From positions 22,554,225-22,618,224 of the forward strand of contig CM120640.1 of NCBI GenBank assembly GCA_051362555.1: 64,000 bases of DNA. The letters run 5' to 3'. The notes beneath the pieces were generated by a model. The model did not search any database and was not told where the DNA came from. It was given only the letters and a program-made list of their open reading frames with translations. Below are positions 1 to 64,000 of this stretch, piece after piece. The position numbers were made by a program, and so were the translations under genes. Every line of letters begins with the position of its first letter. Positions within the stretch are counted from its first letter, which is position 1. Source of the stretch: Lingula anatina (lineage: Eukaryota; Animalia; Brachiopoda).

Positions 1-641
1 ATTCTCTGCAAGATTAAGGTAGGGCCTAAGTCTAAACGCATTTCAGACACATAGAGTACATATTTTTACATATAACACAGCTAATGAAATAGGGAAGTAG
101 CTCAGTCATGGTGGGGAGCATGTTATTTTCTGATCTATAGTCGGTAAATTCGCCTAGCGAAGGCAGTGCATAGTTCATAAAAGGCAGTATAAAGAGCTGT
201 ACAATAAATGAATAAAATTAGAAGATTAATTTTCTTTAAAAAAAGTGGCTCGGGTTTGCAGTTTTACTTTCTGACAAGGAACAGAGGGAAAGAAGGCATA
301 AAAAGTAGCCTAGACGTTCAAAATACCAACCTTCAAAAGAAAAGTTTAATTACTCTCCAAATATTAAACGAAGACGAATTACCCTGCTTGCGCCGTGCTG
401 TTCGCCTAAATTATAAGTTGACTTGAAATTGACAGCATTGTACAAAGGATCTTTCCAAGATCAAGACGGCACTGCTGCCAACGTGAGTTACGCACTGAAT
501 GCAGCCGGGTAGTTTCATCCTCCACCAACCCCGTCAAGGATAAAGTAGACCCCAGGTTAACCTAGCCTGCCTAGCTAAGTATCGTTACCATATCTGACGC
601 ACCTGTCAAATAGATCTTTTTAATCTTTTAATAATCGCGAT

Positions 642-709
642 ATGTTTCAATCTATGGTAGGAAGCTGCGGTGGTGAAGCACATGGAATAGAGGATAATTC
701 AGACGAAAG
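642..709 (+). CDS. Candidate alternative first coding exon of Kv1 (MFQSMVGSCGGEAHGIEDNSDE-R)
   Basis: ATG 642, 22 codons + 2 nt, donor AAG|GTAAGT. Phase 2 matches the internal Kv1 acceptor at 19890/19891. Confidence 0.6.
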
Positions 710-3094
710 GTAAGTTGTATGATATAGTATAAAATGGGCGTATTCAGGCCTTGCCTACGTTAATTGCTGTTTCTTCTGCCAACAGATATTGTAATAGAAT
801 GTAGAATGGATATCTCAATTCATATGCAATGGATATCCAGTCATTCTACTGGCCATAAGGGTCTGTACTGAGTGCAAGACGAACAATAATAATCTGTGAT
901 CTATCTGAATTTGAAAAAACAAATGTATGCATTTGAAATCCATATACCTGCTGCTAACATATCGAGTCCAACGCCATTTTCTTTGTCGGACGGCTATGTG
1001 CATATACGCAAATATTGTTTCTTTCTTCCTTCAGTGCACATTTGTTTTGAAGAAATAGAGAAAAATGACTACCAACTACACAAAAATCTAAAATAATCTA
1101 ATTACTTGCTTAAAAGAATCCTGGCCATCTCTTTAAGATATCAATAAGACGGTCAAATGCAACCTGAGCTGCAGAGCAAGATGTTGATCCATGTTTGTTG
1201 CAGCAAGGGAAATTGTATATTTACTTTAACATTACGTGAACTTGGGTGGAGGGATGATATATGAAGGAATAGTCCTAATGAACACGATGATGACAATAGA
1301 AGTATGCATTTGTTTTACCGTAGTTCCTCTTGCTTTCAAGGTGCGATCACGATACTCGGTGAAAGATGCAAAAGCGAAACATTGTTTTTCTTCTTGTCCT
1401 TTACAGTATATTCAGATGCTAAATGTCGGAATGTAGCCGGTTCTAAAGTCTGAAAATACATGTACATTTTAATGATAAACTATTAAAATATGAGAGATAA
1501 TAGTTAGTGAAATAAAAGGTGAGAGAAAAAGCACATCAAAGTAGAGGAAATAGACGTAAATCACATGCAGTGCAATGCTGTTTCCAAGTCAGCAACTCCA
1601 GGAAACTTCTTGTGCATGGGTCTTGCACACGACAAGATATAAGCACTGAAATTACGGAAAGGGCAGGTCTCAAATGGCAACCTGAAATTGGCAGACTACC
1701 GCACGGTGCGCATTGTTTAAGGTGGTTTTAACGTTCTTTTTATGTCGTCAATGCCCTGGCATCAAGAAAACTAACGAGAAGTAGATTTGCTGAAGGATGA
1801 ATAACTACCGGTAATCATATCATGGTTTACATGGGTATACTGTAGATTGGCGTCCAGGAACATAATTCTAATTATATGAGTGGAACTGCCATATGTCAAC
1901 TACATTCTGTGCCCGAGCTCTGTAATTTGTTTGAGTGAGCCGATGTGCGCGAGTGACGACATTATCCGTGGTCACAACAACACCTGCATTACGAGTTGCT
2001 GGCACGTAGAAAAATCAACGAACCCTCAAGAATTTTTGCTATGTAGCAGTAGGCCTACATCAGACATATAACATTACTATTTTTACTTTTCAAAGTTGAG
2101 AGCCTTAATGTGATTGAACGGGAAATGATGTGACTCCATAATGTACTTGTTGTAGGCCTATTTTCAATGTGAACATAGCGAGTGACATATTTCGGGTGGT
2201 GGAAAGCATGTAACGGTTGGGAATACAATACTTAAAATAGACATCTCGTAGAACATAACTTTGTAATTTTGACACCTGTGCATTATTTGACGAGGTTTTA
2301 TGTAAACAGATATCAAACAAAATGAAGCCAGAGATTCGTTGGTAAGACGGTTTGTCATGTTAATGGGGAGAGGGGACACAAAAATGTGAGCAATTTTCAA
2401 ATCATCATTAGGAAAGAAAAAAATGTATATGAACCTACCAGGGATTTACCTGTTTAATTCAGTACATTGAAATGATTCACGACATTTTACATTGTCGCTC
2501 CCGCAAAATCAAATATTCCTCGGAAAAAACGATGCATTTATCCCACTCGCATATCATGCTCGGCCCGTTCCTGCACTTGGATTCGATGTTTCATGCCATT
2601 TCTACTTTGATTTAGACTGCCATGTATTCCTGTACATTTCAGAAGGAGAAATTGACATCAGCTTCTTTTATTCGACGGAATTTCTTCATTTAAAAGGTCT
2701 GAATGTGCAGCATATGTAAACAGAAAATATTACTTGAAGATAATTTTTAACAAAATCTCCAGAAAAATCAAAGTAAACAAATGGTTTGGCATTTATGGGG
2801 CGAGCAAAAATTAACTGACAACTGTGACTGCAACGAAATGGACCGAGAAATGATCAGGACATCTGTATATAAAAAGAAATTATTGAAAAATGCCCAGATT
2901 CAATGTGTTAGCACACATTTTACGAATATTGCTCAGATCACGCAAAAATTCACCAGGCATCTTTTGTCCAAGCCTTGTCCGGATAATGTGCAAATTGCGT
3001 GACTTGGTCCAGGCTGTCACCTTCGACCTCTCAAACAAACATTTTCAGCAAACGTAATATCTAACTTCTTTTGGACTATTTCATTTGCAAAATT

Positions 3095-3165
3095 ATGTGG
3101 CATCCAACAGTGAGGAGTATAGGGATTTACGCGAGTTCGGAAGATAACGACTCCCTAGATGAAAG
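3095..3165 (+). CDS. Candidate alternative first coding exon of Kv1 (MWHPTVRSIGIYASSEDNDSLDE-R)
   Basis: ATG 3095, 23 codons + 2 nt, donor AAG|GTAAAT, phase 2. Ends like the 642 exon (EDN..DER). GIYASSED resembles GLYGLGED of the Drosophila ShB ball. Confidence 0.6.
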
Positions 3166-4081
3166 GTAAATTAAACTAAGCATTTGTATATCTATTTATT
3201 TTCGAAATAGTTCGAAGCAGAAATATGTCGAGGTAGGGCATGGCCCAAAACACCGGACATCTACGACCAAGTAATCAGTCACATGGGTGGGAGCACGTTT
3301 TAAAAAGGTCAAGATCCGTGTTCTTGCATTTATGTACGGCGAGATTTCCTTTTCTTTTGCATAAGAAGCCTGTTCATTTAGCAAAGAGAAAAATTAAGGT
3401 TTGACCAGAAATTAGAGCCAGTATATAGAAGTTCCAACTCATCTGCCGAGAACGAAAACGCAACCTGATTTAGAGGCAAGACTATGCACAGCGTTTATAC
3501 CCATAGCCCAAATATAGGATGTGTTGGGTAATGATCAGTGTTCAGTAGTTTTTAGACTAGCAATGTAAATATACTTCCTTCTCTTCAAATGACTGCATTC
3601 AAAATTTGTGCGCATCATCTATATCAAAATACCTTGGAAGAAACACTTAAGACAAAATCATGTTGACGATATTTTTCATTTTACAAGTGATTATTTCCAG
3701 ACATTTAACCTTTTTTAAGCATCGATATAAATGTTTCTTCAGCATTTTACCGTTTTTTTACAGTTATTCTCAACTAATTACTTTGTGATTGTGCAGCGTT
3801 CTCTACACCTCGCACCACTAATGCAATGGTCTGCAAGAGGGCAAAACGGTATTGACAGCAAGCTTTATCTGCCTTTTTATAGATGAAATTTGACAACATC
3901 CTAAAATAAAATATAAAGCACAAGGGCATTTGATATCCAAGGTATCATCTGGTGTTGAGAAATCCGGGGGGACGAGGGAGGGGTGATAGTGCGCTTCTAA
4001 AATCTATTATTTTTTTAAGTTAAATAATCCACGGTAAGGGGTGAACAATTTCTCTTGATAAAGCGAACAAAGTCTTCGAAA

Positions 4082-4113
4082 TTTATTTTTTATTCATTGC
4101 AAGTTGCTTTATT
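4082..4113 (-). terminator. Polyadenylation signals of SNRNP70
   Basis: AATAAA on the minus strand (plus TTTATT at 4082, 4089, 4108), about 270 nt past the stop codon. Confidence 0.55.
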
Positions 4114-4375
4114 AAACAATGTAGTTACATTCCCTTTGTTTCAAAATAAAACAAATGACCTTAAAAGATGATTTAAAGCTCAATGTCGCTGTCCATCACA
4201 CGTTTTTTACGATCTCCAAACAATTTCGCTATTTTGATTGGACGAATTTCAAATCTAAATTAAAAATCCAAACATCTGAGAATAAAAGTTCATAACCATC
4301 ACAAATGCACATGAAAATATCAAATAAAAGACATGAAATGTGCTTTAAGTTTAGGCATGATCAGCAACGTTCAAG

Positions 4376-7300
4376 TTAGTTTTCCTCACTGACATCCCCT
4401 GCACCACCATATTCTGTATAGTCCAGAGCTGCTGGTTCAGCTTTTAGCGGCATTGGCTCAGAGCCGTACTCTCCAACAGAACCGTACTCATTGCTATCAT
4501 CATAACTTTGTTGCATCTCTTCCATTGAGCGACTGGATTGATCATATTCTCCGTAGCCATTCTCGCCACCATTCTCTCCATTGCCATATTCCCCTTTATC
4601 CTCGTACTGTTCTGCTTTCATAGCCTCCTGATCACCCGATGCTTCATCCCCTCTTTCACCAGCACGATCTCTGTCTCCACGGTCACGATCACGTTTACGG
4701 TCACGGCTTCTGCTACGGCGGCTTCTTTTCCTATCACGTGACCTACTACGCTTTCTATCACGCGACCTGCTTCGACGACTGCGTTTGTGTGAACGGTCTC
4801 TGGAAGAGCCTCCCTCTTCTTCTGCTACGAAATTAAAAAAAGGAAAGAAAAAAGATTGAGTATTCTTCTGTTATGGAATTTATTAAGATTGAGTAGATCC
4901 AACCAACCAACAATTAAGTATAATATTTTTCATAGCATTTACAACAAGCAAATAATTTATTTTAAATCATATCACAGGCGTCTCTGGTTAAGTGGTTATT
5001 TAATATCAAATCATAAATAAATCTGTCCAGGGAAAAAATATTCTTCATACCTCCTTCAATCTGATCTTCTGGCATCGCATCTCCATCCATGTCTCTCTCT
5101 TTGTCTCTCTCTCCTCTCTCCATGTCCCGGTCCTTATCCCTGTCTCTGTCTCTGTCACGGTCTCTATCCCCACGGTCACGATCACCTCTGTCGCGGCTGC
5201 GTCTGCGGTCCCTGCTGCGAGAACGTCGGCGACGTTCCTTGCTCCTGCTTCTCTTCCTCTCTCTGCTACGACTGCGCTTCTTACTGCGAATACGCTCCCT
5301 ACTTCTGGACCGTTCTGCTTCACGACTGGCACTTCTCCTTCTCCTGAAATGATTTTTTAAAGAAGTCTTCATGAATATTTGCCACAACGATTGATATATC
5401 AGTAAATGAAGTACATAGGATAAAACACACTTCCCAAGTATTTTAAAGGCTAAGATAATTCTCATTGTAAACCAGTAAAAGAATTCTTACCCTTCATTGT
5501 CATCCCTGCCTGAGAATTTAGTGTTCACCTCAGGTCCACCTTTACGTGTGCCTCCTAGCCCACCACCTGCAAACAGTCATAATAAATATTTATACACCAA
5601 TTCTTTTATTAATACATTTTAAATAATGTAGTGTAAAAGAACCAAATCCTTATTATTACTTTTGAAACATTGTCTTATATAAATACATAAATAAATGCAC
5701 TCATTTCCCAGGCAATTTTCATCTTTAAACATACATAAATATGGGAATACAAGTGTATGTATGTATGGTATCTTAAACACACTCGGGTAATATCTAAACA
5801 CCAAGAACATTATCTAGTCTTTTTGTCAGGCAGAATAACTACATAAAAAGAGTTGGTAATCATTTCTTCTTCTGAGACAGATTTTTCTTCAATATCAGTT
5901 AAAACCTACCTAGCCTCCTTGGTCTCCATCCCTTCACAGTTCTCGCCCTCTCCACATCAACCAGTACACGGCGACCATCAATTTTTTTGCCATCTGCATG
6001 CTTGTAGGCAGCTAAACAAAAAACAGCAATAGATGAGAAATAACAAACCACAAAATCAGTGCTTTCTGTGCTATATCAAGTGCAGGATCAATCTGATACC
6101 ACTTGTCTAGTAAGTATGAAGATGCCAAATGGGAAATCATGGCATCAATTTATTAGATAAATAGGGGGTGCCTTAACCCCTGACCTCTGAAAATCAGAGG
6201 CAAGTTTTGATTGATTTCCAGTAAGTTTAAAACAACCAATATGAATAGGAACATCTTTGAAGTGTGTATCAATCATGATCGTGCTCTTGTTTTGTTCAAA
6301 AATCCTATGCTCTTCTTGCACGTCCACAAACATCTAGTTCATTCTTCAGGCAGGGGTAAAACTGTTCTGTCTCAAACTTACCTGAAAGGTCACCAAACAG
6401 GGGCAAAATTGATACCAAATTTGTACATTGACAATAGTTTTCAAAATTCAATTTTGTACCTGTTTGGGAATTTATATATTAAAACATATTATTCTGATAT
6501 AAAAAAAAAAAAGATTTTAAAAAACTTTCTCCCAGCTACAACTTTCTACACACCAAACACTGAAAATGGTCATTAAAGAAATAAAAGTTCCAATTCTTGG
6601 CACCTCAGCTTCCTCCATCTTCATTTCTGCAACTGATGGTCCTCCTCGTCAACCTACCTGGTTACATCAAATCAATGCACTTATATCAAAATAAAGAACT
6701 TACGATGCCTACTTATCTGAAGGGGGTCAGTAGTTGATTCAATTCATTGACTATGGATCATGGTCATCACGAGGCCTGATGTCCACTTCTGTGAAAATCC
6801 CACGTGAACTTACCCGGCCTTACCTGATTGGCTTTTTTTATTAACTTTTTTCTTTTTAATCTATATTATTCAAAATGACTCTATACAAAAACTAAAATCC
6901 AAAATGTCAAAAAAATTTTGTTTCAAATATGAAGGCCAATGCATCTTTGCTTCATGAATTTTCTATATTCAAATCTCCAAAAATATAATTTGACAAAAAT
7001 CCAAAGTAAATTTTTCCCACTGGTTTTATTTATTTAAAGCAAAAAAAATTCCCTGGATTGTTTTATTCTAACAAAAAAAAATTTTTTTTAATTAAAAAAA
7101 AAAAATCTGACTTTTTGAACATTATTTGTATAATTTCAAACCACCTGTTACCTGATTGGTTCCCTACCTACCATGGCCATTTTGAAGAAATTCCTGTTAT
7201 GGACCAGTTGACAGCCAAACCAAACATTTTCATATCAACATTGCAGTCTAGCAAAGTTTTAAAGTTTAAGTTTCATAGCAACCCCATGACCTGTGACATG

Positions 7301-9533
7301 GTGCGGTTGTGAAACTTTTTTTAAGATTTAGAAGTGCAGACCAAAAATTTTGCAAGAGAACTTGAAGAACATCAATTACATATTTTTCCCATTTACAAGG
7401 ATACAGTGGCTTTAGTTATGTTGCAAACCATGCAACATTTTAACCTGACTGTTCAACTTCAAGAGAGATTTTTTCATTTCAAAAGCATGCACCCAACATA
7501 CAAATCCTAAAATCAACTGTTAAATTTGGATAAATCAAAAGCAAATTCTGGAGTCAGGTTTTGTACTATGTGGAAGGTACACGACCCCAAATCTTACCAC
7601 ATATACAAACCTATAAATGGATTCCCACGTTAACTATGAGCAACTTTCAAAAGGATGGGGCCACTTAGACCAAGGACAGCAGAGGTCTGCAGTAACAAAA
7701 ATAACAGAGATTAATAAATATTGGTTCCCAAACATAAAAATGATTTCTGTTGCTCCCATATTATTTTCTCAAAATATTATTAATGATTACAAAAATGTGA
7801 TGTAAATCAAAACAAACACCATAAAAAACCTGGCTTACCACTGTTTCCAATACATTTTACCTGTCTTACCATTTTGGGATAAACATGGAGGGAAAAGGCC
7901 AATGAAAAAAAAAAAGCTGCAAATGACTTGTTATATAATCAAAACTGAATAAATACACCTTTATTTTACTTTAAACACTGGTCTGCTTCTTCAGAGGGCT
8001 GTCCATCACAAACAATGGCTAGATAAATGAGATAATAATACCGTAGCACACCAAATTTAAAGGAAATGAGATAAACACACCTTTGGGCTACTATTCATCA
8101 ATAGTAAAGTAAAGACTATCTGTCAACCAGTGGCCACTAAACTATACAAAATGACTTGAAATAAGGGCTCTTGCTATTCATCAAACTTTTTTAACGCCTG
8201 GTTTAACATCCACTGGATAAAGATGACCATGACATAAGATATCCCACCATTGTGCCTATTTAAACCCTTCACTGGCCCCTACACATAGGGACTGAGCCTG
8301 AGGTCATCAAACTTTCTTACAAAGTTGAGCTTTCAAAGGAGTGTTTAGTATGCAACTGTCACAAAACTAGCATAATGGTGAGACAGAATCGTAGGCCTTC
8401 TGCAGACATTTTCATCAATTCCAATGCCTCTCACAGGTAGGGCAACTTTTTAAATAATTATGCTCATTTTTAAAAAGAAACCAAAATAAGGTGCAGAAAC
8501 AAATAAAGGACATGTCTAGAGAGATAAGACTAATTTGTTGTGGGTGATCACAGAGTGAGAACTTTGTATAAGTATCTAAAGATGTAAGGTGTAAAATAGA
8601 TGTGTGTCACTAGCCATAAGGCAGTTTTTTCTATGAGGGCGTTTTTTTTTTTTCAATAGAATAAATCATAAGGTGTCTTCATTTGCTGTAATCTGTCAGT
8701 GAGTTATCTGTATGGTTATCCCATCTAACCCAATATGGGGCAGGAGTGCTGCAATAGGTTTAGAGTGAGTAAGCATGATGTATATGAAGTCTGTTCTCAT
8801 CCCCTATTTGTTTTCATGTTGTATATCAATTTAATACTGGCATTTCAAAGAAGGGTGTGAAATTGAAATTTTGGTTATGTAGGCCTCATTTGTTTTAATA
8901 CTTACAATGCATGTCTCTCTCATGTTCATACTCAATGAAGGCATAACCTCTGGGTTTTCCAGTGTTTCTGTCCTTGGCCACCGAGATCTGATAAATAAAG
9001 GAAAAATGGTTAGAATGATTCATTCATATCTATCAAACTGGGCTGTTTGTTTTTAGTAAGTCATGTGACCAGCAGTTACACTCATCTTCCTTCCTCAGGT
9101 ATGACCCTGATGGATTAAGATTTGCTCTAAGGTGTTGGAGACACAAAACGACACACACACGTACATACATCAAATATTAGGCCAAGTCTGTACTTTGTTA
9201 AGATGATCTCTTTCTTCTATGTCAAAGTTCCACATCAAAACCACAAAAATTCAGGCAATAACAATGTGAGGACAATCTTTAACAACTTGTAACTTTACAT
9301 TCAATTAAAATTTGCCACCTCAATATCAATGGGGAAAATTTCAGATGCATAATTTCAAATTCATTAAAATTATAATTCTGTGTAACATTGGGGGTGCTTT
9401 TTCTTTATAGAATAGAACTTAAGTTAGTCTGCTTTTGATTTTATTGCTATCTAAAGGAATGTTTCAATTTTAAGAATTTAAGACTTTTAAAAAATTAGTA
9501 TCTTTATCCCCATTAAAAAGCTTGAGTCATTAC

Positions 9534-9564
<31 letters not shown>

Positions 9565-12500
9565 TGGGGGGGGGGGGGGGAGGTTTCAATGATTAAAAGG
9601 ATTAATCTTTTTCCCATTAAACAACTTCAAAGATGTAACGTATAAAAATGCCACAGCAACAATTTTACTCTTATGAATCAATCCTGATGTTGTTCTAACC
9701 TTTCAAACCACCTCAAAATGAAGCACTATATGAAAACATGTTTATGGTCACTGATAGATAATTGATTATACCCTTCCTGATACCTTATTGTATCAGAACT
9801 CAAACAGCAGAATCTGTGTTCTTTGATCCTGCAAGGCCATACAATTTTCCTTGCAAAGAAGCTTTGAAAGCAACATCAAAATAACCTGTTTTTATTTGAA
9901 AGTAACTACATGGATAGGCATGAGCACTCAATGCTCTGTTTGAAAAGGGCAATATCGTCTCAAAACCCTGTTTTCAATGCATCTACCATGTTTCAATTAT
10001 TACAAAATACCTGATGCTGTCAAGATGGCTCGCCTGCTTAGATTAGTTAACACTATCATTACTTCACCATACTATAAATCCACCCAGTTAAAAAAGTTTT
10101 CAATTCTTGTCATAAAATGAGCTTCTGCATGCTCTGTAATTTACCCAGTGTTAAATGCCTCAGTCTTGGAAAGGCACACAGTTATGTTATAAATTTAGAC
10201 CTTCCCTACTACATCTTGTTTGTCAATTAATAAAGCCATCAACTGAAAGATTTTTGGGGACTCTTTTTCAGCATCCAAATATGTAGTTCTTAAAACTGAC
10301 GAAAGGGATTCATACAAGGAAAAAATACTTATTATATCCTGTCCCTCTCTAGAGGTATTTTATCAGGCACTCTTGTGAGTTACTGATATATTGTGCTGAC
10401 ACAGCTAATGTCTTATGTTCCAATTACTGTACCAAAAGACTGATGATCATGAGGGGGGGAGGAAAGTTAATATTATGAAAATGATGGTAACAAAAACCAC
10501 AGTCACCATTAAAAAGTTGACATTTGATCCAGATAAAACAAGTCATGCTTATCTCTGTAATATATGTTGCGTGCAGGTCAAATCTCTGCTAGACCTCATG
10601 ACTTCTAACACTATTTATTCATCAACCTGTCTTCACATTTGTATAAAATTCAAGTTAAAGTAGTCACTTTTAAACCACTATTTTCAGGATGAACAGGTTG
10701 GTTTGTCGATGTAGCAACTGGGTCTGGGACCAGTTTCATGAAGCAATATTTGGCTAATGGTGACCATTACAGAGTTTTTAACTTAGAAAAAAGAAACTAA
10801 ATGTGCATTTAATACAGAGATTAAGCAAATGAACCTCATAGCAAAACAGTCAATTAGCTAAGCATGGCTTCTTGAAACAGGGCTCAGAACTCTGAGAAGG
10901 TAGATCTATTTCTTATTGGGTAAAATACAGGAAGGTGAAATATAACTAATACCACTACTATAACAAATAGTTTATAGATCTCGAAATCAATGTTAAATAA
11001 GTTTTATGCTATTTTTAAGTATACCGATATCTGTCTAGCTTCTTCATATTGCAGTTTCCAATGATGCTGGCCTATTTCTAATAATATATGAATGTAAATA
11101 ACTCGGTTTAAGGTCATTCACAGAAAGTGCACCTGCACATTTGTGATTCTTTTTTTTTAAGATGCTTTATGACCCCATTCCCACAGACACCACTGATCCA
11201 TGTAGAACAATCCATCTCTGCAGGGACTCTCGCTGAATGCAATCCCATTAACAGATTAGTCTACCTCCTCCTGGCCTTGAGTGGAATACAGAAAGTATGT
11301 TGGAAACAAGAGTAGGCACATCAATCTGTTTAAGCTGATTGGATTCAGCAAGAGTCCCCTGGAGTTGGATTGATCGATGTAGACCCATTGTTTCAATGGG
11401 AATGAGGCCTATGACTGTGATTTTAATTTGAAAGAAAAAAAGATGCGTTTACAACTCTAATGCTCTAAACAAAAGAAAAAAGTCTTACAGGAAAAAAAAC
11501 TTTGCAGAGGTTAACAAAGATAACTAACTTTTTCCTTATTTTATGTGAAATAATCCCAGGCTTTAAATGGCAAAAACTTTTATTCAATAAGTATGAAAAA
11601 AAGGACTTCAAAATGTCGATCCCTAGTTTTTTAACTGCAAAAAGCTCCATACGTCATTACTTAATCTGCACTTTAAAAAGATTCACAAACGCAGATCTTA
11701 GCTTTTCCTTTTATAACTTGTTCTTTTTAAATTTGAATAAATGTTTTAGGGTCAAATGTAAGTCATATTAACTTTCCCTTGCATAATTTGAAAACAAATA
11801 TATCAACTGGGTTGACTTGACTTTAAAAACCAGTTACAGTGATTATTAACATGCTGCTTCACTGCACTAAGTAAACATATACAAACATTTAAAAAGTTTA
11901 ATCAAGCGCAATTGTGACAAAGCAGCTCTCATTTGTTGTTGTGTGGGTAAAATATAGAAACTATCAACAACAATTCTTACAATGAGTAATTTTAGAACAA
12001 CATTCTATGTAAAAACTTGGACAAAATGCACTGTTGCATTATTATTGTTTTATATAAAACCTATACAAATAGCAACCTTTGGGCTGCTAGTTTTCTATAC
12101 ATGTAATTGCAGTTGTGCAATTTAACATTACTTCCTTACAAATCATGAACCTAGCATAGCATAATGCCATATTTGAATGAAAATAGAGCAGAAAATTAAA
12201 TGCTTCAGAAGCAGTGAAGCACATCAAACATTTGACACATTCAGTAAGAAAAGTAGGACAACGAAGAAGTATTTTACCTTCTTAACTGGACCATACACTT
12301 CGAATTCCCTCCTCAGCTTGGATTCACTGGTGTCATAGTTCTGAAAGGAAAGAAGGTAAGCTGCACATTTCCATTTGTATGTCTACATAACAGGCAGTCT
12401 CATTCCTTAAAGCAATACAATAACTGGCAGCAGGGTTTCACAACAAGGATTTGACATACCACACCCTTGTTACTGATATCTTAAATAGCATAATTACTCT

Positions 12501-13877
12501 GCCAGGGATAAAATGCATCTCACTTGTACAAAAGATGTGACATTTGAGGCGGTAGAGGTATGATGGAAGTGACATTAAATTCAGACTGATAAACACAATC
12601 TATGTATTCCATCCACCATCCTGTGAATACTGAAAATAGGTAAAAAGAAATGTGCCATTGGTGAAAGATATCATATTTATATTCAAAACAAAGCAAAAAT
12701 GTCTATAAATATAAAACGACTTTTTGATAGTATCCCATTTCATAACTGCAATACTTACAATTCGCGCCACAAATAATGTCTTGAAAGGGTCTTCAGTCCC
12801 ACTTGGAGTGTTTGTTGGATCCCCTGCAAAGAAAAAAACAGAGTACATGAGAAATATGCTGGCTAGATACAATAATTAATTTGCCTATTTATATAGAGAA
12901 CCAATAGAATGCAGCCTTGCAACATATAGCAAATAGCAGCTCAGTGGCAAAACACATGTCAGAATAATACACAAGAGGTCATGGGAATGAAGCCTTTTGT
13001 ACCATCTCCCTAATCCTCTATTTATGGAAGGCTTAGATGCGAATGAAATATCCCTGAACTACAGTCACCAGTATATCCTAAGCTCAAAGACAAATATTGT
13101 ATTTTAAAACATTTGCTCACAGGAGCATGGCTCCTTGTTCCCCTTCGCTTTCTAGTGCTCACAAGCAGCAATGATATATTTTGACTGGAGTGGGGTTCCC
13201 TGACAGGGAAAGAAATATGATGCCAATCTACTAGTTACAGCTTTGTCAGGTATACCAGCAAGATGTACAGGTGAGTTAAACTGTACATTACAGAGCCAAC
13301 ATGGAAGGTAGGGGGGGGGAAGGGTTTTCAAACATGTACATGGCTAACAATTTGTTAAAGTATAATGCCTCTCACTAACTCACAACAAACCTGGCAACAG
13401 CATTTAGGAATGATTGCCTTTCAAGATATATTACTCTTTCGTTTGACCTTAGAATACTTATTGAGGTGGTTGAGTAAATGCCACCGAAAGAGCGATAGAC
13501 AACGAGCTAATAGATGTGTAATGACGTATGCATGTTCATATGTACTCCATATTGTTAACTTAACTGTGATTTTAGGAACAATTAAGACAGCATTGTTGTG
13601 CCTTATCCCTTCTATTATCCAATGTTATGCACGTTTACATCATAACCTTACATCTGGATTTTTAGTTAAATCAAATTACGTTGTGAGCTAAATCCACTCT
13701 GTATCAACACAGCAATAACATAAAAGGAAAGTAGGACCCGTATGTTTAGAACAGGGATCTAGTCTGCTTGTATCTGAATCATTTTGCAATCATCAGCAAT
13801 GCTGTTCTGCTCTCCAGGATATACTCAGACAGATTTGATTTTGCTAGTTGTATTACATATATGAACACCATTATATG

Positions 13878-13920
<43 letters not shown>

Positions 13921-16900
13921 GTCTTTTACCTCTGGAATTACTACACTGTATGATAGTAATGCAGTAATACTTTGGTAAGATGTTTAATCTTCCTGGTGTT
14001 TACTACTTATACTAACATGAAAGTGGTTAGTGCAAGTGAAAAGCCCAGGTATAATTTGCTCTACATCAAACTTTATTAAAATATTTCAGGTATCATTCGT
14101 GCTAAAATTAACAGATAAGTGTATAACTGAATCTTTCAGTTTTTGTAAATGATTAAAGAATTATTTAGTGAAACGCATTTGAAAACATACCATACATAAC
14201 ATACATAATTAAACTCTTTAAATTGAGATAATTGAAATAATCTATTAAAATCATTCTAGTTTTAAAAAGATTAATAATACTGAATGCATTTTTATGTACC
14301 ACAACTATTATCCAGTAAATCTTTTATTTGTGCTGTAATTATAATAACCCAGTAACATTTTGTTTTAAAATTCACTTGTAAAAAATTTGGTAATACCCAG
14401 CAGATCTTTGTTAACTACCAGATTTATAAGATGCCATCATTTTCTATCAAAATTCAATAACTTGGAAAAAACCAAGATATAAAATATGCAGTAATCAGAA
14501 TAATCAGTTTTTCATAAACTGTTGCAGTATTCTTTTAAGCTCAGGGAATAAAATCAACCATTTTCTTAAAAACTGTTTTGTAACTTTTTAAAATAAATTT
14601 TCAGCAAAGTGATGCATAAACCAAAAAAACAACTGGTTATCTTAAATAGCATAACTGTTATACACATAGTCAAAAATATTAGCCAATGGTACTGTTCAGC
14701 AAAACAGATGCCAAAAGCCTATTAATATGGAAGCCGGTCGGTCTATAGGTAAAATAGGCACAACAACTGTTGTTTAGCATTTGCCTATCTAACACAACAA
14801 GATATGGTTGCAATTCCGATTTAAGATCCTCTTCACAGCTTCGCACCTGGTGTAACCTGCAGGCTGCACAGGCTTTACATGAAACGCAATGTTTGCTGCT
14901 GCAGTGAATTAAATCTAAACATTACTGCCTTAAGCTGGATTGTTTACTTAAAGGAATAAAGGTCGAATTATTGATTGCAGATTTTAATTGCATTTTCAAT
15001 ATTTCTTTTACTTACTGCCCAATGACATCTTCCACTTTTTCATTCATTCAATAAAAATGCATTTTCTGGTTCTTTAAAAATTTGTTTGGTCATAATAAAA
15101 TTCTTTGTCATTTATTGCTATGACCCTTTGCCTGGAAAATTCAATTTCAAACAATGCTTCGCAAACTTGAAACTTTTTTAATTGCCTCTTTCATCTAAGA
15201 ACAGTTACAAATTGGTGTGTTATCTGAAAAAAATCTTTTTTGTTGTCTAGAGAACGGTGACAACCAGTTTGAGTGCTTTTTCAAATAAAAATTCTTTAAA
15301 ATGAAATGAAAATCAACATAAATCATAAAGGCGCTGCTAATGCCTTCAAACTGATCGCCCCCACCTATTCTTGTTGTATCAGTTTGTATATATTAGACAG
15401 CATATTCCCAGACCTCAGTAGGATGCCAAATGAGGAATGGTTTCCTGCCTGTAAGTGGGCAAACAACATCTCTTGACATTCAGAATGCTAACCTCGATAC
15501 TAGTGGCATTTGTTTCTGTTTCCCATCACTTGGTTGCCTCAGAGTGTTGCTCATTATAAGAATAAACTACGTTATTCTCCAGCTTAAGTTTGCGTGGATT
15601 TGGATATATTGGACACCCAACGCAAGCAAGTGCGGGCAGAATGATTGGTTTGGGTAATTCTGAGCAAAGTCAAAGGTGGGAGTGGTTTTGTTATTTTTTT
15701 TCTATGAAAAAGGGGAATGGGGGGTGGTGGTTAACAAAAAACTTGTTTTCTCAACCTGAGAAAGAAATTATTAGGCCTTTTCAATATATAGATATAATGA
15801 GAATGGTATAATCAATACACGTGAGGTGCACTTTATGGATGTGCATGTTGCATGTTCAACAGTCTGGTTGCTTGCCTCATCTGCATGCACATTCCATTTC
15901 ACACATTTTACGTTGCATGCACTGTGCAATCTAAAACTGAAAATGGACTAGTAATTCAGTACATCTCCTGCAACAAATAGATCTTAGATTAACAGATTGC
16001 AAAAGATGTTAGATGCAGCTTGTGCTCTTGTCGGAAATGTTGCTGCCACATATAACAGATTTTATTACATCTAATTCATTTGTAAGGCCCTTAAAGCAAA
16101 CAGGTTAGCTGCTTTACTTAATGACAGAACAGGGGTTGATCTATTTCAGGTATCTGTAGTCAGTTTGTAAGGAAAGGTGTGTTAAGTATGAGAATATAAT
16201 TACTACCTGGACTGTGAAAGCCAATAGCTTTAACTTAACAACAGATGTATGAGGAATGCACTTACGGTTCACTACTACACCATCAAAATAGACTGATATT
16301 TTCAGCGAGTTTGCCAAGGGTCTATTTCAATCACCAATATCAAACTTACATAATGCCAAATCTTGCTCTAGCTTGTATGCAACCTGCTCAGCTCGCTCTT
16401 TTCTCTGAAACATGAGAGGTTTCATTTGTAAGAAGCTATCAAAAAATCAGGTAAGATGAAATATATTAAAATTCAGTAGTTCTGGGAGTAAGTTTCTATA
16501 CTGCAACACAAGGTACTTTTAATAAGTTTTGATGTTTAATGTTTGAAATTTATGTAGTTTGCATTAATATGACAGTTAAGGCACTGGGTGCACATTAAGT
16601 TCCTTACCTTCCTTTCTTTGCGTTCCTCTTTGGTTTCAGCCCTAGTAGGTGGGGGTGTATCCTTAGGGTCCTAAAATATATAACTAGCAATATTTATCTG
16701 GAAATTGAAAATGCCTCAAGTGCCGCTTACAGAAAGCTGTCTAACAAAATGTTTAAAATATCAATAGCAATTTCCTTTGGGTACACTAAAGATCAGTAAC
16801 CCTAGTTCAAGTTGTGCTAGTAATTCTAACATTCTCTATGCATATATCAACAATTTTTACCGTCTCGAAAGGAGATATATATGTGATGAGCAAATGGGCC

Positions 16901-18975
16901 TGCTCAAGCAAACGTATGTGTTAAAGAAGAAAAAAGCCTATTGCAATGTAGATCATTAATTCTGAATGTAATAGGGTTCTAAACGGGCTTGTGTATAATT
17001 TTTCTTATGTGGTTAAACATGTGACATGTACTGCATGTGTGAGGCTACATTTCACCTTTCTTTTTTCATGGTGCTATATATTCCCAATTCCAATATCTTT
17101 TCACAAATGATGGGTCTGCCAGACCCATTATTGTGTCAAATGGGAATACTTCCTTTCTTCTATTCATGTGCAACAACCGGGTCACATTTGTCATGCGGAT
17201 CTTTTTTATATATCCCATATTATTCAGAGCAAGAAGCACATAACTGCATATTACAAAATACTAACAATAGAGAAGAGCACTGCAGTTTTATGGAGATAAG
17301 TGCTATAAACAAAGGATGGCTAGACATAAGCAAGCTCTATAGCATGAAGATGGATTATTTAATGTTCGTTCTCCACAGCACTTAATTTCTGTTGCTGTTT
17401 ACAATGTGATCTAATTTTGGCACTACAGTAGAGGCACTGATATCTGTATATACAGACTAGCATTATAGGATCAGCTGAAGCAAATTGATGGCTTTAGGAC
17501 TATTCCAGAACCAGATCCTGGGAAATTCATATGGAGTCACAATGCTGCCTTGCTTTTCTGAAAAGCTTAAACAGTGCTTATTTATTAACATTTGGTTTTT
17601 CTCTTTCCAATTTTGTGTGTTCTTAATACAAAGGTTTTCTCCATGCCTCTTAGGTTCAGAGACCCAGAAACCCGTGAATCATTGCGGCACGAACGCAAAG
17701 TTGCTGCAAGAAGAATTCAACGGGGCAGCAAAAAAAGAAAAGCATCAACAGCATCTGAGACTGGACAGGATCTCCGGAGAAAAAGCAGCACCCCATCAAT
17801 GTTCAAAGCACCCAGTCCAACTTTACTGGATAATGCTCAAATAATGGTGGACAAATTAGACCCAAGTCAGTGTATTCCTAACGAAGATAAAGATGCCTGG
17901 AAACTCAACAATCAAGTCCCCGAAGCTTATCACCTTGTGTCAGTTCCAGATGATGATCAAGTTGCCCTGTTACCACCCTCCTCTCCTAGCAGTCCTGTGA
18001 CCAAGTAAGTGTTCAAGTGTAGGTTCAATAATGCTTATGAAAACAGTAGTTTGAAAATTACCATATAGCAGTTAATCTACATATGAAAAGACAAGATCAA
18101 TATGTATGGATTAAGAGAGATCGACAAAGAAAACAAACCTGACAACAATAGTGTCACTGAAGCTTCTCTTCCACACCTGGCATTTTTCCTACATGCACAG
18201 ATGCAATCACTGATTCAATTACGCGTTACTTTCTGATAAGAAACAATAACTAATTACATTGGAGAGTAGATAATGCCGTTTGAGATTTGGGGGTATGTCT
18301 TCCCATTGCATGCAAGGCCCTATTATCAGCATCAAATTGTATGACTGATCTCACTAGACTACTGTGTGGGAGACTCCACAATCAATGGGATATTGATTGC
18401 CTGTGAAAACCAAAGGAATAATCAAGCATCTGAATTGGTCAAATTCGGATCAGTTTATGTGTAGCAGATCTTTGGGCACTCTACACCAATTGTGCTGATT
18501 AAATTAACTGAGAATGCAATGAATTATTAATTGAAATTGTGTCGATGGTGTAGATTGGAAGTGTGAACAATAAGCAGTAAGGAAGATACCTGTCACATCT
18601 TTGGCTACCGTGTCTGTGTTATGCACGTGAAAGGTCCACTCTAGAAGTTACGGAATACTTTTTCATGTAGACGGCCAAGTACCACGAGGATGGCAACTAT
18701 TGTTTCCGCCATTTTGGAGTTGTAAGTTAAATTAAGAAGTCAGCTTTTAGTTCGTATGCAAATGTTAAGCGTCAGAAGAAATCAATTGGACTTATTAAGT
18801 GGGCAACATAGGCATATTTTAAGCAACTTACCTCAAATTCGTTCAAATTGTTGGCTACTCCGAAGTATGGTACCCTCTTCTTTTCGTGTGGTAGCTTTGT
18901 TACTGGTGGAAGATATGGAATCGGGTCGCGTGGCGCAAAAAGCGCAAGCAAATTTGGTGGTAAAAATTGTGTCAT
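4376..18975 (-). CDS. SNRNP70: U1 small nuclear ribonucleoprotein 70 kDa (10 coding exons, about 463 aa)
   Basis: Exons (minus): 18832-18975, 16608-16670, 16350-16404, 12759-12823, 12278-12340, 8906-8987, 5910-6011, 5491-5566, 5051-5343, 4376-4824. All introns are GT-AG with consistent phases (1392 nt). Translation gives [53 protein letters not shown], the RRM motif [54 protein letters not shown], then RS/RD-rich repeats. Confidence 0.97.
8375..8436 (+). CDS. Candidate alternative first coding exon of Kv1 inside an SNRNP70 intron ([21 protein letters not shown])
   Basis: ataATGG context, 20 codons + 2 nt, donor CAG|GTAGGG, phase 2, PKA-type motif RRPS. Confidence 0.45.
9534..9580. repeat. 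(TA)n followed by poly-T and poly-G runs
   Basis: Direct reading. Confidence 0.85.
10724..10887. mobile_element. Degenerate MITE-like element with terminal inverted repeats
   Basis: Left end CTGGGACCAGTTTCATGAAGCAATATTTGGCTAAT versus reverse complement of right end CTGAGCCCTGTTTCAAGAAGCCATGCTTAGCTAAT. Confidence 0.5.
11171..11409. mobile_element. Fold-back MITE (Tourist/PIF-Harbinger-like)
   Basis: Ends GACCCCATTCCC...GGGAATGAGGCC with long imperfect inverted arms (CAATCCATCTCTGCAGGGACTCTCGCTGAATGCAATC vs rc CAATCCAACTCCAGGGGACTCTTGCTGAATCCAATC) and a 3-bp direct flank TAT. Confidence 0.65.
13881..13918. repeat. (TA)n microsatellite
   Basis: Direct reading. Confidence 0.95.
17643..18004 (+). 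CDS. Candidate long alternative first coding exon of Kv1 inside the first coding intron of SNRNP70 (120 aa)
   Basis: ATG 17643, stop-free and protein-like for 120 codons ([33 protein letters not shown]...[11 protein letters not shown]). Ends exactly at donor CAA|GTAAGT in phase 2. Confidence 0.65.
18690..18721 (+). CDS. Candidate short alternative first coding exon of Kv1 ([11 protein letters not shown])
   Basis: aggATGG Kozak context, 10 codons + 2 nt, GTAAGT donor, phase 2, hydrophobic ball-like peptide. Overlaps a YY1-like CCGCCATTTT motif, which is an alternative explanation. Confidence 0.4.
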
Positions 18976-19089
18976 AATCTACGAGCACAGATCTTTTGTG
19001 TTCTAAAAAGGTTCGCGGTCCAACGTAAGTCAGAATTTAGGAGTAAACGTATTAGAATGACTAAGATTATCTGCTGAATATTCGATTAC

Positions 19090-19140
19090 CATTCCCTCTT
19101 CGTCATCACATGCCACCCAATAATGGCTTCCACCCTATAC
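19090..19140 (-). other. SNRNP70: Probable non-coding first exon / TSS region of SNRNP70
   Basis: Acceptor AG at 18980-18979 just before the ATG requires an upstream exon. Donor ATG|GTAATC at 19090/19089 lies in a CpG-rich segment. The upstream boundary is approximate. Confidence 0.4.
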
Positions 19141-19792
19141 CCGCTTTTGTAGTCACAGGTGCAGATATCCCATTCATTACTTGCCTTGTTTACGTGCGCG
19201 TACTGTATAGAATAAGGTAATAGTGTTCTTCCGCGCTGCACCACCAAATAGTTATTTTAAAACTTTAGAGTATATGCTGATTGTATTTGCTTAAAAAATT
19301 AAGTCAGACAAGCGGAATTCATAACAGAGAATATAGTAAAGTATATCTTAATTAATTATAGTACGTTTTAGATGTTCAGTGGACGGTGTGAACTGTCCCT
19401 AGTGGGACGCGATAATGACCGCATTACCGACTTTCTAGGGCACCTGCCAGCCTCGCTCTGGTCAATATTCATACGCTAATGGCAGATCTTGCGGTGTGAA
19501 TGGCCCAGTTGCCACGACGATTGTATTGATTTTTCAGCCATGAAATATTGGACTTAGTAGCTCAAATTTGTTCAGTAGCCTCTATTGACAATGCAGTTTT
19601 ACTGGGATGCATAGGTGACGTCAAAGAATAATATTCATCCGGGCTATCCCTTATTTTTGTGGAAGCCATCTTGCAGAGAGCAGAAGGCTTGCAAGACTGT
19701 GAAACGACATTATCAAAATTTCGAGGCTAGATTTTATTGAGAAGTGGGGGTTTACCCCCGTGATAAGGCCTCACCGCAAGCCAGTAAGCGGG
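19140..19792. promoter_or_regulatory. Divergent CpG-rich promoter region between SNRNP70 and the proximal Kv1 start, with a full CRE
   Basis: Head-to-head arrangement, local CpG enrichment, palindromic TGACGTCA at 19616-19623, YY1-like GCCATCTT near 19667. Confidence 0.55.
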
Positions 19793-21373
19793 ATGGAGGT
19801 CGCTATGGCTGGAGTGGAGGGGAATGGGGGACCGCCGCCTTATATGAATCAGAAACCTCATCTGAATCGTCCCTCTCTTCCAAATTCCAGGTCTTTCCCG
19901 AGAATCGGCCCAGACGACGATGCTCCAAACCAGGACGACTCACAGCTGCAGGGGAACACTGAGTATGAGTGCTGTGAACGTGTAATCATCAATGTAAGTG
20001 GTCTGCGCTTTGAAACACAGCTCAAGACCCTTAGCCAATTTCCAGAGTCACTGCTAGGAGACCCAGCCAGAAGAAACAGGTACTATGACCCCCTGAGAAA
20101 CGAATACTTTTTTGACAGAAACAGGCCTAGCTTTGATGCCATATTATATTATTATCAAAGTGGAGGAAGACTACGGAGGCCTGTCAATGTACCTTTGGAT
20201 GTATTCTCAGAAGAAATCAAGTTCTATGAATTAGGAGAAGAGGCAATCACAAAATTCCGAGAGGATGAGGGTTTCATCAAAGAAGAGGAGCGAGTGCTTC
20301 CTGAAAACAAAATACAGCGAAAGATCTGGTGTCTTTTTGAATACCCAGAGACATCCCTTGGAGCACGTATTATTGCAATTTTCTCAGTATTAATCATTTT
20401 GTTATCCATTGTTATATTTTGCCTGGAAACTCTACCTGAATTCAAACACTACAGGGTTGTTAATACAACCATCAATGGCACTGGGCATACTCTGGAGGAG
20501 GATGACATACCAAAATTCAGTGAGCCATTCTTTATTATAGAGACAGGGTGCATAGTATGGTTTACATCTGAGCTACTTGTAAGATTTGCTTCCTGCCCAG
20601 AGAAATTGGGCTTCTTTAAAGACATCATGAACCTTATAGACATAGTTGCCATCATCCCTTATTTCATTACACTTGGCACAGTGATTGCAGATGAACAGGA
20701 AACTCCAGAACCTCAGAAGAAGCAACAGAACAATCAAGCAATGTCATTAGCAATCTTGAGGGTGATCAGATTGGTAAGAGTTTTCAGAATATTCAAACTA
20801 TCCAGACACTCAAAAGGATTGCAAATTTTAGGACAGACTCTAAAAGCTAGTATGAGAGAATTGGGTCTGCTCATTTTCTTTTTATTCATTGGAGTCATAC
20901 TCTTCTCTAGTGCTGTGTACTTTGCAGAAGCGGACTCAGATGCATCACACTTCAAGAGTATACCAGATGCATTCTGGTGGGCTGTTGTGACAATGACCAC
21001 TGTAGGTTATGGTGATATGAGGCCTATAGGTGTGTGGGGAAAGCTGGTTGGTTCTCTGTGTGCTATTACTGGTGTGCTAACAATTGCACTCCCAGTCCCT
21101 GTTATTGTTTCCAACTTCAACTACTTCTACCACCGAGAGACTGAAAATGAAGACAAGCAGCAAGCATATGTACATGTTCAGTCTTGCCCCAACTTCCCAA
21201 GAAGAAAAACTGCTTCATCGGATGCATCAGATCATGAGGATGATGAGGAATCAGACATAATGGAAATGGAAGAGGGTATGGCATTGACTACAGGTTTGGA
21301 CAAACAGACAAAACAAAACCATGCCAATCTCTCCAATGATGCTAATAACATGAGCATTGAAACTGATGTATGA
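19793..21373 (+). CDS. Sh: Shaker/Kv1 voltage-gated potassium channel, intronless core (526 aa from ATG 19793)
   Basis: T1 domain ([43 protein letters not shown]), S4 [23 protein letters not shown], filter TTVGYGD, PVPVIV gate, C-terminal PDZ ligand ETDV. N-terminus [14 protein letters not shown] resembles Aplysia Kv1.1. The ORF-track start at 19760 is a GTG. Confidence 0.97.
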
Positions 21374-24309
21374 CTAGGATCGTAATTGGGAACTTTGGGA
21401 TTATGTCTTAATTTGCATTATGTTGGTTGACTTCTGCTTGACAGTTGATTCAAGTTCAGTTGATTACATGTTCTTTATTTAGGTTGGTTAATGAGAGAAG
21501 TCAACATACATGTATGCTGTTAATTTGAAGTATCTGGCTATTTAAAATAGCTAAAAGATAGTATTGATGCTAACAGTGGGATGGGATGTTAAAATTTTAT
21601 TAATGCAAAGTTACCCCCTTGTCAGTAACATTTTTGACAGATATAACTTCAAATTAATCACTTTACTCCTTATAAAGACAGTTACCTTTATTGTGCACAT
21701 ATGCAAGAATTTGACTCATTTCGAATGAACAATTGCCTGACTGCTCCCCAATTTTGATGCACAAATGAAAGTGATATTGAAACTTTGAATTGAAAAAAAA
21801 TGCTCTGCAGCCAAATAGGACACTGACTACAGTAACCCCTTATGTTACATGGGAAAAGTCTTCATGATTTGATAGTATACACATACAGATACACTGTTTT
21901 TTTGCTTTGCAAACAGCACATAATTGCACATTTACTTCAATGGAAGGTGGTCTTCGGTTGTCTATCGGTAGTTCTTAATCCTATTTCCATGGATTTATCA
22001 GTAATTACACAAAAGCCTACAGGCCTTACAGCAACGGTATGTGAAATCTCTAATGACTGGATCGATGCAGTTGATTTCCTCTGGAGCCCTGAGTATGGAA
22101 CTTGCAAGACACAGAGAGCTAGAGACAGCCTGGTTATCATCCTGCTCAGCCTATCCATACAAACTGAATTAAGAGACCCCATGATGCTAGGCCCAACTCC
22201 ACCATCATCACACCAAGTATGAAGGTCCCAAAGTCCATGCAATAAAGGTCACTAACTGACTAAATCCAACAGGATTTTGCCCATGGGTAAAATGCCCTGA
22301 TAATGCACACCTTACTACCAACCTTACAGTGAAGTGAAATTGGTAAGTATAGATTAAAACATTACACCATAGAGTTAAATAGTGAAAGAGGTATAGTTTC
22401 TTTGTACAAGTAAAATAATTGAATTATATTGAATGAATATTTAACATTGGTGTTTATTTATTATTTTTTATTTGCACTGAATTCTATTTTTGCAGACAAA
22501 GTTTGTTTTTCAGTTGTTTGTTTATTAGATATTGTCTTCCAAAGATATGGATCGTGCTTGATATTTTTTGACTTTTTCAGTTCTTACTTTGCATTTTGGG
22601 CTTAACCCATGGGTACCAATATACTCCTATGTATGTGTACCTAAATTTAGTGTTATAAATGCAATGGTGAACACTGACACAAATTGTGACGTATGACAAT
22701 ATGATGTGTCAGCCTGAAGTTATTTGGCTTGTCCCATACTGTATGACGTTACTTTTAAGTTTAGTAACTGAAGCGACTAGCAAAGAGAAAGGAATAGAAT
22801 TCTGTGTGTTGGCATGTGTCATAAATCTACCTGTTTACTGCTATCCCTCATGCTTACACTCTTACAAGTTTATTTCAGCTATTTCTCTCAAGTTTTATTT
22901 GAGTAAATCAGAATTTCACAGGAATTGATCCCTGAAAAAAGGACAAGTGTGCTTTGAAGCATAAAATGAAGTGAAAGCAGTATCATTTTCCGAAAGAAAA
23001 ATTTCACTTCAGCATGAAGCCCTCATCCCATTCTTCCTGCTCTCTTCTATAATTAGATAAAATATTGAAATGTTGGCTAACCAATGCACAGACAACTTTA
23101 AATAATCCAGATGTCCCATGGAAAACTAATGTCAGGGGACACTTGGGTATTTGTTATCACTTCCATCACAAAATTGCAGCTCTGTGACATTTTATTTAAT
23201 GGAAGCCAAGGAAAAAATAAACTCAGTATGGCTGATAGCCAGCATGTTGGTCCCAACTGTGGAAACATTGGATTTTTTTTAGAGTTCTTTTGAATTAAAG
23301 CATTTTTGAGAAAGTTTCGCTGAAATGTTTATTCCTTTTCAAACAGTTTCTTCAAAGCAGTGTAATGAAATGTTTACATGAATTGCAACATGCAATAGAT
23401 CAGAAATAGTGTTGCTATCTTGCAGATATTCTAGATTTATATAATTTGTCCAACATCAGATTTATGTATTATTTTTCCATTTTTTGTCCCTTTTTTTTTG
23501 TTATTGAAATACATATTTTTACTTGTGACACTTTTCTTTGGAACTTATTGGATTGTTTATGAATTATGAAGACAACAGAGATGGTTAGTAATTTTTAAAA
23601 ATCAATAGCCAATCTTGCCTATGTTCAGGACTTCAGGTATTTGCCACTCTTAAGTTGACATTTTTGAAAAAATATAAATTATGCAAGGAGTGAGGTATAT
23701 CTCAACTGAAAAAAGATATTTTGTTGAAGTTGATTACTTGTAAGAATTGTCATATTTTACAAGAAAGTTATTCCTCCTTTGATAATTTGTTTTGATGAAG
23801 TTTAGAGTTACTGCTTTTTATGGGCTAGGGCTACCGTTTTTTAACTGTGATGTTTTGCTTGGTTGACAAGATAATTTAACACATGGGTTATCCAGGCAAT
23901 GTTGACTGCTTATATTCTACATAGTGAGCATTTTTTTATTTGTCAGTCATTCTCATTATTTACTGCATGCAGTCTTCAAATACCTTTTTTTATTAAGGAT
24001 TACTCACACATAAATACATAATAACCCTGTCAAATGTTTATACCTTGGCTTGAAAAAAGTTCTTAAAATAGTATTTTATACCCTGTTCATATAAATTAGA
24101 AACGAAAAAATTGCAACATTTCATGAAGCTAATTCCTGATAACTTTGGGTTCATAAGCATCATTGGCAAACAAACCACATTTTAACCATGACTGCCTTTT
24201 TTTTTAATTTAGGCCATGCCCAAATATTCCTAATAAATACATTGCAGTGTTGGAAGCATTGTTTTTCTGTTTTTCAGATGAGGCCCATTTTATGTACATA
24301 TCGACTTTA

Positions 24310-24523
24310 GGGTGCATTCCCATAGATTTTAGATCGATCTATCCCCGTGGGGAGTCTCACTAGACTACTGTCAGATAATCTGGCTTAAATGTCCGTCCCG
24401 CCTACTACAAGCTGTAAAGGGGTAATTAACTTTCGTGCCCGCTCGGCTGACAGCTATTTAGCGTGAACCCCCAGGGAGTTAGGTCGATCTAGTTGGATCG
24501 ATCTAATCTCTGGGAATGGGGTC
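24310..24523. mobile_element. MITE related to the 11171 element (Tourist/PIF-Harbinger-like)
   Basis: TIRs GGGTGCATTCCCATAGATTTTAGATCGATC / GATCGATCTAATCTCTGGGAATGGGGTC with TTA target duplication. CpG-rich within CpG-poor surroundings. The right end rc (GACCCCATTCCCA) equals the left end of the 11171 element. Confidence 0.7.
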
Positions 24524-27500
24524 TTAAACTAAAATAATATGAAATTATTTATGTGCAATTTATATGAAAAGTGCCCAAGTGAGCTTACAAGGTTGCAATG
24601 TTTGAAACAGTTTAAGCTGGTCATAAAATACCAATATGGACTCTGACTTGACTAAAACTCAGTAGTTATGTTTGATACCAATTTTAATTAAAGCAGGTTT
24701 AACAGATATAAGCTCTGTGAAAGTGGAAATTTTGCTGGTTTTAAATACTAATAGAAGGGTGTTAGAACATTTATTGGCATTTAGACAGGTATATAGCATT
24801 ATTTATTGTCTAAAGTTCAATAAATGTTCTAACAATACCATCAATATATTATGGGGGTGGTATTTGTTATTATTTAACAGGCTCCTTTTTTATCTTCAAA
24901 TACATTTTGGTTTTGATATATGCAGCATGAGAGGTCATAGAGTATGAATTAAAAAATGGATTGTTGAGAGAAAAGGTTTGGGATAGTAAATGAAGAACCT
25001 AATAAAATGTTCCCGTAATAGAATAACTGTCTCATGTGATGGATTGAGAAGAAATGAGTTATGTTGATTCTGCATTTAAAAGTGTGTGTTGTATAAAAAA
25101 CATCTCATTTGGAATTCCCAGCCTGACTTTTTGAGAAAATAAAATCTCCTTGGTAGAATTCAGTGAGGAAATTCACAATTGAATTAATGTAGTTAGCTCC
25201 AGTGTTGCAAATGAAGCAAGCACTGTTCTTTAAGATCAATTGAGTTAAAAGATCTATTCCAGGTTTATTGTTAAGTATATTGACAAAAGCATTGGTTACC
25301 CCAAGGTAGATGGAGCTTCCTACAATATTCACTCTCTTTCTTTACTGAGTTAAGTGATTAGACCTGAGCATTTCACTTTGAAGGACTGAAATCTTTTTTG
25401 GGTCGTTTTTCCTCATGATAACTGTTATATAAAATACTACCAGTATTTTCACATGCTTCAGGCTAATTCGTGCAGTTTTTCTTGATAGATGTTATACTAT
25501 TTTTTTTCAGACAATCTTTTTTCTGGTTATTGAATAAAGTCCTGGTCATAAAAGATTCATGACTAAGAACAAAATGCACTTGTTAAACTGAAACATTTAA
25601 CAGCAATAAATAGTAGTCTTCTGTTCCTTGTAAGAGGTTGTGTATTTCCACAATCAAATAAGTGATTATTTGGTCATATAATTGCAAAAGAGGGTCACCC
25701 TCTGAGCCTCTGATGTTTTTAAAGAGTTTTCCGTATGGATTTTACATGCCTACATACATGTACAAGGTGCTGTGCTGGCACCTTGTACAACCTAACCCCC
25801 ATCCTTTATTTCTTCTGAAGATACTGGATGTCCTGCTGTGCTCTGGTGCTCATCCTTTACAGGAAAGGTGAAAGCCGCACTCCTGGTTTCCTTGAGGTGT
25901 GTTTAGATTGCTAAATCAAGAGCTGGACAGTTGACGTAGCTGAGATCTGGGAAAGGCTTCTTGATTACTGTGATAACCTGGTTTTTAATACCAGGGATGC
26001 CAGATGATGGGCAGGTGGAGTGGTTATATTTTTGATATGCCCTTTACTTCACTCAAACCCGAAACACTTGTTGCATATTTTTAAGGTGAAATGATGATGA
26101 GTACTATGAAACTGTCTAATAAATTCCTGTGTAAAGTTTGAATGGTTACAGGTATTGAAATGGACTTCTTTTCAGATTGTTTTATTCATTGAATAAGTCT
26201 TGTCATTTAACAATAATTTTATTTTATTTTATATTTTTTCCTTAAGTGTTTTTTATAATTGACTGGACAAAAGGTATGTTGAAGGTATTTGGGTTCAACA
26301 TATGGAATTGTCTTCCACAAACATACTGAAAATTTGGAACCTTCTCAAAGAAAGAAATCTCATGAAGTACCACGAGTTTTTATATGTTATCTGACAATAA
26401 ATGTTTAAAAACTAAACCATAGTCCCATTTTTCCAAACATGCAGTCTTCATATTAATGCCAGTTGTTAGATAATTATATTGAGTTGGAGAGTCAAATTCC
26501 TGTAGGTCTGAACAAAATATCATATTTAAATGAGTTCCATTTTTTATATGGTGAAAATGTTGAAGGTAAAGCTAATTATCGTGCTAATGAATATAAATGA
26601 TGAAAAGGGGAGAAATGCGTGCAGATATTCTGATGAAAGGAATACATCATCTTTCCTGAATTGTAAGGCAGCAACTTCTCCCATAGGAAGGAAATTATTC
26701 ATTCTGTGAATGCATTCCCATTTTTATCAGATCTCAGTATGTAGGTTTATAGAAACATAACTTTGACCAGATGCTATTTTAAAGTGGCTTATTCAGTAGC
26801 ATCTGCTGTTAATATTAGAATGGGGATGGTCTATCATGAAATTGTTATTCTGTGTGTGTTTTGGAAAGAGACAGAGTGAATAAGGCAAGCAGTAGCAGGT
26901 GAATGTTAAACTCTCTAATCATTATAAACAACTGTTATCAGGCGATTGACTCCCCTTTGAAAAAAGCCTTTATTCCCCTCTTGAGATTGCGTAAATGTGA
27001 ATTTTTTTATTACAACATTTTGCACAACATTTACCACAGCTGACGTAGGCAGAGAATAGTAACAGCATTCATTCCACTACATTTAGCTTTGGCATTATTC
27101 AATTATGGCCAAATATTTGGTGTAATTGCCATCCTAAAAAAAGCCTAGATGAGACCTAATTTTACATATTTCTGGCATTTTTCTCATCATCTTCATTTAC
27201 AGGTATATTTTGATATGACTTTTTATATATTGTATTTGTTTCTTTAGACTTCTTTCTGTCCTCTCTTTCTGAAAGTTTTCAGTGCATAATATGGTATTCT
27301 TACATGTTGAAAAAATAAACACAATTAAGAAAAACAGAATCAAAAAATTGCTACGAAAAATACTGAGGATGTGTTGTTCAAATTAGTCACAGTTTCTGAT
27401 TAAAATTTATCATTACCTGCTGTGGCCTGTTGGGAAATATTGGTCCTGAGACAACCTGGTCTTATCTGTGTATGTATTTTGAGTGGCTTGACAATAAGTT

Positions 27501-30500
27501 AGTACTCTTGTACCAGGTTCTTGGGTTCTGGTTTATGTAAAATTATTATTTGTGATTTTACAAGAAAAAATTATTTAAAGTAGAATGACTGTATGAATCC
27601 AAAGTATCAGTAGATTTTTGAGTGATAATATGGATTCTGCTATCAGTTTTAACTTTGATGGGTCTCTTATTTGTAGGAATGTTGATTACCTGATCTTTCT
27701 CAATAAATGAATATCATTAAAAGTATTGAATACAATATGAAATATTAATTTGTAGAACACTTTCATAGAACATTTGTGTATACTGGATGAAAGAATACTT
27801 GTTATGATGTTGTGAGGTGCTATGGTCTTTATGCCAATTATTTTGTGATGATCAAACTCAAATCTTTAGAATATTTTGACGTTTAGAAAAAAATTTTAAA
27901 CCATATAAGCAAAAGAGGCACCATCATATTGCAGATACAAATAAACTTGGTATTTGAGAGTTTTCTGGCTTCCATCCATCTCATTAATTTAAGAAGCTTC
28001 AAATTAAAAAATATTCTATAAATATACAACTGAAAGACCGCAATAGTTTGCATGTGGTTTAACCTTAGTCTTATAGTGTACTGTTACATTACATTCCTTG
28101 CTTTGCGTGAAAATGAAATTTTTCAGCAGGGATGATAATTTAATTATTTGCATTATAAAGACGTTATGTGCCTTGGTACATTAGTATGAATAAAATCAGA
28201 AGGTTAGGGCAATGACAGTTCTATATTTCCATCTTTAGAGAGTAACATTAATTAGATAGGACAAACTGTCTGCTTCTAGTCTATTTTATTTTAAGTTATT
28301 ATAATAGTTATTATATTTCTGTTACAAAAGATAATTGGGCAGTATTAACTAATGGAGTTTAATTGGAAGTAATGTGCAAATTTCAAATTTCACCTTGGAG
28401 TTGACCCCATAACTAAATCTCAAAGAACATGAGGATAAGGAGCAGATTCCTTCTGATAAAACTTGTTACATAGGCATACATGTTACAATGGATAGTCATT
28501 CCTTCCTGTTCTTCTAGGTTAATTGGTGCAATTTCACAGGTGTTGCAGCTAATATATGCCTCTCCAAAAGCCCAGCCACTGTAAAACCTTGTGTTGTCAG
28601 GTGTTTGTTGCCAGTAGGCATCATCCTAGATAGCCTTAAAAGAAACTTGTAGCATTGCATGACAATTCATACAAGACTGTGATAATGGGAGAAAATGTGG
28701 TGGGGTTAGCTTTTAGGTGATAAGAGTGAAACTATGCACCAAGAATTGGAACTTTTGTTCAATAGTCTGTAATATGGCAGAATTTAGGAGAAAATAACCA
28801 GAATGTTCCATGAATGGATTCTGTCACCATTTATCCATTGCTTCACCACACTTGCTAGTTTGCCATTATTTTAGATGCCATTTATTTTCTCTTCCCAAAA
28901 TCCTGCAAAATCTCACTTGATGTTGTGCTAATGCATGAAACTTTTTTAAAAAAGCTGTTTCATATTATTAAAGGGACAGTGGTTCAATGACAGCAAAACG
29001 TTACTAAGAACAGATGCACAGTGTTTACTAGAACGGTAAGTATGTGTGCTGAATTTGCCATGTTTGCTGTTACACCTTTGCGACACTGGTGAAAATGGCT
29101 GGAGGTTTATACCGCCAGAAATAAAAGGTAAAGTGAACAAGAGGAAAACATCAGGCACTGCAAGAATGGAATATCCTTGTGTCTCATTTTCTCCTTATTT
29201 TGAAAAATGCTTTAAAGATAGCAGAAGATGTCTTATACACTAGTTTAAGCTCATTTTTCAAGACAAATTAGTGTAAAGAGTAGAATACTTATTACCTCCT
29301 GATTCAAAGGAGAGATGGAAGGCAACCGGATTTTACTGTGTGGAGAATCAATAAAACTTTGACTCAGACCTAATGAATATGATCAATAGCTTGAGTTAAA
29401 CTAGTCAATACAGGGTGTGTTTAGGTCCATTAACTAAGGGGGGAGGTATGTCTATGGTACCTTTTAAATATTTAATCCACAGAAATGAGATGGATATAAA
29501 GAAGATACTGACTGTGCTTTCTTTGATTTTGATTTTTAATAAAAATTGTTCAACACTTGATAATAAATGACATTGTTTAATTGAGAATGGTTATTACGCA
29601 CTATGACTGGTGATACAAGCACAATCAATAATTTGACTTTTAAAATGTGTTTTCTGAGTAAAATGGTTCTTATTCTATTTTTAAGACATTTTTGATTTAA
29701 AAGTAGCATTCCTGTGGTTTGCCAATGTCTCCAGAAAGCATGAGATTTTAAAGATAGAAAGCCAGTGAGTGACAGAAAAGACGAAGCTGTTTAACTTGGT
29801 CTAATGAGAAATTTTTTCGATTTTGAATCATCCTTGCTGGTTCTGGTACCATGTGTTGGTTGTATTGATATGCTGCAGCATTGGTATTGATGGTGTGGTA
29901 TGCAGGTGGTGGTGTGTAAATAGCCACAGGTTAAACACATACAGATCACTGAAGATAGACCATCTGGGGAATAAGACTATGCATCCAACTTACAAACTCT
30001 CACACTTACAGAGACCAGGGTCATTGCCAGGAATGTTAAACCCCTGAATATGGATGTTGATGATGGATACTGTGGTCTGTTTTTCTTGGACAAAGTTTTT
30101 GTATTACTCAGAGCAAAAAGTGCAGATGGAAATTCAAATAGTCTTCTAGGCCCAGTGAAAATGCCCATGTAACAGTTTCTTCACATTTTTCATGATGAAA
30201 AGATGAGTATAATTATTCCTTCTAATACACATCACTGATGGAGTGAAGCTGGGCTGACCCACACAGATAAACTACATGCTAACCCATCTCATAATAATCA
30301 ATAAGACACCGGCTTGCTTGCAGTGGGTATTGATCTTCTATTGGAGTAGGTCTGGTGCTATGCTACAGTTGCCATTTCTGCATACCGATGACATCTTTGG
30401 CAATGTAAAACAATGCAATGGGTCTCTTCAAGGATTAAGACAGGAACTCGATGGAAAATGTGTTGAATTATGTTGGATTGATAATTTTGGTTTATGAAAC

Positions 30501-33051
30501 ACTTAATTCACAAAAATGAATTTTTACGTAATATGCAATCAATTATTTGTATTGTTTCTTGTTTAGTATAATAAAATAGGTTACTTTTTAAATAAAATTT
30601 GTTGTGGTAAAAGTGCAAAAAGTTCTCCATTCATCTGTCCTCTCAGGTTGTGCACCCGATTAAGTTTAAGACAAAGTGCGCTATGGTTTTAGGTCAGAAA
30701 TAGTAATAGCATGCATACCCAAGGCAAGAGAGAGAAGATTGCATGATAGATGCACCACATAGAGCTGTTAGATGCATCCCAGGTGTGAGAGTAAAAATAC
30801 CCTCTTGTTTTCACAGATATGCGAAGTGGGAGGATGTGAATAGTGAATAAATAAAAGAGAGAATACAGTATTACATTTTATAATTCAAATAGAGCCAGCA
30901 TAATAGTTTGGCTTTTTCCCCATTATTTCAAATGAGCATAGTACCTATGATGGCATATCCTATGACGGATTATTATCTAGATCATACAGCTCATCATTTT
31001 TATAAGTTTTATTACTTTCAGGGCTATGAGGAATATTCTTTGAAAGTTTCAAAATCAATGCATCAATTCATAATTACTTTTTTCATGTTCAGATGCTGTA
31101 ACTGAAAGAATTGTGAGAAAGTACATATTCTACATGTTGGTGATAAAGTGGACCATCTCCACTTTTTTAAAAGTCAATTTGACATTGTATATTTGTTTGG
31201 TCAGTTATTTTGTATTCACAGTAATGAAGATTCTTGTTTCTTGTGTTTGTAGGCAAAGAAGATTGATGCCATGGACTTCATGTTTCTGCCGATCATGGAT
31301 TATGGAGATGACTGTTGGCAAGAATGATATCAATAAGACATGCCATACTAAGTGCATAGATTAATTTTAAAAAAATCTGAAATTATACATCTGCTGGGAT
31401 GTAGCACTCTATTGAAACAAGGTAGTCTATGGAAGATTAATGGTTGTGGCAGACTAAAAGCAGCGATGGTACAGGTGAAAGAAATGGCCCCAACAATGGT
31501 GTATTCTGAAGAGACAATGTCACAGGACCAAGTGTGCTGTCCTTTGATACCATAAGGAGGGCAACTACTTTATGGTAACAAACACCAAAAAAGAAAAGGA
31601 CTAAAAGTATGATGTGGGATATGCCATTTCCAGCTGATGGTGTGCAGAAATGGGATGTAAGATTTTGTGGAAAACAAAATCTGCTAGATTGTGGAAATTT
31701 CAGCCTGACAGAGTTCCAAAATGGGATTTTCAGGCCTTGGCAGAAAGGAGGCGTGCAGGAAGAAGGTGGATGCCCCGTATTGGTATTGGTCACTCCTATG
31801 GTTTGGTCACTTACTTTCTTCTGTCCAGCTGATAGACACCACGTCCAGAGTGAAGTGGCCAGTGACATATAGCTGTTCACAGTGTGCAGTAAGTACATGG
31901 TTCTTAAAAATGGTGGTAATGCTTTGTATTTGTCTGTTAGTCCAATTATGTTCTCATCTGTAAATTTGTTCTTCATTATCTGCCACTTTTGATTTACAAA
32001 ATCAGAGTGATAGAGAGATTTACAATTCTGTCAAGATAACAGTGACAACCAATGCATGATAGAGACAATATTGAAATATCCATTTCAGTAATGACAGCTG
32101 GAGTTCTATCTGTTTGGAAGACAATGTTGATACGATTTCATTCCTATGCAAATGACTATGTAAAGAATGTGTTTACCAGCTGACTTAGATTGTTACTTTT
32201 AACTCTGTGCAATGTTTGCCTAGTCTCTCACTTGAACTTGTTAATGCAAAATGGAGACTAAAATGTAGCAGCATTTAGAGTTTAAATATTATGCTTTGAC
32301 TTTCTGCTTTCCTGATTTGCTAAAAATAGCATATAATGATCATATCAAGTTTCAGACCAGGACCTTTTATGTTGCTTTACAATTGGATGAACATACTCCA
32401 CACATTATGTGAACTCTTATTGGGATTTTCAAAAATATATAATTAAAAGAACATATTATAACGAATGGTCAATCAAAATGGCCAAAATCGGCCTGGAAAA
32501 TGTTCTCTAAAGTGGATTATTTCTCAGATGTAATGTTCATTTTTCATACCTGTGAGGTTTAATGTTTTGATCTTTAAATCTTTCTACTGAAGTGTTATTT
32601 AACAACATTTCAGGCATAAATTGGCATGAAATTTATGTTTGAAAACTGCTCTAAAATGCTTTTTGGTTGAACATTGTTGGTAATACATTCTTGGTATTAT
32701 CAACTAATGCAGTGATGTTAACCAGTTTACTGTGGGATGAATATGTTCATTTTTGTTGTTGGATAGGGCTTGCAATATTTTTAAATTAAACTTTACATTA
32801 GCTGATTGTGTACAATGAATATTAAAGATCACCGAAATTATTTGTTTACTGTGGCACCAAATTTGATTACTTGGTTAAGGAAAATCAAAGGTGGTCTTTC
32901 TATCAGGAGCATTTTTTACATGGTCAGAAGTCACTTGTCATGTTAGGTTATGCTCTTATATACAGTTTGCACATAGAGTCATCCTCAGAAGAATCATCTT
33001 GTTGGAATAAAAAAAAATGTTAACTATTAGGATATTCCAACCTACAGCTGG

Positions 33052-33056
<5 letters not shown>

Positions 33057-33128
<72 letters not shown>
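33057..33128. repeat. (TA)n microsatellite
   Basis: About 36 perfect TA units. Confidence 0.97.
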
Positions 33129-33129
<1 letters not shown>

Positions 33130-36100
33130 CAAAAGTGTTTCAAGTCCTCTAAAAGGCAAAGGTATCTACTTAATATCCATTTCTACCTTGAACATCAGTC
33201 TTTTTAGAAGGTAATAGGAGTATTTAGGAAAACAACATTACCTGTAGCTAAAATAATACTTGGGGTAAAAGGGCTTGAATGAGTAAACACACAAGAAAAT
33301 TGGCAAGTACATCTGACAAAGTGTTGACCACATATTTTCAACTGTGTAAGTAGAGAACTCCCACTCTGTGACTGCCCACAGACAACCTGTGTATCCTTCC
33401 TTTTAGTACAGTTACTGCAGACTGCCACATGGTTTCCCTTAACCAAAAAACTGGGCGTTTGACGTCAGTGCAGAGTTATATTCTCTAATATTATCTCATC
33501 TTATTTGCTTTTACTTGATAACCTTGGGTATTTTATTTTCTTGTTTTGAGATGCTGGGAGTGAGATATGGTAGACAGTTAAGATTTTTCTTTGGCTAACT
33601 AATATACAGTTTGGGCCAAGATGAGTTGTTAAAAGCTTAAGGGGGAACAGATATATTCAGGACTTCTCTTTTATACTCATTGCCATAGAACCAGTTGCCT
33701 AGCTGGTTGCTGATCAAGTTTGTCACTGCTCATACCTCACTTCCAAAATGAACCATTGACTAAGCAGGATTAAACCATTGATTTTCTACTAATATAGGTC
33801 GATGATGCATAATCCAACAAAAGGTGGTTTAATATTTATTTTCATCAGTTTAGGTCTCAGCTTAGTTTTCTAAGTGGTTTAATAGCTCACAAAATGTTTG
33901 ACACATCAATCTTGTGTGTAGGTAAACATAGAAAAATGGTCCTGTGCCATTCACCTTCAGATCTGTCTCTTTGATCACCATAATTCTTTAACCTTAAAAG
34001 AGGATTAGTTTTTATTGGATTATAGACTTGCAGATAGAGTCAGCTGTCAGTCTGTTCCTTTTCTAGGCTGTTTTTGCCCATTGTTAAAATCTAATTTTTT
34101 TATTGGCGTCAAGTGGAATATCTACCGAAAAACAGGGTCTGCTGTTTGGCAATAACAGTGAAAGAAATAATTGATGAGTCTATCCTGGGATTGCTAGGTT
34201 TAATTTACAAAGAGTGATTTAGTGATATTTCAAGATGTCATTTTGTTGTTGACAATTATATCCCCAGCCAGCAGAGTACACCTTGCCAAGGCATGATGCC
34301 ATTTGGCTATAAAAAAAAGCCCCCCCCCCCCCCATCCTGCTATGTTGCATACTTGCTTCTACATTTGAGGTGATACATTTTACTGTTTCTGTGAGAGATT
34401 TACTGTTTTTCTGTTAATATGTTAGATGCCATGATTTTACATTTAAGGACATGAATGTACAACCAGGAAAAAAGCATGTGACTAATGAACTGAAATTAAA
34501 AATTGACGCTTTCATATTTGATATTCTTGTGAAAATATTCACAAGATACATGGCTATCAAATTCTTCAAGGAATTCTCTCACCCCTCAAGCAGTTGATGT
34601 GGGAATATGGATTTTCAGCTGTTTGCTTTTGCTGGCAAACCAATTTTTCTCATCCTTGTGCTGCCTCTGATATGTAATTGACACACTCATACTGGCACAT
34701 GTGTTCCTATCGATGTCACTTCATGTGTAGGCGTTAGACAGGCGGGTACGTGATTATATATAGATTTAGGAGCATTGATTAAAACATGAGTTTCAGGAAA
34801 AAAAGGAGTCACTGAAGATGTTGCTTGGACTATCAAATAGTTGCAGCTGGTAGATATTTTGAGGAAATGCCTGTTGTCATGATTAACTCTTTTGTCTAAT
34901 GCTTTATTTAATATATTACATATGTAATACATATATGTATTGCAATGTAACTTCAGCAACACATTCCCCTATGCAAATTATAAACATTTTTTTCCAAGAA
35001 AAAAGTTGTTATCAAAATAAACCTATGGTGACATTGAGCAAATTCGTCACAGTCTTTGGCAGATTTTGAAGGGCTTCCATCAACTATGGTTTCGCTCTGA
35101 CGCAGGATAGCTTTTCATCTTCATATATGGCCTCTGATTAAAAGGACAACCTACAAGTAACTTGCACACATCATTACATTTCCTGAAGGGCAGAAGGACA
35201 GGTGCAAACCTCAAAAATTCCACAGCATAACTATGATGGTAATTACCACTATTTGGTGAGCAAAGAGCAAAGTGACTTGTACCTGAACATCACACTTCAT
35301 ATGTTTCAACATATTTATAGCAATTAATGAGCATTTAGTAAAGGATTTAATTAGTTGTGTTCTTTTCTCAGTTATTGTATATTGGGTTGATGGTTTCTTA
35401 CAGGCAGATAAAAAAGTTATGTTTGATTCTTCACTGTTGCAAACTAAAAGTAACAGGGTTGAGGTACAACAATCTACTTTTAATTTGCTGCTTACAAATA
35501 CAGTTGACTTGTCATAAAGGTATGGTATAATTATCTTATGCTTAGAATCTGCTATGAAGAAAAGGCCTCTCTCTTAACATTTTGACCAAACAGTACAGAA
35601 CTTTTGAATTACCAGGTCAGGCATACTAGCATATTTTTACTATTAAACAGCATAACAGATTGACATTACCAGCAACTATCAAAATAAAATGTGGAATATG
35701 TATGAGGGGTACTATTTTGGCCCTCAGGGGAAATCTTGCCATAAGTTTAATGCCCACATGTTGGATGTTGGTATGGGTTATTTTTTCTAAACTCTACGAG
35801 TGGAAACATTGGTCCATATTGATTTTCTGACAAGAAAATGTTTCCCTCTCAAACTTCTTAAGGGAAAGGAGAATCCCAAGAAGTTCTGAAGAACATGATG
35901 TCTGTCAGGTTTTCTTATTTTTGCAAACCTGTATTTTCAGCCTCACCTGTAGGAGTGTAACCCATAGCCCTAATTCAGCCATATTTTTGTTACTTCCTGC
36001 CAAAAACACATAGTATCTAGTTTATGGTTGTAGTACTAAACTAAATTTACGTTTTTTTCATATCTTTTCTATGCTTGCCTACTATGGTAGATCAGGCATA

Positions 36101-39100
36101 ACAGATGAGGTTAAATACTGGTCGGTGGGACTGATTTTACCTGTTAGTTAATTGGTTTCATCAGTAGTCCAAAACCAGGTTGGAATAAGTATATATATGC
36201 TGCTCAATCTGTTAGTAATATTGCTAAGAGGCAAGAAACTTTCGGTAAACATGCTATCTTTGGTATATATCCAAACAAGACAGTCCAGGGGTATCTGATT
36301 AGTGTTTTAGACCTATTGGAGATGATCTGCGGCATGTTTTATTCCACATAGAGCTACACCTACCATGGTGTTATCTAATATGTCTAATTACCAGCATATT
36401 AGGATGTGGAGTGCACAGAACATCCTGTGCGGTAACACAATCCAGGTCCAAGTTTCAACTTTATGATTGATATATCCGCTTAGATACGTAACTGATTCAT
36501 ATACAGTTGGGGATTTCATTGGAAACAAATCAAAAAATTACAGTGATAATTGAATCAGAAAGAAGAAACAAAACTGTGCACTTGTTATTTACAAATGTTC
36601 TGAAACGTGAAAATCGGAAGTTTAGGTAGAAATTGTAGGGGAAAAACAGACAAAGATTGTCTTCAAAGAATATCTTTGAATCATCTCAGATGATCACGCA
36701 AAGTCAGCCTAAGATGTGCACACCCAGTTACCAGGCTGTTTGCTCAAATAATCATCCATGCTATGCCTTTTTCTGCTCTGCTCAATTGATCCAGCTATTA
36801 GCAATCCTTCCCCACGGCCAAAAAATTATAGTCAGGGCATTTTTTTTTTCACGATCAGGGATATCCATATGTGTATGTTTATTAATGCTGTAGAGGCTTT
36901 GGCCCTGGACACATGGACTAATGTTTTATTGTATACATAGAATTCAAGTACAGTGTATTGGCCACACTCGGTGCAAGATCTCCATCAATATCCCATTGAT
37001 TTTCTCCACATCTGCAGTCTGATTTTTGTGAAGCTGAAAAGAAATCTATTCAAACTCTGATCAATTTCTGAAAAAAAGTATTGCTTGGGTTTTATGGAAG
37101 GTTGTATTTACATATATCTATTTTTAGATGGAAGTTTTTTTTAACAACAGGGTCAAGTTAAACACAATGCAGTGATGTTGAGGATAGTCTGCCAGGAAAA
37201 ATGAAATTTCAGGATTATACACAAATAAGATTAAGTCTTTTGTTACTAATGCGTGGCCTAAATTTTGTAAGCTTGGAAAAGAAGTCACTGTCTCTGTAAC
37301 TGAATTTGATATTACAGATGTTTAAAAAAAAAAAGGGCTAAATTCTTGAATATATACTTCATGTTGAAAATTGATGCATGAGTGAAATTGGCCCATTTGA
37401 AAGTCATTCTGAAGCAGGTTGGAAAGAATTGATGCCTTGTTGGATCTAACTTGGTATCCTTTTAGATTTATTTTTCAAGTAATTTAGTGGTTAATTTATT
37501 TAAATAAGCTTTCATTGTAGATTAAATGGCATTTTGATGACATGGTTTTATCCCACCCTTTCCTTTCAGAATCTACAAATAACATGCCCATGATATTAAT
37601 AATAGTTGTGGTTTGTTTCATGTTGAATTAAGTTTTTTCATTGTTTTACAGATTTTATCAAACTACAAGTGAATGCTATGGAAAAGAAGTGGGAATAAAG
37701 ATTCGAAAATAAAGGATATTTCACAAAAGGCATAGGTAAGATTTGGAAGGTGGTATTAATATATATTTTCGAGAATTGATGAAACTCCCACTCAAATGAC
37801 AAACTTTAGAAATATGATTTTATGTTAAAACCAGACATTGTCTAAGTTGAGCCTAATAATGCTTTGTTATGTATCAAAGCCAACAAGACAAACACAATTG
37901 CACTGCAAATTTCAAAACCTGCACATTTTTATTATCAGAAAAAAAGATGATACATAAGGTGAAAATGAATCTTCCAAAATATACCGCTAATAAACAAAAT
38001 AAACTTACATCTCCCTGGCTCTTAGAAACGTTTGCTGAAACAATTGAAACAAGGTATCTAACAGGCATGGATGGGTGCATTGGAATTATATCATTGCCAA
38101 GATATTCTGCCAGTAGTCTGCGTAATTTTGTACTAATTATTGAGTCAATCAGCCTAAAGTTTTCACTAGGGAAGTAATGAGCATATCTGGGGGATAAAAC
38201 AAATGCAAACTCTTCATAGAATAAGGATAAGCTGCATTTGAGAAATCAATATGATCTAGACACATAGTTTAACTTGCTGAATTTGTCTGTGGAGTTGAAT
38301 CTGAATCAGTTTCAGTCTCATTTTTATTTTTGTGTGTATGGTGAAGAATTTTAAACAGCTGCAGGTAAATCAAGTAAATGATTTATTCATCAATTTGTTT
38401 CTTTGGCAGATCTTCTCTTAAAAATATTTCATGTTTTGTACATGCGCACATGCTGAAAATGATTGCATCCACATGCTCATGAGAAGGATTTTTATTTCTC
38501 CCATGATCAGCTCACTCAGGACTAGGATCCAACATTAAATTGCATTTCTTAAATCATCACAACTAGCTACCCTTGTTTCAGACACTTGAATAAATCTGTC
38601 AGATTAAAGGCTTCACATGAGCCAAGTACAATCTATTTGAAGGAACCTGTCAGATGAAAATGAACAATCTTCTATTAACAAAAGTTTTATGACAGGCATC
38701 AGACTGGAAAGGATAAGTTCTCAGCTGGGAGGTGTTGTGACTGGGTATTTGTCATCTTGATTTTTATTTATTCTCTATAGCAGTTTTTGCTTTAAGCCTG
38801 ATATATTAAGTACAGTCAAAACAACTTTCTTTCCAGAAGTAATATGTGTATCCAATCTGGATCTCATTTGGGTTGAGGCAAATATGGTTGAGCAGCATGA
38901 GGAAATGTAAAATATTTCTAAAAAATTATTATTAAAGGTATCTATTATCTTAACTTTTCAATTACAGGTTGTGTTTATTATTTCCTGGTTTCCTAAATGT
39001 CTGAGATATAACAGAAAGGAATGCTTTTTTGGTATCTAAAAATGTTGCAAATTAAAAGGTTTAAATAGTCCTTTTCCCATTTCATTCCCTTTGATGTTAA

Positions 39101-42100
39101 ATGTTGTAAACTTAATTGGTATATAGTATTCACTTTTTTGTGGATTTAGAGTGCACTTGTGAGATAAACTAGTATCAAAAGACCATGAACCTCAGAGATA
39201 TGCTATTTTTACCACAGTTGTGGAGGCAAAGTAGATTTGATATCATGGACATAGTAGTCTACCCACACATTAGAAATGAAATAAATCAGAGTAATAGTAT
39301 AGGAGTTTCAGCCTAACTGAACCTAATGGCTCCATATCACAAGAATTGGTTTCGATGATGATGATACTGCATGAACATGTTTTTCTTTTCTCTTTGAAGA
39401 AAGAGGCCTTGGGCGGTCTGTCTACCCTGTGGAATTGCATAACTTTGTGAGCAGTAGTCATCTTTCCAAAGTATTCTCCCATTAGATTTGCCACACATCA
39501 AACTTAATTTCAGGCTTCTTGTTAACTGTCAACTCCAAATAGTCATATTGTGATCTTTTCAACTGTGAGCCTCAAATAACTATATTCTCATCCCGCTAAC
39601 TAGAAAATAATAATCTCATCGGACAGTCACAAAAGGAGATGTGTCACACTAATGTGATGGAAAGAACCCTGGGGAACTGATGCACTAAAGCGTTGGTCAT
39701 TAAGTTAATTTTCTGGTGGATTCTTGAACAAAGTCAAACCCAAAGCAGAGCTTTACCAAATTATGTCTTGACCAATGATCCCCATTCCAATTAATTAGGA
39801 TATCCATATTGGACTAACAAGAACATATTTATAATTACGGTGCTCAGATGTACTGCACTGACAGCATTGTCTTGGACCTTTTTTAATTACATTTTATACT
39901 ACAGTTTGAATTAGTTAATGAAAATATGAGGATATATGTCATCTTTTTCAGAAATTTGCTTGGTTTGTCAAGTGGGGGGAAAAACATTTAGATATTGCAA
40001 ATTATTACAAATTGTTTCTGATTACATTTTGATTTGTGCAACTGAAAAAAAAAAAACAATTTTGAGCTTGAAACCATATTCTAAGTGTGCTATTTTTTGC
40101 AGTATGATGTATCTTAATGTGTAACTATGCAATGCAGCAACTATTATAAAACAACTCATGGAAGTCATAACTTTCAGATACAGTGCAGTATTATTCCACG
40201 TTAGTTATCATTTCAGGCATTTCAGTATGAATGCGGGTTAAGGGAAAAATGAGAGGAGACCATAACACCCTTGTTTCAGCATACCTATTCCATATCTAGC
40301 TCTAATAATTTCCCTGAAATGTGAATTTTATTATTGTTTGTTGGTCCATGTTGTTGGTCCTTTCAGTTTTGTCTGAGTTAGGTTATTTCACACTTATTTG
40401 GTCAAAAGATAATCCGTGTTATTATTAGACCATGAAAAAGTATGATAATGCAGCTTCCCTTGTTCGCTTAATTTGATGATCAAGGATAGACCCCAGAGGG
40501 AAAGTTGAATAATACCTTGTTCCTTGCTCACTAGAATCATTGACATTTGATAAAAGGGTTTGAGTACTGAGCAGATTAGCCTTAGAGTCAAATGAATTGG
40601 TCAAACTTATGGAGAGGTATATTAAATGTTCTGTCAGTGTTTTAGTCTGTTGTCAGATCATCTGAAGCATGTAGTGTGATGATTTTTATATCAAGCCCAT
40701 TGTACTGTAAATATATAACATCTATTTTTTTACTAATCATTTCATGTTTCTTTAAATGGTATTATATGCATTATATTTATCAAATTAAAAAAAAATTGGA
40801 AGTGAATTACTTTCATAGAATATTATCTAGGTATGATTGAGCTAATATTTTTGATAGAGTATCATTTCTATTTTTTTCCATTATATTTTCAGACACAAGA
40901 ATAAAGAGTGCAAGAGAAACAGTGGACTGATTATAGGAAGGTTCCATAACTTATGCTGTGATAATATCAAGGATATTTCATATATATCTGAAAGAGGTTC
41001 CAAACAGATTTTTGAGGAAAATTTGCAATGCATTATGATGAGACACATTCTCAGTACAAAGTGGACCCTATTCTTCAAAGACGTCACTATGATGCAGGAC
41101 AGTATTGAGTGGAAAGGAAGAACATGCTGGTAGCAGGGATCTGTAAACAGAGGTTGTATAATTTGCCTATCCAGACACCAGTGAACTGAAGACAAGGAAG
41201 AAGTCATATTATTTACAGCAATAACCCTTTGGTTTTTGAAAGATATTAGAAAAAACGCAACAGGTTTACCTATTTATCTGTGATAATAACATGTGTTGGC
41301 CGTGATACGTGTAGATGGCCTTGTTATAGGTCTAGTTCTGTGTTACTTACAGATGACACTGTATGTTGATTGGGAGTATAATTATATCCAAGGGAAGTGG
41401 AGAATGGGTTCCCTGTCTGCTTGCAGCCCAGGTCATGTGCAGTTTGCCCTACCTAATTTAACTTACCCTAGATATCATTGATTCCCTGTTCCCCAGGCAG
41501 TCAAAACTTGGAGGGTCTAAATCTCCTTGGGGATGCATAATGTATTAGATAGATGCTTTGCTAAAGAAAGTCAGACTGACTTTCATACAGCCTTCTCTGG
41601 AATTATGAAGCAAAGAAGTAGGGGTAGTGTCATACTGGAACCAGATATCACTTGAGTGTAGATTTTCCAGTTCTTTAGTTCTTATCATTCTCCTATCCCT
41701 CTCTCAACCCCAACCCCCATAGCCCATCCATTCTGTGCTTTAGTGGTTGTGACCGTTATTATATCATGGTATATATATATATGAAAGGAAAGTTTTAGAC
41801 CAGATAATCTCTTTGAATCTCAATTTTATTTTGTGTTTTATATACATATGCTTGTGATCCAGGCTGTGGATAGATTTGTTCTTTCTTTTGAGGGATTAAG
41901 ACATATTCCCATTCATTTTTTTTTTTTTTTCGAGACAAGTATCAAATCATGGCTTTGCTCCATCTCTGCCCTGATAGTGATGTTATCTGCAATGTCCATA
42001 CAGCTGGCACTGAATATGAGTTTTGAAACTTCAAAAGCTGAATTCATACAAGAATGAAGGAGGTTGGTATTGATTTTCCTAAGACCAGACCAGGTGAAGT

Positions 42101-45100
42101 ATTGCTCCTCTAGTTTGCAGTCACAAGGGGCATCTGCATTGAGTCTTTGACAACGCTGGTATTTAACGGGTTATTTTTAAAGCTCAATTGATCTGCTCCT
42201 TTTAATTTAATTTTCTAATTATTTCAAATCCATGAGGTGCCCTTGGTGCTGATAACATGTTCCATTTACCCAATGCAGGTAAATGGTTTTATGAAAGTAT
42301 CTCAAAAAAGAAGTTCTCTTGATATTTGCCTTGCATTAAAGATTTTTTATTTCTATTGGCAGACTTCTTTTGCATCAAGATAATGGCAAGTGACAAATGC
42401 TTTGAAACATTTTTAATCATGTTGAAATATTAATTGCTTAAATAACTCTTTAGGTTAAGCTGTAAGGTTTCTGCCTGCTGTTTCGGAAGTGAAGGCTTAT
42501 CAGAGTCGGATATAAATAGGGCATTGACATAGCATGGAATCTAAAGTATCATCATCAGGATGAATGAAATTACTTGCTGCAGAGAGAGAAATTACTCATC
42601 CCCTAGACATACATAGTGAATATCCTAAAAATGTCCATGTTATTTATTTAAAAGAAACTTAGTAACAATGCTAACAAAAAGCAGTATGATTAAATCTAAT
42701 CATTAAGACTTGTTATTAGAATAGATTTTCTCAATTTCATTTTGAATGCAGGGAAATTATGTATCATACTTTTCTATATTGAAGTCATTGCTTCACATGT
42801 CACTATTTAAAACTGTACACAGCACCTTTTAACCCGCCACTTACTTTTGCAGTATCAGTCCATGAAGACATTGCTTGCATATTATTTTTATCATTTTTTA
42901 AAACTTACAATATAAGGGCGAATCACTTATCTGTGCCAGCTTGGCCTGCAAATACAGACAAGCTGACACAGATAAATGTAGTATTACAATAGAGAATGTG
43001 GGAAGAATGGGCATAATCACCCTCAAATGATAATAATGTGTATGGCATCACATATAGATGCACATCATTTAAAGAAAAAATATATTGTAACAGTATAGAC
43101 ATACTAGACACCTTGCAGATCAATTGCCTCAACTTGTGCAACTCTCACTGTGCCTGGACCTGGTGCCGCGGGGGCTGCTGTATGTACTACAATGTGAAAG
43201 GGTATAAACAGCTTTATTCTTCTTATTATTAACATTTATTTCTTGAAGTGCAACTATACAATGACGATAGACACTACCATAGAATCATGTAGTAAATTGC
43301 AATGTAAAACCTTGTATATATGCGTAGTGTAGAAAATGCTAGTTTAGAAACAATTTTAATGATTATAATGGCTATGAAAGTAATTTAGTATGGATGGTTT
43401 ACTGTAGATCAGCATCCAATATTTATTGATACTCAACTTGCAGATATATATATATATATACACGTGTGTGTGCCAGAATACATGTTTTGTATACATGTGT
43501 GTATATATATATGTGTGTATGTACACACATATATTATAATATTGGTGGTATTGCCAATTATTGTTATTTTAAAATAATTTTGTTTTGTTTTCTGGGTTTG
43601 TTTTGTAATTTATCATGATATCTGCCAATTCTATGGCTGCATGTATATAGTCCACATTTGTATATAAGGTCACATAACGTACATTATTCACCCTGAGGAT
43701 GATACTCAGAGATTATTATTATTATTAATATTATTAACAAAAGTGTAACACATCATACAATGGTGGCGATTACTAACTGTGCAATGGGCTTACGATGATC
43801 ATGATGATAATAATAATATGATAACACTATTACAGAAATTGGCTAAACATGTATTTACTGCTATATAGAGCAACCTTTATGCAATATGTGGAGCTGCACC
43901 ATGTCTTGTGTCACCTAGTCAAACTGTAAACTTGAATACATAGATGTGTGTTACATGATTACACAATGCACCTGTTTTCTTGCATTATCACTGTTATAGT
44001 AGTGAGGTGGTAGTAGAATTGCTTTGTCTTTTTTAAAAGGTTGTATATTCTTATTCCTTTATAAGCTAGGGCTGTGTTGGATGCCCTGTGCTCGTATGTG
44101 TCAGTGTTAATCAAGTTTGATGCTAAAAGAGCCAGTTAATGAATTGACCTTTCTATAGTGTATGAGATAACATTTGTAGCTAATAGAACAACTGCAGTTA
44201 CTGAAGAGAGACAGTACACGAAGACACGACTTCAGGTACATGTCAGATATTAAAAAGTGGAGTAATCTTCTGTACAAGTGTATGTTATAAAAAGACTATA
44301 CTGGCTATAATAAGTATATATCTTGATTAGATAGGGTTCGGGCACTTACCATATGTTTGTGTAATTATAGTGTCCTGTTATACTATTAACCTTTACATTT
44401 CTATGCACTTAGATGTTGTATAATATTATTTCTTAGATTTACTTCATCATCAGCCATTTCAAGGTCAGCTTCGATAGAGAATGGTGTGTATATGGATCTG
44501 GATGCTTGCGGTTGCACCTTTTTGGGCTCTGGGCAGGTGCTTCTCATACAAAAATAAACAGAATCTCATGGTTGGTTATGATATTGCTTCAAATGAAAAT
44601 TTTAGACATATTTTAGACATGATGTTTGGGCTCAGATATTATTTCATGATAACATGGGTTTTTATGGGTTTCCCCCTCTTATGTTTGCTCACATGTATGC
44701 TTATATTTTTACCTTGTTTTCAATATATTGATAAAAGCTATTTGGCTTTTTTGTGTGGGTTATATTTCATTTTAACAACATGTAGGTTTATTAGTTAGAA
44801 CTTTTATATAGCTATTATCAGCTCACCTAATATCAGTATTTTCTTAATTAACAAGCAAAAGTGATGCTAAACCAGTGATCAGCTTATGATTTTTGGGCTG
44901 AAGCATAGATACTCAAAATTTCACAAAAAGAAGCTTGCAACAAACTTGTTTTTTTTTCCTTCTCATTTTCCCAGCTGCTTGTTATATATGAGAGACTTAT
45001 TTGTTTATTGATCATATAGAAATTATTTTCCCCTCTAGCTGCAACCCATTTCTGTACACAGTTGTTCATTTTTCAACAAAATAGTCCATCAGAATGTAGT

Positions 45101-48100
45101 TTGTGTAGGAACAGTAGTATTCCCAATTTGATTACAATGTATGCTCCTGTTACATGTATTGCATGCATGGAATGCATTCAGCCATTTCATCAAAACTCGC
45201 CTTCTGTAACTGAGATAATGGAAATCGTTCAGTGTTCCTCTGAGGGGCTACCACCACTGGAAGACTGTTAACTTCCAAGGCAAGTAATCGCCTCAAATTG
45301 CATTAGCTTTCTATTTTTACTTAGTGCAGCTAGTATCCCAATTGGACAAGCGTGCTGAAATGAGTTACTATTCACACTAATGATTCAGAGTCTGTCTTCT
45401 TACCAAGTGAGATCTGAACAAGGAAACTATGAAAAAGTGAAACATTATTTATAAGAGAAGTTAAACAACCTAGAGGTTGTGTGTTATTACACTTGGTAGA
45501 TATTAACAGTGACAAGGTTGTTTTATTCTAATCAGTTTGTCATATAGTTAAATGGGTAACATTTTTTAGCTAGAGCTGAAAAATATACTACAGTTCTACA
45601 CTTAACTTACTATCTTCATGGTCCTGGGTTTTTGAAATATGTAATATTCTTTGCTAAGTATACTCCAACCAGGTAGCTGTGTTTTTTCACAGATAGTAAT
45701 GTCTGATGTGTTCATAATATCTAGAACCAAAACTTTCACATCTGGGATATTGCAATCTCTGACTGCAGATATAAACATGACATTTATTACTTTCAGATAA
45801 ATACTAACATCTTTCATTATCTGAGACAAAATCATGAAAGAGATTCTTGTAACACGTGCCAAATTTATTATATAAGTGGCACAACAGGTATGGGTTACTG
45901 TAATCTCATTTTAGATCTAGCCTCCCCCCTTCCAGTTCTATTTTTAATCAATGTAACCCCGACCCCTCTACAGGTATGGAAATCTGGGTGCTGATGTAGA
46001 TATTTAAAAATGACCTTCCAACCTTAGTAGAGGAAACCTTAAAACATTCCACCACCTCTGCCCCCCCCCCCCTCCCCTTCAAAAAAGAACACCAATGTAT
46101 AAATCAATGAAGATGAATTATTTTCATGAAGAACAATATGTCTGTCAGAAATAGCAATAGGCTTTAGGTCTCAAAGTTTTGGTTTTAGAAAAGTAATTGT
46201 TCTTAATCCTTGCAGACCTGCCCTGCTTGCTGTATTAGTCTTGCCTAGGTTAAGATGATATGCTGTGTATTTCAAGTTGGCAGTTCCTCAATAAACCATT
46301 TTATATTTTTTGAGACACAATAGATGCATGGTTTGTTTTACTTTTTATCTCATGTGCATTGAAAGGTTTTAATCCTGGTACTGGATAAAGACTTAAAAGA
46401 CTTGTCAAATACATTGCTATAAGCAAATGTTCACTTGGTTATGTATGTTTTTCAGATGCCATTTTATAGAACTTGGGAGTTGCAAGGAAAATTGTATCAA
46501 AAAATCCAGGCTTTACTTTAATGTTATTGTTATTGATTGCAGTTGAAATGGCATTTGAAAGTGGTATTCCTACTATTATTCAATCATTTGTTGACAGGAG
46601 AATGCCATCCAATCTCATCTTATCACCATTTGAATAACCTTAGCCTTTATCATTTGTTAAGATTATAACCTAAATAAGATTGACAAAATGGATTATTTTG
46701 GCCCTCTGTATACCAGCCAGCCAGCTCTCTCTGTTACATTATAATCTGACTGGTAAGTTAACCAGATTAAGAATTGACCCATTAGCAGTTTTATGACACA
46801 CTTTTTCCTACTAAAATGCATCAGTGCCATGAATATAACACATTGAATATTTTTGATACAAAAAAGTTTGATGTAACCTAATCTCAACTAAAATAGGAAG
46901 AAATTCTAAGTAGATTTACAAAATAGAACGTGTGAAATGTTCCCAAAATTTCAAAAATAGTATACATCAGAGATGCCCCTCCCCCTTCCCCCATTCAAGG
47001 AGTTCACTGGAAACTTATTCATTGAATAGAAAACCATGTCATTTGAAGAAGATCGGATCTTTTCGACAGTAACACAATTACAGGACATTTAACCGTGATG
47101 ATTATGTTCAAATAAAATGAAAAATGGTGATGATAATTGGAAAGAAGATGCAGACCATCAGATATCACTTTCTGGTTTGTCTCACTGCAAGTATCAAAAG
47201 TTTCATTCCTCCAGATTGTTAAATAGGCGCGCAATGCCACAGACTGAGATGTTCTGTATAATCCAATGTGTTGGATTCTGTAATCGTAATGAAAATCAAT
47301 ATAGATATGTGTGTGCAACATACACTGCAGAACCTGAAGCATCCCTATATGACAAGTAAATTTGCACAAACTCTACTTCTTCTGTCCAGATGCTTTTGGC
47401 TTGAACTATGCAAAATCAATACAGGAGTTAGATGTCATTGCAAGCAGATACAATTTGACTTGTGAATTCTCTTTTTTATCTGTGTCAGACAATTGTGCAT
47501 GCCTGGGAGGTGCTCGTGCAAAGAAAAAAAAAAAAAAAACTTCCAGTAACAGATAAGCCTCATGTAAAAAAACTCCTTATTTTCGTGATTGATTTTACTT
47601 ATCAATGCAAAATTATGCTTCTATTAGGCAAGACATTAGTTGCATCTCCCACTCCCAGATCTTCAACATTCATTAACTTATGTAATACGTAATTTAAAGC
47701 CTCCTGTTTCAAATAAATCTACAAACACATCTGTTACTATAAACCAACCTGTACTTCTTAGCTCATCTTATTAATTGGAAAGTGTTTGATGGTTTGGCAA
47801 TGCCAATATATGGCAGGCAGTGTCTCCCTTAAAACATAGGAGAGGTACACAAATATGATACTCAGCAGGATAATTTTATCCCTCAAACACCTGATCTGTC
47901 CCCAGGATAATGGCATTTAAACCAGCAATTGTTATGACAGCTGGTGCCAGCACACAACATCACCATACTCAGAACTGAAATACTATAATTTAAATAAAAA
48001 TGCAGATTTAAAAAAAAAACTGGGTTGTCCACTTGATTTTCTGAATAAATAAACATGCTTAAATTGGATTGTTCTTTAATCAAAAGAAAATCACCTGTCA

Positions 48101-48605
48101 GGAGTTTGATAACGTTTTATTTACAAAAAAAGCTGTACATTTTCAGGGATGGGACTGACTATTTTAACGCAAACCTAAAAATGATCAGAAAAATGTTTGG
48201 TAGCAAAAATAAACACCTGGGATTAGCAGGACGGAGTTAAACAATGGCGCACTGTCTCCTCAGTATGGTTTCAATGGATGCCATTAGGCATGGTGCAATT
48301 TACCAATAACATTATAGTTCTTGATCTTCAGTTTGTAATCACAGAAATTTTCATATCTTAAACTTTTTAAATAAATGCTATCAATTTGCAGATCTCAACA
48401 ATAAATTTTAGTAGTGCTGGTTCTTTTGAACAAGTTGATGAAAACTAAATCACTTTTTCATTTATACAAAATATTTACAGGTGTGTGCAAGATGGTACTG
48501 TTTTTTCCCCATTGTTGCCATGCCTATAGTAAATGGCTTGAAGAAACCATAGCAAGTTGCATATAAATGTTCAGATGAGAGACTTCAGTCTTTGGGTAGA
48601 TTAAG

Positions 48606-51600
48606 TTACGACAGCTTGGGACAATCTGGGCTCAAAAAGTTCCTTGGCTGCACAAATCCATCTTGTTTGTCTCTGAAATGACAACAGGTAGTAAACGTTC
48701 AACTGATAGTGTACACTAATACTATTGCAATATTTGCTGTCACACCTTTACATAATCTGATAGTGGAATTTACTTTTAGATATATCCTTAAGAATTAATT
48801 AAATTGGCAAAAAATCAATGAACGTAAATGATTTTAATTAAAATTGCTTTTAAATAATCAAAATTTTTCATCAAAAAAAGTACATGTAATTGCAGAGGCA
48901 TCAGTGAGTTTGCAATTTTTTTCAAATTTAAGTACTAAGCAAAACAAAAAATCATTTAGAAAAGACATAAGCAGAATGTACTCACACATCATACTGTAAA
49001 TGAGATATCACTTCATCAATGTGCTCCTTTGAGATTTCACCGTCAATTTGGGCCAGATATTTGTATAGGTCTTTGAAAAGTTGAAAGGGTATTCTACAAG
49101 GTCCTCCCTCAGGATCAGCCGTCAAAATCTCACAGATAGTTTTCATTGCATTAGTAATATTCTGTAAAAGAGAAGCATTTACAATCATGAAATAAGTAAG
49201 AAACATGCCCTCACCCCAATCAAAATTCCATTTGGATGCACTCACAAATGCAAAAATTATATCAATCTTATTCTCTACTGAGGCATAAATAGGCCCCAAT
49301 GTGCCCCATGTTGCAATATAAACAATGTTTTCTTAACCAATACCCCATTTTGCTGCTATTCTCAATCACATACCTCCCCAAGGGTGGATGCTGCCAGGGA
49401 GAAGAATTTCAACCATTCAGTGTCCCCTCCAAAACTGCCTATCCTGACCAATTCATCAAACTGTTCTTTGGGTAAAGAGAGATCCTTCCACTTTTCTTCA
49501 ATCTGTGACAAAGGCACAGTCTTCCTAGGTCCAAGCTAAAAAGACAGAAGTTAACAATAAAGCCATACTGAGGTATTCTTTCTAAACTTTAGTGTTTACT
49601 TACTATCCATATTGCCTTTGTTAAGTGGCAGTTTATGTGACAAATGTTTTCAGATGAAATGGACAACATTTGCATTCTTTAAAAGTGCTATTGGTCAATC
49701 AATACAATATTCTAATTGAGATGATATATAGGCCTTATTCAAATCTATTTCTGGGCTTACAAGCTGTCAAAAGATGGCTACTGTGATGATGTATACCCAT
49801 ACCAATGTCCCATTGAAAATGAGGTCATGGGTTTAGTCATTGTGTCAAGGGAGCCATACACAGTACATGAACAGGAAGAACCCCCTAGTTTCAACAAACA
49901 AGGGAGGGCTCTGGTTTAAAGTAAAAAGACTATGCTTTGTCAAAGTCCCATCACCAGTTAGTTGATCATTTGGGTGCACCATCAGGTGAACTCATAGTGA
50001 ATAGCAGAAGTCCTCATTTGGAGGTACCATCATCATCATAGTCAAAGTAATCATCTATTGAAAGATATGCTACCGGGAAGTCCAGATATAGATTGTTCCC
50101 ATGCAGTATCGTAAGTATTTGTTCACTAGATATAAACATTCCACTTAAATTTTCTTTACCTTGCAAAGCCAGTTTATTGATGAACATGAACATTTTATCA
50201 TACCTGTTTGTTGAGAATTCTAAGCAACCCTGGGGTAAGCCCTGTATCGGTCTTCTGGGTGGCCACTGGCATTTCTAGTCTCTCCTTCACTGGGGGTGTC
50301 TCCCCCTTGGACATAGCCCTGAAGTAACTGGAACAGACAATAATAAAAAGTTGAATCTGTATATGTAACTGATGGTTCATCAATGTCAACTAAAAATGTT
50401 CAAGAACCTTCTTACAGAACTTTTTTATATATTTTATGTTGATTTAGATAGAGAAAGAAAATAAGCACTTATCATTTCCTTCAGGGATAAAAGTGGCAAA
50501 ATGAAATTTATCAAGGGGAGAAGAGTTTAAGTGAAAGTCAATTTCGAATGGCACTTGAATTTATTTTCAAAACATCATTATAAATCTGATATAAATGATA
50601 ATTCCATTGATTCAAGCTTATTTATGATCTGAATAAGCTTGAATCAATCGGTCTGCCGGGGAAAAAAATACCCCATTCTACTGTAGTAAATTTCCTATTA
50701 GTGCAAGCCCTGAAAATGTAATAGTCAGAATCCTAAGTGTACTTGACAAAGTATAAAGTTTTTTACATACTGTACAACATATTTAACACATTCAACAGCA
50801 AAAATCATTTTGTATCAGACTCAGTAAACATACAATCTCTCTTGATTAAGACAAAACATATTGACAGCATACTAAATTGAACAAAGAGAATGCAAGTACT
50901 GGCATGCTGATTAAAACTATTAAATATGTATTTCTCCCCAAATAACTTCAGTATTCAAGTAGACCCAATATTATAGGCAGCAGCTGCAATAGTGTGATAA
51001 TGCCAAAAGATCTATTAGCTATTCCAATGTCTGCCTTATTCCTCCTGCATTACTGAAAAAAAATCAATTCAGTGGTCAACATATGCCCACAAGGAAAATA
51101 CTTCATCAAGAAATCCATCAAAGCCTCTGAGGATAGTTTTCATATCATCCAACCAAACAACCTTTGGCACTTAATCCAATACATCACCAAGTTGCAACAT
51201 TCTTCCTTCTTTCCATCTTACTTATACAACTCAAAATGCCTTAAAATGAATATCAGTATAAAGAAAATGACCAAACTGTTTTAAACACAAGTCCAAAAAT
51301 TTTGCTCATCAAGAAAATATGTGTCATATCCTGAATATATCATATTTTTGATGGTACATATGTTAAACAATTACTCAAATGTCCATTTAGGCCATCAATT
51401 TTAACAGTCAAAATTGAAACTTAACACTTATGAATAAAAAAAATATTAAATAAAAAAGGAGAAGAGTCCATTGTGTTAGATCAACCTAACCAACAGCAAC
51501 ACCCATCCCAAACACAACCACAAGGGCAACTACTCATCAATTCTTATTACTATTGACCAGTTCATCATAAATCTAATTAGCAACTCCATGCTTGGTCATC

Positions 51601-51746
51601 TTCTGTACTTACGCAGCTGCCCAAGCCAGGACATCCTTAGGCTGTGTTCTTATTGCAGCTTTGGTGAACTGCTTCAGGATATCTGGCAATTCAGGAGGGA
51701 TATTTATCTGCTGCGAGCAGTAGTATGGTTCATCAGGAGCTGGCAT
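48606..51746 (-). CDS. ROPN1L: Ropporin-1-like protein (RIIa D/D domain, radial-spoke RSP11 family), 5 coding exons, 220 aa
   Basis: Exons (minus): 51613-51746, 50204-50327, 49374-49535, 48986-49161, 48606-48672. All GT-AG, 663 nt. Translation [47 protein letters not shown]...PVKERLEMPVATQKTDTGLTPGLL...ICEILTADPEGGPCRIPF...CPKLS. Confidence 0.95.
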
Positions 51747-52511
51747 GTCTAAAAAGTAAAACACAGTGTTCAAAGTATTTTAAAGCATCATAACATAAGT
51801 TGTGAAAGTTGATTCACTAAAAACATAACAAAAATTCTGGAAAACTATGATTTGTTAGGTAAATAAAAAGTAATATAATAAAAAACAATGTAATTATCAA
51901 CTGACTTAAACTGTGTTCCACAGAAAATACTCAAGAGTTGCATTACCTTTTGTCAATGGTAAATATATGAATGACATTCTTTTTCAAGACATATTAAATT
52001 GAACAGTTTCATACAGTATTAGACTGACTTGATCCTTGAGATTGGTTTTATATTTAAATTTGGGGCTTATAAAAGTTATTGCTGCAGTCAAATGGTTGAG
52101 TGTGATATTTTTTGTTTATTTATGTGAATACTGTAGGTGTCGCCTTTAAAGCAGTACTACAGTACATGTAGTACTTACATTGTACATTGTAGCAGCATTT
52201 CAATCATAAAAAAACTAAATATTTCATTATTTTATAAACTCCCTTATAAACTTTTAAATAAAAAATTATTGGTTTAAATGTTTGTATATCTACAGTACCT
52301 GTGCAACAGAAAGAACACATTTTGAGTTTCAAAATTACATATTTATTTTTCTCTTCTAAAATTTTCCCTAAGTGACTTGTAAAATTCTGCCAAATATTAA
52401 AGAGCTCAATATATTGATTGTACATAAAAATGTCTGAGTTTTGTGTAGCACTCCTATATATCTTTCATTGTTATATTAGATGACTGGCAAAGATTGAAGG
52501 CCATCACGTGA

Positions 52512-52514
<3 letters not shown>

Positions 52515-52557
<43 letters not shown>
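52515..52557. repeat. (CA)n microsatellite
   Basis: Direct reading. Confidence 0.95.
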
Positions 52558-52559
<2 letters not shown>

Positions 52560-53364
52560 TATATAATCCACTTAAAATGATTCAAACCAAATCAGAGCTC
52601 AATGGTATCTGTAGTTTTCACATGGGTATCAAGTGAAAAGATGTTCAATAAACACTGATTTTAAAGAAGGGTAGCATATCAACAGATCTTAAAATCTTAA
52701 ATTTTGGTTTCAATAAGTTTGCCTATGCATTTGAAGATGACAGTTAAATTAAAAATAAATTGCAACATGTTTCACACTTTCATTAATTCTCAAGGACAAT
52801 GCAGTATGTAAAATGCAAAATTAGAATAGAGGAGAAAGAGATTTAAGACTTGTTTTAGGCATTCTTGCATATTAAAATTGTAGCTGTACATATGAATATA
52901 TGAAAAAACATGAAACGTATCTTTGACTAGTAAGTACTTGTACGTCTGACATGTACGTGCAGTACGTGCCCAAGTGACTACATGTACATGCAAAAGTGAC
53001 TTTTAAAGTAAAGATTTGTCAGAATAATGCCTTGACTAATATAGAGTATTAGTGGGATTTAAAAAGCTGCAGATAGCCCACCATCAAGGAAACTGAAAAT
53101 TAGAGATGTTCTTAGACATGATACAAGTCAATGATTCCAAAATATGACAAAGATGCGTGTCATCCATCACGTTTTATCTTGGCAATGTCAAGTTCTCTAA
53201 AATTATTCACATTTTACCTCTGCATTACCAATACAACTCTTCATTATGAAGTAACAGACTTCGTTTAATGTCATATTATTTTAATTTTAACATACCTTAT
53301 CTATTTCTTAATTTTACAATCCCCAAATGACAGTCACATGCCCTGTAAAAGTGTTGTCAACTTG

Positions 53365-53456
53365 GTTGTTGATGGCAACTTAGCTATGCGCACCACAGTT
53401 TGCGCATGCAAGCTGCATTCTGGGAATGAAACTTCCGCTACATAGTAAACTTCCGG
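53365..53456. promoter_or_regulatory. Compact bidirectional promoter of ROPN1L and HORMAD
   Basis: Lies between a minus-strand donor at 53295/53296 and a plus-strand donor at 53473/53474. Contains RFX X-box-like GTTGTTGATGGCAAC (53365), NRF1-like TGCGCATGCA (53401), ZNF143-like TGCATTCTGGGAA (53414) and ETS/GABP ACTTCCG twice (53431, 53449). Confidence 0.65.
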
Positions 53457-54510
53457 TAGGTATACTGCCAAAGGTAAAACTTTATTTAATTGCTCGCATC
53501 ATGACATTAGTCGCCTTCATACATTTCTAGACGTGAAAAACCGTTTCATTATACCACGTTGTACAATTAGAATCAATTTACCGATACATTCGCCCTGAAT
53601 TTGTCAAATGTTATTTACCAGATTGTAAATTTTCCCGCCAGGGTGAGCTAGGAGCAAGACAGAAATCGTCTGCTAAATTTTGCAATGCTCTGTCACCGTT
53701 TTAGAACATTGGACTGTGGGTGAGGTGAGCGAAAATTATACTGGAAGTAGAGTCTCCTGATATCAGAGTAAGTAAGTGCTGTATTTTAAATGTTTATAAT
53801 TTTACGATTTTGATGTATGGAGTGATTTAAATGATAAAGCAACTTTATTAGCAGTAACTTGTCAATCATATTTCTAATTTATTATGGTAGTTTCAGTAGC
53901 ACTTACGGTGCTGTGAAGCTAAGACCTGATTTTTTTATCTACATCCCTGGCATGACCTCAACTCTCACTTGAATGAGTTCCTTGTAAAAATATTTTTTTA
54001 AAAGCTATTAGGTAAATTGGTTTACAAATTTATTTGAATAGCAGAGACATTGATCAAAATAACCACCTTAATTGAGAAAAACACTGAAAATAAAATATTT
54101 GTGCCTGTAAGTTTGAAGGTACCTGTTTTTTAATGAGTCATTTATAATTTAAGTTTTAAGTTTATAAAAAGAACTGGACATGCAGTTGAGTAGAGATCAT
54201 CTTGAAGAGATTTCTCTTTATAAATTTGTAGATCTAAGTCAAGAAACAAAATCAATTAATTTAATTATATTAAATTAACTGATTTTGTTTTTTGACCTAG
54301 ATCTACAAATAAAAAAATTATGAAAAATAAATTTGAAACTTAGGGACAGTGCAGTGATGTTTAATTTACCATTATATCATTCACACACTACAGTTGCATA
54401 TAATGCATTACCGTGCCTTTATAATTTTATCTTTTGAAATTTGATCCTGTTTCAATTTTTTAAAGATCACATTTAATTTACTTAAAGTCTTTTTTAGATT
54501 CCTTTATACC

Positions 54511-57500
54511 ATGGCTTGCACTGCAACTCTCAACAGATCTGTTCAAAAAACAACATCCGTAAGTAATTGTACATACTAGTAACTCAGCAGGAGCTGAAGC
54601 ATTAAGAATGATTTTTTTTATGAAGCCCACACACAAGGGACATCCATAGTGTGTTTGGTGTGACTGAATGCCTTTTGAATGCTGTGTGTTTGTGTGTGTG
54701 AGAGAGAGAGAAACTTTTTGCTCTGGGTATGCATCTAAACGTAAACGCAAAATTAACTCACTTGCCATTGCGGGGGTTGTGAGTGGATGGTTGAGGGTCA
54801 TTCTCCCCCATCATAACTTTTGTAAGAGTTGTTATGAAGAGTTGATATTTTGGTTAATTAATGCATGTGTGTACTTGCAGTTATGAAGATATCACAGTGT
54901 TTATCATAATCATTACTTTTAGATACTTCACAAAATTTCTTATGCACTGTTCCCATTGTATATATATATTTTTTTATTTTGTGAAATCAAACCCCTGATT
55001 TTTATCAATTTTTAAAATTGAACATATTCATAACATAAATGTACCCTCTTACCAGTTCCACTGATTGATTTTTAGCTAGATATTCACAGATAATGTCTCT
55101 GGCTAATCTGGCTATGGTCGATCATCTAACTGGCTGGTGGGAAATGTGCCTGTAATATCTGCTGCCCTGGTAGAGGGTAACAATAATGATGTCTTTTGTT
55201 ATGTGTAAATTATAGGGCTTTTGTCTGTTCCATTGGCAGATACAGTTGAAAATTAAAGTGACATCTATTTTCAGTAATGGAAATGTAACATTCTTGATCA
55301 ATGATGTATGCAAAAATTCACATTGCATTGTTGAGGAAGACTAGAAAAAAAGTTATTTTTTGTCCAAAACAGACTGTAACATAAAATAATAATTAAAAAA
55401 GTCCTAACTTCACTAAATATCATGTCCAGTACAGTTAAAGAATGAAAAAAAAAGTATCTGTTGGTGGGATGCGTAATTGCTGTAACTCAAGTCTAGCCAA
55501 TGTTAGGTACTAAATTATGTTATTCATTCTATTAGATGGATTTTTAAATAAAAGGGGCCATCACCAATCAAGTTTCGAACATCATACTTGTGTTTATCCT
55601 TTATTGTTGATTTTGTGTGTGAGTGAGGAGACATAAATGTTTTATTTTGTATTTATAAGACTGACCATTTTAGTTTGTTTTTCCAGTGGCTTGCATTTCC
55701 TACAGAACAAGCGACTGAGACCCAATCGGCAACATTTGTGAAAAAACTTTTGGCAGTAGCCATCTCAAATGTAGCATATTTAAGAGCTATTTTTCCCGAG
55801 CATGCTTTTGGAGATAAATGTCTGGAAGGTAGGTTCATCACTTAAGACAACTACAAAACTGTGTATATTGAACTTTGTATGATAAGAAAGTTAAATGACA
55901 ACATATATTTTAAAAAGATGGTTGTTGATTTCAACACAAATCAGGTAAAATAATATTTTTTATTTAAGATTTGAATCTAAAAATACTGAGGGAGGATACT
56001 GCCTGTCCAGGAGCATGTCAGGTTATCAAGTGGATGCGAGGTTGTTTTGATGCTTTTGACAAGAAATATGTGAGTACATATGTTTTACAATTATTGAGAT
56101 GTACATGATAGAAATGCCTTGTGCTCTTCTTCATTCAAACCATTATATTATTTTGATAATTTAAGGAATAACGTTGGTGAATTAAAAATTAATAAAAACC
56201 AGCATGTTTTGCACTCAGTGACATGAGATATTGAAGTTATATGGTTTCTTTCAATTCCAGCTGAAAACATTGATAATTGGGGTAAGTTGGGATGACAGAT
56301 ATGGTTGGCATTTTACATTTTTTCTAGTCATATAGTTGATGGAATAAAGGATTTAAATGTAACATTTTATAGAATCTTCCTTTCTTTTTGAAACAATTTA
56401 CCAGATGGTATTGAAATGACGTCTGGCAGATTCAGTTTTGCTTACTTATTTCCACTTCAATTTTTATTTCAAGATTTATGTGGATCCTGAAAACCCAGAT
56501 GTAAGTATAGTTTCAAATTATTAGGTTTTGATTTTAGTTTTTCATCCATTTTTTTAAAGCAGATAAGCCACTACAGGATCAGTAGAGGAGCAAACTATCT
56601 TGCCAATATTATGTCTTTATCAGAAATCATATGATTGGGAAAAGGTGCATGATATCTTCATGCACTTACCATCAGTATGCTTATTTATCATTTTGTTGTT
56701 TTCATTGCAGACCATTATAGAATCATACACTTTTAAATTTGATTATACAAACAATGGTCGAATGGACATATACAGGTATGAGTTATATGTTTTTCCTTGC
56801 CAGCTTCTTACTTAATTCTCTCTTTGAAATGGTTTTAAAAAGTGAAAGCATATTACTTATTAAATGTTCCTGTGAAATTTTTACCACATCATGCATCCCA
56901 TGATTTGAGCAGATGGCCTGAAATAAAGTTTATTTTAAAAATAATGATCTGCTGATAACAAAAAGGTGTGATTTTCATAATACAGCCTTGTTAGCTCATG
57001 AGACCAGGTTAGACCTAATTGACTGGCTAACTAACGATGTATCATAGAATGGTTTTTGTTACTAATTTTTTTCTGTCATTTTATTTTTTTAATCATTATT
57101 GTTTTTTGTTGGTATTAATTTTTCATTTTATTAATTTTTTTATTCACACATTTTTTATATCATATCATTACTCAGTATCTTTATCCTTGCTATTTGCTTC
57201 TGCTTATCACTTAACACTAAAACACTAAAAAACAGTTTATATGTATCAATGAAATTGTATTTTGTCATATTTAACCTACATTGAAGAAAATAATGACATT
57301 TATTTCCTTGTAGAAATGGTGATAAGCTAGCAAGTGCTTATAGTCCATCAGAAACTAAGAAAGCAACCATCAAACTTTTGAGAACTATTGTGATTCTCAC
57401 ACAGACATTAAACTCTCTGCCTGATGATGTGATGATGACTATGAAATTACTCTATTATGATGATGGTAAGACCTTTGTTTTTAAATATTATATGGATTTA

Positions 57501-60500
57501 TGAATTTCAACTGGAATGATATTTCTTTGCAAGAGAAATTAAAAGCAGATGTCACCACTTAACACAACCAGTTTGTGACTTAAGTTGTCAGTGACCAATA
57601 TATTTATTTGTTTATGTATTTTTGTATTTAGATAAATGTTTTTGTGGGGGCAATGTTTCATTATTGTGGAAATATTTTACCTCATCTAATCTCAATTTAG
57701 TGACACCAGCTGACTATGAGCCTCCAGGATTCCAGCCAGTAGATACTGATTATTTTATTTTTGAAGAAGAGCCAATAAATATTAAAGTGGGAGACGTCCA
57801 TACTGTGAGTTTTCTTTTTTTTTAAAGAGACTATTTCAGTTTACTGCTTATGTCATGCTTAGAGTCAACAGTGTGAATATAGTCTGGTTTGTAGTTCATA
57901 TTGAATATTTATCTACATATTTATTTATGATAGTTGGGTATTGAACACATAATATAATATACTTTATGTTTCTTTTCAATTGTTCTTTGATCCTTGGATT
58001 TGGATGATCAGCCATTTCATGCGTAAGTATTCCATCTTTTTCCATTCAAATTTTTTGGTGTAAAGGGACACTGTATATGCATACTGATGTGTAAAAACTA
58101 AAGATAATATGATAGTGAAAGTGTAATACTTCGAACTGTAATCAGTCAATGCAGTCTTCAAAATGCACTGTAGCACTTTAAAAAGATGCCAAAATCTTAC
58201 AGATTGAAGCTCAGAATTAAAACGGATGGAAAACAGTTTGAAGAACAAGAAACTGTTGGAGCAGACAGTCAAAATATAGAAGATGAAGAAATGATGACAG
58301 AAAAAAGCATCTATGTAGGTATTTGTAGCCGTATGAATGTATTTTCTTCACTCGTGTTCGTCTTTTGTTTTGTCACGTGGGCGTCATCTTACTCTCTCAT
58401 TCCCATTGGTCATCTTTCCCGTTTCATCGCTTATAAATATCGTCGCCGCCTTTTTCTGTCATTCTTCTATTTTCTCATCGCTCTTTATATATTTACAGGT
58501 ACGTGGTCAATAGTTTAATTCTTTTATGAATATTATCATTATTATTATTATACTTATTATATATTAAGATTATAGCTATTAATAACATTATTATGATGAT
58601 CGCGCATTCTTCTATTTTCTCATCGCTCTTTATATATTTACAGCAAGATGGTATGGAATAAATAAGAACAAAGAGAAATAGACTTTGTTGTGAACGATTT
58701 AATCGAACATTGCTAAATATGATTGGTACTTTAGGTCAAGATAAAAAATCGGACTGGAAAAAGTACATTCAAAGTTTAGTTCACGTGTACAATTGTACAA
58801 AGAATGATGCAACCGGATATTCTCCATATTTTCTAATGTTTGGTAGAAACCCTAGACTGCCTGTAGATTTGACTTTTGGTCTAGATGAACAGAGTGGGAA
58901 TACAGAGCACTCAGATTACATTAGAAAATTAAAAAGACGATTGCAATATGCTTATGAATTAGCTTTTAAGAATTCTGTAGATCTTAAAAGGAATAACAAA
59001 GAACGGTTTGATAAAATGACGAGAGGAGCTGTCGTCCAGCAAGGAGATAGAGTATTGATCAGAAACTTGGGGTTAAAAGGAAAGAATAAGTTGGCCGATA
59101 GATGGAAACCTGAAGTATATGTGGTTGTAGAACAACCAAATAAAGATATACCGGTATACAAAATTAAAGAAGAAGGAGTCAAAAGTGGAACATTGAAAGT
59201 TGTTCACAGAAATCACTTACTTCCTTTACCTGTCGGAGGATTGAGGAAGAGTAGTGAGACAAAAGCGCAAGTTGAAGATCCCTCCATTCCAAGGAGGTCT
59301 AAAAGGGAGAAGAGGATTCCAGAAAAATATCAAGGCTAACTTAAAGCTTTGATTAATTTAGTGTCATATTTTAATAAAAACTAGATCATTGTTGTATAGT
59401 GTTATTATTATTTGTGGAGTGAATGAAATGTATGGAGACATTTCTTTGAGAAGGGGGGTGAATGTAGCCGTATGAATGTATTTTCTTCACTCGTGTTCGT
59501 CTTTTGTTTTGTCACGTGGGCGTCATCTTACTCTCTCATTCCCATTGGTCATCTTTCCCGCCTTTCGTCGCTTATAAATATCGTCGCCGCCTTTTTCTGT
59601 CATTCTTCTATTTTCTCATCGCTCTTTATATATTTACAGGTACGTGGTCAATAGTTTAATTCTTTTATGAATATTATCATTATTATTATTATTATACTTA
59701 TTATATATTAAGATTATAGCTATTAATAACATTATTATGATGATCGCGCATTCTTCTATTTTCTCATCGCTCTTTATATATTTACAGCAAGATGGTATGG
59801 AATAAATAAGAACAAAGAGAAATAGACTTTGTTGTGAACCGTTGCATATTGATTTGTTAATTTTGTTCATATACAATAAAACAGACAAATAGTCTCTCTC
59901 TCTCCCTCTCTCTCTCTCAAAATGCAATAAAACCACATTTTTTTGTTCTGCATTATTATTATTGTTGTTGTCATTATAATTGAAAATATGTAATCTTTAT
60001 CTTTTGGTTAATTATATATATAAAAATATTACACCAGGCATGTTATCTCTTTTCTTAAAATTGAAAAGGAGGAAGGGCTGCACCAAGCTGACCAAAAGAC
60101 GGTCCAAAACCATACAGAAACCAGTTCCAGTACGTTGAATACCTCAAGTAAATTGATCAAACAGCCCATGCAATGTGAAGATGTCCCTGTGGAGACTCCA
60201 GCACGTCCAGGTGTATTTACTGGCCTAGTAATGTTTCTCTCTGTGTTTTGTATAGTTTTTTTATCATAAGTTCAAAGGTTGTTATTTTTTTAGACCTCTG
60301 AAATTTCTCAGTGCTCTTGATTAATTTTATTTTCATGGGATGTGTGGTAATCAATATGTACATTTCAGGCACAGAAGATAGAGCAATCAGTACAACTGGC
60401 TCAGCAAAAAGTAACATAGATGCTCAAGAAGAGAATGGAGTGAGGTGTCCGTGTGGATGCAACGAGGTAAACATTTGATGATATTGGTCAAAAGAACATT

Positions 60501-60722
60501 CATATAAATAAATTATGTTATTTATTTTCTTATTTTCTTTCTAAGCATATGTATTATGTCATTACAGACCATTAATAACTTTCTTTTTTAATTCAGGATG
60601 ATGGCTTGATGATCTTATGTGCCTCCTGCAGGTACTGGCAACATGCAGTATGTTTTGGAATTATTGATGAAAATGAAGCTCCACAAAATCATATTTGCAA
60701 TTTTTGTGCAAACGTAAGTTTT

Positions 60723-60779
<57 letters not shown>

Positions 60780-62527
60780 TTTAAGATAAAGTTATTTCAT
60801 ATTTGAAGAAATATTACAGTTTGTCTTTTTTGTTTTAATTTAATATATGAATAATCCAGAATAATGAATTGCAATAATGTTTTGTTTTGTTTTATTTAGG
60901 AAGAAGATCCAGAAAGACAACCTACTGACCCAAGACTTGTTGGACTTGATGAAATTGCTGTCCAGGTAAAATAAGTCGTATTGTGAATAATTGCTGTTTA
61001 GACAACAATTTGACATGTATTTTACATAATGTTATGAGGAGTTTTTGTGTAATATTAACATTTCTCTACTAGTAAAGGTAAGTCAACCTGAAGTATATAC
61101 TGATACTAAATTTGTATCCTAATTTAAGTCATTAAATAGCTTGAAATGTCATATTTGTTTCTCTATGTGGATTTTGTAGAACAATTATTTAACTCTCTCC
61201 ATTCCTGATCTAGGCAACATCTTTATGGAGAAGAGCACTTTTGACCTGCAGTGAGTTATCTAGAATTGTGCTTCCCAACTTTGCCAGATCTTTGGGTGTA
61301 GAGATGACTGTGGCACAAGGCCTAGTCAATAGACTGGAAAGAGAAAAGTTCATAAAAGCACCAAGCAAAGGCAAAAGGTTTGTAGTAAATTTATTAATAT
61401 TTGCTTGTACAGGTAGTATCACATCTATTTGTCAGACCTTATTTGATTTTAAACAAGTTTAATTGTATTTTGTCCTTGGCAGAACCTTAGTTTGATGACA
61501 AGGTCCTTAAAATAAATATTATCTGTATGTCTTTTAAACAAAAAAAGAAGTATAATTATTATTTTTATCTTTTAGTGAACATTTCATGACGAAAAAGACA
61601 AGATTATTAATGTAAAAAAAATTTTCTCTTCTTCATGTCTTGAAATGTTTTTATTACAGATTGGGAAAAATTGTAGAAAAGGAGAAGATAAAAAATGAGG
61701 GCTTTAAAAAATATTTCAAGATGAAAAATATTCAAGCGACTACAGAGGTAAAAAGGACTACTTGTTACAAACAGTTATTCCAGTTCCAGTATCGTTTCTC
61801 CATCTCCCTTAAAGTTAAAAATTAATTTAAAATAAAAGATATTTGGTGTTTTACGGAAAAATTAATTTGATATTCATGTATTTATCTATTTGTTATTATA
61901 CAAATTTTTAATTTGCAGATTGACAAACTAGCTGACAGAGCAGACAATATTAACCTTACTGGTCATCGTAAAAAGCCTGTTGCAAAAGGAAAAGAGGTAT
62001 GACATGCAAGGATTGAATATGCTAAGTATTGATGAAATGAGACATCGTTTGCACCAATAGAAATTGATTTACCAGTAAGATTTGGCTGTAAAGTTGCCTC
62101 TATGTTGTTTCTGAAATCTTTTTAAGGCACAGCCAACACCACAGGGAAAGGAGAAATTAACCAATAACAGCAAAAATAAAGGGCAAAAAAGAACCAGATC
62201 GGTTATAGATCAGGTAAAGACTGGCTAATGAAGGTTTCATTCTGCACTTCCTTTTGCAACTTTTAACCATGTTGTGACATGTATATATGCAACTTGCTAT
62301 ATAAAGTTAAATATACATTTGTTTTATATCTATGGTATTGGTGTTAGGGAATAATAAACCAAGAGCTGGTTGCCTGTAATGAAACATTAAGTTTGAATTT
62401 AATTTGCTTTACTTTCATTATTTTTTAGGAAGAATTTGAACTTGCAAGTGTAGATGGTTGTTTGGAAGATACATCACAGAGGAAAAAGAGAAAAAGCAGT
62501 GTTGTCTCTAAGGCAATTCGCGTATAA
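54511..62527 (+). CDS. HORMAD1: Meiotic HORMA-domain protein (HORMAD1/Hop1-like) with PHD and winged-helix region, 19 coding exons, about 573 aa
   Basis: Exons: 54511-54558, 55687-55828, 55969-56069, 56261-56281, 56474-56500, 56711-56775, 57314-57465, 57701-57804, 58012-58022, 58203-58314, 60069-60210, 60369-60466, 60597-60713, 60900-60965, 61214-61377, 61660-61747, 61919-61996, 62127-62213, 62429-62527 (1722 nt, in frame). HORMA motifs [101 protein letters not shown]. Basic closure-motif tail [11 protein letters not shown]. Confidence 0.93.
58324..58695 (+). repeat. 5' LTR (lacking its last 7 bp)
   Basis: Near-identical direct repeat of 59463-59839, with an internal duplicated 39-mer CATTCTTCTATTTTCTCATCGCTCTTTATATATTTACAG. 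Confidence 0.93.
58689..59339 (+). pseudogene. Gypsy integrase C-terminal fragment
   Basis: [15 protein letters not shown]...[40 protein letters not shown]...[25 protein letters not shown]. Gag, protease, RT and RNase H are absent. Confidence 0.92.
59463..59846 (+). repeat. 3' LTR
   Basis: TGTAGCC...GTTGCA, preceded by the PPT, with AATAAA at 59801. Confidence 0.93.
60727..60776. repeat. (GT)n microsatellite
   Basis: Direct reading. Confidence 0.95.
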
Positions 62528-63066
62528 GTTCAGCAGTTTCACTTTTTTCACTTGCTTCACTGGTTTGGATCAACAAAAAACAAATGACGGTGCTTATGAA
62601 AAGTGTTTGAATATTTAAAACGTCTTGAGAAAATTAGGATCATTTTCTGTGTTATCGCTAACTATACCCTGTATATAGTAGTAGCTTTAAATAATAGGTA
62701 CATTTAATATATTCCGCAGGGTGTAGTTTTTATAAGAAATTATTGTTATGTTGAAAATTGTTTTTACACACTTTTAATATATGTGATACATGAAGTGAAC
62801 TTGTACGTTTTCTTTCATGTTATATTCAAAACAAGTCTCATTAATGAGATAGCTCAGCACAACTGTGATTTTGTACATCCACCAGCTTATATTTATTGTA
62901 TTCATGCGTTACAATGTTCACTTTATTCATGCCCAACTACACATTTTATTACTGAGATTACACCTTGTTATTTGATGCCATAACTTGTTAAAGTTTTATA
63001 GTTTACCAATACAGTTTTTTTTTGGTATTATTATAAAGTTATAGAAAATATATTAGACCGTACACC

Positions 63067-63072
63067 AATAAA
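63067..63072 (+). terminator. Possible HORMAD polyadenylation signal
   Basis: AATAAA about 540 nt after the stop codon, at the transition to CpG-richer sequence. Confidence 0.4.
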
Positions 63073-64000
63073 TATGTTTATCACTAGCGCAAGGCTATCC
63101 GATTTTCTTGGTGGTGGTATTGGATGCATTTTAATGCCAGTCACTTTATAGCAATCCACTCGAATAAGCTGTGTGAAATTTCAGCTGTTACAGTCAGCAG
63201 TCCCTTATTATTAAAAAATGTAAGTAAGAAAACTAAGAAAAAATGTAAGAAAGACAAAACGGAAAAGCCAAAACTGCATGAAAAGTTATCAAAAACTATT
63301 TTAGTTAACTTTGCCTGGATGGGTTAACGCAGCGCCAATACTTTCGACCTCGGTGCTTTAGATCGAAACACCAAATTATTTTTGGTCTCATTAAAACACC
63401 GATATTGTATGTCGAGCAAACATTTCTAACTTTGATTGTTTAGAAAATGTCCAGTAAGAATGTACATTCCGCACCGAAAAAATAACGAGTTTGTTCAATG
63501 TCAGGAAATTTTTGCCTGTCAAAACACCGGGAGTGCTCAAAATATTGATTGTCAATTTGACAGCTGTTACCTACGCTTATGATACAATGAGGTGCAATCA
63601 GCCGGTGCTTATTTTCAATCTTATCTTCGATTACACATTATGATATTTATCAAAATCATTATCGACATTGCATTTGCCCAATGTGCTTGAATGTAATTAG
63701 ATCGTTTATAAATCCTAAAGATGGCGACAATTAAAATGTGTTTATTTGTGCCCAGATAGACGTCTAGGGGTACTTTATTTACTGTATGGAATATTTTCTG
63801 ATTAAATAGGTTTTAACCACGATTACTCCCTCCACTTTAATTGACCGTTTACTTAAATGCAACATATGGGCAAGTTTTGCAAACAAAAATATATCCGAAA
63901 TGTGCGTGTTGCGAGAGAGCAGTCATTCTTAGACCCTGAAGTTCGGGTTTCACCTTCAAGTTTAAATCTCTACGCCCATTATTACCGCAACTTAAGGAGC

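What the first reader, a model, noticed from the sequence alone, without database searches (positions are those of the whole stretch)
642..19891. Array of alternative ATG-bearing first exons that would give one Kv1 channel many N-termini
Seen: inside the Kv1 ORF, a pyrimidine tract and acceptor CCCTCTCTTCCAAATTCCAG|G (19871-19891) splits codon R33 in phase 2, just before SFPRIG. Established: Drosophila Shaker variable N-termini join the constant region at the homologous SLPKLS, and the N-terminus determines N-type (ball) inactivation. Seen: many plus-strand donors upstream are preceded by an in-frame ATG in phase 2. The best are 642-709, 3095-3165, 8375-8436, 12602-12639 ([13 protein letters not shown]), 13263-13270 (MY-R, perfect CAG|GTGAGT), 17643-18004 and 18690-18721. 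Weaker ones are 1797-1810, 2322-2341, 3225-3232, 3484-3527, 13919-13974, 15430-15653 and 19110-19216. Roughly half the donor-like sites I checked passed, which looks above chance but was not tested formally. Inference: a variable-first-exon/constant-exon cassette tuning channel inactivation by promoter choice.
Basis: partly seen in the sequence, partly recalled or inferred. Interest (0 to 1): 0.88.

Follow-up and report, generated by a model that had tools for sequence, protein, structure and literature searches.

The report
Three-tier Shaker N-termini nested in snRNP70
A lamp-shell potassium-channel gene hides a conserved splice site inside its own front end, so a few upstream exons lying in the opposite-strand snRNP70 gene likely swap the channel's N-terminal tip and would change how fast it shuts; most of the 14 proposed exons look like chance.

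Summary
The window holds the Kv1 (Shaker) gene of Lingula anatina, head to head with snRNP70 (minus strand). The acceptor at 19891 is real. Its Arg codon is AGG in 7 of 7 loci, the only fixed codon among 20 invariant Arg columns. But there is no 14-exon array. Phase-2 ATG-donor pairs are 19 of 56 loose donors, and 11-14 are expected by chance. 17654-18004 is an internal exon. 642-709, 13263-13270 and a missed exon, 15641-15675, feed into it (RefSeq X1-X3, rebuilt letter for letter). 18690-18721 splices directly and is conserved in molluscs and other spiralians. The unspliced MEVAM form (the Aplysia inactivation ball, also seen in vertebrate Kv1.4) dominates three RNA runs. A bivalve contig repeats the order: long exon, short exon, snRNP70 exon 1 antisense, MEVAM, acceptor. 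No Kv1 junction reached the 3-read listing limit, and effects on inactivation are untested. An unexpected extra is a conserved, AUG-less in-frame peptide upstream of MEVAM, possibly started at AUU.

The parts
642..709 (+). First coding exon of isoform X1; splices to 17654 (phase 2)
   Evidence: Joined model identical to XP_013403461.1 = P0123; donor AAG|GTAAGT; RNA depth near 0 in the runs laid
13263..13270 (+). 8-nt coding end of the first exon of isoform X3; splices to 17654; lies in snRNP70 intron 3
   Evidence: Joined model identical to XP_013403463.1 = P0121; only 3 residues, so the placement rests on this match and on the strongest donor score; no plus-strand depth in X3, X4, X6
15641..15675 (+).
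   Evidence: Joined model identical to XP_013403462.1 = P0001
17654..18004 (+). Long internal exon (351 nt, phase 2-2) with a basic N-terminal part; Met at 17799 starts isoform X4; snRNP70 intron 1
   Evidence: In all 4 RefSeq isoforms; plus-strand RNA depth confined to bins 17649-18190 in stranded runs X4 and X6, with depth in the same bins in unstranded X9; weak homology to the mollusc exon and to contig L005
18690..18721 (+). Short conserved coding exon ([11 protein letters not shown]), predicted to splice directly to 19891; snRNP70 intron 1
   Evidence: 8 stored proteins join a homologous peptide at S[FY]P; genomic copies with phase-2 donors in L004 and L010; an X1 contig aligns up to 18723, where a splice would end it; not in the 4 Lingula RefSeq proteins seen
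19718..19792 (+). Conserved in-frame, AUG-less peptide upstream of the MEVAM Met; possible AUU-started extension
   Evidence: Same motif in L001, L003 and 6 stored proteins and in 3 more proteins found independently; differences mostly at third codon positions; in-frame stop at 19700-19702
19793..19890 (+). MEVAM N-terminus (residues 1-33) of the unspliced form; doubles as the 3' end of the intron in spliced forms
   Evidence: Reads run straight across 19891 in X2 (depth 17 at 19862, 16 at 19897); conserved in 80 stored proteins
19871..19891 (+). Internal 3' splice site splitting codon R33 (AG|G)
   Evidence: AGG in 7 of 7 loci, the only fixed codon among 20 invariant Arg columns; ordinary introns end at the same place in L009, L010, L012, L013
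19891..21373 (+). Constant exon: T1, S1-S6, pore, C-terminal ETDV
   Evidence: ORF; identical to the Lingula RefSeq proteins with PF02214 and PF00520
4376..19109 (-). snRNP70 (U1-70K) gene, 10 coding exons, 463 aa, ATG at 18975, 5' end near 19109; host of the Kv1 upstream exons
   Evidence: All nine introns seen as read joints; translation; read ends pile at 19109

Best explanation
This Kv1 gene likely makes three classes of N-terminus by promoter choice and one conserved internal acceptor, and the swap is predicted to change N-type inactivation. (1) Transcripts starting just beyond the snRNP70 promoter stay unspliced and begin with MEVAM, the same tip that blocks the pore in Aplysia Kv1. Reads show this form directly; that it inactivates fast is inferred. 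(2) A transcript starting inside snRNP70 intron 1 would splice the 32-nt short exon to 19891 and replace residues 1-33 with a short hydrophobic tip that lacks basic residues. This is inferred from homologues and from one contig end. (3) Transcripts from further upstream splice one of at least three small first exons to the 351-nt internal exon and then to 19891, giving a 148-168-residue N-terminus. This rests on RefSeq models plus exon-shaped RNA depth. Classes 2 and 3 must be transcribed antisense through the housekeeping gene snRNP70. The layout likely dates to early spiralians. The other ten candidate exons are most likely chance ATG-donor pairs.
For: Four exon joins rebuild the four Lingula RefSeq proteins exactly. 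The junction codon is AGG in 7 of 7 loci; the other 19 invariant Arg columns all vary; AGG is 26% of Arg codons in these ORFs. Among 143 stored proteins with the junction motif (redundant, sorted by pattern) there are 30 long, 8 short, 80 unspliced and 25 other; 9 groups share an identical constant start with two or more classes, and the Haliotis and Mytilus groups carry all three. Contig L004 (groups with Mactra) has long exon 956-1352, short exon 2213-2247, snRNP70 exon 1 on the minus strand near 2331-2429 and the acceptor at 3740/3741, the same order as the window. L005 has a long-exon homologue inside snRNP70 intron 1. RNA: depth of 2.85, 2.91 and 2.8 in bin 17649-17919 for X4, X6 and X9, with 0 in both flanking bins on that strand in X4 and X6. 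X6 has 0 at 19546-19816 but 5.7 in the constant exon. X5 has 0 at 19862 and 2-4 at 19897-19912. In Aplysia Kv1 the first five residues block the pore (PMC11639194, passages), and its N-terminus is the MEVAMAG type (PMC7987177, passage).
Against: No Kv1 splice joint was listed in any of the 8 runs laid (of 10 offered). The listing limit is 3 reads, 6-26% of each raw run was read, and some rows were hidden. No plus-strand depth lay over 13263-13270 or 15641-15675 in X3, X4 or X6, or over the short exon in those runs; depth over 642-709 was near 0. RefSeq models are predictions, and I could not see their read support. The 5' end of the long exon is phase 0 in L004 but phase 2 here, and its protein homology is weak (top of 2128 window segments, E 0.031). 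L003 has the snRNP70 synteny but neither exon was found; L006 shows no snRNP70 hit in about 2.5 kb upstream. There is no electrophysiology for any Lingula form.
Confidence: 0.72

Rival explanations
1. Same exon layout, but the swap mainly serves cell-specific promoters, translation or trafficking, and inactivation changes little.
For: First exons are tiny and differ between species. The long exon is basic and its function is unknown (no usable Atlas hit). Squid SqKv1A inactivates only incompletely over hundreds of ms (PMC2229315, abstract).
Against: Splicing removes exactly the residues that form the Aplysia ball. The short peptide is conserved almost residue for residue across phyla, which a mere promoter exon would not need.
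Confidence: 0.18
2. One reading: an array of 14 or so first exons, each spliced straight to 19891.
For: All 14 are open in phase 2. The phase-2 count was reached by only 3 of 500 shuffles. 3095-3165 ends like 642-709. X3 has 2-4 plus-strand reads near 19009-19042.
Against: 11-14 such pairs are expected by chance. Ten candidates have no annotation, homologue or exon-shaped depth. The 642/3095 likeness was matched by 56 of 2000 random stretches. The supported first exons go to 17654.
Confidence: 0.06
3. The gene is a plain intronless Kv1, and the upstream exons are annotation noise from antisense transcription.
For: No joint was listed. The unspliced form dominates X2, X3 and X4.
Against: The AGG codon is fixed, the exons are conserved in syntenic contigs, and joined proteins occur in many molluscs and in Logan contigs.
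Confidence: 0.04

Closest known systems
Drosophila and crustacean Shaker 5' splice variants
   Same: Variable N-termini join the constant region at the homologous S[LF]P[KR] site (Macrobrachium isoforms). Drosophila variants differ in inactivation kinetics (PMC3519636, passages).
   Different: Here the acceptor lies inside a translated ORF whose unspliced form is a main product. The constant part is one exon. There is a second tier (a shared long exon), and the exons sit antisense in snRNP70.
Aplysia AKv1 (AKv1.1a)
   Same: MEVAMAG N-terminus ending in PNSRSFP; shows N-type inactivation through the first five residues.
   Different: The passages I read treat one N-terminus; 'splic' occurs 0 times in PMC11639194.
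Squid SqKv1A-D
   Same: Recalled, not retrieved (paper not held): a 1997 report of Kv1 cDNAs that differ only in the 5' UTR and first codons, with cell-type-specific expression. A cephalopod-like protein with the short tip is P0189.
   Different: I could not check which tip each squid cDNA carries or whether the genomic layout was described.
Lingula RefSeq isoforms XP_013403461-4
   Same: Four of the joins are already in the automated annotation.
   Different: The four proteins seen lack the short and unspliced forms, and nothing seen marks the conservation or the upstream extension.
Vertebrate Kv1.4 (KCNA4)
   Same: 39 of 62 stored proteins P0059-P0120 begin with MEVAMVS, and the source names in that set are mostly KCNA4.
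   Different: Vertebrate KCNA genes are intronless except KCNA7 (PMC1978502, passages).

Membership tests
Kv1 / Shaker subfamily | T1 domain plus six-helix channel, with closest relatives named Kv1 | tested here: met
   Constant region identical to P0001 with PF02214 and PF00520; all named hits are Kv1/KCNA/Shaker
Shaker-type 5' splice variation | Different N-termini join one site just upstream of T1 | tested here: met
Shaker-type 5' splice variation | Junction reads at the acceptor in this species | tested here: inconclusive
   None listed at the 3-read limit; depth steps fit splicing in X5 and X6
Shaker-type 5' splice variation | Isoforms differ in N-type inactivation | not testable with these tools
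   Needs expression; only hydropathy and charge were computed
Variable-first-exon arrays (protocadherin / UGT1 type; definition recalled) | Many tandem, paralogous first exons, each spliced to the constant exon | tested here: not met
   Excess over chance is 5-8 sites; the best-looking pair is not clearly related; three supported exons join 17654
Non-AUG N-terminal extension (criteria recalled) | In-frame, coding-type conservation upstream of the annotated AUG | tested here: met
   Differences at codon positions 1/2/3: 4/2/8, 6/5/10, 5/5/12 over 21 codons in three pairs; 9 further proteins
Non-AUG N-terminal extension (criteria recalled) | No upstream AUG or acceptor can supply the frame; a conserved near-cognate codon opens it | tested here: inconclusive
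   Met in the window (stop at 19700, no AG or ATG before ATT 19718) and AAA ATT TC is shared by 3 of 3 loci; but L003 has an AG just upstream, and P0232 and P0008 have a Met a few residues before the motif
Non-AUG N-terminal extension (criteria recalled) | Initiating ribosomes or peptides at the codon | not testable with these tools
   Needs ribosome profiling or N-terminal proteomics

The most novel reading that the evidence does not exclude
An ancient spiralian switchboard: one Kv1 gene keeps, drops or masks its Aplysia/Kv1.4-type inactivation ball in four ways. It can stay unspliced, take a short conserved exon, take a long exon with interchangeable tips, or carry an AUU-initiated 25-residue extension that caps the ball without any splicing. 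The upstream exons are held antisense inside snRNP70 intron 1, which would lock the two genes together (recalled, unchecked: human KCNA7 still lies head to head with SNRNP70).
Probability: 0.35. Interest if true: 0.75.

Novelty: new variant of a known kind. Interest (0 to 1): 0.5.

Why it matters
It would show that a Kv1 gene that looks intronless in brachiopods, molluscs and worms hides the same splice entry that insects use. It would also tie the fast-inactivating Aplysia channel and slower cephalopod channels to alternative fronts of one orthologous gene. It gives a testable origin for Shaker 5' splicing: an acceptor inside the ball-coding sequence. The conserved antisense nesting in a core spliceosomal gene and the possible non-AUG extension are the parts a specialist would not expect.

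Tried and rejected
No genome is held for this window, so other contigs could not be searched. No RNA holder was listed for the stretch; the raw runs came by species label. Searches with the long N-terminus (1 hit among 257 candidates) and the short one (2 among 3) added nothing. The Atlas gave no usable hit for the long exon or the extension. Earlier findings: none. The first snRNP70 translation was off by one base and was corrected. In one search the L010 short-exon donor was picked wrongly (31 nt); one search gives the phase-2 donor at 5430. The scarcity of X1 differences in 19793-19890 looked strong against the next 178 nt (p 0.002) but weak against the whole aligned constant part (2 of 98 vs 53 of 710, p 0.05), so I do not lean on it. 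The L010 long phase-2 exon does not match the long-exon profile (E 0.18). Four of the 7 hits to the extension profile were set aside (P0229, P0230, P0231, P0233): two are repeat proteins and two lack the K/R-W-G core. The careful tree did not finish; only the quick tree was used. Ten paper searches found no paper on this exon layout, on the short peptide (0 hits for two spellings), on Kv1-snRNP70 synteny or on a non-AUG Kv1 start. The library lacks most subscription journals and I opened no supplements, so this is not proof of absence.
Full report
Setting. The ORF at 19703-21373 is a Kv1 channel. Its constant part is identical to four Lingula anatina RefSeq proteins, XP_013403461-4. The minus strand from 4376 to about 19109 carries snRNP70. 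Its nine introns appear as read joints, the 463-residue translation is intact, and read ends pile at 19109.

Count check on the placement (15 rows = 14 candidates plus the missed exon). Six rows lie 3' of snRNP70: 642, 1797, 2322, 3095, 3225 and 3484. One row (19110) lies 5' of the snRNP70 ATG. Where other fields say 8 of 14, read 7 of 14 plus the missed exon.

Is the list above chance? All 14 are open in phase 2. With a donor pattern that catches 14 of 14, 19 of 56 donors pass in phase 2, 11 in phase 0 and 14 in phase 1. Three control regions pass at 0.19-0.23, and 500 shuffles give 11.3 of 46.3. The count was reached by 3 shuffles, the fraction by 38 and the per-donor excess by 18. With stricter patterns the fraction was reached by 100 and 103 of 500. 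A weight-matrix version agrees. So 11-14 of the 19 are expected background, and the surplus of 5-8 is about the number that other evidence supports.

The acceptor. In the window and in the six metagenome loci with a MEVAM-type ORF (L001-L006, from 80 loci), the junction Arg is AGG in 7 of 7. It is the only one of 20 invariant Arg columns with a single codon, and AGG makes up 26% of Arg codons there. In L009, L010, L012 and L013 an ordinary intron ends at the same place. Crustacean Shaker isoforms vary up to the homologous SLPKLS.

Which exons are real. Joining 642-709, 15641-15675 or 13263-13270 to 17654-18004 and then to 19891 rebuilds RefSeq X1, X2 and X3 exactly; a Met at 17799 gives X4. 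So 17654-18004 is internal, and the ATG at 17643 lies in its acceptor tract. The exon scores above shuffles against 8 of 8 mollusc long exons (0-12 of 1000 shuffles reach the score), and a mollusc profile ranks it first of 2128 window segments, though only at E 0.031. The short exon 18690-18721 has homologues joined at S[FY]P in Haliotis, Mytilus, Mya, Mizuhopecten, a cephalopod-like Logan protein (P0189) and P0030, which groups with Lingula. Genomic copies with 35-nt phase-2 exons lie in L004 and L010. The other ten candidates have no such support.

Conserved layout. L004 repeats the window's order: long exon, short exon, snRNP70 exon 1 antisense, MEVAM, acceptor. L005 has a long-exon homologue ending in a phase-2 donor at 2725, about 60 nt from the end of snRNP70 exon 1. 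L003 has the synteny but neither exon. In all, 3 of 80 loci hit snRNP70; of the six MEVAM loci, L001 and L002 hold under 750 nt upstream and L006 shows no hit. A quick tree of 39 rows puts L002 and L004 with Mactra (100), L001 and L003 with Capitella and unnamed relatives (92), and L005, L006, L009, L010 and L012 together (100), next to Macrostomum with weak support (83). Against strict homology, the long exon opens in phase 0 in L004 and in phase 2 here.

RNA. Eight of ten runs were laid; raw runs were read to 6-26%. snRNP70 reads show that 'first mate -' means plus-strand RNA in X2-X6; X8 and X9 look unstranded. X2 runs straight across the acceptor (10 at 19784, 17 at 19862, 16 at 19897), and X3 and X4 have depth 9-12 at 19546-19816, so the unspliced form dominates there. 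X6 has none in that bin but 2.9 on the long exon and 5.7 on the constant exon. X4 and X9 also cover the long exon, and in X4 and X6 both flanking bins are empty on that strand. An X1 contig (a related organism; RNA is only a guess) aligns 18561-18723 and then continues for 18 unmatched letters. Intron and constant exon both begin GT, so a splice at 18721 would end the match exactly there. No Kv1 joint reached the 3-read listing limit. None of the small first exons, nor the short exon, showed plus-strand depth in the stranded runs. X3 has 2-4 plus-strand reads at 19009-19042, a weak hint only for the 19110-19216 region.

Mechanism. Shown: exon structure by sequence and annotation, conservation, the unspliced RNA, and exon-shaped depth on the long exon. 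Inferred: separate promoters, the 18721>19891 splice in this species, and all effects on gating. In Aplysia Kv1 the first five residues block the pore and the next nine or so dock the chain (PMC11639194, passages); its N-terminus is the MEVAMAG type (PMC7987177, passage). Splicing to 19891 deletes these 33 residues. The short tip is hydrophobic (mean Kyte-Doolittle 1.75 over 10 residues) but followed by net charge -7 and only 39 residues before T1; the long forms have 148-168 residues and differing tips. I expect fast inactivation in the unspliced form and weaker or altered inactivation in the others. Squid SqKv1A inactivates incompletely over hundreds of ms (PMC2229315, abstract), but that it carries the short tip is not shown here.

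An extra element. Upstream of the MEVAM Met the frame stays open to a stop at 19700-19702 and encodes a K-I-S...EKWGxTP peptide with no ATG. The motif recurs in frame in L001, L003 and six stored proteins, and is absent from L002, L004, L005 and L006. A profile search of 1.84 billion representatives gave 7 hits, 3 with the motif; P0228 keeps it in frame about 155 residues before MEVAMAG. DNA differences fall mostly on third positions, and AAA ATT TC is shared by 3 of 3 loci. In the window no AG lies between the stop and that ATT, so an AUU start is the simplest reading. An upstream acceptor or Met is possible in some other species, and a non-coding sequence signal is not excluded.

What is known. 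Shaker 5' splicing in Drosophila is established (PMC3519636, passages), four joins are in RefSeq, and a squid cDNA family differing at the 5' end is recalled but was not retrievable. I read passages of bioRxiv 10.1101/2025.09.21.677649, PMC5797086, PMC7192619, PMC1978502, PMC3711925 and PMC6625096 and found nothing on this layout; no supplements were opened. The human KCNA7-SNRNP70 adjacency is recalled, and no paper read confirmed it.

Verdict. A real, small, two-step system of alternative N-termini, not a large array: a new variant of a known kind, interest 0.5.

Noticed in passing
window 19718-19792 +: Conserved AUG-less in-frame peptide before the MEVAM Met, a possible AUU start. In P0232 and P0234 the motif is followed by non-channel sequence, as if on its own exon.
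   Followed up: partly
window 6012-8905 (snRNP70 intron 6, minus strand): An alternative joint 7686>8906 and raised intron depth at about 6500-8600; X1 contigs at 7551-7734 are conserved. This fits the autoregulatory poison exon of U1-70K (recalled).
   Followed up: no
window 4821/4824: Tandem acceptors 3 nt apart in the last snRNP70 intron, both used.
   Followed up: no
window 13042-13854, minus strand: RNA depth of 12-66 inside snRNP70 intron 3 in X3 and X4, with reads starting near 13313 in X2: a possible intronic poly(A) product. It overlaps the 13263-13270 Kv1 exon on the other strand.
   Followed up: no
L005, L006, L009, L010, L012, L013: One clade of paralogues seems to have split the roles: L005 and L006 keep an unspliced MEVAM-like front, while the other four have a plain intron at the junction, L010 with the short exon.
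   Followed up: partly
window 18659-18670 +: An acceptor-like site 19 nt before the short exon's ATG would make a 51-nt phase 2-2 cassette; no phase-2 equivalent was seen in L004 or L010.
   Followed up: partly
window 58662-59339 +: A 225-aa ORF that reads like the integrase end of an LTR retrotransposon (my reading, no family scan); a 60-nt stretch at 58541 recurs at 59685.
   Followed up: no
window 2565-2647 and 11202-11335: Short repeats that draw many partly matching reads; depth there is not exon evidence.
   Followed up: no

What the first reader, a model, noticed from the sequence alone, without database searches (positions are those of the whole stretch)
4082..19140. Entire housekeeping SNRNP70 gene nested antisense within, and interleaved with, the Kv1 transcription unit
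Inference from the exon array: transcripts starting at 642 or 3095 must traverse all 15 kb of SNRNP70 in antisense, and other Kv1 first exons sit inside SNRNP70 introns (8375, 12602, 13263, 17643, 18690). Convergent transcription, pre-mRNA duplexes or promoter interference could couple U1-70K levels to Kv1 isoform choice in neurons. It may also explain why SNRNP70 introns are long only in this interval.
Basis: inference. Interest (0 to 1): 0.72.

Follow-up and report, generated by a model that had tools for sequence, protein, structure and literature searches.

The report
Potassium channel gene wraps splicing gene
In this brachiopod the Shaker (Kv1) potassium-channel gene has annotated start exons inside and beyond the oppositely oriented splicing-factor gene SNRNP70, and the two genes sit head-to-head in other animals too, likely an ancient pairing held by interlocked DNA rather than by one gene regulating the other.

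Summary
The window is Lingula anatina, a brachiopod, not a mollusc. The nesting is real and already implicit in RefSeq. Three Kv1 isoforms map to window exons with 0 mismatches. The longest (642-709 > 17654-18004 > 19891) spans all of SNRNP70; two others start in its introns. Corrections: 17643 is a shared internal exon, 8375 and 12602 are unsupported, and a first exon at 15641 was missed.

What is new is depth. SNRNP70 starts head-to-head 0.8-1.1 kb from the Kv1 start codon here and in 4 of 4 testable animal contigs. The two genes carry near-consecutive accession numbers in 12 of 14 lophotrochozoans and three Daphnia records. A published table puts KCNA7 and SNRNP70 in the same megabase in human and lizard.

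Regulatory coupling is not shown. No exons overlap, the long isoform was about 50-fold rarer than SNRNP70 in the one stranded run that showed it, and SNRNP70 has its own poison exon. No read joining 709 to 17654 was listed. Side finding: a conserved in-frame extension, likely AUU-initiated, precedes the Kv1 inactivation ball.

The parts
642..709 (+). Kv1 distal first coding exon (RefSeq X1, MFQSMVGSC...), beyond the SNRNP70 3' end
   Evidence: 0 mismatches to XP_013403461.1; trace of RNA in unstranded run X8, bin 301-967 depth 0.21
3095..3165 (+). Candidate second distal Kv1 first exon (MWHPTVRS...), phase 2
   Evidence: Donor score 6/7, above the chance background, and similar to exon 642; in none of 4 RefSeq isoforms; no reads in X2, X5 or X8
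4100..19109 (-). SNRNP70 (U1-70K) transcription unit, 10 exons, ATG at 18975
   Evidence: RNA joints and molecule ends; tblastn with P0180; Pfam U1snRNP70_N + RRM_1
7386..7686 (-). SNRNP70 alternative acceptor at 7686 leading to an early stop (poison exon; far end not mapped)
   Evidence: Joint 7686-8906 in X2, X5, X8; in-frame stop about 18 codons in; resembles vertebrate exon 7a (PMC3798272)
8375..8436 (+).
   Evidence: Donor score 5/7, chance level
12602..12639 (+).
   Evidence: Donor score 4/7, chance level
13263..13270 (+). Kv1 first coding exon MY (RefSeq X3) in SNRNP70 intron 12822-16349
   Evidence: 0 mismatches to XP_013403463.1; donor score 7/7
15641..15675 (+).
   Evidence: 0 mismatches to XP_013403462.1
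17654..18004 (+). Shared internal Kv1 exon of the long isoforms, in SNRNP70 intron 16669-18831
   Evidence: In RefSeq X1-X4; plus-strand reads in X5; top hit of a profile of 10 mollusc shared exons among 2883 ORF pieces, E 0.028
18690..18721 (+). Kv1 alternative first exon [10 protein letters not shown], about 110 bp from the donor of the first SNRNP70 coding exon
   Evidence: Like N-termini in Haliotis rufescens X2, Mya arenaria X5, Mizuhopecten X2 and P0006; no Lingula transcript seen
19110..19717 (.). Head-to-head promoter interval, CpG-rich, with a TGACGT (CRE-like, recalled label) core also present upstream of Kv1 in relatives
   Evidence: CpG o/e 0.63-0.86 at 18-20 kb against about 0.1-0.35 in the gene bodies; Kv1 5' UTR reads from about 19500 in X2; alignments
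19718..19792 (+). Conserved in-frame extension upstream of MEVAMAG, likely AUU-initiated (25 codons)
   Evidence: CAAAATTTC invariant in 6 of 6 loci; 72 or 75 nt to the ATG; differences by codon position 42/33/95 in 5 sequences
19793..21373 (+). Kv1 core coding exon (single-exon MEVAMAG isoform; internal acceptor at 19891 for spliced isoforms)
   Evidence: Rfam K_chan_RES at 21002-21115

Best explanation
Kv1 and SNRNP70 lie head-to-head, and the annotated upstream Kv1 exons sit in SNRNP70 introns or past its 3' end, so the longest Kv1 transcript would run antisense through all of SNRNP70; this is likely an ancient neighbour pair that became physically interlocked, not a regulatory circuit. Steps: (1) shown: SNRNP70 starts about 0.8 kb from the Kv1 ATG on the other strand, here and in other animals. 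(2) Shown by RefSeq mapping, weakly by reads: Kv1 swaps its N-terminus through alternative 5' exons, in two tiers (short first exons > shared exon > core) plus a direct [10 protein letters not shown] exon and the unspliced MEVAMAG form. (3) Inferred: because SNRNP70 fills the space upstream of the Kv1 core, any extra Kv1 promoter has to arise inside or beyond it. (4) Inferred: once such exons are used, a break between the genes would cut off Kv1 isoforms, which helps keep the pair together. (5) Inferred: the overlap is tolerated because mature mRNAs do not overlap, the long isoforms are rare, and U1-70K buffers itself with a poison exon.
For: Isoforms X1-X3 map with 0 mismatches. Head-to-head at 826-1144 bp in L001, L003, L004, L005 against 818 bp here. 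Accession numbers within 6 in 15 of 22 record sets, including 12 of 14 lophotrochozoans (tallied in 56). The two-tier N-termini recur in Haliotis, Magallana, Pomacea, Mya and Ruditapes, and the MAT(I/L)VS(A/T)IL exon in 4 other proteins. Human and lizard KCNA7 share a megabase with SNRNP70, and amphioxus scaffold V2_157 holds both families (PMC3280201 supplement). No exon overlap. Poison exon.
Against: No Kv1 junction reads were listed, so the 17-kb splice rests on a RefSeq model. Interleaving was not seen directly in any other species: a motif search found no [13 protein letters not shown] or shared exon upstream in L001, L003-L005, though L003 and L004 hold only about 340 bp beyond the U1-70K exon. 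Vertebrate KCNA7 has only two exons (PMC1978502) yet stays linked, so interlocking cannot be the only glue. 7 of 22 record sets were not adjacent. Accession adjacency is an indirect proxy, and species were those with both genes in the hit lists.
Confidence: 0.62

Rival explanations
1. The pair is kept by a shared bidirectional promoter: the MEVAMAG Kv1 isoform uses the open housekeeping promoter of SNRNP70, and the upstream exons are a later lophotrochozoan by-product with no part in the linkage.
For: ATG-to-ATG distance stays at 0.8-1.1 kb in 5 of 5 DNA loci; the interval is CpG-rich; the unspliced isoform dominates in run X2; linkage persists with two-exon KCNA7. Most ancient gene pairs are 5'-5' (PMC3514665).
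Against: Conserved upstream blocks lie within about 200 bp of the Kv1 ATG, on the Kv1 side only. Kv1 isoform use differs between runs while SNRNP70 is high in all three raw-read runs. The human genes are about 12 kb apart (recalled).
Confidence: 0.2
2. One reading: antisense passage of the long Kv1 transcript through SNRNP70 (polymerase collision, pre-mRNA pairing or promoter interference) couples U1-70K level to Kv1 isoform choice in excitable cells.
For: The geometry allows it. The [10 protein letters not shown] exon lies about 400 bp from the SNRNP70 start and is conserved. The 17-kb first intron has 24 sense AATAAA sites that U1 snRNP would need to suppress (established U1 telescripting, recalled).
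Against: Long isoform about 50-fold below SNRNP70 in X5 and absent in X2; no plus-strand intronic signal in the clean bins of X2 and X5. No exon overlap, and AATAAA is as common on the other strand (22). U1-70K has a separate feedback loop.
Confidence: 0.12
3. Only the head-to-head pair and the intronic exons are real; the X1 model that makes SNRNP70 fully nested is an annotation error.
For: No junction 709-17654 listed; the 301-967 bin is empty in both stranded runs.
Against: The exon has a perfect 7/7 donor in the right phase, a trace of RNA in X8, and a sister exon at 3095. RefSeq isoform variants normally need transcript support (recalled).
Confidence: 0.06

Closest known systems
Conserved ancestral microsyntenic pairs and genomic regulatory blocks (Irimia et al. 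2012, PMC3514665; passages read, supplements not available)
   Same: Unrelated genes kept adjacent across phyla, mostly 5'-5'; a housekeeping bystander's introns carry sequence that serves a tissue-specific neighbour.
   Different: Here the bystander's introns carry promoters and coding exons of the neighbour rather than enhancers, and the target is an ion channel, not a developmental regulator. Neither gene is named in the main text; the pair list could not be read.
Nested and interleaved opposite-strand genes (general class, recalled)
   Same: A whole gene inside an intron region of another, on the opposite strand, with no exon overlap.
   Different: The inner gene is the highly expressed essential one, nesting holds only for some isoforms, and the underlying linkage is very old.
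Drosophila Shaker alternative 5' exons; Aplysia AKv1 and the Kv1 ancestral inactivation domain (PMC3634772, passages)
   Same: Alternative N-termini joined just before S(F/L)P(K/R); the MEVAMAG ball on a single-exon form.
   Different: That paper describes such genes as simple and often single-exon; here a two-tier upstream exon array threads through SNRNP70, and an in-frame non-AUG extension precedes the ball.
Vertebrate NTF4-KCNA7-LIN7B block (PMC3280201, passages and supplement file 8; PMC1978502, passages)
   Same: KCNA7, the basal vertebrate KCNA, is listed at the same megabase as SNRNP70 in human and lizard.
   Different: The main text does not name SNRNP70 and does not extend the link to protostomes. 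Direct adjacency and head-to-head orientation in human are recalled, not read from a call.
U1-70K exon 7a NMD switch (PMC3798272, passages)
   Same: Alternative 3' splice site in the intron after the RRM exon, giving an early stop.
   Different: The passages read show it in human, mouse and zebrafish; here it is in a brachiopod, and U1C dependence is untested.

Membership tests
Nested antisense gene | Inner gene lies wholly within the outer gene's transcript span, opposite strand | tested here: met
   RefSeq X1 spans 642-21370 and SNRNP70 4100-19109; rests on the gene model
Nested antisense gene | Outer splice seen directly in RNA reads | tested here: inconclusive
   No joint 709-17654 listed in 4 runs; listing needs 3 reads and coverage was below that
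Interleaved genes | Exons of each gene lie in introns of the other | tested here: met
   Exons 13263, 15641, 17654, 18690 lie in SNRNP70 introns; 0 exon overlaps
Ancient microsyntenic pair | Adjacent in distant phyla | tested here: met
   DNA in 4 of 4 testable contigs; accessions in brachiopod, molluscs, an annelid and Daphnia; same megabase or scaffold in chordates
Ancient microsyntenic pair | Conserved 5'-5' orientation and short distance | tested here: met
   818-1144 bp ATG to ATG in 5 of 5 DNA loci; orientation cannot be read from accession numbers
Genomic regulatory block | Target is a developmental transcription regulator | tested here: not met
   Target is a Kv1 channel
Genomic regulatory block | Conserved enhancers in bystander introns act on the target | not testable with these tools
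   No orthologous intron DNA or enhancer assay; conserved Kv1 exons were found instead
Bidirectional promoter pair (co-regulated) | Divergent starts under about 1 kb apart | tested here: met
   SNRNP70 molecules end near 19109; Kv1 reads begin near 19500
Bidirectional promoter pair (co-regulated) | Correlated expression or shared elements | not testable with these tools
   Only three raw-read runs of unknown tissue were laid
Regulatory cis-natural antisense pair | Overlapping mature RNAs, or a shown effect of one transcript on the other | tested here: not met
   No exon overlap; no intronic antisense signal; perturbation not tested
Kv1/Shaker | T1 (BTB_2) plus 6TM Ion_trans; best hits Kv1 | tested here: met
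SNRNP70/U1-70K | U1snRNP70_N plus RRM and RS tail | tested here: met

The most novel reading that the evidence does not exclude
Kv1 and SNRNP70 have been a functional unit since the bilaterian ancestor. Kv1 builds its N-terminal repertoire out of SNRNP70's promoter and introns, local U1-70K transcription sets which Kv1 promoter fires, and a conserved AUU start adds a 25-residue cap in front of the inactivation ball, so that promoter choice and start-codon choice together switch fast inactivation on or off. Human KCNA7-SNRNP70 is the surviving ancestral locus.
Probability: 0.15. Interest if true: 0.82.

Novelty: new variant of a known kind. Interest (0 to 1): 0.55.

Why it matters
It identifies a Kv1-SNRNP70 linkage that reaches from a brachiopod to molluscs, an annelid, Daphnia and probably chordates. 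This marks KCNA7 as the likely ancestral Kv1 position and suggests a plain way a gene pair gets locked: one gene's alternative exons colonise its neighbour. It also shows that lophotrochozoan Kv1 is not a simple single-exon gene. If the AUU extension is translated, the natural N-terminus of the classic N-type-inactivating Kv1 differs from the one usually expressed in oocytes, which is directly testable.

Tried and rejected
No genome is held for this window, so nothing outside 64 kb was examined. The run search listed no RNA holder; 9 raw-read runs came by species label. Only X1, X2, X5, X8 (4 of 10) were laid; the other six were not seen, which leaves junction-level proof open. X1 is a divergent relative (mostly under 95% alike) and was not used for expression. 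Searches for later U1-70K exons and for upstream Kv1 exons in L001-L005 gave nothing convincing (the listing was cut at 40 rows and did not reach L004 or L005). L002 was dropped from the head-to-head count because it holds only 96 bp upstream of the ATG. L004 was dropped from the codon count as a near copy of L003. phmmer with the Lingula shared exon found only Lingula proteins. Rfam found no RNA family in 1-19 kb. Ten literature searches listed no paper on the pair, its nesting or a non-AUG Kv1 start; PMC6625096 is only a gene list; PMC4595640 and PMC2229315 gave nothing relevant. The library lacks most subscription papers, and the Irimia 2012 supplements could not be read and may list this pair. 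Earlier-finding look-ups were empty. Rejected: 17643 as a first exon; 8375 and 12602 as exons; a mollusc origin; Kv1 exons as the cause of all four long introns.

Full report
Identity. The plus-strand ORF 19793-21370 is a Kv1/Shaker channel, 99% identical over 95% of its length to Lingula anatina XP_013403462. The minus-strand gene is U1-70K, identical to Lingula XP_023931923 in its first exon. The window is therefore a brachiopod, not a mollusc. No genome is held.

SNRNP70 structure. Reads from runs X2, X5 and X8 give nine constitutive introns (4821/4824-5051, 5342-5490, 5564-5908, 6011-8906, 8987-12278, 12340-12759, 12822-16349, 16404-16608, 16669-18831) and one alternative acceptor at 7686. 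Molecules end near 19109.

Kv1 exons. The protein cluster holds four RefSeq isoforms. X1, X2 and X3 are reproduced with 0 mismatches by first exons 642-709, 15641-15675 and 13263-13270, each spliced to 17654-18004 and then to the acceptor at 19891. X4 starts at a Met inside the shared exon. So X1 spans all of SNRNP70, and X2, X3 and the shared exon lie in its introns. Exon 18690-18721 ([10 protein letters not shown]) is in no Lingula isoform I saw, but near-identical N-termini occur in Haliotis rufescens, Mya arenaria, Mizuhopecten and P0006. A chance test found 3 ATG-to-phase-2 exons with donor score >=6 on the plus strand of 1-17600 (ending 709, 3165, 13270) against 0, 0, 0, 1 in four controls of equal length; at >=5 the count was 7 against 6, 3, 4, 5. 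Thus 3095 is plausible, and 8375 and 12602 are not above chance.

RNA. Four of 10 listed runs were laid. In the stranded runs SNRNP70 reads fall on one mate orientation and Kv1 core reads on the other, which calibrates strand. X2 shows Kv1 at depth 10.9 with reads through 19527-19890, that is the unspliced MEVAMAG form, and no plus-strand reads at the shared exon. X5 shows plus-strand depth 0.9 (minus 0) in bin 17643-18309 and core coverage starting at the 19891 acceptor, which fits spliced isoforms. Unstranded X8 has about 3.0 in that bin and 0.21 in bin 301-967. No Kv1 joint is among 15 listed (one hidden); the listing needs 3 reads. Repeat-free intronic bins show no plus-strand depth in X2 (apart from 0.29 at 12974-13640) or in X5 at 9639-10972 and 12974-16308; plus signal over SNRNP70 exons is 1-7% of the minus signal and cannot be told from strand leakage. 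In X5 the shared exon (about 1.7 when scaled to its length) is roughly 50-fold below the SNRNP70 3' bin (85). The tissues are unknown.

Conservation. A scan of metagenome contigs for the MEVAMAG-GNG motif gave 5 loci. In L001, L003, L004 and L005 the same 48-codon first U1-70K exon lies on the opposite strand, 1144, 827, 826 and 1102 bp upstream of the Kv1 ATG, against 818 here. L002 has only 96 bp upstream. L003 and L004 are close relatives, and the host animals were not determined. Accession or locus numbers of the two genes are within 6 in 15 of 22 record sets: Lingula, four Haliotis, Gigantopelta, Babylonia, Bradybaena, Magallana gigas, Pecten, Mactra, Owenia, Daphnia pulex, D. sinensis and one D. 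magna set. Not within 6: Magallana angulata (55), Pinctada (138), Ampulex (15), Zophobas (2216), a second set listed with D. pulex (479), D. magna RefSeq and D. carinata. Mizuhopecten (2.03 Mb) and Ylistrum (0.61 Mb) also show equal contig lengths, whereas Diorhabda does not. These species are those with both genes in my hit lists, and accession order is only a proxy. In the supplement of PMC3280201 (file 8, rows 33 and 147-153) KCNA7 and SNRNP70 are both at human chr19 50 Mb and lizard chr6 80 Mb, and amphioxus scaffold V2_157 holds a KCNA and an SNRP(35/70) homologue. PMC1978502 places two-exon KCNA7 at the base of vertebrate KCNAs. From memory, the human genes are direct head-to-head neighbours and the Drosophila genes are unlinked. 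Mollusc RefSeq sets show the same two-tier N-termini, and a profile of 10 mollusc shared exons ranks the Lingula exon first of 2883 ORF pieces, at a weak E of 0.028. I could not see mollusc DNA, so interleaving outside Lingula is inferred, and it was not detected in L001 or L003-L005.

Mechanism. The simplest account is an old head-to-head pair in which Kv1's extra promoters could only arise within or beyond SNRNP70, after which the genes could not part without loss of isoforms. That poison exon also accounts for one of the four long introns. A shared promoter remains a fair rival, since the linkage survives with the simple KCNA7 gene. A cell-type-specific interference effect is not excluded.

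Side finding. CAAAATTTC is invariant in 6 of 6 loci upstream of the Kv1 ATG. Its ATT is 72 or 75 nt upstream, always in frame. Over 19 codons in five sequences, differences by codon position are 42/33/95, with 50 synonymous and 60 non-synonymous codon differences, and the Ser codon after ATT takes all four TCN forms. No in-frame ATG precedes it within the open frame, and in the window a stop lies 6 codons before it. A non-AUG start adding about 25 residues ahead of the conserved inactivation domain (PMC3634772) is the likeliest reading; translation is untested.

Novelty. The Lingula nesting is implicit in RefSeq. Ten searches listed no paper on the pair. Papers were read as passages (PMC3280201 also one supplement file); PMC3514665 does not name either gene in its main text, but its pair list could not be read. 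Verdict: a real, ancient, interlocked gene pair; new variant of a known kind; regulatory coupling unproven; interest 0.55.

Noticed in passing
window 19714-19792 (+); L001-L005 upstream of the Kv1 ATG: Invariant CAAAATTTC followed by a codon-conserved frame (KIS..EKWG(F/L)TP..) running into MEVAMAG; likely AUU-initiated extension of about 25 residues. A WGLT(P/Q) motif also appears in predicted Drosophila subpalustris and Penaeus Shaker N-termini.
   Followed up: partly
window 7686 (-), intron 6011-8906: SNRNP70 alternative acceptor with early stop and heavy intron coverage in X5 and X8; looks like the vertebrate exon 7a NMD switch, here in a brachiopod.
   Followed up: partly
window 12974-13640 (-): Run X2 alone shows minus-strand depth of about 30 inside SNRNP70 intron 12822-16349, with many molecules starting at 13313, next to the Kv1 MY exon. 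No AATAAA or ATTAAA on the minus strand in 13200-13750; a G run at 13312 may make it an artefact.
   Followed up: partly
window 19615-19680 (+): TGACGTCA then TCATCCGGGC and GCCAT(A/C)TTG blocks, shared in whole or part with L001 and L003-L005 upstream of Kv1; probable core promoter elements.
   Followed up: no
window 21002-21115 (+): Rfam K_chan_RES (RF00485) RNA-editing signal in the Kv1 coding region, 92.5 bits.
   Followed up: no
window 4821/4824 (-): Tandem acceptors 3 nt apart at the last SNRNP70 exon; both used in X2 and X5, only one in X8.
   Followed up: no
window 55627-61459 (+): HORMA-domain exons followed by a PHD finger exon, a HORMAD/Hop1-like gene (family label recalled). An ORF at 58662-59336 in its span looks like an LTR-retrotransposon integrase fragment (recalled; no Pfam hit).
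   Followed up: no
window 48985-49332 (-): ORF resembling a ropporin-1-like exon (recalled; no Pfam hit), head-to-head with the HORMA gene.
   Followed up: no
window 2565-2650 and 11200-11380: Repeat-derived reads on both strands; these give false antisense signal in SNRNP70 intron 8987-12278.
   Followed up: no
window 20000-58000: The Kv1 core and most of the DNA downstream are CpG-depleted (o/e mostly 0.05-0.4), whereas 1-6 kb and 18-20 kb are not.
   Followed up: no
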